Shown: one piece after another, positions 1 through 64,000 of the stretch | Numbering within the stretch: position 1 is the stretch's first letter | Layout: each line of letters begins with the position of its first letter | Virus record (IMG/VR): IMGVR_UViG_3300045016_000216 | Strand: one strand, 5' to 3' | Origin: an uncultured virus (IMG/VR IMGVR_UViG_3300045016_000216) | Taxonomy: Duplodnaviria > Heunggongvirae > Uroviricota > Caudoviricetes | Length of the DNA: 64,000 bases | Made by a program: the position numbers and the translations under genes | Notes under the pieces: model-generated | Database searches by the model: none | What the model was told of the DNA's origin: nothing | What the model saw: only the letters and a program-made list of their open reading frames with translations

Positions 1-57
1 CCTGTAGCCTGTCCTGGTCCTGTAGCCTGTCCTGGTCCTGTAGCCTGTAGCCTGTAG
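1..57. repeat. Short tandem repeat array (CCTGTAG / CCTGTCCTGGT units), truncated by window start
   Basis: cctgtag-cctgtcctggt-cctgtag-cctgtcctggt-cctgtag-cctgtag-cctgtag read directly. Confidence 0.9.
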
Positions 58-471
58 TATAGTATATACAAGGGATAGAGGATGGGATAGGGGTTATAGG
101 GCAAATTCTAATTGGTATAGATTTTGCATATACAAAGTATATAATGCAATCTAATGTCATACATGATACATTAATACCATATACATATACTAATTATATA
201 TTAATGATATATAATGAGATATAATGATACATATTGTATTATACTGTCATTTAATATACTTTAACCATACTAATTATAGATAAAGTATATTAGATGAGAT
301 TAAATGTTAGCTACCCCTGAGTTTATCTCAAAATGGGCGGGGTAGTGCTTCTAAAAGGGGTACTAACCATAATTTTTTTCCTGATTCTACTCATATTTGA
401 AATGGTATTCTCCCCATAATTTTTTCTACTCACGAGGATTAGGTTTAAATTGTGGTCTGTACACTTTTCTC

Positions 472-499
472 TTGACAATTAAACTTCTAAGCGTATATT
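472..499 (+). promoter_or_regulatory. Putative sigma70-type promoter upstream of terminase genes
   Basis: TTGACA(472-477)-16 bp-TATATT(494-499), 25 bp before ATG 525. Confidence 0.5.
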
Positions 500-524
500 C
501 TTTTTTAAAGGGGGTGGTTATTGT

Positions 525-1055
525 ATGGGTAATCTGATTAACATAGGTTCTACTTCTCTGGATAAGGGGAAAATTAAAGATGGTCTTTCTCTCATGGGAT
601 GGGATTCTGTTGATAATTGTAGCGGGGAAGATTGTTCTCTTTATGATAGATGCAAGCATATTAAAAGCGGAAAATGTGCTGTACAAGTTGCTTATATTAA
701 CAACATGTGTGAGACTATGATTGAGGTTTATAAACACATGGATGAAGGTAGTTTATTCAAGGTAGGTATGCACTTAATGCCTTTATATTCTTATTTATGT
801 AAGATGAAGATTGTAGAGGCAGGTGTTAGGGATATGGTTAATATTACCAATAAGGGTATTGTACAGATTCATCCTATCTATAAAGAGATTAGGGAAACAC
901 TTAAAACAATATTGATGATTGGTAGGGATTTAGACCTGTTTTATCGTGGAGTTCCTCAAGAAGGTGAAATTGATTTAGGTGATGAAAATAATGGTTCTAG
1001 GGATCATTATAAGAGGATTTCTGAACTGCCAGAGAGGAAGAAGGTAGTTAGGTGA
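525..1055 (+). CDS. Putative terminase small subunit
   Basis: Directly upstream of large terminase; 176 aa; QIHPIYKEI resembles the (N/H)P motif of small terminases; N-terminal Cys cluster. Confidence 0.55.
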   Translation: MGNLINIGSTSLDKGKIKDGLSLMGWDSVDNCSGEDCSLYDRCKHIKSGKCAVQVAYINNMCETMIEVYKHMDEGSLFKVGMHLMPLYSYLCKMKIVEAGVRDMVNITNKGIVQIHPIYKEIRETLKTILMIGRDLDLFYRGVPQEGEIDLGDENNGSRDHYKRISELPERKKVVR

Positions 1056-1229
1056 ATGAGAGGATGTATTGGTCTTTAATGTCAGGATGGATACTATTTT
1101 GTATCTTGGTATTGGGGGTGATATTATGGAAATCATAGGGTTTATAATTTTTATTATCCTTATGGTTAGAGGCATTAGGTCTGATAGGAAGCTTAAAAAA
1201 GAAGGGAAAAAGAAGGAGATTCATTCTGT

Positions 1230-3104
1230 ATGCCATTTAATATCGAGGTAAAACCTTTATCTGATCCTACTTTAACTGTAGAGGACGCTTTTCCCCCTTA
1301 TATTGTTTATGAACCTACAGATTATAGAGATGGTCCTGAGGGGTTTATTAAATGGTGTGAGGATTTTGTCTGCATACCTATTTATCCTGAGGGGTCTGAT
1401 ATTCCTGTATGGACACCAATGAATAAGCTACCTGTCACACCTAATCCTAAGACTGGTAGATCATTTAGAGGGATGTGGGAAGATAAAAAATCGGTTTATA
1501 GAAATGCCTTGAGGATGAAAAATGGTAGGTTTAGGTATAGAGTTATTGTCTTTTGTTGGATGAGGGGGGAAGGTAAATCACTGGATGCTTGCTTGATCCA
1601 GCTATGGAAGTTTATGAATTGGCCGAGGCAGTTGATAGTTTTAGGTGCTAATAGTAAAGACCAGATCAAATTTGTCCACTATGATATTATAAGAGACATT
1701 GTTCTAAACTCTCCAAAGATCCTTCACCTTGTTGGTAAAAGGAATGTGCAAGAGAAGGAAATTAGGATGAGGGATGAAAAAGGCAATATAGGTTCTAGGA
1801 TAATGCCTATTACATCCTTTAGTGGTATCGTTTCTAATATCACTGGTTATACCTTCTCTGAAATTTTTGCTATGAAGAATCCTAAGTTTTTTGTTGAGCT
1901 TGATGGGTCTACCCGTAACATACCTAACGCCTTGGGTGTGATTGATTCCACTGTATCAGCTAAAAACCACATATTGTATTCCCTTTACAACAACTATATT
2001 AAGGGGGAAACTAAGACCCTTTACTTCGATTACAGGTTTTCCAGTAAAGGAATAACTGAGGATTACTGGAATCCTAACATGGATCAAGACCAATTAGATG
2101 ATTACAGAGCTAAGTTTCCTATGGGTGACTTTGAGAAATTTTTTCTTAACACCTGGGGTTCTGCTAGTTCTAAAGCCTTTTCTGAAGAAATGGTAGAAGC
2201 TATTAATTATCTAGGATGTGATGGTGTTATAGGGAACCATTCTGAGTTAATGACTTTGTTGAAACAAAGGAATGTCCTTATCAATGAAGTAGCTATAAAA
2301 GGTATACCTATTGAAGATAAGATAAATAAGATCATACCTAGATTAAAACCTGTAACTGGGATTTATTCTTTATCAGATATACATGGGTTTCCTAAGTCTG
2401 CTACTATGGATGACCTTATTAAGCTTACTAGAACATTTGACACCGATTGGGTTATACTACATGCTACTGATAGGGCTGATCCATTGAAAGGGACAGGACA
2501 ATCTAGTGCTAGGACTATTTCTGTTTGTTTAGCTAAAGGACTTCCTGGTAGCAGGTCTAATCCTTTTATTCCTGAAGGGGTGGTCCCAAATTACCTTTAT
2601 GTTGTACTCAGTTTGGTATTAATAGATTCAAATTCTTTGGAAGATATAAAATCCCACATATTAGATTGTAATGCTGAATATGATGGTATTGACTGCATAT
2701 CAGGTGAGCGGTGGGGGTTATGGGATTTGAAACCTTGGTGTGAGGAACAAGTTATAAAGTTTGATCCAGTGTATCCTACTTATGATAAACAAAGGGCAGC
2801 ATTTAATGAACTGTTTATGGCTATATCTACCGGAAGATTTAAGTCTGCACCTATAGTTATATGGGGTAGTAAAGAGCAAGACATCCTTAAAGAGGAGTTG
2901 AACATTTTTTATCATGATACTGATAAAAGATGGTTCGGATCACCAGAAAAAAGTGAAAAAGATGGTATTCAGGATGATGCTGTCTTCGCAACTGGGTGGG
3001 CTATGTACGGGGGAAGAGAACTTTCAGTGGATAATTTCCGTTCTAGAGACAAAAAAGTGTGGTTTGGAGATTTTTTTCCTGATAATTCTCGAATTTCTGC
3101 ATAA
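1230..3104 (+). CDS. terL: Terminase large subunit
   Basis: Walker A-like WMRGEGKS, GANSKDQ, atypical Walker B YTFSE, C-terminal nuclease acidic motifs (ATDRAD, IQDDAV); upstream of portal. Confidence 0.85.
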   Translation: MPFNIEVKPLSDPTLTVEDAFPPYIVYEPTDYRDGPEGFIKWCEDFVCIPIYPEGSDIPVWTPMNKLPVTPNPKTGRSFRGMWEDKKSVYRNALRMKNGRFRYRVIVFCWMRGEGKSLDACLIQLWKFMNWPRQLIVLGANSKDQIKFVHYDIIRDIVLNSPKILHLVGKRNVQEKEIRMRDEKGNIGSRIMPITSFSGIVSNITGYTFSEIFAMKNPKFFVELDGSTRNIPNALGVIDSTVSAKNHILYSLYNNYIKGETKTLYFDYRFSSKGITEDYWNPNMDQDQLDDYRAKFPMGDFEKFFLNTWGSASSKAFSEEMVEAINYLGCDGVIGNHSELMTLLKQRNVLINEVAIKGIPIEDKINKIIPRLKPVTGIYSLSDIHGFPKSATMDDLIKLTRTFDTDWVILHATDRADPLKGTGQSSARTISVCLAKGLPGSRSNPFIPEGVVPNYLYVVLSLVLIDSNSLEDIKSHILDCNAEYDGIDCISGERWGLWDLKPWCEEQVIKFDPVYPTYDKQRAAFNELFMAISTGRFKSAPIVIWGSKEQDILKEELNIFYHDTDKRWFGSPEKSEKDGIQDDAVFATGWAMYGGRELSVDNFRSRDKKVWFGDFFPDNSRISA

Positions 3105-3109
3105 AAAAC

Positions 3110-3138
3110 TTGACTTTTTCCAATTTTTATGAAATATT
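3110..3138 (+). promoter_or_regulatory. Putative promoter upstream of portal
   Basis: TTGACT(3110-3115) with AT-rich -10 region; shares ACTTGACTTTTTC with the site at 13381. Confidence 0.4.
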
Positions 3139-3163
3139 TAGTAAAAATCGGGAGATTTTTACT

Positions 3164-4744
3164 ATGGACACAAAATTTGATTTAGCACAAAAAGCACTTA
3201 GTAAATTGACAGATGAAGATTTGTCCCACATTCAGTTTACTATGACCTGGCAATATGATTCTGATGAAGGCACTTATAAAGACTCTGATGGGTTTGTAAG
3301 TAAGCTGAATAAAGAGCCAGAAAAAAGAATAGACCTTCAAGCAGAGTGTTGGGACAAATTCAACAAAAATCCTCAATTCAATACTTCTGTAAGAGGTTTG
3401 GTAGGAAGACTTACTGGTAAGGATTTCAGTATAACCTCTGAAGTTAGACAGATACAGGATTTTTTAAAAGAATTTGAATATGACCCAAGAAATAGATTGT
3501 ACAATTTCTGGCCTAAATATGTAGGCAGAGCTTTTATTGAAGGTGAGCTTTTTTTATGTGCCACTATCAATAGCGAAAAGTTCATAGAAATTGATTTTAT
3601 TGATCCCGCCATTGTAAAGGGTTCTTTAGATGAAGATGGTATAATCTATCATCCTTTCAAAACTCTAATGCCCATCCTTTATACAATAAAGACTTCTGAT
3701 AATTACATGCAGATTCCCTCTATTTATGTTGCCTATTACCCCGAATTGATGGATGTAGCTAAAGAGGATAATAATTATAGCGAAGAGTATTTGAAGGGCA
3801 GCAAGAGTTCTAAGTTTAAAAGTATTGGGGGATTCAACAGATTTATAATTGCTTGGGATAAATCCTTTATTACTAAGAGAAATGCCTCTTATTTAAGAAC
3901 TACTATTGAATGGTTGAATTATTATGAGAGTTTGAAAAAATATGAAATAGACCATAAAAAGGCTAGTGGGGCTTATTTATGGGTAATAAGGATAATAGAG
4001 CCTAAGGCATTTAGAACTTGGCTTTCTCTTACAGATGAAGATAAGAGAAAAACAGGGATAATGGCAAAAAAGACACCTGGAGGTACATTAATACTTCCCC
4101 CAGGTATGGAGATTGAAGTTAAAAATCCACAACTTCCTAAAATATCTGAAACTGATACGGATATTTTACATATGGTAACATCTGGACTAAATGAACCTGA
4201 GGACATATCTACCGGACAATCTAAAGGTACATTTGCTTCAGTTAAGGCCAGTAGAGGTCCTATGTCTGATAGGATTTCAGATGAAGTAGCTTATTTTGAA
4301 AGATTCTTAAAATTTGATTTTTATAAGTCAATATTCTTCTTAAAATCGAAAATAAGCAACTTCCCTGAATTTTTTAGAGTGAGAAAAGCAGTAGATTTTA
4401 AAAACGGAAAGCCTGTTTTTGAGTATGTCAAGGAAAGACCAGAATTTCTTATAAATATATCCTTCCCCATTTCTGAGGTTATTGATGCGGAAGCAAGAGC
4501 TAGGGCTTATCTAGGTGTCAAACATGGTTCTACTAATGACACTCTAGGTATACCTAATTCTGTTATAGCTTCTAACTTGGGTTTAGGTGATAATTATAAG
4601 GAAATGAGATTGAAACATGCTACTGAAGAAGAAGATTATCCTGAATTGATTTCTACATTAGATCAGGAATCAGTTCAAGAAAAAAAGGAAGCGGAACCCC
4701 CAAAAAATAAAGGATTAGTTAAAAGGAAAAAGGAGGTGAAGTAA
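3164..4744 (+). CDS. Portal protein
   Basis: Follows terL; ~526 aa; GELF, GGTLILPPGME and charged C-tail; start placed at ATG 3164 after GGAG RBS. Confidence 0.75.
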   Translation: MDTKFDLAQKALSKLTDEDLSHIQFTMTWQYDSDEGTYKDSDGFVSKLNKEPEKRIDLQAECWDKFNKNPQFNTSVRGLVGRLTGKDFSITSEVRQIQDFLKEFEYDPRNRLYNFWPKYVGRAFIEGELFLCATINSEKFIEIDFIDPAIVKGSLDEDGIIYHPFKTLMPILYTIKTSDNYMQIPSIYVAYYPELMDVAKEDNNYSEEYLKGSKSSKFKSIGGFNRFIIAWDKSFITKRNASYLRTTIEWLNYYESLKKYEIDHKKASGAYLWVIRIIEPKAFRTWLSLTDEDKRKTGIMAKKTPGGTLILPPGMEIEVKNPQLPKISETDTDILHMVTSGLNEPEDISTGQSKGTFASVKASRGPMSDRISDEVAYFERFLKFDFYKSIFFLKSKISNFPEFFRVRKAVDFKNGKPVFEYVKERPEFLINISFPISEVIDAEARARAYLGVKHGSTNDTLGIPNSVIASNLGLGDNYKEMRLKHATEEEDYPELISTLDQESVQEKKEAEPPKNKGLVKRKKEVK

Positions 4745-5116
4745 ATGGAAAGGTATGATAAAGGATTTCCCTACAAAGAAACGGTTTTTGATTCCCATTT
4801 AATTAGTGGAGAAACTACTTTGAGAAGTGAGGCACTTCGCATAAGTGGGGATAGGAATATAGGAGTTTGGTTCCAGGCTATTTCAAGTTCCAGTGTTCCT
4901 AAGCTTAAATTATATTATGAGGTGAGTCATGATGATGTAGATTCTCATTTTGCTAAACCTGAAGCAACTTCTGATCTCATGTATAATTTATCTGGTGAAA
5001 CTGTTAAAGCAACTTCCTTTACTGCTCCTCCTCTACCTTATATAAAATTTGTAGTACAAGGTATGCCAGGGAATCCGAACGATACAGTTATTACCGAGGT
5101 TGTGATCTGTGAGTAG
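4745..5116 (+). CDS. Hypothetical protein (beta-rich, possibly virion-associated)
   Basis: 123 aa ORF with AGGAGG RBS, directly after portal. Confidence 0.5.
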   Translation: MERYDKGFPYKETVFDSHLISGETTLRSEALRISGDRNIGVWFQAISSSSVPKLKLYYEVSHDDVDSHFAKPEATSDLMYNLSGETVKATSFTAPPLPYIKFVVQGMPGNPNDTVITEVVICE

Positions 5117-5438
5117 AGAATGGTTGTATAAGGATATTTATGAAGAGGATGTTCCAGAACAACCCAACTGGAGAGATCATGTTTTGTTTTGGCTACCAAA
5201 AAGAATAAATGGATATTTAATAAAGGAGGATGAAGATGAAATAGATTAAAAATTAGATATGCCTGCACTTTGGCAGAGTACATTACAAATAAATTAGGAC
5301 AAACTAATCCAGGTTGGTTAAAAGGTTTTTATCCTAGAAGAAAAGATTTTGTAAGAATAATGGAAAAACAAGTTCAAACATTTCCACATAACGTAAGATG
5401 AGAAATTATAAAGTAATAAATATGGTGAATTTTGATAC

Positions 5439-5467
5439 TTGACAAATCTCCAAAAATAAGATATGTA
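5439..5467 (+). promoter_or_regulatory. Putative sigma70-type promoter of first glycosyltransferase cluster
   Basis: TTGACA(5439-5444)-17 bp-TATGTA(5462-5467). Confidence 0.55.
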
Positions 5468-5483
5468 AATATGAGAGGTAAAT

Positions 5484-6242
5484 ATGAAATTATCAATAAT
5501 CGTGGCTGTACTTAATAGTCATGAAGTGGTTAGGAGACACATTCTGTTTTGGGAAAAGATGGGAGGTCTTCCTAAGGATGTAGAAGTCCTATTCATGGAC
5601 AATGGTTCTGATCCCCCCTTATCTTTTCCAAATCACAATTTAGGAGAAAATTTTCATATAATTCCTACTTACGACTACCGAGAATGGAATGTGGAGCCTG
5701 CAAGAAATATGGGGGCTAAGTTGGCTAAAGGTGAATTTCTTTTAATGACTGATATTGATTATGTTATCAATGAAGATGCTATGATGGCAGCTTTTACTCT
5801 TAAGGAAGACAAAGCCGGATTCCATAGGGAATTTGGTGTTATTGATGAAGAAGGGAATTTTACTCAAGATTTTGATGAATTGAGAAAATATGGATTATTG
5901 GAATCCAGAATACAAGAGAGAGGTACAAAAATGCCTCCTCACCCAAATAATTTTATAATGAAGAAAGAGATTTTTTGGAAATTAGGGGGATATAGGGAAG
6001 ATGTTGTGGGAAAGACTTATCCAAATAAGGGTGATACTTATTGGAAGAGAACTTGGTCTGAGGCTTTAGAGAAAGGCATTGTCACAATTCAAGATGCTAA
6101 TTTAAGGAAAACTCTTTATATGTTTCCTAATGGTCAGTTTTGTGGGGATGTAGACTACAACCCTTTTAATCTGTTTCATAATCTTACTAGGAAAACTGAA
6201 CAAAACCATTGGTATCAAAAATCAATAGGAAATATGAAATGA
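5484..6242 (+). CDS. GT2-family (GT-A) glycosyltransferase
   Basis: MKLSIIV, MDNGSD, ARNMGAKLAKGEFLLMTDID (DxD), FWKLGGYRED. Confidence 0.85.
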   Translation: MKLSIIVAVLNSHEVVRRHILFWEKMGGLPKDVEVLFMDNGSDPPLSFPNHNLGENFHIIPTYDYREWNVEPARNMGAKLAKGEFLLMTDIDYVINEDAMMAAFTLKEDKAGFHREFGVIDEEGNFTQDFDELRKYGLLESRIQERGTKMPPHPNNFIMKKEIFWKLGGYREDVVGKTYPNKGDTYWKRTWSEALEKGIVTIQDANLRKTLYMFPNGQFCGDVDYNPFNLFHNLTRKTEQNHWYQKSIGNMK

Positions 6243-7456
6243 AAATTTGTTTAATAAGATGTCCTTCACCTTTTTTATTAGAAGATAAAGTATTTCCCCC
6301 TTTAGGGTTGATGTCTGTAGGTACTGTTTTAAAAAGGGCAGGACATGATGTTATTATTCATGATGGGGACATGGTAGATATTCCAATGAATTGTGATGCT
6401 TATGGGTTGGGTCCTACAACTCCTGAACATTCTTATGCTTTGACTGCTTTGGAATTAATAAGGGAACAAAATTTTCCAACTAGGATAATTATAGGAGGAC
6501 CTCATGTTTTATTGAAATCTAACCATTATTTTAATAAAGCAGATTTTGATTGTGTAGTGAGAGGAGATGGAGAACCTGTTGTGAATACAGCTTTTGTTAG
6601 TAAGGTAAAATCTATAGATGGGGGAGAAGATAACTCCCTAGATGATTACCCTCCTTTAGACTATTCTCTTATAAATTTAAAAAGTTATAAATATAAATTG
6701 AACGGCATTCCTTGCATGACAATGATTAGTAGTAGAGGATGTCCCTATCATTGTGCCTTCTGTTTTAAAAATTATACCAAAATAAGATACAGAAGTGTTG
6801 AAAATGTAATATCAGAAATAAGGGATTTACATTTTACTTTTGGGTATAATGCTCTAGCTTTTCCAGAAGATATTTTCATACTTAATAAAAAGAGAACTGA
6901 AACCATTTGTTCTGAACTGAAACGGTTAGGTATAATATTCAGGTGTTTGATTAGGGCTGATGTTTTGATAAAGCATGGGTTATCTTTTGCTAGAATGTTA
7001 GCAGAATCAGGATGTGTTGAAGTGGGTATGGGAATAGAGTCTGGATCAGAACAAATTTTGAAAACTATAAATAAAGGGGAAACTTCTTCTACTATCCGTA
7101 AAGCCATTTTTATGATGAAGGATGTAGGGTTGAAGGTGAAAGGATTTTTTATAATGGGGTTGCCCGGAGAATCTAAGAAAACTATAGATGAGACTAGAAG
7201 GTTCTTAGATGAAGTTGATTTAGATGATCTGGATATAAAAATATATCAACCTTTTCCAGGCACTCCGATCTGGAATAATAAAGATAAATTTGATATTGAT
7301 TGGGATAAGGATGAAGATTGGTCCCATATGTTTTACAAAGGTAGACCTGGTGAGTATTATGGTAGTGTTAGAACCTCCCATTTATCTACAGACCTAATTT
7401 ACAGAGAATGGGTTTCCATGGAGAATACTTATAAAAAATGGACTTATCAGTCATAA
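6239..7456 (+). CDS. B12-binding-domain radical SAM protein (class B/BchE-like)
   Basis: PPLGL, GGPH, SSRGCPYHCAFC (CxxxCxxC), GIESGS, FIMGLPGE, PFPGTP; ATGA overlap with upstream gene. Confidence 0.88.
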   Translation: MKICLIRCPSPFLLEDKVFPPLGLMSVGTVLKRAGHDVIIHDGDMVDIPMNCDAYGLGPTTPEHSYALTALELIREQNFPTRIIIGGPHVLLKSNHYFNKADFDCVVRGDGEPVVNTAFVSKVKSIDGGEDNSLDDYPPLDYSLINLKSYKYKLNGIPCMTMISSRGCPYHCAFCFKNYTKIRYRSVENVISEIRDLHFTFGYNALAFPEDIFILNKKRTETICSELKRLGIIFRCLIRADVLIKHGLSFARMLAESGCVEVGMGIESGSEQILKTINKGETSSTIRKAIFMMKDVGLKVKGFFIMGLPGESKKTIDETRRFLDEVDLDDLDIKIYQPFPGTPIWNNKDKFDIDWDKDEDWSHMFYKGRPGEYYGSVRTSHLSTDLIYREWVSMENTYKKWTYQS

Positions 7457-8395
7457 TACCTTCTAGGAATGAAGAATTTCTAGGAAGAACTATAAATGAT
7501 ATTTTAGACAAGGCTAGGGCTGAGACTGAGGTTATAGTTATACTTGATGGGTATTGGCCTGATCCCCCAATACCTGATAGAAAAAATGTAGTGTTTATCC
7601 ATCATACTGAATCAATAGGACAAAGGGCTGCTGTTAATGAAGGAGCTTGTTTATCTAAAGCAAAATTTATTATGAAATTGGATGCCCATACTGTAGTAGA
7701 TGAGGGTTTTGATGTAAAACTTATGGCTGATTGTGAATATGACTGGACTGTAATACCTAGGATGTATAATCTTTATGGGTTTGATTGGGTGTGCAAAAAG
7801 TGTGGAAATAGGTGGTATCAAGGACCTGAGCCTACAAAATGCAAAAAGAATGTTGGTAGAGAGAAGTTGGAAGATAATGAAAAATGTGATAGTGTTGAAT
7901 TTGAAAGAGAAATAATCTGGAAGCCTAGATGGAATAGAAGGACAGACTTTGCTAGATTTGATAGTACCATGCACTTTCAATATTGGAGACAATATGATGA
8001 TAGACCGGAATCTAAAACGGATATAGCTGATGTAATGTCTACTATAGGAAATGGTTTATTCATGCATAGGGGGAAGATTTTACGATTTAGAAGGAATGGA
8101 TGAGAAGCATGGTAGTTGGGGACAATTTGGTACTGAAATTGCTTGCAAATCTTGGCTATCGGGCGGAAAAATGGTAGTAAATAAGAAAACATGGTATTCC
8201 CATTTATTTCGTACTCAAAATGGATTTGGTTTTCCTTATGTATTGTCAGGAAATGCACAAGAGAGGGCTAGAGAATATTCAAGATGGTTATGGTTGGGGG
8301 ATAATTGGCATTTAGCAAAATTGCCTTTAAAATGGTTAATTAAAAAATTTGCACCTGTTCCTGGATGGGAAGGACATTCTTATAATGAAACTTAG
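7438..8395 (+). pseudogene. GT2/polypeptide GalNAc-transferase-like glycosyltransferase split by a +1 frameshift (ORFs 7438-8103 and 8051-8395)
   Basis: SVIIPSRNE and KLDAH (DxH) in the first frame; MDEKHGSWGQFGTEIACKSWLSGG and SHLFR in the second; removing one G from G5 (8069-8073) joins them. May be an assembly error. Confidence 0.75.
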
Positions 8396-8595
8396 ATGTG
8401 GTTCTTGTAGATGGTGGGATAATTATCATGAATCTATTAAATTGGTTCCTTTTGTTCCTGGTAAAGATAAAATAGGTTTTTGTAGAAAGCATAAACCTAT
8501 GTTTATAAATGTGAGCGGTTACTATTATGGAGTATGGGGAGTATGTGATAGTGAAGAGTTTTGCGGAGAATTTTCAGAACTGAAGGAGATATGAA

Positions 8596-9120
8596 ATGGG
8601 ATGTCAGTCTATTGTGGAACTAAGTAATAATTTGACTTTCTCCATTTGTACTCATGATCCGGATACAGGGATTTTGACTGATGCTTCTGGTAATCCCTCT
8701 TACAGAATATATGAGGATGAAACAGCAACGGCAATCTTGACAGGAACTATGGGAAAATTAGATGATTCTAACACTACTGGATTTTATACCGAACAGATTG
8801 CTTGTACTTCGGGAAATGGGTTTGAGTTGGGAAAATCTTACACTATTTATATTGAGGCTACAGTAAGTGGCAACTTAGGAGGTATTGCTTTTTCATTTAC
8901 GGTTATTTCTCTAGCTGATCAAGTTTTTGATGAAGTAGTAGAAGGTGCTTTGACAGCTAGACAGATTTTGAGGCTTTTGTTGGCTGCTTTAGCTGGGAAA
9001 TCTTCTGGGGGAGGTACAAGTTCTGTAGCCTTTAGAGATGTAGCTGATTCCAAAAATAGGGTTTCCGCTACTGTAGATGATGATGGGAATAGGACTGCTG
9101 TAACTTTGAGTGGTGATTAA
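8596..9120 (+). CDS. Hypothetical protein, probably virion structural
   Basis: Ser/Thr/Gly-rich beta composition; AAGGAG RBS. Confidence 0.45.
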   Translation: MGCQSIVELSNNLTFSICTHDPDTGILTDASGNPSYRIYEDETATAILTGTMGKLDDSNTTGFYTEQIACTSGNGFELGKSYTIYIEATVSGNLGGIAFSFTVISLADQVFDEVVEGALTARQILRLLLAALAGKSSGGGTSSVAFRDVADSKNRVSATVDDDGNRTAVTLSGD

Positions 9121-9323
9121 TGGCTAATGGGTATTTTCCAAGTGAATATTTTCCTATTAAATACTGGATGGACAATTATTGGCCTGATATTTGGCCAGGA
9201 TTAGCAGGATATTTAACCGAAACTACTATAGTTTCCATAACACCTATTAGAACTACAGGATTTATAACTCCTGTTAATGAAATGGAATCCCTAACCTCTA
9301 AAAGGACTATTCACTCTATTTAG
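9120..9323 (+). CDS. Hypothetical protein (YFP/YWP repeats)
   Basis: TAATG overlap with upstream gene. Confidence 0.45.
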   Translation: MANGYFPSEYFPIKYWMDNYWPDIWPGLAGYLTETTIVSITPIRTTGFITPVNEMESLTSKRTIHSI

Positions 9324-9334
9324 AAGGTGTTAAG

Positions 9335-9670
9335 ATGGCTAAGGAAAAATTTTATCCAAGACATAGCAATTCTAATAATTTCTTGTTAAAATCTGACGGT
9401 GTTATTTATCCTTTAGATGATTTTACCAGTGCTACTTTTTCAATAAGAAATCATAAAGTTGTATCTAGCAATGGTGACACCGACCCTATAAGATGGTGTA
9501 AATCTGGATATGCTTCTGGAGAAATTAGGATATTTCTCAGTGGGGAAACTATTACAGCAGGAATAGATGAAGAGGCTTATTTAGTCATTTATAGCCCTAG
9601 CTATCCTGCTGGATATGTTTGGGGAAGTGTAGATAGTGAGGTGATTGTAGAAGTAGAAGCTACTGGATGA
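9335..9670 (+). CDS. Hypothetical protein
   Basis: 111 aa ORF, operonic spacing, RBS. Confidence 0.5.
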   Translation: MAKEKFYPRHSNSNNFLLKSDGVIYPLDDFTSATFSIRNHKVVSSNGDTDPIRWCKSGYASGEIRIFLSGETITAGIDEEAYLVIYSPSYPAGYVWGSVDSEVIVEVEATG

Positions 9671-9682
9671 GGAGGATAAACT

Positions 9683-10036
9683 ATGAGGAAAAATATATTT
9701 TTGTATTGTTTTTTGTCTCTGTTTGTATCTTTTGGTTTGATAGTAGTTTTAAGGACTTATGCAGCCGAAAATGTTGTAACCATCCCTCTATCAGAAAAAG
9801 AGGGATGGTTTATGCTTTTATTAAATGATAGGTATCTTCAAAAGTGGTTTAGCAATCACACAATCTTAATGAACTGGATCTCGACCATCTGGACTGCTGT
9901 AACTGGGACCGGGAGCATAACAGCAGGAATCATCGGATTCCTTAAATATCGGGCCGTCAAAAATCCAAACGTGCCAACCAATACCATTAAGGAATATTGG
10001 CAGTATAAGGCCAGGAAGGTGAAAAATGTTTTATGA
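9683..10036 (+). CDS. Membrane protein
   Basis: N-terminal and second hydrophobic segments; GGAGGA RBS. Confidence 0.5.
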   Translation: MRKNIFLYCFLSLFVSFGLIVVLRTYAAENVVTIPLSEKEGWFMLLLNDRYLQKWFSNHTILMNWISTIWTAVTGTGSITAGIIGFLKYRAVKNPNVPTNTIKEYWQYKARKVKNVL

Positions 10037-10322
10037 GGACAATAATATAATGGTAGCCGAATTTGGTCATGGAGATATTGCTATCTATCCTGGTTATCTT
10101 ACTGAGGACAAATCAATAAAGACAATTTCACTTGCAGATAATTCATGTAAAATCCATAACCCCGGTGATCTATTACCAGAAGATAATTGTGGAAAAAGTG
10201 ATACTGAAGTTGACACCGTTATTAGATTAGTTTTTAAAAAAAAGGAATCAATTATTGCGTTAATGTATGTACTATTAGGCTTCTTAGAAGAAGACAAGGG
10301 GAAGGTGGAAAATGCCAAATGA
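10026..10322 (+). CDS. Hypothetical protein
   Basis: 98 aa, overlaps both neighbours. Confidence 0.5.
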   Translation: MFYEDNNIMVAEFGHGDIAIYPGYLTEDKSIKTISLADNSCKIHNPGDLLPEDNCGKSDTEVDTVIRLVFKKKESIIALMYVLLGFLEEDKGKVENAK

Positions 10323-10887
10323 TTTAACACTATATCATAAATACCGCCCATTGATGAAAACTGGAGATGTCCTGTTGTATAAAAGCCGGGGATCGGTTAT
10401 CGGCTGGATAATCCAGAAATATACCAAATACAACCATGCTGGTCTAGTTCTCCGGTTTGGCCCAGATGAACATGGAGCGGATAGAGTCTGGATCCTGGAG
10501 GCAGTTGGACAGGGAGTTAAACCTGCATTTCTTTCTGACAAGCTGGCCAAGTATCCTGGGAAAGTTTGGTGGTATCCTCTAAGGGCTGAGTTTGATCATC
10601 AGAGGGATTTAGTAACTGAGTGTGCCATGATCCTGAAGGATACTTCTTATGATTTTAAAGCCCTGATAAAAAATGCCCTGGGTAGGGTTAGCGTAAATCT
10701 ACAACAGTTATTTTGTTCGGAATATGTCCAGGTCGCCTTGAGTTATGCAAAGATTATTGAGGAGGATGTTGCCGCACGGCCAGGTGATATACCAAAATGG
10801 CCGGTTTTTGATAGTCCGGTTTTGATTGTAGAACATGAAAAAGGAAAATCTGATGTTCAAGACCCTGGGGTGGTAGGTGCGCCATGA
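10312..10887 (+). CDS. Permuted papain-like amidase (YaeF/YiiX, C92-like)
   Basis: GDVLL...YNHAGLV...SYDF...LFCSEYV (His before Cys). Confidence 0.8.
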   Translation: MPNDLTLYHKYRPLMKTGDVLLYKSRGSVIGWIIQKYTKYNHAGLVLRFGPDEHGADRVWILEAVGQGVKPAFLSDKLAKYPGKVWWYPLRAEFDHQRDLVTECAMILKDTSYDFKALIKNALGRVSVNLQQLFCSEYVQVALSYAKIIEEDVAARPGDIPKWPVFDSPVLIVEHEKGKSDVQDPGVVGAP

Positions 10888-11183
10888 AAAAGCTAATCGC
10901 TCTTATAGTTTTTATCAGTCTTTTAGGGTGTGCCTCTTTACAGCCTACAATAGTCATAACTGCAAGTGGAGATATTACAATTAAGGGTTATCAAGCTGTG
11001 GCCCTGAGTCCTGAGAAAAAGACCTTTGCCTATAAACCATGGTATACTCTCGGATTTTTGGATTCAGTTATTAAGGCATTGGGTTCTATTTTTGGGTTCG
11101 GCTCTATGAAGGCGGATAATGGAGAGCCTAATACTAAGGTTGCCAGGAAACAGAAGTTTGGGTTTCCATACGATATAAAGTGA
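10884..11183 (+). CDS. Putative lipoprotein
   Basis: MKK + hydrophobic stretch + lipobox LLGC. Confidence 0.65.
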   Translation: MKKLIALIVFISLLGCASLQPTIVITASGDITIKGYQAVALSPEKKTFAYKPWYTLGFLDSVIKALGSIFGFGSMKADNGEPNTKVARKQKFGFPYDIK

Positions 11184-11190
11184 GGGGCAG

Positions 11191-11829
11191 ATGAAATACG
11201 GAAGATTTCCAGAGTTTGATAAGCGGAGCAGAAAATTCCCAATCCGTCCTTTGATTGCGGCTACACAAAGAAGGTCCTATACCTGGTCTTGCGGAGTGGT
11301 TCTAAATCAGGGCAATGTGGGGGCCTGTACGGGTTTCTCGGTCGCGGGGGAAGCTGCCGCCCGACCTGTTATTGTTCCAAATATTACCAACAAGGTAGGT
11401 ATGGCTCTATATAAAAGAGCACAACAGCTTGATGAATGGCCAGGTGAGAATTATGAAGGCTCTTCAGTTTTAGCGGCTATCAAGGCTGGGGCTGAAAAAG
11501 GTTGGTATCCAGAATATCGTTGGGCGTTTGGGGAAGATGATTTAGCAATGGCAGTAGGGTGGAAAGGGCCGTGCGTTTTGGGGATAAATTGGCTTGAGGG
11601 AATGGAAGAAGTAGATAAACGGGGATTTATTCATGCTACTGGTCATGCTCTTGGTGGCCATGCTATCCTCTGTAATGGAATTAGTGTCAAGGGCCAGTAT
11701 TATCGCCTCCACAACTCCTGGGGGCCTAAATGGGGATTTGGTGGAGAATGTTTTATCTCCTGGGATGACATGAAGAATCTCTTAAAAGATGAAGGAGAGG
11801 CTTGTATTCCAGTAAGGAGAGGGAAGTAG
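11191..11829 (+). CDS. Papain-like (C1) cysteine peptidase
   Basis: NQGNVGACTGFS, GGHAIL, HNSWG catalytic motifs. Confidence 0.85.
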   Translation: MKYGRFPEFDKRSRKFPIRPLIAATQRRSYTWSCGVVLNQGNVGACTGFSVAGEAAARPVIVPNITNKVGMALYKRAQQLDEWPGENYEGSSVLAAIKAGAEKGWYPEYRWAFGEDDLAMAVGWKGPCVLGINWLEGMEEVDKRGFIHATGHALGGHAILCNGISVKGQYYRLHNSWGPKWGFGGECFISWDDMKNLLKDEGEACIPVRRGK

Positions 11830-11830
11830 T

Positions 11831-12418
11831 ATGCCAAAAAAATATGATATAAACTTTTTTGATTCTTTGGCTGAGGCTGTTATTAGGAAGTTTGAACCTC
11901 TTATTTCAAAATATTTGCCGGAATTAAAAAAGGAGTGGAGGGCAGAGGCAAAGGCTGGTTGCTTTGAAGCCTTGTCTGAATTCTTTGGTTCTAATCCTAT
12001 CCCTGTTCCTGAGCCCGTTCCCCTTACTAGTATCATCGTAGCCGACATGGATACCCTACCAGATCAGATGAGGCGGGCTGGCTTTAACTGGAGTGATGGA
12101 GTTTGCTGGTACGCCCTGGCCCATGCGGTAGCTATTGGGGGGCAGATGCCTGATGACGGGGCTGGAAGCCTTATTGAACCTTCCAAGAGATCCGAAGAAA
12201 TAGCTGTGTGGTGGTGGAAAGAGGTTGATAAGGTTCTTGCTCAGATGCGGGCGAATCCGAGCCTGAACGCTATTATAATTGCCAATGACGGCCCACGTGA
12301 AGGTTTCCCTGGGGAGCGATGTGGGTTCCGGCTTGGACCGCCTACACTTGAAAGATTTAAGGAGTTTGGGAGCCGAGTGCAACTCGGTGATATTGTTCCA
12401 GAGAATGAATATAAATAA
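11831..12418 (+). CDS. Hypothetical protein with Pro-rich linker
   Basis: 195 aa, NPIPVPEPVP linker. Confidence 0.55.
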   Translation: MPKKYDINFFDSLAEAVIRKFEPLISKYLPELKKEWRAEAKAGCFEALSEFFGSNPIPVPEPVPLTSIIVADMDTLPDQMRRAGFNWSDGVCWYALAHAVAIGGQMPDDGAGSLIEPSKRSEEIAVWWWKEVDKVLAQMRANPSLNAIIIANDGPREGFPGERCGFRLGPPTLERFKEFGSRVQLGDIVPENEYK

Positions 12419-12429
12419 GGAGGTTCCCT

Positions 12430-12690
12430 TTGATGTCACCAGAAAGAGAGCTTAAATATGTATCTTGGACCTGGATAGTCTCAATATTGGTCAGTTTGCT
12501 TTTGTTAATTGGGGGATATCTCCTGAATGATACCAGAAATCAAATTTGCAATCTACAGGATAAAAAATTAGACCGATCAATATACGAGCGGGAATCTGAT
12601 CGGCAACAGAAAGCATTTGACGCTATTATGACTAAGATGGACCGTGTTGAAAACCTCCTAATGAGGCACATGGGGGAAAAGGGAAAATGA
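12430..12690 (+). CDS. Single-TM membrane protein, possibly holin-like
   Basis: One N-terminal TM helix plus coiled coil; near endolysin. Confidence 0.45.
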   Translation: MMSPERELKYVSWTWIVSILVSLLLLIGGYLLNDTRNQICNLQDKKLDRSIYERESDRQQKAFDAIMTKMDRVENLLMRHMGEKGK

Positions 12691-12860
12691 CCACCTGCTG
12701 TCCATCCTGTGGAAACATTTTTAAGCATAAGACTATTTATGATCCCTGCCCTTATTGCGGGCGGATTATGCCTTATATCCCACCTCTAAAAATTGAGGAC
12801 TTGAACGGAGATAAAAGAGAAGAAATCTTTCATCCTAAAATTGACTCGGAGGTCCATTGA
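12687..12860 (+). CDS. Small zinc-ribbon protein (57 aa)
   Basis: Translated by hand: MTTCCPSCG...CPYCG; ATGA and TTGA overlaps with neighbours. Confidence 0.55.
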   Translation: MTTCCPSCGNIFKHKTIYDPCPYCGRIMPYIPPLKIEDLNGDKREEIFHPKIDSEVH

Positions 12861-13198
12861 CCAGATCAGAAACTAGCCTTTCTATTTCCCGCCTTGTTCT
12901 TCTGATTGATCAGGAGCGTAAACTAGGATTACATAGATTCAGGGTAGCCATTGATTATGCCAAGAGGTCGGCAGAGGAACAGAGAAGACTATTTGATGCA
13001 AAAAAGTCCAAGCTGGATGGCTATGAAAAAATATCCGCTCACCAGACTGGGAGGGCCTTTGACCTTCTTCTGTTTGATGAAAACGGGGTTTATGTCAACA
13101 TCTGGCCTCCATCTTTTGTAAAAAGATACCATGACTTGTGGGAAACTTGGGGAGGTAAGCCATTAATCGAATGGGACACCGGACACTTTGAGGGATAG
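12857..13198 (+). CDS. M15-family Zn peptidase, putative endolysin
   Basis: RSAEEQ, SAHQTGRAFD (SxHxxGxAxD), DTGHFE. Confidence 0.8.
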   Translation: MTRSETSLSISRLVLLIDQERKLGLHRFRVAIDYAKRSAEEQRRLFDAKKSKLDGYEKISAHQTGRAFDLLLFDENGVYVNIWPPSFVKRYHDLWETWGGKPLIEWDTGHFEG

Positions 13199-13210
13199 TG
13201 GGTTGTATGG

Positions 13211-13381
13211 ATGAATGTGATTTGCAAACTATGCGGAGAAAAAAAGTTGAAAGCCTTAGATAATACTAGGTTGAAGTGTACTAATCCTGATTGTTTTCAT
13301 ATTTGGACAGTTTCAGTAAGTGAATGGTTGAGTATAAAGTTTGAAGAATTAAAAATGAAAAGTAAATTAGGAAAAAAATAA
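13211..13381 (+). CDS. Small zinc-ribbon protein (56 aa)
   Basis: Translated by hand: CKLCG...CTNPDC. Confidence 0.45.
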   Translation: MNVICKLCGEKKLKALDNTRLKCTNPDCFHIWTVSVSEWLSIKFEELKMKSKLGKK

Positions 13382-13382
13382 C

Positions 13383-13411
13383 TTGACTTTTTCAAAATTT
13401 TCCAGTATGAA
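13383..13411 (+). promoter_or_regulatory. Putative sigma70-type promoter upstream of head genes
   Basis: TTGACT(13383-13388)-17 bp-TATGAA(13406-13411). Confidence 0.5.
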
Positions 13412-13431
13412 AGAAAGCAGAGGTGATAAAA

Positions 13432-14184
13432 ATGCCAAAGGGAGTTTATCATCATGAGAAAGGAAGAATTATAACTTGGGGTGATAAGATTTCTGAGGCT
13501 AAAAAAGGTAAGAAATTTTCTGAGGAACACAAGATAAATTTATCTAAAAGTCATAAAGGATGGAAATGGTCTGAAGAAGAAAAGGAAAAACGAAGGTTAG
13601 GAATGTTAGATAAAAATAAAGGAAGAAAATTGAATTTAACAGATGAGCAAAGGAAATCTCTTTCTGATAGAGCAAAAGGTCGTAAACATTCTGATGAAAC
13701 TAAAATTAAGATCGGTTTAAGTTCTAGAGGAAAAACATGTTCTTTGGAATCTATAGAAAAAATAAGAAAATTTTTAGTAGGACGGAGGAGACCTGATTTA
13801 TGTGGGGAAAACAATCCTATGCACAAAAATAAAAATGCTTATAAATCTAAATTTGGAAAAGTAGGATTTAGAAAAGATTTAAATGGTGTTTTTCGTTCTA
13901 CATGGGAAGCAAACATGATGAGGATTTTTAAATTTTTGGGCTTAAATGTAGAGTATGAACCTTTACATTTTCCCTTGTCAAATGGGTTCACTTATTTTCC
14001 AGATTTTTTTATTCATGATACCGGTGAGTTTATAGAAGTTAAAGGAAGAAAATGTGAATCCACAATGAGTAGATTTAATCAATTTATAAAAGATTATCCT
14101 AATATTTCTATAGATTTAATAGATTCCCCGAAATATTTAGAATATAAAAAAGAATTTATAAATTTAATACCTAATTGGGAGTAA
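13432..14184 (+). CDS. NUMOD3-repeat homing endonuclease with PD-(D/E)xK-like domain
   Basis: Repeated GxKxSEExKxKxS motifs; FRSTWEAN, EYEP, TYFPDFF, IEVKG. Confidence 0.75.
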   Translation: MPKGVYHHEKGRIITWGDKISEAKKGKKFSEEHKINLSKSHKGWKWSEEEKEKRRLGMLDKNKGRKLNLTDEQRKSLSDRAKGRKHSDETKIKIGLSSRGKTCSLESIEKIRKFLVGRRRPDLCGENNPMHKNKNAYKSKFGKVGFRKDLNGVFRSTWEANMMRIFKFLGLNVEYEPLHFPLSNGFTYFPDFFIHDTGEFIEVKGRKCESTMSRFNQFIKDYPNISIDLIDSPKYLEYKKEFINLIPNWE

Positions 14185-14188
14185 ATTT

Positions 14189-15514
14189 ATGAAGTTAGAA
14201 TGGTCTGTTTCAGATGTGGATAAACACAAAAAGGGACTGTCTTCTGATCAGAAGAAGAAATGGGTATCTGTTGCCAATGGTGTTTATAAAGACTGTATGT
14301 CTAAAGGGGGTAGTGATAAAACTTGTGCTCCAAAGGCTATCAGAATAGCTAATAGTAAATTTTCGGAAGGAGGTGATATGTATTTGGAAAAGAAAACCGA
14401 GGTTAAAAGATTTAAAAGTGGAACTTTCCAATTAGTAGATCCTGAAGCTCTTGTAACTTTTAAAGAGAGTGAAATAGGTAAGGGCAACGTTGATATTATA
14501 GCTTATTCAGGTAAAGATATTAATCATTTTTGGTGGGGGAAATTGGCTATAGATTTACAAGGAATGGAACTGAGTAAGAAAACCTATCCTGTATTAGATC
14601 AACATGATCTTACTAGAAAAATAGGATTTACAGGAAAGCCTATAGTTACTGATGATTTCAAATTAGTCCATAACAATGTCACCTTCGTTGATACTCCTTT
14701 CTCTGAAGAATTCCAAAAACTGTCTAAACAAGGTTTTCCTTACGAAGCTTCTATTACAGCTAAACCTTCTGTAATTGAAGAAGTGGAAGAAGGGACATCT
14801 GTGGATGTAAATGGTAGGAAATTTTCAGGACCTGGTTCTATATTTAGGAAATGGGAGTACAGAGAGGTATCAGTCTGTGTTTTTGGTGCTGATAAAAATA
14901 CAAAGGCTAAAGCGTTTGATGAAGGAGATGAATTTGATGTAGAAGTTTTTAAATACGCTAGGTCGGATTCATCTGATTCAAATAATAAACAACAAGAGGA
15001 GGTGAATAGTATGTTTGATTTGGAGAAAATGAAAACTGAAAACCCTGAGGAATATCAAAAATTTGTAGCAACCATTAAGGAGGAAGCCAAGAAGGAAGTA
15101 GAATCTCAGTTTACCGAGATCATTACTTCTTTGAAAGCTGAAATTGATTCTCTTAAAGAGACCAATCTGAAATTTCAAAAGAATGAAGATATTCGTAAGG
15201 AAAAGGAAGCTAAGTTAGCGGCTGAAATTGTCTGGGCCAAAGCTCTATCTGTTGTTCCTGAAAGACTTCACAGTAAGGTTAAAAACCAGGTAAGCTATGA
15301 AAAATTCATGAAAGAAGGAGTTTTGGATGAAACATCTTTTTCTGAGGCGGTTGCTAATGAAATCAAAGATTGGGAGGGGCTAGGAATCCCTTCACAAGTT
15401 GAGGGATTTGGTGGGACTTCTAAAGAAATAGATGGTGAAGACGCTAAATTAGCTGAGGAGAATAAAAATTGGCTCAACAAAATGTTGGGCAAAGTTGGGC
15501 AAAAAGCCGCTTAA
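14189..15514 (+). CDS. Prohead protease/scaffold protein with N-terminal ChaB-like segment
   Basis: VLDQHD (His) and REVSVCVFGAD (Ser) of HK97-type proteases; charged coiled-coil C-terminus; upstream of capsid genes. Confidence 0.8.
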   Translation: MKLEWSVSDVDKHKKGLSSDQKKKWVSVANGVYKDCMSKGGSDKTCAPKAIRIANSKFSEGGDMYLEKKTEVKRFKSGTFQLVDPEALVTFKESEIGKGNVDIIAYSGKDINHFWWGKLAIDLQGMELSKKTYPVLDQHDLTRKIGFTGKPIVTDDFKLVHNNVTFVDTPFSEEFQKLSKQGFPYEASITAKPSVIEEVEEGTSVDVNGRKFSGPGSIFRKWEYREVSVCVFGADKNTKAKAFDEGDEFDVEVFKYARSDSSDSNNKQQEEVNSMFDLEKMKTENPEEYQKFVATIKEEAKKEVESQFTEIITSLKAEIDSLKETNLKFQKNEDIRKEKEAKLAAEIVWAKALSVVPERLHSKVKNQVSYEKFMKEGVLDETSFSEAVANEIKDWEGLGIPSQVEGFGGTSKEIDGEDAKLAEENKNWLNKMLGKVGQKAA

Positions 15515-15520
15515 AAGGAG

Positions 15521-16216
15521 GTGAAATTTATGAGTCCATTTTATGGTGAAACTCCATATGTTCAGCATGAGATCGAAACTAATTACAGGCGACTTTTCTA
15601 TAGCAGACCGGAGCAGGCCCTCATCACAGATATTACTTTGGCTGCGGGTTATGGTATATTAAAGGCGGGTACTGTATTAGCTCTTAACAAAAGTGCTGCG
15701 GGTAATTATAACAAATATGTTCCTTATAACCCTACTACCGCTGCTTACGGTGATCCTAATCAGGTAGGAAGGGCATTTTTGATTGATACCCCGAGTGGTA
15801 CTACTGTCAATGTTGTCCTGCAAGATAGTTACAAATTTGTTGTGGGTGATGATCTTATCATTGATGATGATAACTCAGCCGCAGAAAATTTGGGGGCTAT
15901 TACAGCCATTGACAGGACTACTTATGTCCACATAGCTGCTATAACTGTTACAGCCACTATCTCTGGTACTTTTACTCTAGCTCAAAATGGTTTTGTTTGT
16001 GTAGAAGCCGGGGATAGTTCCAACATCTATAGTGATGCTGTGGGTATTTTAGGTGCCACTGTTGATACGGGATTAGGGGAAAAAGCTAAAGGTGCTTTAG
16101 CTCCTATGATCCGGAGCAACGCTATTTTGTATGATGGGTTGTTGACCAATATAGATGCCGCTTCTAGGACTGATCTTAGTGCTACTCTAGAGGGCAGGTA
16201 CTTAATTATTAAGTAA
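15521..16216 (+). CDS. Head decoration protein
   Basis: ITLAAGYGILKAGTVL, AVGIL; position between protease and major capsid gene. Confidence 0.7.
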   Translation: MKFMSPFYGETPYVQHEIETNYRRLFYSRPEQALITDITLAAGYGILKAGTVLALNKSAAGNYNKYVPYNPTTAAYGDPNQVGRAFLIDTPSGTTVNVVLQDSYKFVVGDDLIIDDDNSAAENLGAITAIDRTTYVHIAAITVTATISGTFTLAQNGFVCVEAGDSSNIYSDAVGILGATVDTGLGEKAKGALAPMIRSNAILYDGLLTNIDAASRTDLSATLEGRYLIIK

Positions 16217-16231
16217 GGGAGGTGAATAAAT

Positions 16232-17458
16232 ATGCCAAGTGGAAAAAGTGATATTCCGGATTTGAGACAAGAGAATTTACAATCTCTTGTTACGTCTTTC
16301 ATGACCGCCCCTAACCTTGTTCTTATGAATCTGTTTGGGGGAGGGGGAAATGCTGATTCTGATACCATTATGTGGGAAAGTCAGGTGGGCAATAGGGGCA
16401 TGACTCCTTTTGCGGCTCCTGGTGCTCCTGCCCAGTCGGTAGCTCCTGGCGGGATTGCTAGTCATTCTGCTGTAGCTGCTTATTGGAAAGAAAAAATGTA
16501 TCTAGATGAAGTGTTTCTTAATAACCTTCGCAAACCTGGTACACTCAATACCTATGAAAATGCCCAAGCTAAACTGGCACAAAACACCTTTATGATGAGA
16601 AATAGGTGTGATCGTAGGAAGGAGTGGATGTTTTCCAAAATGTTGACTTCAGGAACCATTTCTTATCTTGCTCCTAAAGGTGTGAAAATTTCAGTAGATT
16701 ATGGCATTCCATCTGCTAATTTATCTACCTTAGCTGCTGCTAGGAAATGGAATTCAGGTTCTGATAGAAATATTGTTGAAGATATTATGGATGCAAAAAT
16801 AACTCTCATGAATTCCTGTGGTGCTATTATTGATTATGCTATGTGTACCTCAGAAATTCTGAAGTTGATGGTGTTGGATCCTAGTATTCAGACTTTGCTT
16901 CAAAAATCTGCTTTTGGTAATGGTGATTTGTTTGCTCGGCCTGTTTCTGTTTTAAAAGCTTTGTTAGAGCTTCCTAATCTGTTGATCTATGATGAGGCTT
17001 ATGAAATAACAGGGTGGCTAACTGCTGCTGTTACTGGGTCATCTACTACCACTGTTTATGTAGATGAATCTACAGATTTTGTGGCTGGTGGAACTTTGAG
17101 ATTCCATGATATTTCTGCTGGAACCTATGAAGATGAAACCATATCTTCTGTGGATACTGAGGCTGGGACGGTTACTGTTTCTGCTGCTCCTACAGCTAGT
17201 TTTAAGTCAGGAGAAGATAAAGTAACCATGACCAAGAAATTTCTCGGAACTAATCTATTTTCCATGTTTGCTTCTAAAGTAGAAGGTGTTCCTATTGCAG
17301 AATATTTTTCTGCTCCCTTCGGTTTAGGAAGAAATTATGGAATGTATGTAGATGAGCATGAGGAATGGGACCCAGATGGAATGTGGATTCGTGTTCAAAA
17401 TAAAGGTCTACCTGTATTGAAAAATCGGGATGCTGTCTATGTTCTAACCGTTACCTAG
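16232..17458 (+). CDS. Major capsid protein (lambda gpE-like)
   Basis: MTPFAAPGAP, RRKEWM, SVDYGIP, WDPDG...GLPV; 408 aa; strong RBS. Confidence 0.85.
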   Translation: MPSGKSDIPDLRQENLQSLVTSFMTAPNLVLMNLFGGGGNADSDTIMWESQVGNRGMTPFAAPGAPAQSVAPGGIASHSAVAAYWKEKMYLDEVFLNNLRKPGTLNTYENAQAKLAQNTFMMRNRCDRRKEWMFSKMLTSGTISYLAPKGVKISVDYGIPSANLSTLAAARKWNSGSDRNIVEDIMDAKITLMNSCGAIIDYAMCTSEILKLMVLDPSIQTLLQKSAFGNGDLFARPVSVLKALLELPNLLIYDEAYEITGWLTAAVTGSSTTTVYVDESTDFVAGGTLRFHDISAGTYEDETISSVDTEAGTVTVSAAPTASFKSGEDKVTMTKKFLGTNLFSMFASKVEGVPIAEYFSAPFGLGRNYGMYVDEHEEWDPDGMWIRVQNKGLPVLKNRDAVYVLTVT

Positions 17459-17471
17459 GAAGGAGGTGCCT

Positions 17472-17957
17472 ATGACTATTACTAATAGAGGGTACACAGG
17501 TCCACTTCCTACACCGGACTTCAGAAGGCAAATAAATCGGGAGTTTATGACTCCTTTGATCGGGACTCTTTCTGGAGAAATTAGTGCCACTAAGAAAAGT
17601 TTGGCTTTAGGTGTTATTAATTTTCCAGGGAAGATCCGAAATGTCATAGCCTCTGTTTCTACTGCTGGTAAAAATGACAGTTCTGTTCCTACAGTAACCG
17701 TGGATGTTATGATTAATGGAACTACTATTTTTACCACAAAACCTATAATTGCTCATGTGTCTGGTGAAACAGCACAGCACAAAACAACCTATTCTGAAGC
17801 AGGGGATACTGGTATCACCGCTCCTGTTATTGATGAAGATGCTAATACTTTTGCGATAGGAGATATTATTACTTGGACTGCTACTTATTCTGGCAGTACA
17901 ACTCCTACCACTAAGATGGCTAACGTTAATATTGTAGTGGAGGTACAGCCTGTTTAG
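17472..17957 (+). CDS. Putative minor capsid/virion protein
   Basis: Thr-rich beta-sandwich composition; follows major capsid gene. Confidence 0.5.
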   Translation: MTITNRGYTGPLPTPDFRRQINREFMTPLIGTLSGEISATKKSLALGVINFPGKIRNVIASVSTAGKNDSSVPTVTVDVMINGTTIFTTKPIIAHVSGETAQHKTTYSEAGDTGITAPVIDEDANTFAIGDIITWTATYSGSTTPTTKMANVNIVVEVQPV

Positions 17958-17975
17958 TAAAGGAGGACAATCAAC

Positions 17976-18176
17976 ATGAAAGTTGAACTATTAGTTAATT
18001 TAAAAATAAGTGGGGATTCTTTTCTGAAGAAGGGGACAGTATTTACTGATCCCCTTCCTCAGCCCATAAAAGATGAATTAAAGGATCTTAGTAGGAATAC
18101 TGTCAGAATTATAGAGGATTCTGCACCTATTGAGGAACCTGAGACTAAAAAAGGCCTTGCAAAAAGGAATAAATAA
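17976..18176 (+). CDS. Small head-associated hypothetical protein
   Basis: AGGAGG RBS; typical position after capsid genes. Confidence 0.5.
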   Translation: MKVELLVNLKISGDSFLKKGTVFTDPLPQPIKDELKDLSRNTVRIIEDSAPIEEPETKKGLAKRNK

Positions 18177-18628
18177 TGACCGAATCTGAAGCCATTACCC
18201 TTATTACAAGAGAAATAAAAGGGTTATCTTCTAATTTGGAAGATGCTGATTATTCCGATGCGGTAGATAATGCTGAAAGAGAAACAGGTTTCGCTTTTCC
18301 AGTAACATCTGATTTTCAAATAAGATGGTTAAAGGAAAGAACTAAAAGGCATTTGTTCTTTTCTTTATGGACTGAAAGTGCTACCTCTTTCAAATTTAAA
18401 CAAATAAATCTTCAGCAAAAATTTGAACATTTTGACAAATTAATTGAAAAAATGGACAATGATTTTGAGAAGGCCTTAGTAGAGAATACTTTTGAGTTTG
18501 CACAAGTCAATGCTACCCAAATGTTTGGTCATAAGGTAGATGCTGGATTTTCTTATGATGATATGGGTAGAGAAACTTCTTATGATGAGGATCAGTTGGT
18601 TATAATTAGTCCAACTGATACTGATTAG
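18176..18628 (+). CDS. Putative head-tail adaptor
   Basis: Synteny, helical 150 aa, TAATG coupling. Confidence 0.5.
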   Translation: MTESEAITLITREIKGLSSNLEDADYSDAVDNAERETGFAFPVTSDFQIRWLKERTKRHLFFSLWTESATSFKFKQINLQQKFEHFDKLIEKMDNDFEKALVENTFEFAQVNATQMFGHKVDAGFSYDDMGRETSYDEDQLVIISPTDTD

Positions 18629-18630
18629 AG

Positions 18631-19245
18631 ATGTCCATAGGATCCGATATTGAAAAAGCGTTTAGGGATGTCGGGTCTACTTATCTTATAAAGAGAAAAA
18701 ATACAAATTTAATATCAGGTGAGTATTGTGTCTATGAGATAAGTACGGCCCTGAGAGTTCCCTTTGATAGAGAATTTGTTTATCAAGCTTCCCTAGCCTA
18801 CAATACCCAAGTTGTTGAAGGAGATATTCTTCTCTTTGACAATGGGGATCAGTTTTTAGTGGCTAACAAGGATCCTGAAAGCTTTGCAAATTCACCAGTA
18901 GAGTTTGAAACCAAACTTTTAAAGGTAAATGTTATAAGTGGTGAGATACTAAGACCTGCTGGGAATTTTACAGATGATCAATACCATACTGCCCCAATTT
19001 GGGAAACCATAGAAAGACAGGTAGGAGCTTTATTGATTCATACTGAAGATTCCCGATTGAGATCCGAAGATTTTGGAGATATAAGCGTAGATAGGTTAAG
19101 TTTATATCTTTCTGATACTTTGGATATTCAAGTGAATGATAGGTTTCAACCAGAAGAAGGGGAATATTACAAGGTGGATGTGATAAAGAAAAGGATATTT
19201 CCTGGAATCTATATGGTTGAATTATCTCAAGATACTAGAGAATAA
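18631..19245 (+). CDS. Putative head closure protein
   Basis: Synteny; two beta-barrel-like halves (EGDILL, VNDRF...YYKV). Confidence 0.5.
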   Translation: MSIGSDIEKAFRDVGSTYLIKRKNTNLISGEYCVYEISTALRVPFDREFVYQASLAYNTQVVEGDILLFDNGDQFLVANKDPESFANSPVEFETKLLKVNVISGEILRPAGNFTDDQYHTAPIWETIERQVGALLIHTEDSRLRSEDFGDISVDRLSLYLSDTLDIQVNDRFQPEEGEYYKVDVIKKRIFPGIYMVELSQDTRE

Positions 19246-19260
19246 TTCCCTGGAGGGAAA

Positions 19261-21297
19261 ATGAAGAGAGTTCTTTTTGTAGGTCAACACCCATATGGTT
19301 TTTCTGGAAACTCCCATATGTTGAGAGCTTTGGTTAATACTCTTGACAAGGATAGATTTTCTTTTTCTGTATTCACTCACACCAATGACAGCATAAATAT
19401 TGATCCTTTCTCTCCCGATACTTCTATTCCTATTGTAGAAGGTAGAGGTTCAGATGAATCTCAAAGAAAATACCAACTAATAAAAATATTAGAGGGACAA
19501 CCTATTGATTTTTTATTCTTTGTTGGAATAGATATTTGGGAATATGTCAATTTGTTTAATGAAATACTAGAGATAAAAAAATCAAAAGATTTTGTCTGGA
19601 TATGTTTAATACCTTATGATCTTTTTTATGTAAGAAAAGATTGGCTTAATTGGATAAATGCTATAGATGTTCCATTGGTTTATTCTAAACAAGGGTACGA
19701 ACTTGTCCATTCTATGTTAGATAAAATTCATTATTTTAGACCCCCTTTATATGATTCCCACTTATTTATTCCTTATTCAAAAGATAAAAGAATACACATC
19801 AGACAGCAGTTAGCTCCTCACATAAATCCTGAAGCTTTTATATTCGGGTTTTTTGGAAATAATCAATTCCGAAAGGACCCGCAAAGACTAATAAAAGCTT
19901 TTTTCTTATTGAAAAGAAAATTTCCTGATATTTATTTGTACTTACATACCAACTTGAATGGTGTTTATAATCTTCCTCAATACATTGATGATTGTGGGGG
20001 GAAGATGGGGGATGTTGTTGTAAGACATCAACAAGTTGTGTATGATACACAAAGGATGGTAGAGGCTTATAATTTAATAGATTGTCTTGTAAATGTTTCT
20101 ACTCATGAGGGTTTAAGTTGGACTTTGTTAGAAGCTATGTTATGCGGAGTTCCCATAATAGCTGCAAATACTACTGCACAAACAGAATTATTAGATAAGG
20201 GAGTAGGTTATTTAGTACCTAGTACAAATTTAGCTTATGTTCCCACGATTACAGAGAGAGGACCTTCTTTTGTAGAAACTAGAGCTTGTGATTTTAATAG
20301 ATTGGTACAAGGCATGGAGTTCATGCTTATCAATAAAGAGGCTAGAGAGGAATACATAAAAGCGGGAACAGATAAGGCTAAAGAATGGTTAGATGGAGTT
20401 AGTAATATAAATGAAGTTTTAAATTCTGTATCTAAGTCTTCTATAAAATTGGTTAAATCTAAAAAACCTAGAGTTTTGTTTGTTCAACATTCCTCAGCGG
20501 GTGATGTTTTGATGAGTACCCAATGTTTTAAAGGAATAAAGGAGAAGCATAACAAATCCATAGATTATATGACTCAATCAATATACCATGATATTGTAGT
20601 GAATAATCCCTATATTGACAATATATTAAGTTGGAACAAGGATACTGTAAATGATTATGAAGTAGTGTATAATCCACATGGAGATAAAATTTTACCAGGG
20701 GGATGGAATAATATGGACACAAAACTTTATGATATGTATCCTTATTTTTGTAGAGTTAAACCTGATAAAATGTTCATTGATCCTAAACCTCCTTCTGAGG
20801 AAATTTTGGGTTTGTTGCCTAATAAGTTTATCGTTGTACATACTACTGGCGGTAGTATTGAATATAGAACATATTCACATATGGGTATGGTAATTAAGAA
20901 GCTTCCCTATCCTGTTGTTCAGATAGGGGGAAGAATGGATAGAACATGTAATGGGGCTATTGATCTTAGAGGTAAACTTTCTTGGAGAGAAACAGCTTAT
21001 ATTATGGGACATTCACAAGGGGCTATAGTAATTGACAGTTTTCCCTCTCACTTAGCAGGACTTATAGGTATACCTTTAGTTGTTTTATTTGGACCTGCCC
21101 CTGCTAGAGTAACAGGTCCTAAAGGTGATCCTAATTTAATGATCTTCTTAGAACCTAATAAATTAGAGGTGTGTCCTATTACTAGTAATTGTTGGGGTGT
21201 GACTGAAAAAAATAAATGTGTAACACCTTGTATAGATTCCATTTCACCCTTTTTGGTAGCACAATCTCTTAATAAATTAATAGGAGAAAATAAATGA
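19261..21297 (+). CDS. GT4 + GT9 (heptosyltransferase-like) fusion glycosyltransferase
   Basis: HEGLSWTLLEAMLCGVPIIA (GT4 ExE7); SAGDVLMST, DLRGKLSWRE, IDSFPSHLA, VVLFGP (GT9). Confidence 0.85.
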   Translation: MKRVLFVGQHPYGFSGNSHMLRALVNTLDKDRFSFSVFTHTNDSINIDPFSPDTSIPIVEGRGSDESQRKYQLIKILEGQPIDFLFFVGIDIWEYVNLFNEILEIKKSKDFVWICLIPYDLFYVRKDWLNWINAIDVPLVYSKQGYELVHSMLDKIHYFRPPLYDSHLFIPYSKDKRIHIRQQLAPHINPEAFIFGFFGNNQFRKDPQRLIKAFFLLKRKFPDIYLYLHTNLNGVYNLPQYIDDCGGKMGDVVVRHQQVVYDTQRMVEAYNLIDCLVNVSTHEGLSWTLLEAMLCGVPIIAANTTAQTELLDKGVGYLVPSTNLAYVPTITERGPSFVETRACDFNRLVQGMEFMLINKEAREEYIKAGTDKAKEWLDGVSNINEVLNSVSKSSIKLVKSKKPRVLFVQHSSAGDVLMSTQCFKGIKEKHNKSIDYMTQSIYHDIVVNNPYIDNILSWNKDTVNDYEVVYNPHGDKILPGGWNNMDTKLYDMYPYFCRVKPDKMFIDPKPPSEEILGLLPNKFIVVHTTGGSIEYRTYSHMGMVIKKLPYPVVQIGGRMDRTCNGAIDLRGKLSWRETAYIMGHSQGAIVIDSFPSHLAGLIGIPLVVLFGPAPARVTGPKGDPNLMIFLEPNKLEVCPITSNCWGVTEKNKCVTPCIDSISPFLVAQSLNKLIGENK

Positions 21298-22031
21298 TAA
21301 TTTTAATGAAAGGTACAAATGAGGAAAAAGTTGTAAAAAGATGTGTTGGAGATTTTCATGATGAACCTTTTGTAAAGAGGATAATAGTGATTGATGGAAA
21401 TTCACATGATCATACTGTGTCAGAACTGAGGAGATTTGAGAAGGTGGATGTTTATATTCACCCTTGGTTTGACTGGTATCATGATATGGAAATTTGTCAA
21501 TCTAATATTGCCCTGTCTTATGTGCCTCATGGGGAATTAATTTTTATAATGGATTTTGATGAAAGGATGAGTCCAGACCTTAAAAAGTTTTTTTCAGAAT
21601 TCAATGAGGAAGCTTTTCAGATAGGAATGGCTCTACATTTTTCTAGGAAAACAGTGGATGTAATTCGTTATGAAGATTCTCCTCATGCTATAATCGGAGA
21701 GGATGGATGGCCTATTATTAGTCATCAGATAGGACAATACCCTGATTACCAATGTAGAATGTTTAGAAAAACTCCTAAATTAAGATGGGTGAATAGTCCT
21801 CACCATGTTTTGATAGGGTATGAAAATACTAAAAATGTGAATTATGATATTATTCATTATGAAAAGGATGATTATAGAGATAGGATAGCTGTAGAAAAGA
21901 AATGGCTTAGGCATATAATAAGGAGAAGGCAATTAGGGTTGCCAGTAGATATTTATGAATGTATGGTTAAACAGGAAGTAGCAGAATTCAATAACGATGA
22001 ATACTGGGACAATTTTCGTTTTTGGGGGTAG
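21294..22031 (+). CDS. GT2-family glycosyltransferase
   Basis: NEE, VIDGNSHDHT, MDFDE, YPDYQCRMFR, SPHH. Confidence 0.8.
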   Translation: MIILMKGTNEEKVVKRCVGDFHDEPFVKRIIVIDGNSHDHTVSELRRFEKVDVYIHPWFDWYHDMEICQSNIALSYVPHGELIFIMDFDERMSPDLKKFFSEFNEEAFQIGMALHFSRKTVDVIRYEDSPHAIIGEDGWPIISHQIGQYPDYQCRMFRKTPKLRWVNSPHHVLIGYENTKNVNYDIIHYEKDDYRDRIAVEKKWLRHIIRRRQLGLPVDIYECMVKQEVAEFNNDEYWDNFRFWG

Positions 22032-22038
22032 GAGTAAA

Positions 22039-22743
22039 GTGTCAACTTTAGAAAATATTTGGAACACTATAGAGCCTAGGGTAGGAGAAGCTACAGCAGA
22101 AAGTGTGGCTGTTAATTTTCTAATGTGTTGGAATCATGATCTTGCAAATATGGATATGATAGTACAGGCGATAGAAATTTATAAACCTAGAGTGTCTATT
22201 GAACTTGGTACTTTTGAAGGGTTAGGTGCTAAACAGATTGCCATTGCTATGAATAAGACAGAAGGGGGTGAATTGTATACTTTTGATGCAGGTAAGGCTC
22301 CTATTACTATGGGTGAACCCTATGGGGTGACTGAAAAATATCTCATAGATGGTCATTTAGTAGATTGGAAAAATATTGACTTTGAAGGATGGAATGACTT
22401 TGGTAAAGTTATTGATAAAAGAAATAAAATATTAAGAGAATTGAAAAATTTAAACAAGGTAAAGGTTACTTTTGTAGAAGGACTTACTTGGGATACTTTG
22501 CCTATTTGGATGCCAAAAATAGGAGTTTGGGATTTTCTGTTCCAAGATTCTACTCATGATCTAGAGGAAATGATAATAGAGTGGGAATTATATGAACCCT
22601 ATTCAAAGATAGGGAGTTTAATTGTAATGGATGATATTCATCTTAATTTTCCTCAAAAAGAATATTTTATGGGAAAAGACAATTGGAAATGGTTTCATAC
22701 TGAAATCGGACACAAACAACTTTGGGGAGAAAGGATAAGGTAA
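22039..22743 (+). CDS. Class I SAM-dependent methyltransferase
   Basis: IELGTFEG, FLFQDSTH, IVMDD; GTG start after GGAG. Confidence 0.75.
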   Translation: MSTLENIWNTIEPRVGEATAESVAVNFLMCWNHDLANMDMIVQAIEIYKPRVSIELGTFEGLGAKQIAIAMNKTEGGELYTFDAGKAPITMGEPYGVTEKYLIDGHLVDWKNIDFEGWNDFGKVIDKRNKILRELKNLNKVKVTFVEGLTWDTLPIWMPKIGVWDFLFQDSTHDLEEMIIEWELYEPYSKIGSLIVMDDIHLNFPQKEYFMGKDNWKWFHTEIGHKQLWGERIR

Positions 22744-23039
22744 TGGATAATACTAGGATTATGTGTTTGTCTTGTGGTAGATTTGTTACTCTGGAAAAGA
22801 GGAAAGTAGATGGAAAAACAGTCTGCCCTTTTTGTAGGGATATGTATTTTTGTGATAATATTGATTACAATCAGCCACCTTATATTGAAGATATTAAAGT
22901 AGTAGGACCTTGTGGACACATGATAATAACTGATTTTCCAGGTGACATCAAGTGGTGTCCTGATTGTAGTATAGCTTATACTGTAGAGGGGCCTAAAATG
23001 AAGAATTATCAAATGAAGATGATTGAGGCTCTATTATGA
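22743..23039 (+). CDS. Cys-rich zinc-finger protein
   Basis: CLSC, CPFC, CGH, CPDC. Confidence 0.55.
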   Translation: MDNTRIMCLSCGRFVTLEKRKVDGKTVCPFCRDMYFCDNIDYNQPPYIEDIKVVGPCGHMIITDFPGDIKWCPDCSIAYTVEGPKMKNYQMKMIEALL

Positions 23040-24628
23040 GTATTGTCCTTGGTTTACATTATGGACATCATGGCTCTGTTTGTGTAATAAGAGATGGAAA
23101 GTTGATCGGGGCCATTAGTTCTGAAAGACTTTCTAGACATAAGTTTTCCCATGGGGTTACTAATAAAGATTTAGATTATTTGTTCGGCTATCTTGGAATC
23201 ACACATAATGACATTGATTATATAGGACTGTCTGATTGGAATAAAGATTTTTGTTTCCATCAAATGGAAGTCTTTCAAGGTAATGAGAAAATAGACTGTC
23301 TTTGGAACAGGGTTTATGACAATGAATGTCTGGAATTAGATATTAATTTTAGAGGTAAAAACGTAAAAGGATATTACATAGGACATCAGCTTTGTCATGC
23401 TGCCTCAGCTTTTTACACAAGTCCTTTTGAGGAAGCTTATTCTTTTTCTTTAGATGCCAGTGGGGCAAACAATAAGAATAATTCCTTAATAGCTTATGGT
23501 AAAGGAAAGAAATTAACTTCTTTACATTGTCCTGGATTAATGATCGGTGTGGCTTATGGATATTTTACTGAATATCTTGGGGTAGGTCATCAATTATTTA
23601 AAGCAGGTTCTACTATGGCAGTTGCGGCATATGGAAAAGTGATTCCTAGAGTAATGGACAATCTAGATTCCTATGTAAAGGCTTGCTTTTATCCTGATGA
23701 TCAAGATTATCATCAATGGTATCTTAATCTATGGACCGATTTGCATGGATCTCCTGAAGTATTTCCTTGGTGCCAATTTGATTTTGAAAAGGGCAGAGAT
23801 ATAGCCGCAACCATTCAGTTACTATTTGAACAATCTATTTTGCATTGTGTAAGAAATATTGGTCCTATGACTACAAAAAATTTATGCCTCAGTGGGGGAT
23901 CAATGTTGAATTGTGTAACTAATTCAAGGATATTGAAAGAGACACAATTCCGAAATGTGCATTTATTTCCTGGATGTGGGGATGATGGGGGAGCAGTAGG
24001 ATCGGCTCTTTATGTTGCCCATCATATTTTAGGAGAAGAAAGACCTGAGTATTCTGATTCTGAAATATGTTTTTTAGGTCCAGATAAACCTATGGAAGGG
24101 GATATAAATTATGGTCATATTGCTCGTAAGATAGCTGAAGGAAAGGTAGTTGCATGGTGTAATGGGAGGGCTGAGTTTGGTCCTAGAGCTTTGGGAAACA
24201 GATCAATTCTAGCTGATCCAAGAAACCATGATAACAGAGAAAGGATAAATTCAAAGATAAAGAATAGAGAATGGTTCAGACCTTTGGCCCCTGTTATACT
24301 AGAGAAGGAACTAAACAATTGGTTTGATTTTGATGTGAAAAGTCCTTTCATGCTTTTTACTGCACCTGTTAAAAGACCTGATATTATTCCTGAAATAAAT
24401 CATATGGATGGGTCTGCTAGGATACAAACAGTAAATGAGGAGACCAATTTCCACTATAACAGATTAGTTGAGGAATTTAATGAGATTACCGGAGTTCCCA
24501 TTTTGTTAAATACCAGTTTTAATGGTAATGGGGAACCTATGGTAGAATCTACGCAAGATGCTGTCAATTTCTTTAATCTAGGTACTGTAGATATTATGGT
24601 ACTAGATGGAAAAATTCATGAAAGGTAG
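23036..24628 (+). CDS. O-carbamoyltransferase (NodU/CmcH/TobZ family)
   Basis: HQLCHAASAFYTSPF, GRAEFGPRALGNRSILADPR, KNREWFRPLAP, HMDGSARIQTV, NTSFN. Confidence 0.93.
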   Translation: MSIVLGLHYGHHGSVCVIRDGKLIGAISSERLSRHKFSHGVTNKDLDYLFGYLGITHNDIDYIGLSDWNKDFCFHQMEVFQGNEKIDCLWNRVYDNECLELDINFRGKNVKGYYIGHQLCHAASAFYTSPFEEAYSFSLDASGANNKNNSLIAYGKGKKLTSLHCPGLMIGVAYGYFTEYLGVGHQLFKAGSTMAVAAYGKVIPRVMDNLDSYVKACFYPDDQDYHQWYLNLWTDLHGSPEVFPWCQFDFEKGRDIAATIQLLFEQSILHCVRNIGPMTTKNLCLSGGSMLNCVTNSRILKETQFRNVHLFPGCGDDGGAVGSALYVAHHILGEERPEYSDSEICFLGPDKPMEGDINYGHIARKIAEGKVVAWCNGRAEFGPRALGNRSILADPRNHDNRERINSKIKNREWFRPLAPVILEKELNNWFDFDVKSPFMLFTAPVKRPDIIPEINHMDGSARIQTVNEETNFHYNRLVEEFNEITGVPILLNTSFNGNGEPMVESTQDAVNFFNLGTVDIMVLDGKIHER

Positions 24629-24640
24629 GAGGACAATCTT

Positions 24641-25690
24641 ATGAAAATTGCTATTCTAGGGTATGCTCATCCTTTCGGTGAGGGTTGTTATTACGGTGCT
24701 GAAAGGGAGATTTGGTATCTAATTCAAGAGTTTAAAAAGAAGGGACATGAGTGTGTTGTATTTTCTGTAGGGGGGTGTAACTTGCCCGGATTTGAATACA
24801 TTCAAATTCCTATTCCTTGGTCAGATAATAAGGATCTTTATTTGGAAGCTGTTAAAGATTATGAAGGTAAGAATGGTAAGTTTGATTATATTCATAGTTA
24901 CATGGCTTCTGGATTTATATCACACGAAATAAGAGAGGATTGGAACTACAGTCTAGAACCTTATTTCAGTTTCGGAAGGTTTTATGAAAATGTAATAGCT
25001 TATTCTAAGAAACTGAATAGTCTAAATGCTAACCAAAGCACGGTTATTTATTACGGTATCCCTGATAGACCGTTACCTGAAGAAGCAAAGGATTATGTTG
25101 TTTGGACTGGTAGAATGGATATGGGGAAAGCTCCTGACATAGCTATAGATTTTGCAAAGAGAGCAGGAGTTAAACTTGTTCTTATGGGACCAGCTTATCA
25201 TTATCCCTATTCGCAAGATAAAATTTTCCCTCATGTAGATAATAAAAATATCATATGGTTGAGGGCTGTAGATGATGAAATTAAGTTTAAGGTGTTAAAA
25301 AATGCCAAAGCTTTTATAAGTACAAATTGGGATCGTTATCATGAAATGTTTGGAATTGTCAATATCGAAGCCTTAGCTTGCGGTGTTCCTATTATAGGAT
25401 GGGGTAAAAAAGATGAACCTTCGGCTATGAATTTTGAAGGGGGAGAAATCATAAGTCATGGAGTTCATGGGTTCATCAATGAATATGATACTTATTCAGA
25501 ACAGGATAGGGAACTCTCTATTGACAAGGCTTTAGATTTTTACAAACAGATTGATAATATTGACCGTATGGCTTGTTATAATCTTTTTAAAGATAGGTTC
25601 ACTTCTGAGATTATGGCAAACAATCATTTGAAATATTTTCAGAAAGTTATTGAAAGAGGTAAGGTTTACAACATCACCGGTGAATTGTAG
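24641..25690 (+). CDS. GT4-family glycosyltransferase
   Basis: YGAER, GRMDMGKAP, HEMFGIVNIEALACGVPII. Confidence 0.87.
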   Translation: MKIAILGYAHPFGEGCYYGAEREIWYLIQEFKKKGHECVVFSVGGCNLPGFEYIQIPIPWSDNKDLYLEAVKDYEGKNGKFDYIHSYMASGFISHEIREDWNYSLEPYFSFGRFYENVIAYSKKLNSLNANQSTVIYYGIPDRPLPEEAKDYVVWTGRMDMGKAPDIAIDFAKRAGVKLVLMGPAYHYPYSQDKIFPHVDNKNIIWLRAVDDEIKFKVLKNAKAFISTNWDRYHEMFGIVNIEALACGVPIIGWGKKDEPSAMNFEGGEIISHGVHGFINEYDTYSEQDRELSIDKALDFYKQIDNIDRMACYNLFKDRFTSEIMANNHLKYFQKVIERGKVYNITGEL

Positions 25691-25698
25691 GAGGAAGT

Positions 25699-26244
25699 AT
25701 GCCTAATTCAGTAGAGGAAGTTAATAATACAGTAAGACCTCTATTTGAAAAAAATGTGGAATATGTAAAACAATTTCTACAAGGTAGAGGAATAGATATG
25801 GGATGTGGAAGTTGTCCTTTGTTAAAACCTACCTGTATCTATTATGTTGATATGTCCCCGCAACCTTTATGTGAGGAACAAATAAGTCCTGGCTCTATAT
25901 TTATGAATACCCATTTTGAAAATCTAAATTTCTTCTCAGAGTTTAACTTTGTATTCAGTAGTCATGCTTTGGAAGATTTGGATAGTGAGGAAGATATTAG
26001 AGGGTGTTTAATAAAATGGACGGAATTTCTTGTTTCAGGGGGATACATTGTTTTGCTTTTACCTGATGTTGAAGGAGGAAGATACCCTGAAGTGGAGGAT
26101 GGAGGAAATATTTCTCATAAAGTCAAGATGGGTTTTAATTTTATGAGAAATATAGTTAAAGAAATCCCTGATCTTGAAATAGTACAGCACAGTACCATTC
26201 CGTGGACTAGCGAAACTTTTGACATGGTGTTGAGAAAAATATGA
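25699..26244 (+). CDS. Class I SAM-dependent methyltransferase
   Basis: IDMGCG, FVFSSHALEDL, LVSGGYIVLLLPD. Confidence 0.8.
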   Translation: MPNSVEEVNNTVRPLFEKNVEYVKQFLQGRGIDMGCGSCPLLKPTCIYYVDMSPQPLCEEQISPGSIFMNTHFENLNFFSEFNFVFSSHALEDLDSEEDIRGCLIKWTEFLVSGGYIVLLLPDVEGGRYPEVEDGGNISHKVKMGFNFMRNIVKEIPDLEIVQHSTIPWTSETFDMVLRKI

Positions 26245-26951
26245 TTCATCAAATCAATAAAATAGGTTATCATAAAGATAAAGTCTTAGATTACCTATCC
26301 AAGAATAATTTTGATAAGGTTTTAGATGTTGGGGGAGCTTTGGGTCCTTGGGCAGGAGATTATGTTACCCATTATTGTGATATTCAAGATGTTCATTCTA
26401 GGGAATCTGATGCCCATAATCTAAAAAAAGTCAAGGGTTCTGTTTCTATTGTAGGGGATTTAGAGGATTTTAAAATTCAAGAACAGTTATTAAAAGAAGC
26501 CCCTTTTGATTTTGTAATATGTTCTCATTGTCTGGAACATTTAGGAAAACCTCATTTGATTTTAGATTTCTTACCTAAAATCGGGAAAGAAGGCTTTATA
26601 TGTCTTCCTAATGGGGTAATAGAATTGATGAAAGGGATTTATTATAAAGAAATGCAACAGAAAGAACTGGAGCAACTTACTAGAGGATTTATTCCCCATC
26701 GCTGGGTTTTTGACACAGATACTCATACTTTATTTTTATTTCCCAAGTTCAGCGTTTTAGATTCTATGAGTCTAAAGGTTGATAATATTTCTGATTTAGG
26801 TGGATATGCTGATGGGGAATTAAGTTTTTGGTGGAAAGATTCTATCCCTTTTGTTCATTATGATGACAGTTTTTTTGATTATCCTGATATGTCAGATTCC
26901 CTTCAGTTTCTAAAATCTTTATGTGATAAGGTGTATGAAAATTTATTATGA
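26241..26951 (+). CDS. Class I SAM-dependent methyltransferase
   Basis: VLDVGG, FDFVICSHCLEHL. Confidence 0.75.
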   Translation: MIHQINKIGYHKDKVLDYLSKNNFDKVLDVGGALGPWAGDYVTHYCDIQDVHSRESDAHNLKKVKGSVSIVGDLEDFKIQEQLLKEAPFDFVICSHCLEHLGKPHLILDFLPKIGKEGFICLPNGVIELMKGIYYKEMQQKELEQLTRGFIPHRWVFDTDTHTLFLFPKFSVLDSMSLKVDNISDLGGYADGELSFWWKDSIPFVHYDDSFFDYPDMSDSLQFLKSLCDKVYENLL

Positions 26952-27337
26952 AAGTGACCTTGATAATTGTACCTATAGAAGGGGTGGATGATTTAAAACT
27001 AGTAGAATCTTTTGATAAAGTTCCAGGTAGGTACATGAGAATGGAAGATAGCAGATATTTTAATGTTACTATTAAGACTGATTGGAAAGTTTTTATGTAT
27101 GCTAATGAGTATTTTTCTCCACAACTATTAGCAGCTTTTCCATCTCTATTAGAGAATGAAGAATTTGATTATTTTTCTTTTTACAAATTGAGGAAGGAGT
27201 ATGGTAAATTAAAGTATAGTATTTCTCCAAGGATGTACAGGTCAGATATTAGGATGAGAGATAACATGGCTTATCCTGTTGATATAGAATCTTTAAAGGG
27301 TATACCTATTTTAAATGGATTTGTTTTACAGGTGTGA
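26948..27337 (+). CDS. Degenerate GT2-like protein
   Basis: TDWKVFMYANEYFSPQL and SPRMYR weakly parallel the MDFDERMSPDL and QCRMFR segments of 21294-22031. Confidence 0.35.
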   Translation: MKVTLIIVPIEGVDDLKLVESFDKVPGRYMRMEDSRYFNVTIKTDWKVFMYANEYFSPQLLAAFPSLLENEEFDYFSFYKLRKEYGKLKYSISPRMYRSDIRMRDNMAYPVDIESLKGIPILNGFVLQV

Positions 27338-27343
27338 AATATT

Positions 27344-27950
27344 ATGAAATATTGTTCTGTATCAGGATGTTTTAATAAGAGTTGTAGTAAGGGATTTTGT
27401 AGAATACATTACATGCACATATATCATTATGGTAAGATAAAAGAAAGAACTGTAAGAAGTAGGAATAAGATTTATATTGAGGATTCTTTATGTAGAATGG
27501 AACTTTATAATGTAAAAAGTGAAGTAATAGGGGAAACTGTTTTTGATTTTGTTGATTATGGTAAAATAAAAGACATAAGATGGGGATTATTAAGTAGTGG
27601 GTATGTTTTTAGTTCTTGTAAAAAAAATACTTTTATCAAGATTTATTTTAGATGTACCTATGGGGATGTATATTGACCATAAAAATAGAGATAGATTGGA
27701 TAATAGGAGAGATAATCTAAGGATCTGTAATATTTCAGAAAATAATAGAAATATAAATGTACAAAGTAATAACATTTCTGGATATAAAGGAGTTAGCCCT
27801 TATAAAGATAAGTGGATATCTCAAATATGTTGTAATAGAGCTTATTTTTATTTAGGAATATTCTCTACAAAAGAAGAAGCTGCTTTGGCTTATAATATAA
27901 AAGCTAAAGAATTACATAAGGATTTTGCAGTATTGAATGAGGTATTATGA
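27344..27950 (+). pseudogene. HNH-AP2 homing endonuclease, frameshifted at A8 (27620-27627)
   Basis: Two overlapping ORFs together match intact paralogue 59488-60117; IDHKNRDRLDNRRDNLR, SGYKGV, YLGIF..KEEAALAYN. Confidence 0.8.
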
Positions 27951-28486
27951 TTGAAATAAAAATAGATGAATTGACTAGGCGAAGAATTATCAATGCTATA
28001 GGAAAAGTACAAGTAGCTACTAGGTACCAAAATGATGAATTGCCTAGAGAGATGTCACGGCAATTTGTTACTAGAGTTAGGCAAGATATAATATCTCAAT
28101 ATTGGGTGAGTAGATGGAGTGCTAGAGGTCAAAGATATGAAGAGAGATATGGTAAATGGAAAGCAGAACAAGGATATGGATCAGATTTTTGGAAATTGGG
28201 AGGAGCTTTGATTGCTGCTCTATCCAGTTTTAAGGTTAGTGATGGATATATGGCAGGTATTCCCAATGGGATTATAGGGGCAAGTCCTAGATATTCAGGT
28301 ACTAGACTCTATGAGATTGCCAAATATGCTTATACTTTAGAATACGGCGGAGATTATCGTTCTAGAAAAGGGGGAATTCACCCTAAAAGACCCGTGTTTA
28401 CACATTCTATTAATCAGTTTGCTTTTAGGGAATCTCCTATTTTAGGGGAAAGAGCTTTACAATTCATAGCAGGAAAATGGGCATGA
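27947..28486 (+). CDS. Putative neck/tail completion protein (HK97 gp10-like)
   Basis: YAYTLEYG...HPKRPVF; Arg-rich. Confidence 0.6.
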   Translation: MIEIKIDELTRRRIINAIGKVQVATRYQNDELPREMSRQFVTRVRQDIISQYWVSRWSARGQRYEERYGKWKAEQGYGSDFWKLGGALIAALSSFKVSDGYMAGIPNGIIGASPRYSGTRLYEIAKYAYTLEYGGDYRSRKGGIHPKRPVFTHSINQFAFRESPILGERALQFIAGKWA

Positions 28487-28689
28487 AGTTATTAGGAATA
28501 GAAAATAGAGAAATAGTAGCCATTCTTGAATTTAGTATACAGGAATTGAAGGACTTAATATCCGGTTTGTCTTTATGTAAAATTGATTATGATGGAAAGA
28601 ATGAAAATGAGGTAAGGGCTGTTACTTACTTGACAAAAACATTCTTTCCTGCTATAGTAGAATTAGTGAAGAAAATTGAGGAAAGCTAA
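28483..28689 (+). CDS. Hypothetical protein
   Basis: ATGA/TAATG coupled small ORF. Confidence 0.5.
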   Translation: MKLLGIENREIVAILEFSIQELKDLISGLSLCKIDYDGKNENEVRAVTYLTKTFFPAIVELVKKIEES

Positions 28690-29159
28690 TGGCGTTAGAT
28701 ATTACAGCAAGAGAAGCAAATGTAAGGGATTCTGTAAAGAAATATTTTAGGGATAATATTTATACTACCGAAGGTTATCCCATTACATTTGATAAGACTT
28801 TGACTACTCCTAAAGTGCAAGGTGTTGAAGTAGATAAATGGGTTAGTATTATATTTGGTGATATTGAACTGCAAACTTTATCTAGTTTTAGTATTGAAAT
28901 ATTTTGTTGTACCAAACAGGATTCTGAAGGATTTAAACTTGCACAACTTAGAGATAAGGTCATGGGATATTTGATAGATACTTCTCGAACTGACTGTTGG
29001 GCAAGAATTCCTCTTTATAGAAGTTCTGCAAGTGAAGCTTGGACTGTTATTGGATATATGATACCTCAAGAGATAATAGAGACTACTTATCCTGATGCCG
29101 GAGATAATACTAAATTAAAGTCGATAAATGTGAGGCTCAGATGGGCGGCGGTTTGTTGA
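28689..29159 (+). CDS. Putative tail terminator protein
   Basis: Synteny and size, upstream of major tail gene. Confidence 0.5.
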   Translation: MALDITAREANVRDSVKKYFRDNIYTTEGYPITFDKTLTTPKVQGVEVDKWVSIIFGDIELQTLSSFSIEIFCCTKQDSEGFKLAQLRDKVMGYLIDTSRTDCWARIPLYRSSASEAWTVIGYMIPQEIIETTYPDAGDNTKLKSINVRLRWAAVC

Positions 29160-29434
29160 ATGGCGATAAGAAATTTTTTATCTTTTGTGAGAAATGTGGA
29201 AAGAAGATAATCGAGAGACAAAATAATGGGCTATTTTATTTTGTATTTGGTAAGAGAAAAGATAGAGAAGGGAATCTTTTAGAACATTCCCCAGTTGAGA
29301 TATTCATACATGGATCTGTGAGAATTAGATGCCTATCAAGAACTTGTGGGCATTGGAACATATTGAATTATTTTCCTAATACGTTAGAATTACAATCAGA
29401 AAAACCTGAAGCAATCCAGAATCATCTTATATAG
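29156..29434 (+). CDS. Mu Com-like zinc-finger protein
   Basis: CEKCGKK...IRCLSRTCGHWN. Confidence 0.5.
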   Translation: MNGDKKFFIFCEKCGKKIIERQNNGLFYFVFGKRKDREGNLLEHSPVEIFIHGSVRIRCLSRTCGHWNILNYFPNTLELQSEKPEAIQNHLI

Positions 29435-29451
29435 AAAGGAGGTGATATTGT

Positions 29452-30033
29452 ATGCCTACAGGACCATTAACTAAGGATACCACTACCGTTGCTTTAGGAT
29501 TGGCTCAGGTTAGAGTTGGTGCTGCCGATTCCAACATTTCTAATATCCATCCCGCCTTATCTTCTACTAATTCTATAGGAGCTTTGGCTAATACAAAGTT
29601 TACTTCTAAAGTAGACTTTTGGAAATTAGAATCGGGATTCCCTCTTATGGAAGATACTACTATTCCATTAAGAGAGGCCGCTTCTCTAGAATGTTCATTC
29701 AAAGAAATAACCCCGATGAACTTGGCTTTTACCCGAGGCATTGATGCTACTTCAGGTTATACTTCTGTCCATTCTGGTGAGATTGCACTGGGCAATTTAA
29801 CTACCCCCGCTTTTCTCAGAATGGAGGCAGTTTATACCTTTCCTAGTGGCTCTAACTACATGACTATTGTGTTTCCTAGGGCCCAAGTTGCTTCAGGAAT
29901 TGAAGTAGACCTTAAGACTGAAGATGCTGCGGCCGTTCCTATAGTATTTGAAGCTAAAAGGGCTGATAGTGCTGTTTCAGGAGGCAGTGCCGTTTGGGAT
30001 GCAAAGCCTATGGGTCGTATCATTTTTACCTAA
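29452..30033 (+). CDS. Major tail (tube) protein
   Basis: 193 aa, strong AGGAGGTG RBS, upstream of chaperone and tape measure genes. Confidence 0.7.
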   Translation: MPTGPLTKDTTTVALGLAQVRVGAADSNISNIHPALSSTNSIGALANTKFTSKVDFWKLESGFPLMEDTTIPLREAASLECSFKEITPMNLAFTRGIDATSGYTSVHSGEIALGNLTTPAFLRMEAVYTFPSGSNYMTIVFPRAQVASGIEVDLKTEDAAAVPIVFEAKRADSAVSGGSAVWDAKPMGRIIFT

Positions 30034-30045
30034 ACCTCTCACTAA

Positions 30046-30071
30046 TCAAGTGCCTCGAAAGAGGCACTTGA
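30046..30071 (+). terminator. Perfect hairpin after major tail gene (attenuator or processing site)
   Basis: TCAAGTGCCTC-GAAA-GAGGCACTTGA, 11 bp stem with GNRA loop; no U-tract. Confidence 0.6.
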
Positions 30072-30102
30072 ACCCCCAATCATATTAATAAGGAGAAAAA
30101 AG

Positions 30103-30576
30103 ATGGACAATGATTTGGAATTATTGAATCCTCAAATCAAGGAAGCTGTTATCGGAATAAGAAAACTTAGGAAAATAAAAATCTATCCTTTATCTATTGC
30201 AGATCAGTCTAAACTCACGAACAACATATCCTCAGCTATTTTTGAGGTACAATCTGTAAGAGATGAAGATAATATTAAAATTTTATCTGTAATAAAAGAT
30301 ACTATTTCAGACAATATTGGTAAAATAATGACTTTTATATCAGATGAAAACGAGGAAGTTTTAACTGATATTACCAATGATCAATTATTAGATATTATTG
30401 AAATAGTTTTTGAAGCTAATTATGCTTCCTTAGAAAAAAAAACGAAGGACCTCCTGAAAAAACTGGCGAAAGTGTTTCTGCCAGCACAGTTATCACCAGT
30501 ATCCTTAGACACTATTCCCAATACCGACTTGAAGATGTCTTCAGTAAGTCCTATAGAGAAGGAGGACTTACAGTAG
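30103..30576 (+). CDS. Tail assembly chaperone (gpG-like)
   Basis: Between major tail and tape measure genes; contains slippery A9. Confidence 0.75.
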   Translation: MDNDLELLNPQIKEAVIGIRKLRKIKIYPLSIADQSKLTNNISSAIFEVQSVRDEDNIKILSVIKDTISDNIGKIMTFISDENEEVLTDITNDQLLDIIEIVFEANYASLEKKTKDLLKKLAKVFLPAQLSPVSLDTIPNTDLKMSSVSPIEKEDLQ

Positions 30577-30821
30577 GGCAGATTAGTATTTTGTTTAAGG
30601 GGATTGAGGAACAAAAATTAGATTATTATAAGTTAGGAGCTTCACTGTTTGGGGTAGATTTAGAAAAGGAATCTAAGAAGAGGGAAGAAGAAAACCGGAT
30701 GTTATTTAAGGACCCATCAGAGTATAACAATATGAGTGAAGAGGAAAAGCAGACTTTGACAGACAAAATGATGGGGCATTATAAAAAATGGGCCAATAAA
30801 GAAGGATTAACAGATGCCTAG
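30103..30821 (+). CDS. Tail assembly chaperone -1 frameshift product (gpGT-like)
   Basis: A9 at 30434-30442; -1 frame open from 30420 to TAG at 30821 and includes ORF 30591-30821. Confidence 0.75.
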
Positions 30822-33800
30822 CCGAGATTTATCACTTGGTATTTTATTTACTTCAAAGATAGATGGTACCTTTGACAGGATTGCCAAAGATATTAAATCT
30901 AAATTTGATCAAGTAAATGAATCAATGAAAAAGGTAACCAAATCTACTGAAGAAAGTAGAAGGGGTTTTATTACCTATGATTGGAGTTTAAAGAATATTA
31001 TAACTGATATGGAGAAACTCCTTGCAGTTCAAGCCAGATGGTATGGAGCTAAATTTGCTCTTTTTGCAGGAGTTCAATTACCTATACAATCTTTTAAAGA
31101 TGTGCTCGCTTATGTTAATCAGATTGAAGAAGCTAGAGCAGGTCTTTTAAGATGGGGTGCTACTTCGGGCCAAGTAACTTCAGATATGAAAAAACAAATA
31201 GACGGTCTTCTTATTTTAATGAGAAGAGCTACCACTGAGTTTCCTGTTACTTTGGAAGATTTAAGTAAATCAATGCAAGCGTTCGCTGGAGCAGGATTGC
31301 CTTATGGTGTACTTCAGGGCATGGTAGATGGTGTTGCCAAGTTAAGAGTTTCTTTTAAGGAAATAGATATTAATCAATGGGCTGTTGCTACTGTTGGTGC
31401 TTTTAATACTTTTAAGGATACTTTGACGGAAGTTAATACTGATGCTGAAAAAATGCTCTTAATTTTTGAGAAAATATTGAGAGCACAAGCTGTTGGTATT
31501 GCTAGACCTGAATCGTTTGCTAAAGTTTTACAGTATATGGGCCCTATTAGTAAAATGCTTGGAGGTTCTTTAGATCAATTATTAGCTATGTCTGTAGCTA
31601 TGTCTAATTTAGGTGGAAATATTGCTGCTGTTTCTAGAGTAACATCTACAATGTTACAAGCTATGAATACAGATAAGTTTAAAAAGATATTGGATGTATT
31701 GCAGATCAAAATTGATCCTAAGAAAACTTTATTTGCTCAGTTAGATGTTATAATGGAGGGATTAAGTAAAGCTGTAAATGAAAATAGTGAAATCGTAATG
31801 GGATGGTTTAACGTACTTACAAAAGGTATGGGGAGAGGAGAAGTTAGAGAACTTGTAAAATTGTTGCTGACTTATGGTACCGTTTATAAACAATTAACTA
31901 GGGATATAGCTGAATCTGCTGGAGGTCTTACTGCGGCTTCAGCTATTATGGCTATGCCCCCTTCTCAACAATGGATAATATTTTTAAATTTATTGAAAGA
32001 AGTGGGTAAAGCTGTTAATGAGTATTTAGGTCCCGATCTTCAAAAGGCTACAGGTAGATTAATTGATTTTGCTAGGGGTGTTCTAGTTGCCATTGATCCT
32101 ACAGGAACTTTTGCAGATAAATTAGATAAGTTAGGGTCTATAGGAAGATTTGCTTATAATATTACTGCCTCTTTGGTAAACGCTTTTAAAAATATATGGA
32201 CAGCTTTGAAACCTGTAGTTACTATACTTGAGGTGTTTTTAGGGGTTATTTTAAAGGTCACTTCTTGGTTAGCAGAACATACTAGGTTGGTGGAAATATT
32301 AGCTACTGTGATAATGGGAAGATTGTTGGTAGGATTAGGTTTATTGATATTTAGATTTACAGGATTAAGTGCCATATTGGATGTTACAATTACTTCTTTT
32401 AGAGTATTAGGCCTATCTGTTATTCCTTCTCTCGCTGCTGGATTTACTACTTTAATAGCTAGAATAAATCCATTAACTGCTGCTTTATTTGCTGCTGCTT
32501 CTGCTATGTCTTTACTTAATGCTATGAAGGAAGATTATGATTCAGAGTTAGGTAAATTTGAAGTAAAAATGTATGGTGCTTCTTTGAAAGAACAAGAGAA
32601 GGAGCTTAATAATTTAAAAGAGTATGTCAATACTTATGAGAAATTTTCAAAGTTTGATAAATTTAAAAGTGAGGGTAGACCTACATCTACTATTACAGGT
32701 AAGCCTCAAACAGGAGTGGAAGCAGGATATGATGCCCGTGCGTTGGATATAGTTAAAAAGAAAATAAGTTTTTTAGAACAACAAATAACATTAAAGAAAA
32801 AAGAGGAAGAATTCAATAAGAAAATGAAAAAAGGAGGAGGAGAGGAACCTCCCCCCTCTGTAGATAAAGAAAAATACAAATCTTATCTTGCTGATTTAAG
32901 ATCAGCACAAAAGGCAGAAAGTAGGGCTAGATTAGAACAAGTTAAAAATGATTATGCCACTGAGGAAAGACTTCTAGAAAATTCTTACAAAAACAGGACA
33001 ATCTCTGAAGAGGAATATCAAGAAAAGAAAAAGGATTTAAGAGAAAGGGGTAGAGATATTTTCTTTAGTGAATTGTTGGAAGAGTTTTATGAGATAAGGA
33101 ATAATTACGCAAGGGAGAGAGAGGAATTAGAAAAGGTTACTGATCCTTTGGAAAGGAAGAGAAGATTAGAAGTATCAGCAGCTAGGGAAAAGGCTGATAT
33201 GGAGAAGATAGTAACTGAAAGGTTGAAGTTTGAAAATAAACAAAGAATAGATTTGGATGATGATGTTACTAAGAATAGGGTTGAAAATATAAATAGAATT
33301 ATTGAGGCTATGACCACTGAGGCTAATCTGAATAGAATTGTTAGAGAAGGAGAAGCCGAGAGTTTAAGAAGACAAATAGATGCTGAGGAAGAATTAGCTG
33401 ATTTTAAATTTAGAAGAAAAGAAGTATCTTCAAGAGATTATTATGAGGATCAGGTAAGAAGGGAAACGGAATTATTTAATAAGAAAAAGGAATTATTAGA
33501 TAGGGAATTAATTAGTTATTATGCACTTTCTCAAGCTAAAATGGCAAAAGCAGGAGAGAATGTAGAAGAACAGGAAAAAATTCAAAATGACTTTTTAGAA
33601 AAGGTTCAGGAAAATAAAAATAAGCAAATAGCATTAGAAGAAGACTATGCAAATAAAGTGAGGGGGATTCATAGGAAGTTAGCTACTGATTTGGAAGAAA
33701 TTTACAGGACTGAAGGGTTAATGGGAACTGTAAGGGAAGGATTAAGAAGGTGGTTAGAAGAGGCTAAAACTACTGCTGAAGGTATTGTTGATATAGTTAA

Positions 33801-34665
33801 AGGCGTAGGAGATTCTTTAAGCGGGGCTTTATCCGATATGCTTTATTCTATGGGTAAAGGTACCTTTAATATAAGCAAAGAATCTGATATTAACAAGGCT
33901 GAAGATAAATTAAAACAGATAGAACTTGACAAACAAACCTTAGCTAATCAGAAAGAAGCCTTACAAAATCAAAGGGATTTAATTAGTAGTAATAACTCTC
34001 TTTCTGAATCGGAGAAGAGAAAACAGCAGGCCATTATTGATACACAAATAGCGGCTATTGCAGCACAGGAAGCCCAATTAGATGCTAATAAACAGATTGT
34101 GGAATCTCAAAAACGGGTAGCGGAGGGACAAACATCGTTATTAGATATATTTAGGAAATTTTTGGATGAATTACTTAAAATGATGACCCAATTTATAGCA
34201 CAGGAAACTGTAAAAGTCTTTCTAAAATATCTTGCACAAATAGTCGGTACATATTTTGGAAGTTCAGGAGGAAGTGCAGGAGGAAGTGCAGGAGGAAGTG
34301 TAGGAGGAGGCATAGGAGGAGGCATAGGAGGAGAGTATTATCGGATTCATAAAGGAGGGGTGATGGGTCAAGACATCATTCCTAAAAAATATATTGATAT
34401 GCTTCCTAGATACCATTCAGGGGTAGGTCCAGATGAGAGATTGTCTGTAATTAGAAAAAATGAAGGAGTTTTTACCCCAGGTCAGATGAAAGCTTTAGGA
34501 CAAAGGGATGTCAATGTTCAGATAAATTTAGAAAATAAATCTAGTCAACCTGTAACTGCTAAACAAGGTAAAACTCAGTTTGATGGTAAGAAGTATGTAA
34601 TAAGTGTTATCCTTGAAGATATTAGACAAGGTGGAGTTTTGAGAGGAGCTATAGCAAATGTCTGA
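30814..34665 (+). CDS. Tape measure protein
   Basis: 1283 aa helical/coiled-coil protein with hydrophobic middle and typical C-terminus (PRYHSG, NEGVFTPGQ). Confidence 0.9.
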   Translation: MPSRDLSLGILFTSKIDGTFDRIAKDIKSKFDQVNESMKKVTKSTEESRRGFITYDWSLKNIITDMEKLLAVQARWYGAKFALFAGVQLPIQSFKDVLAYVNQIEEARAGLLRWGATSGQVTSDMKKQIDGLLILMRRATTEFPVTLEDLSKSMQAFAGAGLPYGVLQGMVDGVAKLRVSFKEIDINQWAVATVGAFNTFKDTLTEVNTDAEKMLLIFEKILRAQAVGIARPESFAKVLQYMGPISKMLGGSLDQLLAMSVAMSNLGGNIAAVSRVTSTMLQAMNTDKFKKILDVLQIKIDPKKTLFAQLDVIMEGLSKAVNENSEIVMGWFNVLTKGMGRGEVRELVKLLLTYGTVYKQLTRDIAESAGGLTAASAIMAMPPSQQWIIFLNLLKEVGKAVNEYLGPDLQKATGRLIDFARGVLVAIDPTGTFADKLDKLGSIGRFAYNITASLVNAFKNIWTALKPVVTILEVFLGVILKVTSWLAEHTRLVEILATVIMGRLLVGLGLLIFRFTGLSAILDVTITSFRVLGLSVIPSLAAGFTTLIARINPLTAALFAAASAMSLLNAMKEDYDSELGKFEVKMYGASLKEQEKELNNLKEYVNTYEKFSKFDKFKSEGRPTSTITGKPQTGVEAGYDARALDIVKKKISFLEQQITLKKKEEEFNKKMKKGGGEEPPPSVDKEKYKSYLADLRSAQKAESRARLEQVKNDYATEERLLENSYKNRTISEEEYQEKKKDLRERGRDIFFSELLEEFYEIRNNYAREREELEKVTDPLERKRRLEVSAAREKADMEKIVTERLKFENKQRIDLDDDVTKNRVENINRIIEAMTTEANLNRIVREGEAESLRRQIDAEEELADFKFRRKEVSSRDYYEDQVRRETELFNKKKELLDRELISYYALSQAKMAKAGENVEEQEKIQNDFLEKVQENKNKQIALEEDYANKVRGIHRKLATDLEEIYRTEGLMGTVREGLRRWLEEAKTTAEGIVDIVKGVGDSLSGALSDMLYSMGKGTFNISKESDINKAEDKLKQIELDKQTLANQKEALQNQRDLISSNNSLSESEKRKQQAIIDTQIAAIAAQEAQLDANKQIVESQKRVAEGQTSLLDIFRKFLDELLKMMTQFIAQETVKVFLKYLAQIVGTYFGSSGGSAGGSAGGSVGGGIGGGIGGEYYRIHKGGVMGQDIIPKKYIDMLPRYHSGVGPDERLSVIRKNEGVFTPGQMKALGQRDVNVQINLENKSSQPVTAKQGKTQFDGKKYVISVILEDIRQGGVLRGAIANV
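34267..34332 (+). repeat. 12-bp tandem repeat (5.5 units) encoding Gly-rich linker in tape measure protein
   Basis: GGAGGAAGTGCA x2, GGAGGAAGTGTA, GGAGGAGGCATA x2, GGAGGA. Confidence 0.85.
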
Positions 34666-35005
34666 TTTTCCTACATTAAGTAGACCTCCTGAATGGGAAA
34701 TAAAAGAGGATGTTTTAGATTCTACTATTAAAAGTGATTTTGAGAGTGGGTATGTTCAAACTAGACCTAGATTCACCTCAGATAGAAAGAAATGGTCTAA
34801 CGTGGTTTATAAAAATTTAAATACTTCTGATGTGGCTTTGCTTAGGGCATTTATAACCGCGGTAAGGGGAGGATCTGAATCTTTTAATTGGACTAATCCT
34901 GATGATAGCACAACTTATATAGTAAGATTTGATCCTGTACCCACCATAACTTACATGGCAACTGCCCATTATTATCAAGCTGAAATGGGGTTTATGCAAG
35001 TATGA
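34658..35005 (+). CDS. Distal tail protein (lambda gpM-like)
   Basis: FESGYVQ, GGSESFNWTNP; follows tape measure gene. Confidence 0.75.
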   Translation: MSDFPTLSRPPEWEIKEDVLDSTIKSDFESGYVQTRPRFTSDRKKWSNVVYKNLNTSDVALLRAFITAVRGGSESFNWTNPDDSTTYIVRFDPVPTITYMATAHYYQAEMGFMQV

Positions 35006-35613
35006 AAACATTACCCGCTGTATTGGCAATAGAAAAGAATAAACTCACCTCTACTAGTTCTTGGTTACTTTTGTTAGATGTGACTCTTACCAGTGGTGTA
35101 GTTTTAAATCTTGTAAGGAATGTTATTGATATTGAGTGGAATGGAACTACTTATAGTAGGTTTCCCTTTGATATAGATTCTGTTTCTGATTCTGGAAAAG
35201 GAGAGTTGCCTACTTTGCAACTTACCTTATCTAATGTTACTAGAATAATCCAAGCTTATTTGGAACCTTTGGATGGAGCAGTAGGCTCTACTGTAGATAT
35301 TCATGTAGTAAATTCCGATTATTTGTCTGAGGATACTTCATCTTTGGATATGTCTTTTGTGGTTATTTCAGTAATTATGTCAGCTTCAAAAGCCGTATTT
35401 ACTCTTGGAGCGCCTTCTCCGTTTAGAAGAAGATTCCCTTTGATTCGATACATAGCAGGTCATTGTAATTGGATATTTAAAGGTGCTGAATGTGCTTATT
35501 CAGGCAGTTCTGCTACTTGTAATAAAACATTTGAGTATTGTACTACATTAGGTAATACTAAAAGATTTGGCGGATTTCCAGGATTGAAAAGTAATGCTAT
35601 TAGATTTGCTTAA
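35002..35613 (+). CDS. Minor tail protein (lambda gpL-like, Fe-S Cys motif)
   Basis: GELPTLQLTLSNV; CNWIFKGAECAY...CNKTFEYC...FGGFPG. Confidence 0.85.
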   Translation: MKTLPAVLAIEKNKLTSTSSWLLLLDVTLTSGVVLNLVRNVIDIEWNGTTYSRFPFDIDSVSDSGKGELPTLQLTLSNVTRIIQAYLEPLDGAVGSTVDIHVVNSDYLSEDTSSLDMSFVVISVIMSASKAVFTLGAPSPFRRRFPLIRYIAGHCNWIFKGAECAYSGSSATCNKTFEYCTTLGNTKRFGGFPGLKSNAIRFA

Positions 35614-35977
35614 TAAACAATTTGAATATGGAGCTAGAGGACCTAATACTTTTGATTGTTATGGTTTATTGATGGAGGTTTATAGGAGAAGAGGAATTAT
35701 TTTAGAGGATCTTATCTCTCCTGATAATAAAGGTTTGATAAATGCTGTAGTAGAAGAAAAGAAAATTGATTGGATACAGATTGACAAGCCAGAACCTTTT
35801 TGTGCTGTAACGTTTAAGGTTAAAGGGTTATATTCTACTCATATCGGGGTAATTTTACCTGATCTAAATAGTTTTATTCATTGTATTGAAAAGAAGCAAG
35901 TGGCTATAGAGAAACTTAATCATCTACTTTGGAAGAATAGAATAAGCGGGTTTTATAAATATGCTTCAGATAGTTAA
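35594..35977 (+). CDS. NlpC/P60 tail assembly protein (gpK-like)
   Basis: GARGPNTFDCYGL, HIGV, FIHC. Confidence 0.85.
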   Translation: MLLDLLNKQFEYGARGPNTFDCYGLLMEVYRRRGIILEDLISPDNKGLINAVVEEKKIDWIQIDKPEPFCAVTFKVKGLYSTHIGVILPDLNSFIHCIEKKQVAIEKLNHLLWKNRISGFYKYASDS

Positions 35978-38900
35978 AGTAAATGATCCTTTGAATAGAA
36001 GAAATAAGGAAACTCGATCAATTCCTATGAGAGGACAATCTGTTAAGGAATTGAGAGATGAACTTATTCCTAGAGATGTAAATATAGTTACTTCTTTAAA
36101 TGGGAAAATATTGCCCAATGATTCTCTTGATCTTTATAAAGTGAGAGATAAAGATTGTATAACCTTTGTTCCTGTATTCGGTAGTAGTAATAATGATTGG
36201 AACATGGTATTGAAATTGGTTGTAGCGGTTGTAGCTATAGTAGTAATGGCTTATTCTGGTCAATGGTGGGGTGTGGGACCTTTGGCTGCTGCGTTAATAG
36301 GTATGGGTATTAGTATAGTTGGTAATTTTTTAGTTGATATGTTATTGCCTATAGAATACAAATTACCTTCTATCGGAGGGTTTAATATTGGTCCCCCTAA
36401 ACCTATTAGTTATACTCCCCCTTCTGCACCAGGGGGCTATGGCAGTTCTATGGGGGGAGTTGGAGAAGGTTATGATACTTCTCAAGTTTTTTCTTGGAGT
36501 CCTCAGACTACTCAACAAGAGGGAGGAATGATTCCTAGATTTTATGGATATAGCAAAGTACATGGTAATATCATATCAGGTAATATAGAAAGTCAGCCAG
36601 GTGCGGCAGGGGTAGCTGCCCAGAGAGTGTTTACTACTTATTGTGGTGAGGGAGGAGGTCCGAGAGAAGAAGAAACTGAATATTATAGGCTCAATACAGT
36701 AAGAAGTGAAGCTTTAGCTAATTATGAGAATAAGAAAGCCATATCTGATGCAGCCTACAAAGCTTATTTCGATAGTTATTCATATGATCCTTATAGTATG
36801 TCAGGGGGCGGGTTTAATGAGGTACTCCGGAACATTTGGCAACTTGCTTTAGTTGAAACAAATGCGGCTCTTCTTGCGTTAAATGCAGCTACATCTAATT
36901 ATAATGCCGCTGGTTATATCTTAAATGTAGTGGGCGGGTATCCTGCACGGATAGAAGAATGTGAGACAGTTTCAGAATTGGTAGGGGGATACCCAGGAAC
37001 TCCTGACTCCAATTATTTGAATGTTTTGATTCATTTAGGATTAGGTCCTATATATGGTATAAGTGATATAAAGATAAATGATCAAGATTATACCAAGTAT
37101 GATAATATAATTGTGGAAGATGTTTTAGGTAGCATGGATCAACCTATGATTGAGAATTTCAATGATACTAAAGTTGAATATTCTATGTCTATTCAAGTTG
37201 AAGGAGGTAGTTCTTATACTTATACTACACAAGGGGATTATTTTGATGCTTTGGAAGTAAAGATTATATTCCCTAGAGGGTTATTTTCAGTTGATAATGA
37301 TTATGGAGATATGAATTATCATTCTGTAGGGTTTCAAGTTGATGCTAGGAAAGTAGGGGATACTACTTGGGTTAGTTATGCAAGTGGTAGTTATACAGAT
37401 TGTAAATCTATGGCTATAACTAAAGTTGTGAAATTTTCTGTTCCTAGCAAAGGTCAATATCAGATAAAAATATCGAAAACCTCCGCAGAACAAACCAGTT
37501 CTAAATATGGGGATGTTATGTATGTGTCCTCAATATCAGAAATAATTTATGATGATTTTCAATATCCAAGACAAGTATTAGTAGGAGTTAAGGCTTTAGC
37601 AACTGGACAAATATCAGGATCATTTGATTTTTCGTGTATAGTGCAGGGAGCATTGATCAGGGTTTATGATGGAATAAGTTGGGCAGTAATTTTCTCCAAC
37701 AACCCTGCTTGGGTAGCTTATGATATTTTAACTCAGCCTGTTTTTGATAACGATTTGAATGTGATCAGATATGATGGATTTGATCCTGTATACATAGATA
37801 CTGATGCCTTTTATGAATGGGCTCTTTATTGTGATACTCCTGTTCCGGATGGTAAGGGGGGTACTGAAAGTAGATTCACTTTTAACGGAGGGTTTGATGC
37901 CTTAACTACAATGTGGGATGCAGTCATGAAGGTCTGTGAAATGAGTAGGGCCATGATTGTAGCTACAGGTACTAAATATTCTGTTTTTGTTGATAAACCT
38001 ACAAATCCTTCCCAGTTATTTTCCGTAGCCAATATTTACATGGATACTTTTCAAGAGGTATTCCTACCTATGGAAGATAGAACATCAGAATTGGAAGTGG
38101 AATACCTCAATTCCGAAAATGATTACCAAAGGGAAACCTTTAATGTTTATAATGATGAGATAGGTAATGATAGCAATAAAGTTTTATTACAACTTATAGG
38201 AATAACCAAACAATCGGAAGCTTACAGAATAGCCAAATTAAGGTTACTTTACAATCAACACTTAACCAGGGCAATTACTTTTGATGTTGATGTAGATGCC
38301 ATAGCTTGTACTGTTGGTGATGTGGTACTAGTTCAACATGATGTACCTCAATGGGGTTATGGGGGTAGAATAATAAGTGCTACCACTTCTACTGTGACTT
38401 TAGATCAAGAAGTAACCATGACTTATGATACTTATTATTCTATATTGATTAGGTTATATGATAATACTGTAGTAGAAAGGCAAGTTCTTACAGAGCCGGG
38501 TACTACAAGTGTTTTGACACTTACCTCACCTTTTACTACACTTCCTCAAAAGTATGATCCTTTTGCATTTGGGGAAACTGATACTGAAGCAAAACCTTTT
38601 AGAGTTGTAGGTATAACAAAGTCACAAGATTTTAAATGTACCATATCTGGCATAGAATACAATCACTCCCTTTATTCTGTAGATGATGAAACTCCAGTAA
38701 TTACTACCTTAGAATATTCAACATTAGATCCTCTTCCTGATGTAGAAAATATAAAATTAGATGAATTGATTATAAAAAGTTCGGATGGCACATTAGTAGA
38801 TTGTATTGATGTCTATTATTCAGTACCCGAAAATAGTTTTTTCGACCATGTTGAAATATGGTACAGACAATCTTCTCCATTTTATACTACTGATATAGCC

Positions 38901-40070
38901 GATGTTAGCAACCCTATTTTTGCAGGTACGGATAAAAGTGGTAGATTCAGAATAAGGGGTGTACAAACAGGATGGAATTATATTATTTCCATTGTGACTG
39001 TAAATGTTTTAAACAAGAAAACGGCTTTAACTGATGCCCCTTGGTCTGAAATTTTAACTCAAGGTAAATTAGATCCGCCTTCTAATGTTACAGGATTTGC
39101 GGCTATTCAAGATGGACAATTTGTTAGTTTTAAATGGACACATATTGAGGACGGTGATTTATGGGGGTATGAAATAAGAAAAGGAGCTAGTTGGGAAACA
39201 TCTACAATTTTAGTTACAGGGATTTCCAAGGATAAGTGGACTTGGAAAGCCGAAATGGATGGTACTTTTCGTTTTCTAATCAAAGCTATTGATTCCTCAA
39301 ATCTTTATTCCAGTACTGCTGCTAGTGCTGATTTAACTTTAAGTGGAATAGATGATTCCATTAATATTATAGTTGTTCAAGATGAAATAACTAAATTAGG
39401 AGGTCCTGATGGAACTTTTACCCATATGTCTTACAGTGGAGAAATTCCTGCTGTTGTTGTTCAGTATGGTTATACAGACTGGGCTTCTTATTTATCTAAT
39501 GGTGTTGACTTTGAGCAAGAGGGAACTATAGGAATAAGATTATCCAACGTTTTTGATGCTTCGGATCCTAGTGCTACAGATTTAAGTTATCCGGATAGAA
39601 CAGATTTAACTTATCCCTCAGATACGGATGATCATGTTACTATGATACCCGAAACTAAAATGTATTACCAATACAGTAGTGATGATATTACTTATTCTGC
39701 CTCTGGAGAATATTTCGGGATAGATCAAGAAGTCTTCCGTTATCTAAAAGCTGAGTTTAGAGTTAAACTGCCTACTTCTACAGGTTTATTTGAATTACAG
39801 CATTTTTATATAGCTGGTGATGTTCCTGATGTAGAGTTTGAATTAAATAATTTTCATGTGTCTGGAGAGACAGGAACAGATGTAATTTTAGCTAATTATG
39901 GATACAATCTGCGTGTAGCTCCTGTTGTTCAAGCTACCATAAAAGGTGCAACTAAAGCAATAGTTCCTATTGTTTCGGGTGAAAGCAAAACGGGGTTTCA
40001 TATTGATTTGCTTGATATTTCTGATACTAAAATTTCTGGGGAAGTTAATTTAAAGATCACAGGATATTAA
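35961..40070 (+). CDS. Tail tip/host specificity protein (gpI+gpJ-like fusion)
   Basis: N-terminal ubiquitin-like segment plus hydrophobic helices, IPRFYG, NNPAWVAYDILT, GDVVLVQHDVP, FN3-like repeats. Confidence 0.88.
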   Translation: MLQIVKVNDPLNRRNKETRSIPMRGQSVKELRDELIPRDVNIVTSLNGKILPNDSLDLYKVRDKDCITFVPVFGSSNNDWNMVLKLVVAVVAIVVMAYSGQWWGVGPLAAALIGMGISIVGNFLVDMLLPIEYKLPSIGGFNIGPPKPISYTPPSAPGGYGSSMGGVGEGYDTSQVFSWSPQTTQQEGGMIPRFYGYSKVHGNIISGNIESQPGAAGVAAQRVFTTYCGEGGGPREEETEYYRLNTVRSEALANYENKKAISDAAYKAYFDSYSYDPYSMSGGGFNEVLRNIWQLALVETNAALLALNAATSNYNAAGYILNVVGGYPARIEECETVSELVGGYPGTPDSNYLNVLIHLGLGPIYGISDIKINDQDYTKYDNIIVEDVLGSMDQPMIENFNDTKVEYSMSIQVEGGSSYTYTTQGDYFDALEVKIIFPRGLFSVDNDYGDMNYHSVGFQVDARKVGDTTWVSYASGSYTDCKSMAITKVVKFSVPSKGQYQIKISKTSAEQTSSKYGDVMYVSSISEIIYDDFQYPRQVLVGVKALATGQISGSFDFSCIVQGALIRVYDGISWAVIFSNNPAWVAYDILTQPVFDNDLNVIRYDGFDPVYIDTDAFYEWALYCDTPVPDGKGGTESRFTFNGGFDALTTMWDAVMKVCEMSRAMIVATGTKYSVFVDKPTNPSQLFSVANIYMDTFQEVFLPMEDRTSELEVEYLNSENDYQRETFNVYNDEIGNDSNKVLLQLIGITKQSEAYRIAKLRLLYNQHLTRAITFDVDVDAIACTVGDVVLVQHDVPQWGYGGRIISATTSTVTLDQEVTMTYDTYYSILIRLYDNTVVERQVLTEPGTTSVLTLTSPFTTLPQKYDPFAFGETDTEAKPFRVVGITKSQDFKCTISGIEYNHSLYSVDDETPVITTLEYSTLDPLPDVENIKLDELIIKSSDGTLVDCIDVYYSVPENSFFDHVEIWYRQSSPFYTTDIADVSNPIFAGTDKSGRFRIRGVQTGWNYIISIVTVNVLNKKTALTDAPWSEILTQGKLDPPSNVTGFAAIQDGQFVSFKWTHIEDGDLWGYEIRKGASWETSTILVTGISKDKWTWKAEMDGTFRFLIKAIDSSNLYSSTAASADLTLSGIDDSINIIVVQDEITKLGGPDGTFTHMSYSGEIPAVVVQYGYTDWASYLSNGVDFEQEGTIGIRLSNVFDASDPSATDLSYPDRTDLTYPSDTDDHVTMIPETKMYYQYSSDDITYSASGEYFGIDQEVFRYLKAEFRVKLPTSTGLFELQHFYIAGDVPDVEFELNNFHVSGETGTDVILANYGYNLRVAPVVQATIKGATKAIVPIVSGESKTGFHIDLLDISDTKISGEVNLKITGY

Positions 40071-40071
40071 T

Positions 40072-40938
40072 ATGTCTTGGCAATTCGGATCATTTGATTG
40101 GTTTTGGGATCAAGCTAATAAGAGAATGGGTGTTAATAGGAATAACCCATCTTATACTTTGGATGTTAATGGTATTATTAATGGTACTAATTTTTATAAA
40201 AGTGGATCTATTTTTGTTCCTAACAATTACATCATAGGTCTTGAATATTCCCACGCTGCTGATAGTGATCATGACATCACATTAGCAACAGGAACTTGTA
40301 CAGATAGTACAAATACTTATGTAATGACCCTATCTTCTTCCTTAACCAAAAAACTTGATGTAAGTCCTTGGGCTGCAGGAACTAATCAAGGGGGATTATT
40401 TAGCGGTTCAATAGCTGCCAACACTATTTATTATTTACATCTGATTAGAGGAACTAGCAGTGGTAATATTGATGTAGGATTCGATACTTCTATAACTGCT
40501 GCTAATATTCCCGCTGGTTATTCCTCTTATAGATTGGTAGCAACATTCATAACGGATGCCAGTTCTAATATTGTTCAAACCATACCTTTAATAAGGGGGA
40601 ATATAATACAACAATGGTTCAAAACTGCATATGTTGTCATAGCTACTGGACTAACTGCTACTACCTATACAAGTCAAACACTTACTTATGTACCTACTGG
40701 GCTTTCCCAACTAGAGGCTTGGTTAACCGGAATAAATATTACCGATAATCCCTCTATAAAGGTTTCTTTAGATGGGGTGAACGATCTTGCCTATTTACCA
40801 GGGGGGTATTCAGAGGAACTTTATTATACTGTAGGAAGATTTCTTCCACTTGGGGGAGTTACATCAATTTATTATCGTAGAGGGGCAGGAACTGGAAGTT
40901 ACACACTTGCTTATAGAGGAATAAGATATTGGAGATAA
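40072..40938 (+). CDS. Tail fibre/receptor-binding protein
   Basis: RMGVNRNNPSYTLDVNG, WAAGTNQGG, PAGYSSYRLV; Ser/Thr/Gly-rich. Confidence 0.65.
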   Translation: MSWQFGSFDWFWDQANKRMGVNRNNPSYTLDVNGIINGTNFYKSGSIFVPNNYIIGLEYSHAADSDHDITLATGTCTDSTNTYVMTLSSSLTKKLDVSPWAAGTNQGGLFSGSIAANTIYYLHLIRGTSSGNIDVGFDTSITAANIPAGYSSYRLVATFITDASSNIVQTIPLIRGNIIQQWFKTAYVVIATGLTATTYTSQTLTYVPTGLSQLEAWLTGINITDNPSIKVSLDGVNDLAYLPGGYSEELYYTVGRFLPLGGVTSIYYRRGAGTGSYTLAYRGIRYWR

Positions 40939-40941
40939 TAC

Positions 40942-41367
40942 ATGCAGGGAGCTTATAGAGCAAGTAATTTAGAATCTTTGTCATCCATCAATAAGACTGT
41001 TTTAGATGTTGATGAAATTGCAGTGGAATTTACTCCTACAATGGGTGTAGATATTGAATTTTATAGAATAGTAGGAGGGGTTGTTCAAGGAAAAACTCAA
41101 TCTGAAGTGGATATTATAATAGCTGCTAGGATTGCCGCAATAAATACTGCTGAAACTTCTTATAGGGATGCTGAAGTTAAAATAAAAAACATCCCAGGTT
41201 GGGCTACTTGGACAGAAAGTGATTTGGACAATTGGGTAACAGCTAATGTTCCCAATGTTACTGACCTTCCTAGTGCTAAAAATGCGATAGATGGTTTAAG
41301 GGTAATGGTGAAAGCTATGGGAAGAGCTATAATTTATTTAAGAGATTATGTAGGAATAACGAGGTGA
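40942..41367 (+). CDS. Putative tail fibre-associated protein
   Basis: Position between fibre genes. Confidence 0.4.
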   Translation: MQGAYRASNLESLSSINKTVLDVDEIAVEFTPTMGVDIEFYRIVGGVVQGKTQSEVDIIIAARIAAINTAETSYRDAEVKIKNIPGWATWTESDLDNWVTANVPNVTDLPSAKNAIDGLRVMVKAMGRAIIYLRDYVGITR

Positions 41368-41371
41368 TAAA

Positions 41372-42340
41372 ATGGCACAAAATTATGATGATACTTTACC
41401 GGAGAGTGGAGTAACTAAGTTTTCAGAGCTTTATGCTATAATAAGGAACCATGCTGAAGTATTAAGAAGTTCTTTCTCAGGCACTTCTTTTCCTACTGAT
41501 CCTGCTCCAATAGCGGGTCAACCTTGTTGGAGAACTGATTTAGGACTCTGGTACGTTTATACTGGAACTGAATGGATAGAAAATCTTATAGCCAATTCGG
41601 GAATAGGACTTGAAATTACTAATGCTAGAGGGACCAAGCCAACATTAGATGAGAGATTAGATGTGTCTATGAATGAAGATGGGACCTTGAAAGCCTCTCC
41701 CTCTTTGAATCCTTCTCAGTGGCACAACCCATCTCTTACCCAAACTTATGTCTCTTCCACCTCTTTTACTGCTGTAGGTTGTCATACTGATATTTACCTA
41801 AGAGATCGAAGATTGAAGTGTGTCATAGCGGCAGGTAATGTTTATTCTGAAGTAGTTTCTTCTTCTTATAGTTCTGGTACAGGACTGACCACAGTGGTTA
41901 TAAAAGATGCTGTACTTACTTCTCCGTTGACTAGGATAGAGCATAGTATCTTTTCCCCACGATATAGTAATTTTGCTGATGGTGCTATGAGTTATAGAAT
42001 GACAGGTATTCAACAACTTGTTGTGGAAGCAAAAACAGACAATTATACAGTAACCTTAAATGATTTTGGCAAAACATTTGTAATGAATACAACCACTTCT
42101 AAAACTTTTAGTCTACCTTCAGTTGCTTCAGGAGAGATAGGCAGTTGGGTAGAATTTGTTAAGATACCTAGTGGAGAAATTCATATTGATGCTGCTGATT
42201 CAGATACCATTGAAGATAGTTCTGCAGGGGGTGAAATTTATTGTAGTGGTGAACTAGGTCCTGCTTCTTTAAAATTGAAATTAGTAACTGCTACATGGTG
42301 GAAGATTGAATCAGGTGTGGGTCCTTGGCAGACCACATAA
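41372..42340 (+). CDS. Tail fibre protein
   Basis: FSGTSFPT..P.AGQPCWRTD, NARGTKPTLDERLD, KTDNYTVTLNDFG. Confidence 0.65.
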   Translation: MAQNYDDTLPESGVTKFSELYAIIRNHAEVLRSSFSGTSFPTDPAPIAGQPCWRTDLGLWYVYTGTEWIENLIANSGIGLEITNARGTKPTLDERLDVSMNEDGTLKASPSLNPSQWHNPSLTQTYVSSTSFTAVGCHTDIYLRDRRLKCVIAAGNVYSEVVSSSYSSGTGLTTVVIKDAVLTSPLTRIEHSIFSPRYSNFADGAMSYRMTGIQQLVVEAKTDNYTVTLNDFGKTFVMNTTTSKTFSLPSVASGEIGSWVEFVKIPSGEIHIDAADSDTIEDSSAGGEIYCSGELGPASLKLKLVTATWWKIESGVGPWQTT

Positions 42341-42350
42341 GGAGGATGAG

Positions 42351-42722
42351 ATGTCAAAATTTGTTTTCGGGTCAATGAGAGGATTAGTTGAGAAGGAAAC
42401 TTTTGCTTATGATGAAGAGTTGAATAATGGTAATAGTGGCTCTGCTAAAACGATAAATTGGAAGTTAGGAAATAGACAGAGGATAACATTAACTGGAGCA
42501 CCTTGTGTTTTTACTTTTACAAATCCACTTTCACCAGCAGTATTGACCTTAAAATTAATACAAGGTTCGGGGGGAAGTAAAACTGTAACTTGGCCTAGTT
42601 CGGTCAAGTGGGTAGGTAGAACTGCTCCAACTTTGACTACTACTGCTGCCTATATTGATATTGTTGGTATGTATTTTGATGGCACAAATTATTATGCTAC
42701 TGCTTCTTTAAATTTTGGATAA
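42351..42722 (+). CDS. Tail fibre-type beta domain protein
   Basis: LKLIQGSGGSKTVTWPSSVKWVGRTAPTLTT..ID, a motif common in phage fibre proteins; GGAGGA RBS. Confidence 0.6.
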   Translation: MSKFVFGSMRGLVEKETFAYDEELNNGNSGSAKTINWKLGNRQRITLTGAPCVFTFTNPLSPAVLTLKLIQGSGGSKTVTWPSSVKWVGRTAPTLTTTAAYIDIVGMYFDGTNYYATASLNFG

Positions 42723-42727
42723 CTAAA

Positions 42728-43207
42728 ATGGCTCTAAAAAGTTGTGTATGTGACTTAGTTTGTTATTCTCAATCCTGTCAATGTAATGCAACTAGTTATG
42801 GTTATTCTGCCTGTAGTTGTAATAGTACCTGTTATGGAGAAAGTTGTTCTTGTAATAGTACCTGTTATGGAGAAAGTTGTTCTTGTTATGCTACTTGTTA
42901 TGATTATGTTGCCTCTAGTTGTGGCTGTTATGCTACTTGTTATGTAGATGTAAAAGAGTCATGTGCTTGCAATCTGATCTGTTATAATGAGGTTCCTTAC
43001 AGTTGTACCTGTTATTCAACTTGTTATGGTCAAGGGTGTACTTGTAATGTTACTTGGTATGGTACAGGTTGTACTTGTAATACTACCTGTTATGGTTATT
43101 CTGCCTGTAGTTGTGATTCTACTTGTTATAATCAAACCTGTACTTGCAATTCTACTTGTTATGGGGAATCTTGGAAAATGGATGCTATACAAATAGGAGA
43201 TATGTAA
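42728..43207 (+). CDS. Cys-rich repeat protein (12x CxCxxxCY), candidate radical SAM substrate
   Basis: 34 Cys in 159 aa; 10 perfect and 2 degenerate repeats; coupled to downstream gene by TAATG. Confidence 0.8.
   Translation: MALKSCVCDLVCYSQSCQCNATSYGYSACSCNSTCYGESCSCNSTCYGESCSCYATCYDYVASSCGCYATCYVDVKESCACNLICYNEVPYSCTCYSTCYGQGCTCNVTWYGTGCTCNTTCYGYSACSCDSTCYNQTCTCNSTCYGESWKMDAIQIGDM
42817..42886 (+). repeat. Perfect 33-bp tandem duplication in Cys-rich gene
   Basis: TTGTAATAGTACCTGTTATGGAGAAAGTTGTTC x2 (+TTGT). Confidence 0.9.
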
Positions 43208-43914
43208 TGCCCATTCTACAATTACTAGATGAGGATTATGTTAGTGAAGGGTCAGCTTTTAGTGATGATGTTAGGGTCGTTGATCTTTATAAACCTAGAC
43301 CTGAGTTTATTCCGGATTGGACCAAAAAATCACAAAGTTATACTCATTCTATTGATTATTCTTCAATTACAGGTGATATTTCAGGGTCGGATAAATATTG
43401 TTTAGGGGGATTAATAAATGTAAATGGTACACCTACTCCTATTATGATAACTTCATTTATAAGAACTCCTAATCATGCTATTCAAGTATGCAAAAGTGGG
43501 TGGCTTGTTGCTTATTTAGTAAATCCTGAATATGTTGGCCATGAATGGGTGACTTGGTTTTCTAAAGTGATGATACATATTTTCAGTTCTATGATAGATG
43601 ATTCTTTTATTTTCTCCTATATAGTATTAGACAATGAAGGATACTATGATAGGGAAACTATGGGGAGATGTGTTGTTGCTTCCTGGGATGGTACAGGGGT
43701 TAAAACCAAAAAACAAAAAATCAAACCTATGAAATATGACATGATAGTTATTAAGGATTATGTTATTGATAATAAATGTGTTCAAGTTATCCAAATAAAG
43801 GATGTTTTTCAGACAGATGCAACAATTCCAAATGATAGGAAAAAGTATCACAAGGATAAAATCAAAAAGCATAAGGATAAAAGGGATGAAAAAATTAGAC
43901 TTTCCAATCAATAG
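43207..43914 (+). CDS. Hypothetical protein (possibly GNAT-like)
   Basis: 235 aa from ATG 43207; AYLVNPEYVGHEW resembles GNAT motif A. Confidence 0.5.
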   Translation: MPILQLLDEDYVSEGSAFSDDVRVVDLYKPRPEFIPDWTKKSQSYTHSIDYSSITGDISGSDKYCLGGLINVNGTPTPIMITSFIRTPNHAIQVCKSGWLVAYLVNPEYVGHEWVTWFSKVMIHIFSSMIDDSFIFSYIVLDNEGYYDRETMGRCVVASWDGTGVKTKKQKIKPMKYDMIVIKDYVIDNKCVQVIQIKDVFQTDATIPNDRKKYHKDKIKKHKDKRDEKIRLSNQ

Positions 43915-46165
43915 GTGTAGTATTGACCTAACTGAAAGATGTAACTTGAAATGTGAATATTGTCATGTTGCTGGCACAAGTGTATTACTTCCTGATTTTA
44001 CAACAATCAAAATAGAAAACCTTGACATTGGAGATGATGTTTTGGGTTTTGAGAAAAGAGAAAAAAATAAATTTTGTAAATTAATAAAAACGAAAGTAAA
44101 AGGAATATCAAAAAGATTATCTCCTATAATAACTATAATAACGGATAAGGGAACTACTAGATGTACACCTGACCATAGATGGTTTAATGGAAGATATTAT
44201 GTTCCTGCTAAAGTAGGGGGGACAATTAGATATTTATTTAATAATGTTCTTACACCTGATAAATCATTAGATTATAAACGGGGTTGGTTAAGTGGTATGT
44301 ATGCAGGAGATGGAACACCTAAGAAATATAATTATGGAAACAGGATACATTATAGATGTAGACTTGTCTTAAAGGATTTAGAAGCTATAGATCAAGCTGT
44401 ACAATTTTCAAAAGAGATCGGATTTACACAACACCCTTTCTGTTTTGAAGGTTTAAATGCTATTAGAAACAACACTAAGGAATTTTTTGATTTTTTGGTT
44501 TCTACTTTGGACACTACTGAATTTAAAAGAGGATGGGTTGCTGGGTTTTTTGATGCTGAAGGTTCTTATAATAATGTCATAAGAATAGCTCAGAGTGAAA
44601 ATTCCAGTCTATCTTTACTTTGTACTTATCTAAAAGAATTGGGATTTTTTTATAAATTGGAACATTATAAAGACTGCAAGGGAGTAAGAATAGAAGGGGG
44701 AGTGCCTGAATATATTAGGTTCTTTGCATTTTTTGATACTTGTTTAAAAAGAAAAACAGAAATGTTAAGTCAAAAATCTTTGTCTAACAGTACCTACATA
44801 AAGGAAATTATTTTAGAACGTGATGAGGATTTTGTTTATAATATCACTACGGGAACTGGAAATTACATAGCTGAAGGAATGGCTTCTAAAAATTGTTTCA
44901 CATATGGAGTAGGCAAGAGAGATTTAACTTTTAATCAAGGTGTAAAGATTATTGATTGGTTGTTTAGAGATGAAGTTTCCCAATCAAATGAAATAGAGAT
45001 AAATTGGTGGGGAGGAGAACCTTTTATTAAATTCAATTTGATGAGGAATCTTACTGAATATGCTGTAAAAAAGGCTCAGAAAGAGAAAAAAAGATTAACA
45101 GTAGGAGGAACATCTAACGGGACTTTATGGAGTAAAGAAGTTGTTGATTGGATGGACAAAACAAGAGCTTATTTTTTGATTTCTATTGATGGCATAAAGG
45201 AAGTTCAAGATAAATATAGACCAACAATAAATGGAGGAAGTAGTTATGATGCAATTTTAAAATATCTTCCCTATACATTACAGAAAATACCATTCATTCG
45301 GTCAAGAATGGCCCCTACTCCTGATACTGTAGATAAACTTTTTGAGAGTATTAAGTTTTATTATGATATGGGAATAACTACTCAAATGTTTTCACCTGTA
45401 TTTGAGTATGATTGGACTGAAGAGGCTTTAAAAAAAGCTAAAGAAAATTTAATGAATTTATCTGACTTCATGATTGAAACTCAAAAAAGGGGCAAACCTT
45501 TAAACATAACTCATTTAGACAATAATGCCAAAAGTTTGTACATGCACAAGGAAGAAAGGCAGTTCCCATGTGGTGCAGGAAGATTTTATGTGGGATTTGG
45601 CGTAGATGGTCTTATTTATCCTTGCCACAGATTCAACAAATACAATTCTAGATTAAGTGATAATTCTATAGGTTCAATAAGTGAAGGTATAACCAAACCT
45701 CATATCAGAAATGGTTTTATAAACTTTTTAGATTGTGTACCCGATAAGTGTAAAGATTGTAGATGGTATGGAAATTTGTGTGATGTATCCTGTTACTCTA
45801 TTAGTTTTGATTTTACCGGAAGCATTTTTACTCCTCCTGATGTTTATTGTAAATGGATGAACGTTTTAGGAGAATCTTCCCAATACTATTATAATCAACT
45901 TATACACAATAAACTACCAATAAAAGGTACGAATATGAATAAGTCTTGCATTTGTAACAACATGTGTTATTTGGAAGGAACTCCTAATGAAATTAAAACT
46001 ATTGATAGGTCAACCGATCATTCTTGTATTTGTTATAACACCATGTATTCTGGAGGGAGAGATGATCAGAGTAGGATATTGAGTTTACAACCTGCTGATA
46101 ATGAAATCCAAAAATTAACCCAATCAGTTAATGAATTGATACAATTACTTAGGGAGAAACTTTAG
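43886..46165 (+). CDS. Radical SAM/SPASM peptide/protein maturase containing an intein
   Basis: LTERCNLKCEY-[intein]-CF, WWGGEP, TSNGTL, ISIDG, CGAG...DGLIYPCHRF, CKDCRWYGNLCDVSC...C. Confidence 0.9.
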   Translation: MKKLDFPINRCSIDLTERCNLKCEYCHVAGTSVLLPDFTTIKIENLDIGDDVLGFEKREKNKFCKLIKTKVKGISKRLSPIITIITDKGTTRCTPDHRWFNGRYYVPAKVGGTIRYLFNNVLTPDKSLDYKRGWLSGMYAGDGTPKKYNYGNRIHYRCRLVLKDLEAIDQAVQFSKEIGFTQHPFCFEGLNAIRNNTKEFFDFLVSTLDTTEFKRGWVAGFFDAEGSYNNVIRIAQSENSSLSLLCTYLKELGFFYKLEHYKDCKGVRIEGGVPEYIRFFAFFDTCLKRKTEMLSQKSLSNSTYIKEIILERDEDFVYNITTGTGNYIAEGMASKNCFTYGVGKRDLTFNQGVKIIDWLFRDEVSQSNEIEINWWGGEPFIKFNLMRNLTEYAVKKAQKEKKRLTVGGTSNGTLWSKEVVDWMDKTRAYFLISIDGIKEVQDKYRPTINGGSSYDAILKYLPYTLQKIPFIRSRMAPTPDTVDKLFESIKFYYDMGITTQMFSPVFEYDWTEEALKKAKENLMNLSDFMIETQKRGKPLNITHLDNNAKSLYMHKEERQFPCGAGRFYVGFGVDGLIYPCHRFNKYNSRLSDNSIGSISEGITKPHIRNGFINFLDCVPDKCKDCRWYGNLCDVSCYSISFDFTGSIFTPPDVYCKWMNVLGESSQYYYNQLIHNKLPIKGTNMNKSCICNNMCYLEGTPNEIKTIDRSTDHSCICYNTMYSGGRDDQSRILSLQPADNEIQKLTQSVNELIQLLREKL
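43961..44893 (+). mobile_element. Intein with LAGLIDADG homing endonuclease (311 aa)
   Basis: N-term CHVAGTSV, block B CTPDHRW, WLSGMYAGDG and WVAGFFDAEG, C-term VYNITTGTGNYIAEGMASKN followed by Cys+1. Confidence 0.92.
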
Positions 46166-46754
46166 ATTCCCCGTTTTTCTGTTCTACAGTTATTACTTTA
46201 TCTGCGGCATTTAGTAGATTTTGTTGATCGGTTACCATTATAATTTGAAGTCTAAGCTCTTCAGATAGTTTCTTTATCATTTCCGAAGCTTTTTCTTGGT
46301 AAGTAGGATTGTGTAGAAACTTTGTAGGTTCATCCCATATCATCACATTCCTAGATTTTTTGATGGACCATAAAGCAACAGGTAAAGCTATGTTTGAAAC
46401 TATGTCACAAACCCCTCCACCTCCTGAATTTACAATATCATCAGTCTCTTTTCCATTTTTGGAAAAGATTAAATCGCACTCAGTTTTGTTTCTTCTCTGG
46501 ACAAAATTTATAGAGAATTTGTAAGGATCTTCCCATACAGAAGCGAGTGCCATTGATACTAAGTTTGAAATATGGTATTCTAGTTTCTTTTGCACTTGTT
46601 CTGCCACGGTCTGTACAATAGCCCTTGCCTTAGTTCCCGTTTTTAGATCCTCTTCATATTTCTCTAAGTTAGCTTTTTCTTTAATGATATGCTCTTTCAG
46701 TAAATCCCTTTGAGCAATTTCCTTTGCCAATCTTTTTTTATATTCCTCTATCAT
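46149..46754 (-). CDS. SbcC/Rad50-like ATPase, C-terminal half
   Basis: Coiled coil, signature-like NSGGGG, Walker B MIWDEP, ADKVITV. Confidence 0.8.
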   Translation of the reverse strand: MIEEYKKRLAKEIAQRDLLKEHIIKEKANLEKYEEDLKTGTKARAIVQTVAEQVQKKLEYHISNLVSMALASVWEDPYKFSINFVQRRNKTECDLIFSKNGKETDDIVNSGGGGVCDIVSNIALPVALWSIKKSRNVMIWDEPTKFLHNPTYQEKASEMIKKLSEELRLQIIMVTDQQNLLNAADKVITVEQKNGESKVSP

Positions 46755-46935
46755 ATTTCCATAATCCCGTTAGAGTTCCTCTACATTTACTGCAAACATT
46801 TATAGATTTCGTTTCATAATGGTTTTCAAAAGGGAAACCTTTAAAAGGTATTCTTAAAATTATCTTTTTTAGGTCTTCAGAGTAAACAAATTGCCAACAA
46901 TAATCACACTTTTTTCTTTCTTTGAAGATCACCAT
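46738..46935 (-). CDS. Small zinc-binding hypothetical protein
   Basis: CDYC...CSKC. Confidence 0.45.
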   Translation of the reverse strand: MVIFKERKKCDYCWQFVYSEDLKKIILRIPFKGFPFENHYETKSINVCSKCRGTLTGLWKYDRGI

Positions 46936-47168
46936 TCATAATTTTCCTTTAATTCTTTAAACCCCTTTTCTATTTCTTCACCTAATGCTATTAATTGGTT
47001 ATCCATTTTGGTCAAATCTTTTCCTGCTTCTTCAACTGAAGAATACCCTAAGTCTTTTAATTGTTTCATTAATTGGATTTTTTGTCCCTCAAATTGTGCA
47101 ATATTACTTTTTGCCTTATCTATTTCCTTAGACAAAGAATCTAGTTCTTTAACAATGTCATAGGCCAT
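46929..47168 (-). CDS. Small coiled-coil protein
   Basis: 79 aa heptad-rich; coupled to upstream gene. Confidence 0.55.
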   Translation of the reverse strand: MAYDIVKELDSLSKEIDKAKSNIAQFEGQKIQLMKQLKDLGYSSVEEAGKDLTKMDNQLIALGEEIEKGFKELKENYEW

Positions 47169-48028
47169 TACAAACTCTCCTCAATATAAGTTTTGATTGA
47201 GTTATCAATTTTGTTATCTTCTATAAATTGGAACAAAGATTCCACAAAATTTAATCCCATCTCTTTTTGCTGTGATAATCCTTTTACGAAAGCTTCTAGT
47301 TCCTCATTTCTTTCCTTCTCTTTTTCCTTCAAATCCATAACTTCCTCAATAGGTTTAACGGGAATGTATTGGTATTCAACTTCTTTTGTATCTGTGTCAT
47401 AAGTAACAATCATAGGCTTGTGGTCTTTTTGATCTATTCTTGATCTCATTAATGACCCACAATTAACCAAGATTTTGTCACCCCATTCTACAATAAAGGA
47501 TTTGTGATTGTCTCCTGAAACTATTAAGTCAAAGTTATTATTAGCTAAAATGTGATTAGCCCAAGTGTGTCCTTCTTGCTCTGCCCATAGTTTTTCATCT
47601 ACTATCATCTTATGGATCAAAAGAATGTTTATTCTGCTATTGGTAGTTATCTTCGGGATTTCTTCTCCCCATGAACATCCATAAATTGAAATATCCATAA
47701 TATTTTTTATTCCTATCACTTCTACTTGTTCTACTTCATTCAAGAGAGCTAATGGGGAGTTTTCTTTTGAAGTGTGGTATCTTAGATCATGTTGTCCAAA
47801 AACTGTATAAATAGGTGTATAGCAAAATGTTTTTAGAAATTGCGTTGTTTCTAAGGTTAAGGAATAAGGAGCCATAGGGGAATCAAAAAAATCACCAGGT
47901 TGGAGGACTGTAAACTCCTGATTTAATATCCATTCTAATTTTTTAAACAGAGATTTCTTGTAATTATCAATCCTATTTTCTGGCCTATTTGCTCTTATGT
48001 GCCAATCTCCAGTACATAATATGATCAT
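47168..48028 (-). CDS. SbcD/Mre11-like metallophosphoesterase nuclease
   Basis: GDWH, PGDFFD, GQHD, SGDNH, NCGSLMR. Confidence 0.87.
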   Translation of the reverse strand: MIILCTGDWHIRANRPENRIDNYKKSLFKKLEWILNQEFTVLQPGDFFDSPMAPYSLTLETTQFLKTFCYTPIYTVFGQHDLRYHTSKENSPLALLNEVEQVEVIGIKNIMDISIYGCSWGEEIPKITTNSRINILLIHKMIVDEKLWAEQEGHTWANHILANNNFDLIVSGDNHKSFIVEWGDKILVNCGSLMRSRIDQKDHKPMIVTYDTDTKEVEYQYIPVKPIEEVMDLKEKEKERNEELEAFVKGLSQQKEMGLNFVESLFQFIEDNKIDNSIKTYIEESL

Positions 48029-48399
48029 GAAAGTATCCTTATCGTTACAGGAATTAATCCTAATTTTACTGCATTTAATCTTTTAGCTGCACCTAAAGAC
48101 AAGTCAATCATTCTACCTTTTATGTAAGGACCTCTATCATTCACTCTCGCTAATATGGTTTCGTTGTTATTTAGATTAGTTATTCTTAACACAGTTCCTA
48201 AAGGTAGCGTTTTGTGGGCTACTGATATATTGTGCATGTTATAAATTTTACCATCAGCCCTTTTTTTTCCATGGAATTTAGTACCATACCAACTAGCAAT
48301 TCCTTTATATTCTATTTTTACTATCTTTTTGGATGAGGTAGAACTTATCGTATTAAGGGGGGTAAGACTAAGTATAATCAGAAATAATATTATTTTCAT
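48025..48399 (-). CDS. rlpA: RlpA-like lytic transglycosylase (DPBB) with signal peptide
   Basis: GIASWYG..FHG, AHKTLPLGT, RVNDRGPY, RMIDLS. Confidence 0.88.
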   Translation of the reverse strand: MKIILFLIILSLTPLNTISSTSSKKIVKIEYKGIASWYGTKFHGKKRADGKIYNMHNISVAHKTLPLGTVLRITNLNNNETILARVNDRGPYIKGRMIDLSLGAAKRLNAVKLGLIPVTIRILS

Positions 48400-49489
48400 C
48401 TAGGTATCCTTCAAATGTTATTCTATTTAAAGTTTCATTATCTATTGGGGATAGACAGATTGGACAAATTTTATGTTCCTTTAACAGTTTTATGTATTCG
48501 GTTTGGTAGGTTTTTAAATCCTTTTTGTTATATTCTATACTTGCATTAACCAAATTTAGGTTGTTTTTCCAATTTTCAAGTTCATCTGCTTTATACCCTA
48601 GTTCCGTTTTTTTATCCAATTTCTCACCTAGAGATTTGTAAAGGGGTTCAACAGTCAACCATTCTCTCTCATTCTTTGTTTTGGTTTTTATCTCTTCTAG
48701 GTCAGAAATTATTTTATGTAGGGAAAAGTAATGATACTTTAATTGAACCTGTTTCACCAGTTTTTCTTTTAATACCTTCATTTTTGCTTCAGCTTTTAAA
48801 ATCTTTTTCTGATTTTCAATTTTAGAGTTCAAATCAGCTACAGAAACACACAAACCACGAACAGAAACACGCTGGATTTCAACGATCTCTTTTTTCTTGA
48901 CTGATACATCAAGTTTTTCTATCAAAGCAGAAATAAGCTCTATATGAGCATATTTTTCAAGGTCACTCTCAAGGTCAGAAATGATACTTTTTGTGTGTTC
49001 TATGCTTGATTTGGTAGAAGTAATTTTGGTGTTAATATTTTTATATAATTTGTCAATTACATCCAGCCCAACTAGTTCATTCAGTTTTCTAGCTACTTCT
49101 CCTGGGGAATCTTGTAATAGAAAGTAGGGTTGGTGTTGAGTTTGGATATTGTAGTCAGTTATCTTGGTTATTTCTTGAACTTCTTCAGGAATCTCAGACC
49201 TAAAAGCTTCTAAGTTTCCCGATTGTGTAATGTAAACGTTACTCTTACCTCTCTCTTTAGACAACTCACCATCATCAAACTCAATACCAACCCTAGTTAT
49301 TGCTTCAGGATTATCCCAATTTTTAAAATCATCTCCAAGTGGTTTATTGTTGATAACCCAAAGCAAAGCTCTAATTATAGCAGATTTACCAGAATCGCTG
49401 GCACCTGTTATAATGTTTAGGCCTTTATTAAATTCTATGACACTATCTTTGTGGGATTGAAAATTTTCAATTTCTAGGGAATTTATCAT
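48368..49489 (-). CDS. SbcC/Rad50-like ATPase, N-terminal half
   Basis: IENFQSH, Walker A GASDSGKS, Q-loop IQTQ, coiled coil ending in Zn-hook CPIC. Confidence 0.85.
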   Translation of the reverse strand: MINSLEIENFQSHKDSVIEFNKGLNIITGASDSGKSAIIRALLWVINNKPLGDDFKNWDNPEAITRVGIEFDDGELSKERGKSNVYITQSGNLEAFRSEIPEEVQEITKITDYNIQTQHQPYFLLQDSPGEVARKLNELVGLDVIDKLYKNINTKITSTKSSIEHTKSIISDLESDLEKYAHIELISALIEKLDVSVKKKEIVEIQRVSVRGLCVSVADLNSKIENQKKILKAEAKMKVLKEKLVKQVQLKYHYFSLHKIISDLEEIKTKTKNEREWLTVEPLYKSLGEKLDKKTELGYKADELENWKNNLNLVNASIEYNKKDLKTYQTEYIKLLKEHKICPICLSPIDNETLNRITFEGYLDENNIISDYT

Positions 49490-49543
49490 TTTTTATCCTT
49501 ATCTATAATAGCTAAAATTCTTGCCATGTCAGCTAAGGTTAAT

Positions 49544-49912
49544 TTAAACTCTATCATCATTTGCCTGATCTTCTGTATTACTTGTATTGGAATCTCCTTC
49601 TCCCTCAAGTTTTCCGTACCAGTCAATCCAATCTCCTAATCTGATGAGAACTAAAGACTTCATCATTCTTTGATTTTTGGTGTGAACGATTACTATAGGA
49701 GTCTTTTCCTTTGGAGCGTTTTTCTCTGCTTGCTCCATAAACTTGTTGCCAATAAAGGTCTTTCTGTGTTTTGCTTCTACAGACCAAGGCTTATTAAGGT
49801 ACGAAATATCTTGTCCTTCTATCGTACCAACCGATTTTCCTCCTGTCATTTTGGCGAGTTTGCTTTGTATTGCTCTGCCTTGTCTTTTATTTCTGATAAC
49901 CAATTCTACCAT
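49544..49912 (-). CDS. Putative Holliday junction resolvase (PD-(D/E)xK)
   Basis: NKRQG...QDI...SVEAKHR, PIVIVH. Confidence 0.6.
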   Translation of the reverse strand: MVELVIRNKRQGRAIQSKLAKMTGGKSVGTIEGQDISYLNKPWSVEAKHRKTFIGNKFMEQAEKNAPKEKTPIVIVHTKNQRMMKSLVLIRLGDWIDWYGKLEGEGDSNTSNTEDQANDDRV

Positions 49913-49914
49913 TT

Positions 49915-50106
49915 TTATTCCTCAAAATGTTTATCAAAAGCACTTCTCCATTCTAACTCTTGCTCCACTTCTTCTAACAGATTGTAATTGCTAGGTTTAT
50001 CCATAAAGTCTTGCTCTGCTAACCATTTTAAATAGCTAGAAGGTATTTCCTCTACAGTCTTTCCTTTAAACTTACCAAAAGTTATTTTAGTCTCTCCATC
50101 AGCCAT
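49915..50106 (-). CDS. Small FGKxKG-motif protein (DUF3820-like)
   Basis: ITFGKFKGKTVEEIPSSYLKWL. Confidence 0.65.
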   Translation of the reverse strand: MADGETKITFGKFKGKTVEEIPSSYLKWLAEQDFMDKPSNYNLLEEVEQELEWRSAFDKHFEE

Positions 50107-50262
50107 TTATTTCTCCTCATATTTGATAGATTGTTTCATCTCTATTTAGTACCTTTTCCAATTTCTTGAATAATTTATCTAACCTTTTCCCTTCATCGGA
50201 CCTTCTGATCTTGCTTTTAGTTCCTTCATAGATTTTGTATTGATCTAATAACTCTTTAGCAA

Positions 50263-51132
50263 TTATTCTAATTCCAGGTGCTTCTTCCATTGATTCATAG
50301 CCTCTTTGGTGGTTAGGGATTGGAAATTATACTTATCAAAAACTTCCAAAAAGTTTTTCAGATATAAGGTATCAAAATTTTTTAAATGTATTTTAGGTGT
50401 TCCTGTAAAAGGAAGTTCTACTATAGGCATGTTTCTATGTAATATATCATTCTCTCTAGCAAATATCAGGGATTTAGTTTTGCCACTAGCCAGTTTACCT
50501 GTCAGATATTTGATAGCAGTTTTTTCTCCTACTCCAGGCAATCCTTTAACATTGTCACCTAAACATCCTGTAATAGCTTTTACCGTAGGCCATAAATTAG
50601 GAAAAATATTCCACTCCTCTACAAAATCTGCAAAGGTATAAAGATGTTTTTTAGTGATAGAATAGGTGCTTATGATTCTAATTCCTGATTTTAATAACTG
50701 ATAAAGGTCATTATCGGAAGAAACTATGATATTTTCTAATTTGAAGTTCCAATTTAATATGGAAGCTATTAAATCATCTCCCTCATACCCCGTAAAGCAA
50801 TAATTATTTGTGAAACCTACCCTGTTTAACAATTCATTTTTAAGCAAGTCAAATTGATTATAAGCGTACCCGTTCAATTTCTTTTCTTCTTCAGTCAGCT
50901 TCCTCTTCCTATTGTTCTTGTATTCAGAGTAGATTTCTTTTCTTTTTGAATAAGTAGAATCCCAAACAAACACAAACTGATTTGAGTTAAATTGTTTGGC
51001 TAAAGATAGGATCTGTTTGAAGAAACCAAAAATAATACCCACTTGCATTTCTTCATGAGTCAGATGTCCCATAGTATGTTTAACTACATGGCAGATGTAG
51101 TTACTGTCTACTAGGATTAACGGTTTATTCAT
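50263..51132 (-). CDS. 5'-3' exonuclease/flap endonuclease
   Basis: LVDSN, RKEIYSEYK, YEGDDLIA, SSDNDLYQL, GCLGDNVKGLPGVGEKTA. Confidence 0.9.
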   Translation of the reverse strand: MNKPLILVDSNYICHVVKHTMGHLTHEEMQVGIIFGFFKQILSLAKQFNSNQFVFVWDSTYSKRKEIYSEYKNNRKRKLTEEEKKLNGYAYNQFDLLKNELLNRVGFTNNYCFTGYEGDDLIASILNWNFKLENIIVSSDNDLYQLLKSGIRIISTYSITKKHLYTFADFVEEWNIFPNLWPTVKAITGCLGDNVKGLPGVGEKTAIKYLTGKLASGKTKSLIFARENDILHRNMPIVELPFTGTPKIHLKNFDTLYLKNFLEVFDKYNFQSLTTKEAMNQWKKHLELE

Positions 51133-51217
51133 TGGCCCATCCGCAATTTCTACATCTCCAAAGTCTTAACTTTGGATCATAATATATCCCATCATAACCA
51201 CATTCAGGACATTTCAT
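51125..51217 (-). CDS. 30-aa zinc-ribbon peptide
   Basis: Translated by hand: MKCPECG...WRCRNCGW. Confidence 0.4.
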   Translation of the reverse strand: MKCPECGYDGIYYDPKLRLWRCRNCGWANE

Positions 51218-51380
51218 TATCTTTCCTTTTTCTAACATAAAATATCATTGTATTACCATTATATTCTACTATTTGTTCACATTCATTAGGTTGGCAATCA
51301 TATTTGGATATAAAAGCTTTTAATATTTCTTCTCTTTGTTCAACGATTTCTTCCATTAATTTTTTTAAATGTTTCATCTT

Positions 51381-51728
51381 TTATTTCCCGTATTTGCCGT
51401 TTGTTATTTTTGAAAGTTCTACCCCTACTAATTTTGCAGCCTCTTCATACCTGTCTCCTTCTACCTGGATTCTATTGTACCAACCTGAAATATGAACTAA
51501 ATGTCCTGAGGAATCTTTCCAATATATTCCATCACTATTTCTTTCGTTGCTCACACTAACGTTTTGTAGCTTCCAACAATTAATCGGGTTCCCTTTATAA
51601 TCATATTGAACTATTATCCAATTTGATCCGAAGGTTCCCGCACTAAAAGATGAACACGACCTACTAAATCCAGCACATCCTACTAAAAATAAAAGTGATA
51701 CACCCACTGCATAATGTTTTATTTTCAT
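51381..51728 (-). CDS. Putative lipoprotein
   Basis: Signal peptide with lipobox LVGC. Confidence 0.55.
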   Translation of the reverse strand: MKIKHYAVGVSLLFLVGCAGFSRSCSSFSAGTFGSNWIIVQYDYKGNPINCWKLQNVSVSNERNSDGIYWKDSSGHLVHISGWYNRIQVEGDRYEEAAKLVGVELSKITNGKYGK

Positions 51729-51921
51729 TTATCTTTCCTTTCTCTAGGATTAAGGGTCTCATTTGTTTTCTACCCACCAAGCTATAGCTCTGAGTTCATT
51801 TGGGGTAAAGTCTCCATCTAATTGTACTTTGTTTTTACTACGTACATAAATATAGGGTGTAAGATTTCGTAACTTATCTTTTTCTAACCAACCTTCATTT
51901 TTTAGTATCATAAGAGCCGTT

Positions 51922-52197
51922 TTATCTTCCATCACTCTCCCCTACTTCAATTATTATTAGTTCACCTTTTTGGTATAATACTTTTAATGACCTGGCTACT
52001 CTGTTTAAGGCGTTAGTGGAATTGTAGGCTCCAACTATTTGATTGAAGGAAATTTTATCCTTTATCCATTCTTTTGCTACTTCTATATCTTCTTCATTTA
52101 TGTCTTTCTTTGACTTTCTTTTAACTTCAAATTTCCTAGCTCTTTCTATTAAAGTTTCTACGCTTTCATCATCATTTTTTTTTACCAAAGTTGTCAT
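51922..52197 (-). CDS. Hypothetical protein
   Basis: Coupled to recA stop (TAATG). Confidence 0.5.
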   Translation of the reverse strand: MTTLVKKNDDESVETLIERARKFEVKRKSKKDINEEDIEVAKEWIKDKISFNQIVGAYNSTNALNRVARSLKVLYQKGELIIIEVGESDGR

Positions 52198-53255
52198 TAT
52201 CTTTCCTTTCTCTTTCTTTGTATAACAAAAGAAGATTCAACTTTGTCCCATATCTCATAAACTCTTTCTTTCAATTTTTGTTCTAATCCTCCTTCTTCTA
52301 TGTATTTGATAGCATTGTCCATAGATTTCCATTCTTTGGTAAAGCAATCATACATAGATGCACCTGTCATATCTTTTACATATTGTAAATTACCTCTAAT
52401 ATCATCAATTCCGTACCCAAAAAGGATGTAAATAGATACTTCTCTGAAGGGATCATCTACAGAACTTTTAGTTATTTTGCAATTACTTACAATTCCTACA
52501 ACCTTTTCAACCTCTTTAGCATACCCATCTACCTTAGTTTTCTTTATAATTTTAGAACCTTTAAAAGAAGGTCCTATTCTTATTCTTAGAGAGGAATAAA
52601 ACTTAACAGCCTCCCCTCCAGGTGTAGTCTCTCCCCCATCTCCCTGTCTTATTTGATTGGTACAAGCTACTAACCAATGATTATTCATTATGATCCTACA
52701 AGTTTTTCTAAGTCCTTGAGAGAATTCTTTAGCTCTCCTCATGCCCATCTTATCTTCATCTTCCATTTCTAGTTTGGTAGACAGAGCGGCTAGAGAATCC
52801 GAAGCTATTATATTGATAACCTTATCATTTTTAGGTTTCCAGGTGAAGATGATTTCATTGAACAGTTCTGTTACAGTGTCAGGTTGTTTATAATCAAATT
52901 GTGATTCCTCTAGACTTATACCATAAATCTTAGCATACTCTTGATTTAATCTAGCTTCAGGGTCTACAAATAAAGCCTCTCCCCCTAGGTTTTGAGCAGA
53001 GGCACATAATTCTGCTAAGATAGCTGTTTTTCCTGACCCTGAAGGACCATAAATTTCTACGATAATTCCCCCAGGAACTCCCCCACCGACCCTCACCTTA
53101 CCTGATATTGCTAAATCAAGTAAGGTGGAGCCGGTTGAAACAACCCTTTCGGTGCTGATCTTTCTGTTTATGATAGAAAGATCAGCCTCTATTTCGGATT
53201 GTTGTGCATTATCTATTATGCTTTGGGTTTCTTTGTTCCTTTTTACTAAGCTCAC
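52197..53255 (-). CDS. recA: RecA-like recombinase
   Basis: STGSTLLDLAI, EIYGPSGSGKT, FVDPE, DSLAAL, NQIR, TPGGEAVKFYSSLRI. Confidence 0.93.
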   Translation of the reverse strand: MSLVKRNKETQSIIDNAQQSEIEADLSIINRKISTERVVSTGSTLLDLAISGKVRVGGGVPGGIIVEIYGPSGSGKTAILAELCASAQNLGGEALFVDPEARLNQEYAKIYGISLEESQFDYKQPDTVTELFNEIIFTWKPKNDKVINIIASDSLAALSTKLEMEDEDKMGMRRAKEFSQGLRKTCRIIMNNHWLVACTNQIRQGDGGETTPGGEAVKFYSSLRIRIGPSFKGSKIIKKTKVDGYAKEVEKVVGIVSNCKITKSSVDDPFREVSIYILFGYGIDDIRGNLQYVKDMTGASMYDCFTKEWKSMDNAIKYIEEGGLEQKLKERVYEIWDKVESSFVIQRKRKER

Positions 53256-54340
53256 CTTCCTAATCTCCTTGATAGAGGTCTCTTAGGTTCCTCTTTTTTA
53301 ATTTCTTGTTTTAGTTCTTCCTCTTGTTTCATCTTGATAATATCAGCTTCCTTTTCACAATCTTCTACCCTGGTACATTCTACACATTCATCATAGGCAT
53401 CAATGTCATTACCGAATTTATGACCATGAGGACAAGGATTTAGAGGAGCTTGGGTTTCTCTTGAGGCTAATCTCGCTTGTCTCCTAGCTTCTCTTTCATT
53501 TATAGGAAAGTCAGGGATGTCTTTTTCTTCAGTTTTTGCAGGTGGTTCATATTTCTCTGTTGCTTCTGCCTCATCCTGTTGATCTTGCTCCGAATGATAG
53601 GCTTTGTAGACTTCTTCATAAGTAGGGATAGTTATGAAATCATCTAAACATAAAGACTTCATAAGAATTTCATCAGGGATAGGTTTAGGTCTGGCAATAA
53701 AATGGAAGGAAACATACTCTGTAGATAGTTGAGTTTTACCCTTCCTAGTAAAAGAGATCATTTTGCCTGTGTCAGGGTTAGTGTAGTTTTCTGATCCCCC
53801 TACGCTAACTCCTGCAATTTTAGGAATTTGTGCCTGGTTGATTAGAGGTTGCTCAAACAAAAACTGTGACACTTCCCATACTTGAGGTCCCTTTGTTTCT
53901 TCTTTTTCGTTGTCATGAACCCAAACATTGTAGAAAATTCTTCTGCTAGGGTTCAAAGATTTTACCATAGGATCTTTTTCATCTAATCCTTGAGATTCTT
54001 TGATATAATTTTTGTGTTGACAGATGGGACAGTCTTTCTTTAAAGTCCTAGCTAGGCAAACATAATTGTCCTCATTAGGTCCTATTTTAGAATGTACCCA
54101 AATATCAGCTTTAAAAGAGGGATTTCCTACAGGTGTGTTATTAGGATTATTTTCTGAAGCAAGATAAGGAATTACATCTATTAAATGTTCTCCTTCAGTA
54201 CACTTCCAGATTTCATATCCATCAGGCAGAGCTTTCAATACAGGCTTGAACCTGCCTGAATCATCTTTGCTTCTATAAGCTTCCTTCTGTCTTTTTTCTA
54301 GCTCATCTTTCCAGTTTATGCTTTTTCTATCAAATGGCAT
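53252..54340 (-). CDS. Putative single-stranded DNA-binding protein (T4 gp32-like)
   Basis: Next to recA; WVH...VCL...CPIC Zn site, YNV, PDTG; charged C-terminus. Confidence 0.6.
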   Translation of the reverse strand: MPFDRKSINWKDELEKRQKEAYRSKDDSGRFKPVLKALPDGYEIWKCTEGEHLIDVIPYLASENNPNNTPVGNPSFKADIWVHSKIGPNEDNYVCLARTLKKDCPICQHKNYIKESQGLDEKDPMVKSLNPSRRIFYNVWVHDNEKEETKGPQVWEVSQFLFEQPLINQAQIPKIAGVSVGGSENYTNPDTGKMISFTRKGKTQLSTEYVSFHFIARPKPIPDEILMKSLCLDDFITIPTYEEVYKAYHSEQDQQDEAEATEKYEPPAKTEEKDIPDFPINEREARRQARLASRETQAPLNPCPHGHKFGNDIDAYDECVECTRVEDCEKEADIIKMKQEEELKQEIKKEEPKRPLSRRLGR

Positions 54341-54486
54341 AATTTATTTTCCTTTCTCAGAATCTTTCTTTTCTTGATAATAAGATTTGAAAACAGCGGA
54401 ACTTATTATTCTTATAATAAAATACAACAAAGGGACACCTAACATTATAAGTATACCTATTTTTAAATAAAATAAAAAAGTTTCCA

Positions 54487-54963
54487 CTAAGCCCTCCTCA
54501 CTAATCTTGAACTAGTTTTTAAGGATTCATTTTGTACCTCCTCTGACTTTTTTTCAGACATTTCCTTGTAAGGTTGTTTTCCTGCATAGTAGTTTGCTTT
54601 AAATAATTCTACCAAAGCATCAATAGCTTTTCTTCTGTGATCCATAGATTCTCTCGCTGCTAGGTACAGATTCACTTCATATTGAGCCTCAATCAATTCT
54701 TGGGACACCTGTTGATGTTCCTCATTCAGTAATATGGTTTGATTTATCTTATTTTCTGTAGGTTTTTCTGAACCTGCTTCCTTCCTTATTTTATCATCTA
54801 AAGTGGCTCTTAATACTGTAAGTTTTTCTTTTAATTGATCTCTTTTCAAACAAGCTGTAGCCCATCTCGTAGACCATTCAGCACAAAGTGAGGCTTGTTC
54901 TAAAGCATTTTCATCTAAATTGCCTAAGTCAAGCTTGGTATCTTTTATTAAGTCATTACTCAT
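54487..54963 (-). CDS. Putative recombination mediator (UvsY-like)
   Basis: Helical 158 aa with KPTENKI; next to SSB and RecA. Confidence 0.5.
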   Translation of the reverse strand: MSNDLIKDTKLDLGNLDENALEQASLCAEWSTRWATACLKRDQLKEKLTVLRATLDDKIRKEAGSEKPTENKINQTILLNEEHQQVSQELIEAQYEVNLYLAARESMDHRRKAIDALVELFKANYYAGKQPYKEMSEKKSEEVQNESLKTSSRLVRRA

Positions 54964-54985
54964 TGTCTACTCCTTTCTTATTTAT

Positions 54986-54994
54986 ATTATAGCA
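54986..54994 (-). promoter_or_regulatory. Extended -10 promoter (TGcTATAAT)
   Basis: TGCTATAAT on - strand, upstream of AAGGAG RBS and ATG 54963. Confidence 0.55.
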
Positions 54995-55025
54995 TATTTT
55001 TGAAAAAACTGAAAATTTTGTTTTT

Positions 55026-55193
55026 TTATTGCTCCTGGCAGGACTTTAGGTCTTCTATTTGTTTATCCCTATCCTTTATTTCTTCAAGTAATTCCCTTAC
55101 CAAATATATGGGTACTACTCCAGAAGTAGATACAAACCTAAAAGACCAAATTATATCTTCTACTCTTTTCTTTAGCTCATTATATGGTTTCAT
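55026..55193 (-). CDS. Small hypothetical protein (55 aa) between tRNA-like element 1 and its 3' copy
   Basis: GAGG RBS; ORF ends inside the repeated 3' motif. Confidence 0.5.
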   Translation of the reverse strand: MKPYNELKKRVEDIIWSFRFVSTSGVVPIYLVRELLEEIKDRDKQIEDLKSCQEQ

Positions 55194-55207
55194 TGTTTTT
55201 CCTCTAT

Positions 55208-55335
55208 TGCCCCTGGCAGGACTCAATACCTGCTAACCGTCTGCCCGCCTAACGTCAATCGAACGGTTGGAATGCTCTCCCACTGAATGGGGCATATTAG
55301 GCAGTCCATGCGTGTCCATCCACACCGCAGGGGCA
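55208..55335 (-). ncRNA. tRNA-like element 1 (acceptor, D and T arms; long structured insert instead of anticodon arm)
   Basis: GCCCCTG/CAGGGGC stem, GTGT-GGATGG-ACAC, GCAGG-TATTGAGT-CCTGC. Confidence 0.65.
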
Positions 55336-55339
55336 AGAG

Positions 55340-56263
55340 TTAATTAAATTTGCAAGCTTGGTACAAAGCCCAAGTCATGCCTGCCTTTTTAGAATACATC
55401 CAATTTTCAAAAAATATCTCCATTATTGTTGCAACCTTATCATTTGCTCCATCTAAAAGAACCTTAGTAAAATATCCTAAGATAGCATACCTTATTGATT
55501 CGGGTTCCTCATCAATTACCTTGATGAGTTCTTTCATCTTCTTCCATTTACCTTTCTCATTAGCAATCAGTAATCTGCAAATATCAATAACTGAAGCTTC
55601 CTGAGTTTTAAAACTTGTAACAGCTTCTAAGGCTTTTTCCTCATCCAGAATATCTATTACCGAATCAAGTAAAACTAAGGCTTGTCTAGGACATCCTTCA
55701 GAACACTTTACAATTTCTTCTATGATAGAGTTAGGATAGCCTTCTAATCCTTCACTTTTTAATACTGATTTCAATAAGTCAGTCATTTGGTGCATTAGTA
55801 ACCCCTTAGTTTGGAACATCATACACCTTGTTCTTATTGTCCTTAAAACTTTTTCCGGTTCTGTGGTACATAAAATGAAGATAACATGTGAGGGAGCATC
55901 TTCTAGGAGTTTCAATAAAGAAGATTGAAAATCTAGGGTTCCTCTATGTACTTCATCTAACAGATAAATCTTAAATTTTCCATCTAAAGGAGCATATCTA
56001 CAATTTTGATCTATTTCTCTTACTGTATCAATACCCCTTGCTTCAGCGGTATTATATTCCATGAAATCTTGTCCATTACATCCGAGAAGACTTCCTATTA
56101 TCCTAGCAAAGGTAGTCTTTCCGGTTCCTGAAGATCCGTGAAACAAGAAGGCATGAGGAAAATCTTTTTCCCTAGAGAATACTGACCTTAAACTGTCTTT
56201 TATGGAATCATTACCGATAACTTCCTCAATAGTTTTTGGGCGATAATCAATAGCTAGAGGCAT
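55340..56263 (-). CDS. dnaX: DNA polymerase III gamma/tau-like clamp loader
   Basis: YRPKT, GSSGTGKTT, GIDTVREI, LLDEVH, LLKLLED, FILCTTE, TIRTRC. Confidence 0.9.
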   Translation of the reverse strand: MPLAIDYRPKTIEEVIGNDSIKDSLRSVFSREKDFPHAFLFHGSSGTGKTTFARIIGSLLGCNGQDFMEYNTAEARGIDTVREIDQNCRYAPLDGKFKIYLLDEVHRGTLDFQSSLLKLLEDAPSHVIFILCTTEPEKVLRTIRTRCMMFQTKGLLMHQMTDLLKSVLKSEGLEGYPNSIIEEIVKCSEGCPRQALVLLDSVIDILDEEKALEAVTSFKTQEASVIDICRLLIANEKGKWKKMKELIKVIDEEPESIRYAILGYFTKVLLDGANDKVATIMEIFFENWMYSKKAGMTWALYQACKFN

Positions 56264-56302
56264 TAGTTCTCCCTTTCTTTTATTGTCCCTGGCAGGACTC
56301 TC

Positions 56303-56440
56303 TCATATCCAAGTCGGTCTCTCTTTTTTGCATTTTGAACACCAATATACATAGTAGTAGTAATGATCTGCTATTAGTTTTTTATATTTTCCATGAAACA
56401 AATAACATAAAAGTTTATTCATCATTCTATCCTTTAACAT
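56303..56440 (-). CDS. Small hypothetical protein (45 aa) between tRNA-like element 2 and its 3' copy
   Basis: AGGAGG RBS; translated by hand: MLKDRMMNKLLCYLFHG...WCSKC...WI. Confidence 0.5.
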   Translation of the reverse strand: MLKDRMMNKLLCYLFHGKYKKLIADHYYYYVYWCSKCKKERPTWI

Positions 56441-56460
56441 ACCCCTCCTTTAGTTGTTAT

Positions 56461-56570
56461 TGCCCCTGGCAGGACTCGAAACCTGCTTGCTGGCATTCTG
56501 ACTCACTTCTTTAACTGAGTAGCCAGTGCTATGTCTGTGCTCAAGTGTGTCCTTCCACACCGCAGGGGCA
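56461..56570 (-). ncRNA. tRNA-like element 2
   Basis: GCCCCTG/CAGGGGC stem, GTGT-GGAAGG-ACAC, GCAGG-TTTCGAGT-CCTGC; middle pairs CTGGC/GCCAG and ACTCA/TGAGT. Confidence 0.7.
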
Positions 56571-56736
56571 TTAGTTCTCCTTTTTTTTTTTTGTTTTATC
56601 TAAACAATATTGACAAAATTCTCCGTTTTCTTTAAAAAGGGTTTCGTGTTTCTTACATTCTATGAACCCTTCTCCTAAATTAGCCCAATACTTTTTCTTT
56701 AGGTGATTAAATTTTTTTTGGTTATATTCTATTTTA

Positions 56737-56958
56737 TCATTCAAATTTTCGTTCCTTAGCCAACTTAGCTAATTTAGTAATTTGGTCATTGATTTCAATT
56801 TCTAAATTTTGATCAACTATTTCAGATAATTCATCATAAACATCTATCTCCTTATCGGTTTCATCCAAAAGGGCTGTCATAGATACTGATACATCTACTG
56901 AATTATAGTTTTTGGACATCTTAAACCCCTTACTGATTGTAATCTCTTTAATTTTCAT
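56737..56958 (-). CDS. Hypothetical protein
   Basis: AGGAGG RBS; ATGA overlap with polymerase stop. Confidence 0.55.
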   Translation of the reverse strand: MKIKEITISKGFKMSKNYNSVDVSVSMTALLDETDKEIDVYDELSEIVDQNLEIEINDQITKLAKLAKERKFE

Positions 56959-59519
56959 TTTACCTCCTTCTTGTAATACCAAGATTGGTTTACTTCAGTT
57001 TCTTCCCATTCGATCATTAAGGGAACTATCAACCAAGGAAAAACTTTTGCTATTTCTTCAGTCGCAATAAATTCAGTTATTTTTTTTATAGTCTCTTTTT
57101 CAGGGGGGAAGCAATCAAATACTATAGAATCATGGATCTGTCCTATTATTTTTGTCTTTAATTTCTCCTCCTTTATGATTTTATTTATTTCGATAAGAGA
57201 CCACAATAAGCAATGGAAAGCTGTACCTTGAATAGGGGCATTAATTATCTCATTTCTAGTAGCAATTCCTCCTGCATATTTAAACCCATGAAACATTCCA
57301 ATATATTGATTTTTTTCAAAAAAATCTATCACTTCTTCTTGCCATTCTTTAACTTTGGGCAATTTTTTCCAGAATTTCTCCTCCACCTTTTTTATGTGAT
57401 TTTCAAACTGAACATAGCTTACAATACCCCTTTTTGCTAGATGATCTTTAATTTTTACGCCCTCAGTTGTTTTTAAATCAAGACAATTCTTCCATAAATC
57501 TTTAGCACAAGAAATGTAATAACTGCCATAGAAAAGAGGGAACACTAGGTTATTCTTAGCATAAAATCTTATTTTTTTATCTACCTCACTTTTTTCAAGT
57601 AGAAATATTTCCATAGCTTGATCTCTGTGCATATCAGAAGTGGGATCATTTATGTATTCTATCAATGCAGGGTCTTTTGTATAACAAGCTAAAATTCTAA
57701 CTTCCTGTGATCCATAATCACAATCAAGTATTTGATTTCCTAGCGAGGGTATTATTCCACTCCTTGTGTACCTCTTAGCTTCTTCATCTCTTACAGGTAT
57801 GTTTTGAAAATTAGGTCTATCTGAACTAGACCTGTTTGTTTTTACCGTATGAAGGTTGAAGAATGGGTGCATCCTACCATCTTCTTCAACTTCCCTCATA
57901 AATTGAGCAAGATAAGTACCTCTAGTTTTCTCTAACTTATCTCTCTCCAACATCTTTTTAGCTATAGGATGATCTATGTTAGAAATAACTGAATTATCTA
58001 CAGAATCTAAATTACCGACTGTCTTTTTAATTGAGGGTAATTTCATCTGTTTGAAGAATAACTCTCTTTTGTCAAAGTCGGAATCTAAATTGATTAACCT
58101 TTTTTTATTATTTTCAAAGGTTTTTATTTCTTCTATACTTTTTATCTCCTTTTCTAATTGTTTTACCTTACTTTCAATCTCTTTATATTCCTTTAGATAG
58201 TATTCTGTATCTATGTTTATACCGTTGATTTGTATATCTGATAGAGCTTTTAAGCCTTCCACAATGAAATCATGGGTGTATTTTAATTTCTTATCATCTC
58301 CGATCTCTTCTTGTTGGTCTAAAAATAACCAATTAGTAAAGATAGCATCTAATCCATTGTAAAGTAACAGATCATCTAAAGGTATGTCCATTACTCTATT
58401 AAATTTGCCTTCTTTCGATTCTAACAGATGTTTTACAGATTTATCATAATCATCTGCGCCATACCTAACAGCAGATTGAAACTTTAATCCTGTAAATCCC
58501 TTTCTGTTATCAAGTAAATGAGTAGTATTCATAGTACAGGAATGCCATGATTCAACATTTACTCCAAACTTCATAATAGACCACATATTTTCATAAGGTA
58601 TATTTTGTGCTACTTTTTTCATTGGATGAGTTAGCACCTGAACCCATTTCATTTTTAAATAATCTAGTTCTCTAGGTTTCCAATAGTCTCTGTATTCATA
58701 AGGGAAAGCGTAGGAATTAAATTCAGAAACAGCAAAGGCTATGGAAGCTATTTTAGCCCTACTATCAAAAGGTTTAAGGCAATTTGTTTCATAATCAAAG
58801 GTGATTAAGCGGTCTTTGTTTAAAACATCATTCAAAACTGCTATGATTTCATCAAAGGTTTTTAGTTTTATAACATTGGGATAATACTCTGAAACATTTA
58901 CTCTTTTTTCTAATGGTTCTATTGTTAGATTGTGTGCCATTTCCAGAAGATCAGATTTGAAAACATTTTGTACAATTTTATCATCCTCTTTTCTTTTGAT
59001 AAAGCTTGGATGAAATGTAGGCATCACCCAGGCCCCTATTCTGTGATCGGGGAATCTTAATCCTCTCCATAAAGTTATTGATGTGTTAGTGAACCTGTTC
59101 ATGAAATAGGATTGTACTGCACTACCTCCAAACAACCATATATGTTCTGGTTGTAGTTCTCTGATTGTTCTATCAAGATGTTCTTTACAACATTGTATTT
59201 CTTTTTTATTAGGTGTTTCATTTCCAGGTTTTCTGCATCTTATAGCATTGTCTTTCCAACAATCAAGATCAAGATCAACACCCAGGTTTCCTAAACTTCT
59301 TCTAAGAAATCTACCTGTTTCGCCTACAAATTGTATCCCTTGCTTATCTTCTTCCTCTCCTGGTTCTTCTCCAATAACTAAAATTTTCTTTCTACCTTCT
59401 CCTGAAGGTTGCATTTTAGGGGAATCACATCCTTTAAATAACTTGCAAAGAGAACAAGGAGAAGAATCTACTCTTAATTTAGTAAAATCATCTGATGGAA
59501 AAAATCCTTTTATTTTCAT
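56955..59519 (-). CDS. Family A DNA polymerase with N-terminal family-4 UDG-like domain and 3'-5' exonuclease
   Basis: UDG: CSLC, GEEPG, FVGETG, TFHPS; Exo: FDYET, YNGLD; Pol: DYGSQEVR, RFYAK...FYG, NAPIQG, QIHDS. Confidence 0.92.
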   Translation of the reverse strand: MKIKGFFPSDDFTKLRVDSSPCSLCKLFKGCDSPKMQPSGEGRKKILVIGEEPGEEEDKQGIQFVGETGRFLRRSLGNLGVDLDLDCWKDNAIRCRKPGNETPNKKEIQCCKEHLDRTIRELQPEHIWLFGGSAVQSYFMNRFTNTSITLWRGLRFPDHRIGAWVMPTFHPSFIKRKEDDKIVQNVFKSDLLEMAHNLTIEPLEKRVNVSEYYPNVIKLKTFDEIIAVLNDVLNKDRLITFDYETNCLKPFDSRAKIASIAFAVSEFNSYAFPYEYRDYWKPRELDYLKMKWVQVLTHPMKKVAQNIPYENMWSIMKFGVNVESWHSCTMNTTHLLDNRKGFTGLKFQSAVRYGADDYDKSVKHLLESKEGKFNRVMDIPLDDLLLYNGLDAIFTNWLFLDQQEEIGDDKKLKYTHDFIVEGLKALSDIQINGINIDTEYYLKEYKEIESKVKQLEKEIKSIEEIKTFENNKKRLINLDSDFDKRELFFKQMKLPSIKKTVGNLDSVDNSVISNIDHPIAKKMLERDKLEKTRGTYLAQFMREVEEDGRMHPFFNLHTVKTNRSSSDRPNFQNIPVRDEEAKRYTRSGIIPSLGNQILDCDYGSQEVRILACYTKDPALIEYINDPTSDMHRDQAMEIFLLEKSEVDKKIRFYAKNNLVFPLFYGSYYISCAKDLWKNCLDLKTTEGVKIKDHLAKRGIVSYVQFENHIKKVEEKFWKKLPKVKEWQEEVIDFFEKNQYIGMFHGFKYAGGIATRNEIINAPIQGTAFHCLLWSLIEINKIIKEEKLKTKIIGQIHDSIVFDCFPPEKETIKKITEFIATEEIAKVFPWLIVPLMIEWEETEVNQSWYYKKEVK

Positions 59520-60117
59520 AAGGAATAAACTCTCCATATATTTCTGAAGCTTTATTTATTCTAGCTAATACAGCTTCTTCTTTTGAAGCAAAAGTACCAA
59601 TATGTGTTGTCTTTTTATTTATCTTTATTTGTGCTACCCATTTTCCATGAGAAATAAATATACCCGAATACCCTGATTTATTAAATTTTGATAGGTTTTT
59701 GTTTATTTGATTCTGTTGATGAGTTGCTAATCTTAAATTTCTCCTTCTATTATCTAACTTATTCCTATTTTTGTGATCAATTTGTACACCTTTTAAAGGA
59801 TTAAGTAAAAATTTGGTTAGGTATATTATTTTGCCTTTCATATAAGACACCACGTACCCATTAGAATTAATACACCACTTGTACTTTTTTATTCTTTCAT
59901 AATCCTCAAAATCAAAATAGGTTTCCCCTATTTCTATTCCCTTTGAATTATACAATTTCATAATACAGAAAAACTTACCAAAGATTATCTCATTTTTGTC
60001 AAACATTGTCCTCTCTAAAATTTTTCCATATAACCTTATTTGCATATAATGTTTTTCACATAATCCTTTTGCATGATGTTTTCTATTGCATCCCTCTACT
60101 GAACAAACCTTCATCAT
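59488..60117 (-). CDS. HNH-AP2 homing endonuclease
   Basis: IDHKNRNKLDNRRRNLR, SGYSGI, WVAQI, HIGTFASKEEA. Confidence 0.87.
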   Translation of the reverse strand: MMKVCSVEGCNRKHHAKGLCEKHYMQIRLYGKILERTMFDKNEIIFGKFFCIMKLYNSKGIEIGETYFDFEDYERIKKYKWCINSNGYVVSYMKGKIIYLTKFLLNPLKGVQIDHKNRNKLDNRRRNLRLATHQQNQINKNLSKFNKSGYSGIFISHGKWVAQIKINKKTTHIGTFASKEEAVLARINKASEIYGEFIPYENKRIFSIR

Positions 60118-61142
60118 TCCTCCATGGGTAATAAAGAAATAACATGTTTAAAGGTTTCAGTCACAAACAAGGCTGTATTTTGTTCCACAACCATGTCTGT
60201 TGCCCTATCTAAAATTTGAGCAAAGAATATAGGATTGATATAAAAGGTTATAAGTTTGTCCTTATATTCAATTTCTGTAGAATTCTCAATCCATCCTCTT
60301 TCCTTTTTTGCAGTACATTTTATTTCGTTGTTAGCAATTTCTACCTTTATAACTCTTTCGGTATCAATTTCTCCTTCTGCTAAAACAGTAACAGTTTCAA
60401 TTACTTCTTTTAGTTTCTTAGGCAAGGAAATCTTTTTACCTGTTACATTGAAATAATTTTCAATATGTTCAGGATATTCCTCAAGTAAAACTCTGCAATT
60501 AAACAAGACACCATCAGATGTTTTGAAATGTATCCAAGATGTTCCGAGTGCTGTCTCAACTATAGGAAATTTTACCATATCAATTACATTTTTGAAATGG
60601 ATCAAGGAGAATTTTACAGGTCTGTTCATCTTAAAATGACTTACCCTTAAAGAATCGGTTGAAAATATATTTTCATCATGGTAACAAACACAATTCAGAA
60701 CTCCTTTTGTCATGTCCTTAGCTGTACTAAACATACAGAGAAATGAACCATCTAGGAAGTTTGTAGGCAAAGGTTCAAATTCTAATTTCTTTAAACTCCT
60801 TTTTATTGAATTGATCATAGGTTCCACTTTTTCTTTTTCATCAATCAAGGTAGAAAGTCCTGCCTTCAGTTTTTTAGAACCTATTTTTAGGTAATTATTT
60901 TCTACAATCATGTCCACTTCATCTTCACTTACACCATAGAGAACCTTATAAAGTTCCTCACCTTTTACAGAGCATTTGAAATCTGTTTCGTAAGGATAAA
61001 TTATACAGGTTCTATCATTGTAGGTACAGATGTCATGTCCTGTAAAGATAAAATGGGACATTTGTTGGATTAAATCTTTTTTAGCCAACCCAGGTTTTAG
61101 TGAAGCTAGGATATTAACAAGTTGATCTCTTATGATTCTCAA
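60114..61142 (-). CDS. dnaN: Sliding clamp (DNA Pol III beta-like)
   Basis: 342 aa three-domain pattern, STDSLRV, EEYP, INPIFF, SLLPM C-terminus; near clamp loader and polymerase. Confidence 0.7.
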   Translation of the reverse strand: MRIIRDQLVNILASLKPGLAKKDLIQQMSHFIFTGHDICTYNDRTCIIYPYETDFKCSVKGEELYKVLYGVSEDEVDMIVENNYLKIGSKKLKAGLSTLIDEKEKVEPMINSIKRSLKKLEFEPLPTNFLDGSFLCMFSTAKDMTKGVLNCVCYHDENIFSTDSLRVSHFKMNRPVKFSLIHFKNVIDMVKFPIVETALGTSWIHFKTSDGVLFNCRVLLEEYPEHIENYFNVTGKKISLPKKLKEVIETVTVLAEGEIDTERVIKVEIANNEIKCTAKKERGWIENSTEIEYKDKLITFYINPIFFAQILDRATDMVVEQNTALFVTETFKHVISLLPMEE

Positions 61143-61312
61143 TGGTCTACCTCCTTTGGTATTATTAATTCTTCAAAACATCTTTTACATAAGTCAAGTA
61201 CATATTCTTTTGCTGCAGGAGAAGGAGAGGACAAAATCTGTTGGATTTTTGCTTTAGAAAAAGGTTCTCCCAAAAAGAGTTCTCGGCAAACATCACATTT
61301 ATAGGCTTTCAA
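61139..61312 (-). CDS. Small zinc-binding protein (57 aa, TTG start)
   Basis: Translated by hand: YKCDVC...DLCKRC; TTGA overlap with clamp start. Confidence 0.5.
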   Translation of the reverse strand: MKAYKCDVCRELFLGEPFSKAKIQQILSSPSPAAKEYVLDLCKRCFEELIIPKEVDH

Positions 61313-61505
61313 ATTTTAAATCCTTTCTGTTTTGTTTTCTTAAAGAGGGCAGGTGGGGTATCCTATAAATAAAATTTATAACAAAGTCTCAGGTCAATGT
61401 TATTTACCCTTGTTGCATCAAGAGATTCTATTTATATCCCATCCTCCTTTTACTTTTCTTACCCTCTTTTTATATTTTAAATCCTTTCTGTTTTGTTTTC
61501 TTAAA
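61313..61505. repeat. 32-bp perfect direct repeat (61313-61344 and 61474-61505)
   Basis: ATTTTAAATCCTTTCTGTTTTGTTTTCTTAAA twice, 161 bp apart. Confidence 0.9.
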
Positions 61506-61691
61506 TTCGGGTTCTATGATTTCCTCCGCAAAATATTCCTCCTTCTCTTTTACAAGTTTAAGTACCGTTTCACATTCATTTAGATAATAAAAGGAAATCA
61601 ATCTATTGTACTCCGGCAATCTTTCCTTGAACTCTTTTTCCTTTTTGATGTCTGATAACTGTGGGAAATTACCTGCAAAGTAGAGAATCAT
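61470..61691 (-). CDS. Small protein resembling the N-terminal segment of phage TGT/DpdA-like proteins
   Basis: MILYFAG...NRLISFYY; overlaps the 3' end of the DpdA-like gene. Confidence 0.5.
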   Translation of the reverse strand: MILYFAGNFPQLSDIKKEKEFKERLPEYNRLISFYYLNECETVLKLVKEKEEYFAEEIIEPEFKKTKQKGFKI

Positions 61692-63486
61692 TTCTTCCTT
61701 TCTTCCAAGGCCAGGGCCATTCAGGTACACTATTTTGCAGATCAAGGAAGAAACAGGTATTGAATTGATCCCTTAACTCATGACTGTTCCTCAATCCTTT
61801 TTCTAAAATGATCTCCACAATTTTTTCTTTAATATCAGCCCAAGCTTCGTTATCTTTCAGTCTATAAAGATTGTGAACTCTCTTAAATTCAGATGATCCC
61901 AAGCTGAATCCTTTAGAGGAAATGTAGTTTAAAGCTAAAGCTTTATAGTGTTTAGTCAAATTATCAAAGTGTATCTCTCCATCTTTACCTATCTTGGAAC
62001 TTCTAGTTGACATAAATAATCTCCATGGGGGCACAGAGAAAGAACCTCTAGGAATCAAGACCATTCCATATTTTCCATATTGAACCCATGAACTAGAATC
62101 AACTGAATTACCTGTAACATAAATATGGTTATTACATTTTACAAAAAATGCTTCAGAAGGGACTTTCACACACCATAGTTTTCCTGAATAAATTTGTTCT
62201 TCCTTTTTTAGTTTATTTACATAGATATGTTTTATAGAAGAAGACCTTAATCCTTTATAATTATTGTATTCATAAACAGAGGTGGGTATACCTAACAATA
62301 AACACATTATCCTTATTACTTCTAAATTTTCCTTTTTAATTTCCTTTTTGACTTTAATCTCAAACCCTTTTATTCTTTTTAGACCTGAAATAGTCCCATC
62401 TGCTAAAACGGAATTATTAATAAATAATTCCGTTTGTTCTTTTGTTAATTTATAGGGTAAATCAACGGGTAGTTTTTTATTAGGTGCAATAGATAATAAC
62501 CAATCCGACATTTCCCCGTACAATTCAAAGGAAATAATATTTTCAGTTATACTTTCACAAAATATTTCTCCGCTCCTTATAAGGGCTTCCCTTATTATTT
62601 TACACTTTTCAGGATTCGCTTTTTCTGATTGATATATTACTACATTATTTTTGGTATATCTTTTTCTTTTGTTTATAGTACCATCTGTCCAAAACCAAGA
62701 TAAAATGATCACTTGTTCATTTGATATGTTAGATTCTGTGGGAAAATTGTAATCCATTCCTACACGGTTAATACAATCATTAAATGAAAGGGTTTTTGTT
62801 GTTCTCCATTTATATTCTTCATCTCTATGTTGCCAATGAGACACTACCCAACGATGGTTTTCACTAACAATGGTTTTAAAATTCCTATTATATAATTTGT
62901 ATAACTTTTCATTATGAACTTCAAATATAGGAATTTCTTCTATTTTCTGCCATTCTGTTTTCCCGTAATTGAAAGTCAGAATTTCATCTCCTACTTTTAA
63001 ATTTGATAAATTGTTCCATCCTGATCTAGTCAATATTGAATGGTCTTCTTCTGTCATACAATACCAAGGGTATCTTGCTATCAACTCAGGAGAAGTCAAA
63101 CCAAATCCATGTATCTTATTTTTAGGGATAAAGTCAGGAGCTTTACAGATAACTCTCCAACATTGATCTAACCAAGAGAGTAAGGATTCTTTTCTTCCCC
63201 CTACCATTCCCCCTAAAGCTACATACTCATAATTATCAAGGTAATATCTTAAATACTTTTCATCTTCATTGTAATGATAGCAAGGAAGAGGTTTTAATCC
63301 ACAATCTTCCATAACTTTTTGATTGATCAGAGTTTCTTCGGCGTTACCAATACAATCAAGATTGGTATAAACTTCTAAATATTCTAAATTAGCCTTGATA
63401 AATCTTATGTAATCGGTTAGATTAATAGTTGTGTTTTTGGTTAAGGCTGTATAAGCTCCAGAATCTAAAAAGATCCTAGTTTTCAT
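61669..63486 (-). CDS. TGT-fold 7-deazaguanine transglycosylase (DpdA-like) containing an intein
   Basis: IFLDSGAYT, NLDCIG, PCYH, ALGGMV, IHGFG, YPWY-[intein]-SVDSSSW; adjacent to queC. Confidence 0.8.
   Translation of the reverse strand: MKTRIFLDSGAYTALTKNTTINLTDYIRFIKANLEYLEVYTNLDCIGNAEETLINQKVMEDCGLKPLPCYHYNEDEKYLRYYLDNYEYVALGGMVGGRKESLLSWLDQCWRVICKAPDFIPKNKIHGFGLTSPELIARYPWYCMTEEDHSILTRSGWNNLSNLKVGDEILTFNYGKTEWQKIEEIPIFEVHNEKLYKLYNRNFKTIVSENHRWVVSHWQHRDEEYKWRTTKTLSFNDCINRVGMDYNFPTESNISNEQVIILSWFWTDGTINKRKRYTKNNVVIYQSEKANPEKCKIIREALIRSGEIFCESITENIISFELYGEMSDWLLSIAPNKKLPVDLPYKLTKEQTELFINNSVLADGTISGLKRIKGFEIKVKKEIKKENLEVIRIMCLLLGIPTSVYEYNNYKGLRSSSIKHIYVNKLKKEEQIYSGKLWCVKVPSEAFFVKCNNHIYVTGNSVDSSSWVQYGKYGMVLIPRGSFSVPPWRLFMSTRSSKIGKDGEIHFDNLTKHYKALALNYISSKGFSLGSSEFKRVHNLYRLKDNEAWADIKEKIVEIILEKGLRNSHELRDQFNTCFFLDLQNSVPEWPWPWKKGRNDSLLCR
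62107..63060 (-). mobile_element. Intein with LAGLIDADG-like endonuclease (318 aa)
   Basis: N-term CMTEEDHSILTRSGW, SENHRW, LSWFWTDG and SVLADG, C-term LWCVKVPSEAFFVKCNNHIYVTGN followed by Ser+1. Confidence 0.9.
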
Positions 63487-64000
63487 ATTTTATGCAATCT
63501 TCAACCTTATTCATTATAAAAGCCTTTTTTCTCATATAGCAAGGTCCGCACACCCCACAATGCAAATCTCTACCTTCATAACAAGACCAAGTTAGATGTA
63601 GAGGAGCCTTAAGTTCTAACCCCATTTTTACTATCTCATGTTTCATTAAGTTTCCAACAGGCTGTAACATTTCTACCCTGTTTTGTAGATTGGTAGCATA
63701 AGGTAGGATGTCATTGAATTTTTGAGCAAAGATCATCTCATTATCAGGATAGGCCCCGCTTTCTTCAAGATTATTTCCCAAAGCTATGTAAGTTACTCCT
63801 CTTGATTCTGCAAGTGCTGTAGCTATGGAATACATTATTAAATTTCTTGCAGGAACCCACTCCCAAGCAAGTTCAGCGGAAGCCTCTCCATCTGCTAATT
63901 GATCTTTTGTGTTTGTAAGTCTTGAATGTCCGATAACAGTTTTGAAGATGTCAAGAGGAACCAAAAGATAGGACATGTTAAGGTAATCTGAAACATCTTT
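63476..64000 (-). CDS. queC: 7-cyano-7-deazaguanine synthase (5' end outside window)
   Basis: WVPARNLIM, AYPD, TWSCY...HCGVCGPCYMRKKAF; frame open to window edge. Confidence 0.93.
   Translation of the reverse strand, partial: KDVSDYLNMSYLLVPLDIFKTVIGHSRLTNTKDQLADGEASAELAWEWVPARNLIMYSIATALAESRGVTYIALGNNLEESGAYPDNEMIFAQKFNDILPYATNLQNRVEMLQPVGNLMKHEIVKMGLELKAPLHLTWSCYEGRDLHCGVCGPCYMRKKAFIMNKVEDCIKYEN

Follow-up and report, generated by a model that had tools for sequence, protein, structure and literature searches.

By analogy, the closest precedent for the locus described here is the CrpC/CrpA pair of Methanococcus voltae (TIGR04463; Dieter et al., 2026), in which a SPASM radical SAM gene lies beside the gene of a Cys-rich repeat protein, and CrpC puts ranthionine links on CrpA, within units of the form C-X-X-Q/D (PMC13692751). 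In both cases the product that is modified, or presumed to be, is a protein rather than a short peptide, and the β-helix predicted for CrpA with low confidence recalls the putative solenoid proposed below (PMC13692751). The two systems differ in their units (17 residues, ten times, in CrpA; 11 residues with three Cys here), in the RRE of CrpC and the 47-residue leader-like N-terminus of CrpA, neither of which the phage cassette has, and in the substrate-like tail and the intein of the phage enzyme, which CrpC is not known to share. The setting here is a phage tail module, whereas the main text of the same paper makes no mention of phages, and searches of the literature yielded no publication on a phage case of such a cassette.

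The curated family that the phage enzyme matches best is that of PapB, which produces freyrasin from PapA (NF047865). The motif of PapA is CxxxD, which differs from the phage repeat unit, and PapA is a short precursor of the secreted type, in contrast to the putative fibre module considered here. Freyrasin contains repeated Cys-to-Asp β-thioethers (PMC8326336), and the abstracts on PapB report an activity that is leader-independent and promiscuous. While the acceptor in freyrasin is Asp, that of NxxcA is Asn, its Cys23 being linked to the β-carbon of Asn20 (PMC8326336). Compared by motif alone, this N-x-x-C geometry of NxxcB/NxxcA (Streptococcus orisratti) is identical to N4-x-x-C7 of the phage unit, although NxxcA has a single link and is a short, quorum-regulated peptide. 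In the maturation of quinohemoprotein amine dehydrogenase (QhpD/QhpC, TIGR03906), QhpD forms Cys-Asp/Glu thioethers in a protein subunit, not a RiPP (PMC8326336); the substrate QhpC is non-repetitive and its context is non-viral. Finally, the SCIFF enzyme CteB (PDB 5WGG/5WHY), with three clusters and radical SAM and SPASM domains, is the closest solved structure by both profile and fold, and it acts on CteA, a 45-residue peptide that, unlike the phage array, carries a leader.

Layout of the cassette and the Cys-repeat protein

The window, that is, the whole stretch of 64,000 nucleotides that was analysed, comes from an uncultured lake-water phage with a siphophage-type tail module, and the cassette closes the structural arm, right where the coding strand switches (Table 1). 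The product of the preceding gene is matched by eight PHROGs, including four of tail fibre and one of tail assembly (phrog_9017, E 8.6e-11; also phrog_22179 and phrog_7760), and 5 nt separate its stop from the repeat gene. A TAATG junction (43205-43209) couples the repeat gene to a 235-aa ORF, which overlaps by 29 nt the start of the radical SAM/SPASM gene (43886-46165, plus strand, a 759-aa ORF that includes an intein). Pfam and PHROG profile matches to the gene neighbours in the window revealed neither a protease nor a transporter adjoining the cassette. This layout agrees with the first-pass annotation, which had described a 5-bp gap after a fibre-type gene, the TAATG coupling, an overlap with the SPASM enzyme gene and no adjacent transporter or protease.

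Table 1. Features of the modification cassette and of the gene upstream (positions in the window)
Feature	Position	Strand	Remarks
Small tail-fibre-like protein	42351..42722	+	123 aa from ATG; 138 aa from TTG at 42306
Cys-repeat protein (presumed substrate)	42728..43207	+	159 aa; 12 units; no other domain
235-aa ORFan	43207..43914	+	TAATG-coupled to repeat gene; overlaps enzyme start
N-extein	43886..43960	+	25 aa; first two Cys of CxxxCxxC (C19, C23)
Intein	43961..44893	+	311 aa; aa 26-336 of ORF; LAGLIDADG homing endonuclease
C-extein	44894..46165	+	423 aa + stop; radical SAM core with WGGEP, SPASM with 8 Cys, C-terminal extension
Tail unit 1, CICNNMCY	45947..45970	+	aa 688-695 of the 759-aa ORF
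Tail unit 2, CICYNTMY	46025..46048	+	aa 714-721
C-terminal amphipathic helix (predicted)	46088..46162	+	about last 25 aa; from homologue model and family tails

The 235-aa ORF has no match in Pfam, NCBIfam, PHROG or the atlas, and comparison with partner families A5 and A6 gives hhalign probabilities below 1%. Since its sole match in a search of 5.8 billion (5.8e9) proteins is itself, and no relative is encoded in loci L001-L082, it is an orphan that stands outside the conserved system.

The Cys-repeat protein contains 34 Cys and 19 Tyr, and its 12 C.C....Y units start at residues 6, 17, 29, 40, 51, 65, 79, 93, 104, 115, 127 and 138, at a spacing of 11-14 residues. The unit reads C-x-C-[N/D/Y]-x-x-[C/S/W]-Y, with CxCxxx[C/W]Y in 11 of the 12 copies and CxCxxxSY in the other, and at the DNA level Tandem Repeats Finder detects a 33-nt period in the gene. 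Shuffles of the protein's own composition (20,000) gave a mean of 0.82 units and a maximum of six; together with the translation, they uphold the earlier description of a 159-aa protein with 12 repeats and 34 Cys. That description had the repeats begin at residue 5, which has to be corrected to residue 6 for the first Cys of the array, while its statement that the protein has no N-terminal leader stands, the translated array leaving no room for one.

Relatives of the protein form 34 clusters at E ≤ 1e-3 (search of 1.84e9 proteins), and the family consensus is s-C-[S/T]-C-[N/D]-x-[T/S]-C-Y-G-x-s. Across 835 units from 69 proteins, position 4 is occupied by Asn (65%) or Asp (20%), and by Tyr in about 8% of units, three of them in the window protein; Cys residues are found at -3, -1 and +3 relative to this N/D, an arrangement compatible with ranthipeptide-type (non-α) thioethers. 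Position 6 is Thr or Ser in 66% of the units, many of which thus read N-x-T/S.

The AF2 model of the repeat protein (mean pLDDT 66.5, pTM 0.52) has two short strands per unit. Foldseek gave no match to this model at E ≤ 0.001, and the top neighbours obtained with VIA-align are all β-solenoids with Z of 9-11.5, a range that is common for repeats. Among them are TibA (Z 9.5, rmsd 3.6, 151 aligned) and Ag43 (Z 9.2, rmsd 3.7), and for repeats a Z below about 13 may mean only a common arrangement. The protein would most likely fold as a narrow β-solenoid with one unit per rung.

These same units could be seen mainly as a scaffold for glycosylation or decoration, through the N-x-T sequon in CNxTC or through Ser/Thr-rich rungs, the radical SAM enzyme being an accessory and not a cross-linker. 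The frequency of Asn at position 4 and of Thr/Ser at position 6 is consistent with this proposal, as is the presence of TibA, a hyper-glycosylated solenoid, among the structural neighbours. Transferase genes also point in this direction: glycosyl-, methyl- and sulfotransferases lie beside the repeat protein in two loci without the radical SAM enzyme (L183 and L190), a GT2-methyltransferase fusion is found two genes upstream in L022, and glycosyltransferase and carbamoyltransferase genes also occur in the window, at 19261-25690. The latter, however, are about 17 kb from the cassette, most loci pair the repeats with a radical SAM/SPASM enzyme and no adjoining glycosyltransferase, and the replacement of Asn by Asp in a fifth of the units suits a thioether acceptor, not an N-glycan site. 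Decoration as the main role is rather improbable, and it is compatible with stapling of the same module.

The radical SAM/SPASM enzyme, its intein and its tail

The enzyme is interrupted at the third Cys of the CxxxCxxC cluster-binding motif by an intein with a LAGLIDADG homing endonuclease. An intein-less homologue (L001/P0011) reads CNLRCKYCFTYGVGKRDLTF, which reveals the boundaries: all 311 residues are precisely absent from it, and the N-extein aligns to its residues 2-30. The intein begins with Cys1 (CHVAGT...) and ends in ...ASKN|C, where Asn311 is followed by the +1 Cys of the C-extein, which restores CNLKCEY|C in the sequence upon splicing; the penultimate residue is Lys, the usual one being His. 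LAGLIDADG_3 matches over two stretches (E 4.4e-6), the matches of Hom_end_hint and of the Hint N-terminal model (E 0.11) are weak, and NF038136 (intein-containing radical SAM) covers residues 19-339 of the ORF. The element was seen in all covering contigs of four runs. The intein that the first-pass annotation had implied in speaking of a spliced enzyme is delimited by the absence of aa 26-336 from P0011, and the enzyme would be active only once the intein has spliced out and the CxxxCxxC site has been restored.

Membership of the radical SAM superfamily is given by CxxxCxxC, by WWGGEP and by a PF04055 match of 35.8 bits (cut-off 29.5), and that of the SPASM subfamily by TIGR04085, which scores 42.5 bits (cut-off 27) on P0011. 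The eight SPASM Cys of the window enzyme follow the pattern C-x17-C (with G-x4-C), C-x4-C-x2-C-x6-C-x3-C, gap, C, and seven of them are invariant or at least 90% conserved in 53 sequences. A search against the NCBIfam models, along the lines of the check that the first-pass annotation had proposed, places the enzyme in the thioether-forming SPASM maturase clade but below the cut-off of every curated family. The ranking is headed by PapB (NF047865, 195.8 bits; 208.4 bits for P0011 over profile positions 2-329 of 330), both under the equivalog cut-off of 340, so the enzyme is not an equivalog of PapB. QhpD (139.9 bits, cut-off 453), nif11 and SCIFF models come next; TIGR03974 reaches 135.3 bits (cut-off 425), with no RRE and no SCIFF-like peptide seen, and the CrpC-type TIGR04463 only 40.3 (cut-off 525). 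As no curated cut-off is reached, the reaction cannot be transferred to the enzyme by family membership.

CteB is the top PDB match to the enzyme family profile (E 7e-62) and the closest fold to the structure model of P0011 (pLDDT 88.4; E 1.6e-21, TM 0.63/0.72, rmsd 3.2). Within CteB, the family profile covers only residues 96-444, and the part before residue 96, the RRE of CteB, has no counterpart in the phage enzyme. Two earlier statements about the enzyme, namely that CxxxCxxC is reached within about 20 residues (it begins at residue 19) and that an N-terminal RRE is missing, are consistent with these data. On these matches, it is best described as a radical SAM/SPASM maturase that lacks an RRE and belongs to the CteB/PapB/QhpD clade.

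Given that the reaction is not fixed by family membership, the repeat module could be a metal-binding or disulfide-stabilised solenoid, similar to metallothioneins or antifreeze proteins, that needs no enzymatic cross-link. The enzyme would then carry out another reaction, on the module or on another target, such as an anSME-like Cys oxidation or the insertion of a cluster or metal. Three Cys in every 11 residues, at a C1-C7 spacing of 6, agree with this idea and recall the Tenebrio β-helix antifreeze protein, whose rungs are bridged by disulfides. The second-best fold match to the P0011 model is an anSME (E 8e-18), and for CrpA a role related to metals has been put forward (PMC13692751). Against it, thioether maturases surpass anSME both in NCBIfam score (PapB 196 bits, anSME 56) and, in the case of CteB, by profile and fold, and the Asn/Asp found at position 4 in 85% of the units would be needless for metal or disulfides alone. 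Moreover, phage particles are assembled in the reducing cytoplasm, where disulfides form poorly. Taken together, these observations make a module without enzymatic cross-links unlikely, though still worth considering.

The C-terminal tail of the enzyme contains two copies of the repeat unit, a feature that is new here. Its alignment to the repeat protein spans two neighbouring units (E 4e-4), and among all six-frame ORFs of the window, C.C....Y occurs outside the repeat protein only in these two places. In 37 sequences, C352, C354 and N356 of the first unit are invariant and M357, C358 and Y359 at least 90% conserved; in the second, C378 and C380 are invariant and Y385 and G387 at least 90% conserved. 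The helix that follows is present across the family tails and is placed at 449-483 in the homologue model (block pLDDT 81-93). The earlier list of features lacked these two units.

Genomic linkage and fibre context in relatives

A survey for CxCxxxCY proteins beside SPASM enzymes and tail genes was carried out from both sides. Close viral relatives of the enzyme were defined as 20 loci found by tblastn at E ≤ 1e-34, and 13 of them have another ORF with at least four CxCxxx.[YHFWDN] units; in three more the ORF directly upstream is a Cys-dense one of a different type (13-16 of 20 in total). The same association, with a Cys-repeat or Cys-dense ORF, holds for three of four close relatives on MAG contigs. 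In the controls, no locus had three or more units, either among 15 viral SPASM loci that are more distantly related or among 76 loci of distant cellular homologues. A Cys-repeat ORF is missing from 4-7 of the 20, including L004 (10 kb on either side), L007 and L015 (just 811 nt available upstream), and L006 has a short Cys-repeat run only.

In the other direction, a DNA pattern for two adjacent repeat units was found in seven viral stretches, six with the enzyme family and the seventh with a second SPASM radical SAM family, and in 62 distinct metagenome contigs. Enzymes of the two families accompany the repeats in 20 of the 24 metagenome loci that span 5 kb or more, the exceptions being L182, L183, L190 and L216, and in 13 of 38 shorter ones. 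The sets overlap, since five of the seven viral matches and at least five of the metagenome loci are contigs already found via the enzyme or belong to the window's own phage. Enzyme and repeat arrays are genomically linked in both directions, which is new here.

This linkage bears on the suggestion that the real substrate of the enzyme is its own C-terminal tail and that the repeat proteins are unrelated or a secondary expansion of the motif. Almost every close member of the family does conserve the tail units, and in L004, the closest viral relative (L001 is the same contig), the tail is present without a repeat protein within 10 kb on either side. Set against this are the strong two-way co-occurrence and the family enzymes of L016 and L023, which adjoin Cys-rich ORFs yet have no tail, showing that pairing does not require it; self-modification is the least probable of the alternatives.

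Relatives carry the repeats inside large fibre-like proteins of 246-781 aa, another new observation. The genes of these proteins adjoin tail modules or form part of them, and the modules belong to different phage types, with myovirus genes for baseplate and fibre, collagen-like fibres or a J-like tip protein. These proteins match C1q, F5/8 type C (discoidin) and collagen-trimerisation domains, and fusion to such parts, or to J-like ones, is found in relatives only; the window protein stands alone in its tail module, with no docking domain. The earlier proposal of a virion tail component rather than a secreted peptide is favoured because relatives have the repeats inside proteins of fibre or receptor-binding type, and the putative place of the window protein in the virion is deduced from these relatives alone.

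The small size of the window protein (159 aa) without a fibre-docking domain, an enzyme clade known above all from RiPP pathways and the position of the cassette at the strand switch would also fit a free, RiPP-like product outside the virion, directed against competitors or manipulating the host, whose moron-like position is incidental. Nevertheless, the cassette is not a classical RiPP system, as it has no leader, RRE, adjoining protease or exporter, and the repeats of relatives are internal to fibre-like proteins from tail modules of different phage types, all of which makes a free product quite improbable.

Proposed stapling of a fibre module

The best reading of these observations, which we hold with reasonable though not high confidence, is the enzymatic Cys-to-Asn/Asp thioether stapling of a β-solenoid fibre module, its chemistry and virion role being putative. 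Against it count the Tyr at position 4 of about 8% of the units, the close enzyme loci without a Cys-repeat ORF and the repeat-bearing loci of 5 kb or more without either radical SAM family. The final genes of the siphophage-type tail module would then constitute a protein-modification cassette, whose substrate would be a leaderless array of 12 short units. Substrate recognition would likewise be independent of a leader, and the conserved C-terminal extension of the enzyme, with its two repeat units and its amphipathic helix, is probably involved. In each unit, the conserved Asn/Asp (position 4) would lose a hydrogen of its side chain to the enzyme, and the resulting carbon would be bonded to the thiol of a neighbouring Cys, the candidates being C7 (N-x-x-C, the NxxcA arrangement) and C1 (C-x-x-N/D, the CrpA arrangement). 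Each rung would end up with at least one thioether (ranthionine) staple. Formed in the reducing cytoplasm, these staples would serve as irreversible stand-ins for disulfides and lend stiffness to a segment of the virion fibre. That the enzyme and the repeat travel together in many phages suggests that these phages may chemically staple part of their own fibres.

Setting and components of the cassette

The structural genes of the phage occupy the plus-strand arm of the window, in which the tape measure, the minor tail proteins and a J-like tip protein are followed by four small fibre-type genes, the last of which ends at 42722. The cassette closes this arm, and it is formed by the gene of a Cys-repeat protein, a 235-aa ORF and a radical SAM (rSAM)/SPASM gene whose 3' end is convergent with the first minus-strand gene, replication and repair genes being found on that strand from 46149 onward. 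The first-pass annotation placed the repeat gene 5 nt after a fibre-like gene, with a TAATG junction to the 235-aa ORF and an overlap of that ORF with the enzyme gene; all three were borne out, the overlap being of 29 nt. A scan for promoters and terminators returned fewer sites than in shuffles and nothing usable. The phage is far from any isolate, since its PolA is ~25% identical to that of the best GenBank phage, and DNA near-identical to the window is present in lake-water metagenome runs.

Coordinates of the cassette and of other features of the window
Feature	Position	Strand	Remarks
Two glycosyltransferase-like genes and Nol-like carbamoyltransferase	19261-25690	+	structural arm; carbamoyltransferase phrog_1601, E 7e-114
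Tape measure	30814-34665	+	structural arm
J-like tip protein	35961-40070	+	phrog_31, E 6e-148
Heptamer T_TTA_AAT	42707-42713		in phase with upstream fibre-like gene
Repeat gene	42728-43207	+	159 aa
One-unit gap in a low-depth contig	42816-42850		33 nt
235-aa ORF	43207-43914	+	likely a real gene
rSAM/SPASM gene	43886-46165	+	intein-split
In-frame ATG in enzyme gene	45935-45937		AAGG 7-10 nt upstream
SbcCD-like set	46149-49489	-	apparently split
ATPase C-terminal piece	46149-46754	-	SbcCD-like set
Metallophosphoesterase	47168-48028	-	SbcCD-like set
DPBB lytic-transglycosylase-like gene	48025-48399	-	SbcCD-like set
SbcC-like N-terminal ATPase	48368-49489	-	SbcCD-like set
605-aa ORF	61669-63486	-	probably intein-containing

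The repeat protein contains 12 units of the form C-x-C-x-x-x-[C/S/W]-Y and 34 Cys in 159 aa, as had been noted; the units are spaced 11-14 residues apart, the first begins at residue 6, and the gene has a DNA period of 33 nt. The observation is real: 20,000 shuffles of the protein's own composition produced at most 6 units, vs the 12 present. No match was obtained by tblastn against GenBank phages, and the atlas search gave no usable match. Exactly one unit is absent from one low-depth contig of a single run (X11, depth 2), which hints at copy-number variation of the units, and the assemblies from two other runs break within the repeats. The heptamer T_TTA_AAT lies 7 nt before the stop codon of the upstream fibre-like gene, and a -1 shift there would lead into the frame of the repeat gene, open from 42680, and would therefore fuse the fibre-like domain and the repeats, as in the single proteins of relatives. 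Such a frameshift is not supported, and the heptamer may be due to chance, because the RNA that follows it folds no more favourably than shuffled sequences do (z -0.70).

The long open frame of the 235-aa ORF in AT-rich DNA, with coupled starts, makes it a likely gene. It has no family matches, its sole match in 5.8 billion proteins is itself, no relative was found by tblastn of the relatives' loci L001-L082 or in the atlas, and by hhalign its profile does not resemble those of the partner proteins (~240 aa and ~270 aa) found beside rSAM genes in other cassettes. Judged by these comparisons, the ORF is specific to the window phage and lies outside the conserved enzyme-repeat pair.

Elsewhere in the window, the glycosyltransferase-like and carbamoyltransferase genes of the structural arm may bear on the N-x-T sequons of the repeats. 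The 605-aa ORF matches queuine tRNA-ribosyltransferase/DpdA-like PHROGs over residues 4-144 only and LAGLIDADG_3 at 359-413, and it is probably a second intein-containing gene of this phage.

The enzyme, its intein and its substrate-like tail

The translation of the enzyme from its ATG at 43886 reads MKKLDFPINRCSIDLTERCNLKCEY, followed by a 311-aa insert that begins with Cys and ends with Asn, and continues with CFTYGVGKRD... Its Cys/Asn ends, its two LAGLIDADG stretches and its exact absence from the 53%-identical, 484-aa homologue of viral locus L001, where the sequence is CNLRCKYCFTYGVGKRDLTF, mark the insert as an intein at the third Cys of the CxxxCxxC motif. The radical SAM cluster site is present only after intein splicing. 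The junction is covered by contigs from four runs, all of which carry the intein and none an intein-less allele.

The extein matches PF04055 and its SPASM Cys set is complete, and GenBank phages yielded tblastn matches at <=29% identity only. The proposed kinship with maturases of Cys-rich substrates held as regards ranking, PapB being the best NCBIfam profile (195.8 bits), followed by QhpD, nif11 and SCIFF maturases; it did not extend to membership of a named family, since all scores fell under the cut-offs, and the intein-less homologue reached 208 bits across the whole PapB profile vs a cut-off of 340. The top solved structure in the family profile search is another SPASM enzyme, CteB (E 7e-62), which is also nearest to the AlphaFold2 model of the homologue (pLDDT 88.4; TM 0.63/0.72), followed by anSME. 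The profile aligns to CteB residues 96-444, and the N-terminal part of CteB, which we take to be its RRE, has no counterpart, in agreement with the earlier description of the enzyme as RRE-less.

Nearly all close relatives of the enzyme share a conserved extension after the SPASM domain, in which s-C-i-C-[N/Y]-N-M-C-Y-l-E-G-T is followed by ~17 residues, by C-x-C-[Y/N]-N-t-n-Y-x-G and by a long amphipathic helix. The Cys of both tail units are invariant in the 37-sequence alignment, two adjacent units of the repeat protein align with the tail (E 4e-4), and outside the repeat protein the six-frame ORFs of the window contain the unit only twice, both times in the tail. In the homologue model the two units are predicted with modest confidence (block pLDDT 73-77 and about 42-57) and the helix is confident (81-93). 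Four codons ahead of the first tail unit lies an in-frame ATG preceded by AAGG, from which a stand-alone tail product of 76 aa (two units plus helix) could in principle be made.

Co-occurrence of the enzyme and the repeats

The link between the enzyme and the repeats is well supported by comparative genomics. Scanning of viral contigs with the enzyme family alignment gave 79 loci, 20 of them close relatives at E<=1e-34 (including L004, which is the same contig as L001). The pairing put forward in the first-pass annotation recurs among them: another ORF with at least 4 units was found at 13 of these 20 loci. At L016, L020 and L023, Cys-dense ORFs of other flavours lie directly upstream (e.g. 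CDxCDxxC, CxxCxxC), L006 has a short unit run in a J-like protein, and L004, L007 and L015 have no Cys-repeat ORF at the locus, the upstream DNA of L015 being only 811 nt long. Of four close relatives on short MAG contigs, three (L093, L094, L097) lie near, or directly downstream of, a Cys-repeat ORF. In the controls, ORFs with at least 3 units were found at none of 15 less closely related viral SPASM loci (L024-L038) and at none of 76 distant cellular homologue loci (~1.15 Mb).

The weakest viral matches (L039-L082) include ORFs with 3-4 units at 12 of 44 loci, and the six of these that were inspected (L039, L041, L058, L064, L071, L074) are other fibre-like phage proteins with CNCNC-type Cys/Asn runs, located within 10 kb of a weak match (E ~1e-7) to the enzyme family in its N-terminal rSAM region. 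By eye, the C-terminal end of those in L058 and L074 resembles a fibre chaperone-type region. The theme of Cys runs may be wider than the CxCNxTCY unit.

The converse survey used as query a degenerate DNA pattern of two adjacent units. Seven viral stretches carry it, six with the enzyme family, and the pattern occurs in 68 metagenome stretches (62 distinct contigs, 33 of which also carry an rSAM of one of two families); the two surveys overlap, given that five of the seven viral and at least five of the metagenome loci are contigs found through the enzyme or belong to the window's own phage (L217). The seventh viral stretch, L089, is a siphophage tail module in which a stand-alone repeat protein of 204 aa is followed, two genes further along, by a SPASM rSAM of a second family (333 aa), which is also present in L005, L008 and L018. 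An rSAM of either family accompanies 20 of 24 repeat loci with >=5 kb of sequence and 13 of 38 shorter ones. The loci of >=5 kb that have neither family are L182, L183, L190 and L216; in L183 (4282-6524) and L190 (3-10748) glycosyl-, methyl- and sulfotransferases flank the repeat protein, and in L183 a PAAR-motif protein directly adjoins the repeat protein, of 639 aa. As a locus query, a narrower repeat-protein alignment returned only two copies of one already known locus, and an alignment of all the repeat proteins has no conserved stretch.

Cassettes with two to four rSAM/SPASM paralogues are found in L005 (7476-13754), L008 (9935-13714), L018 (9887-15062) and L089 (8006-9753), and they include the second family, of about 333-387 aa, which in L005, L008 and L089 is preceded by a conserved protein of ~240 aa that could be assigned to no family. 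At four metagenome loci (L179, L184, L199, L213) the match to the enzyme family is divided among fragments of ~60-105 aa, for which frameshifts, assembly errors or another genetic code are possible explanations.

Fibre context and the proposed chemistry

In the relatives, the arrays sit within larger proteins, of 246-781 aa at viral loci and up to ~1,200 aa in the protein library. The protein of L008 has 28 units and 87 Cys flanked by two halves of an apparent C1q-like head, C1q is matched in L017 and L010, and in L013 and L006 the array belongs to a J-like tip protein. Many of the relatives have in common an N-terminal domain (SWT...HF-x-ELQDAINAWE) and end in YxYPWT. The loci belong to tail modules of differing phage types, among them a myovirus baseplate and fibre block (L022), modules with collagen-like fibres (L018, L019, L089) and contigs in which two to four rSAM paralogues accompany capsid and virion genes (L005, L008). 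When 1.84 billion cluster representatives were searched exhaustively with phmmer, just 34 proteins passed E<=1e-3 and 12 passed E<=1e-10, two eukaryotic matches being spurious, and the Pfam domains on the relatives are C1q, F5/8 type C and collagen trimerisation. The module is rare, and it looks to be phage-borne and associated with fibres; the fibre context assigned in the first-pass annotation is supported by its relatives.

The AlphaFold2 model of the repeat protein with 14 aligned relatives (pLDDT 66.5, pTM 0.52) predicts a strand-turn-strand per unit. Foldseek gave nothing at E<=0.001, the weak top rows being left-handed beta-helices. VIA-align against 48,161 chains placed only beta-solenoids at the top, with Z values of a size often reached by repeats: the UspA1 head (Z 11.5, rmsd 9.1, 152 aligned), ryegrass ice-binding protein (Z 10.6, rmsd 7.7, 100 aligned), TibA (Z 9.5, rmsd 3.6, 151 aligned) and Ag43 (Z 9.2, rmsd 3.7, 143 aligned), with phage tailspikes in lower rows. 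On these models a solenoid fold is plausible, not established.

A consensus built on 835 units of 69 proteins reads [S/A/G]-C-[S/T]-C-[N 65%, D 20%, Y 8%]-x-[T 54%, S 12%]-C(91%)-[Y 74%]-G-[Y/Q]-[S/T]. Characterised beta-thioether systems use Asn and Asp as acceptors, as in NxxcA, in which Cys23 is linked to Asn20 (N-x-x-C), and in freyrasin (Cys to Asp), and QhpD makes the same kind of link in a protein (PMC8326336). CrpA, a Cys-repeat protein with C-X-X-Q/D units, was recently shown to receive ranthionine links from the SPASM enzyme CrpC; the text of that paper has no mention of phages, and its supplemental data set 1, a list of RS-associated Cys-rich proteins, could include viral ones (PMC13692751). 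The phage unit combines both geometries, C1-x-C3-N4 (cf. CrpA) and N4-x-x-C7 (cf. NxxcA). Given this combination and the Asn/Asp acceptors of the known systems, we suggest that each rung would bear one or more Cys-to-Asn/Asp thioethers; this inferred chemistry is well motivated. Link formation would take place in the cytoplasm, either ahead of the assembly of the fibre or in the course of it, and the substrate would be recognised through the repeats themselves and the enzyme's substrate-like tail, with no leader. A more far-reaching model is speculative and, in our estimation, unlikely to be right as a whole: an RRE-less, leaderless maturase whose C-terminus carries two rungs of the substrate's solenoid as a template that docks on or nucleates the fibre solenoid, a thioether ladder along the fibre that replaces disulfides impossible in the cytoplasm, in this phage an intein that acts as a splicing switch and, as a product, the first enzymatically cross-linked tail fibre. 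Both the recognition of the substrate and the virion chemistry would then be of a new kind.

In the literature searched, the cross-linking of Cys-repeat proteins by SPASM rSAM enzymes is already known; what sets this case apart is that it occurs in a phage tail context and lacks both leader and RRE, that the enzyme has a conserved substrate-like tail and, in the window phage, that the cluster motif holds an intein. The open-access and bioRxiv literature searched yielded no paper in which a radical SAM enzyme of a phage acts on a fibre or virion protein, and, to our knowledge, the known covalent cross-links of virions are autocatalytic, e.g. the isopeptide bonds of the HK97 capsid. If the proposal is true, enzymatic stapling of tail fibres would add to virion maturation a route not found described in the literature searched, and radical SAM thioether chemistry would reach large structural proteins, past the single 2026 archaeal example. 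The substrate-like tail would represent a directly testable principle of RRE-independent recognition, and protein engineering would gain compact cross-linking modules that are repeat-addressable. The proposal would further account for an unannotated gene pair that recurs in environmental phages.
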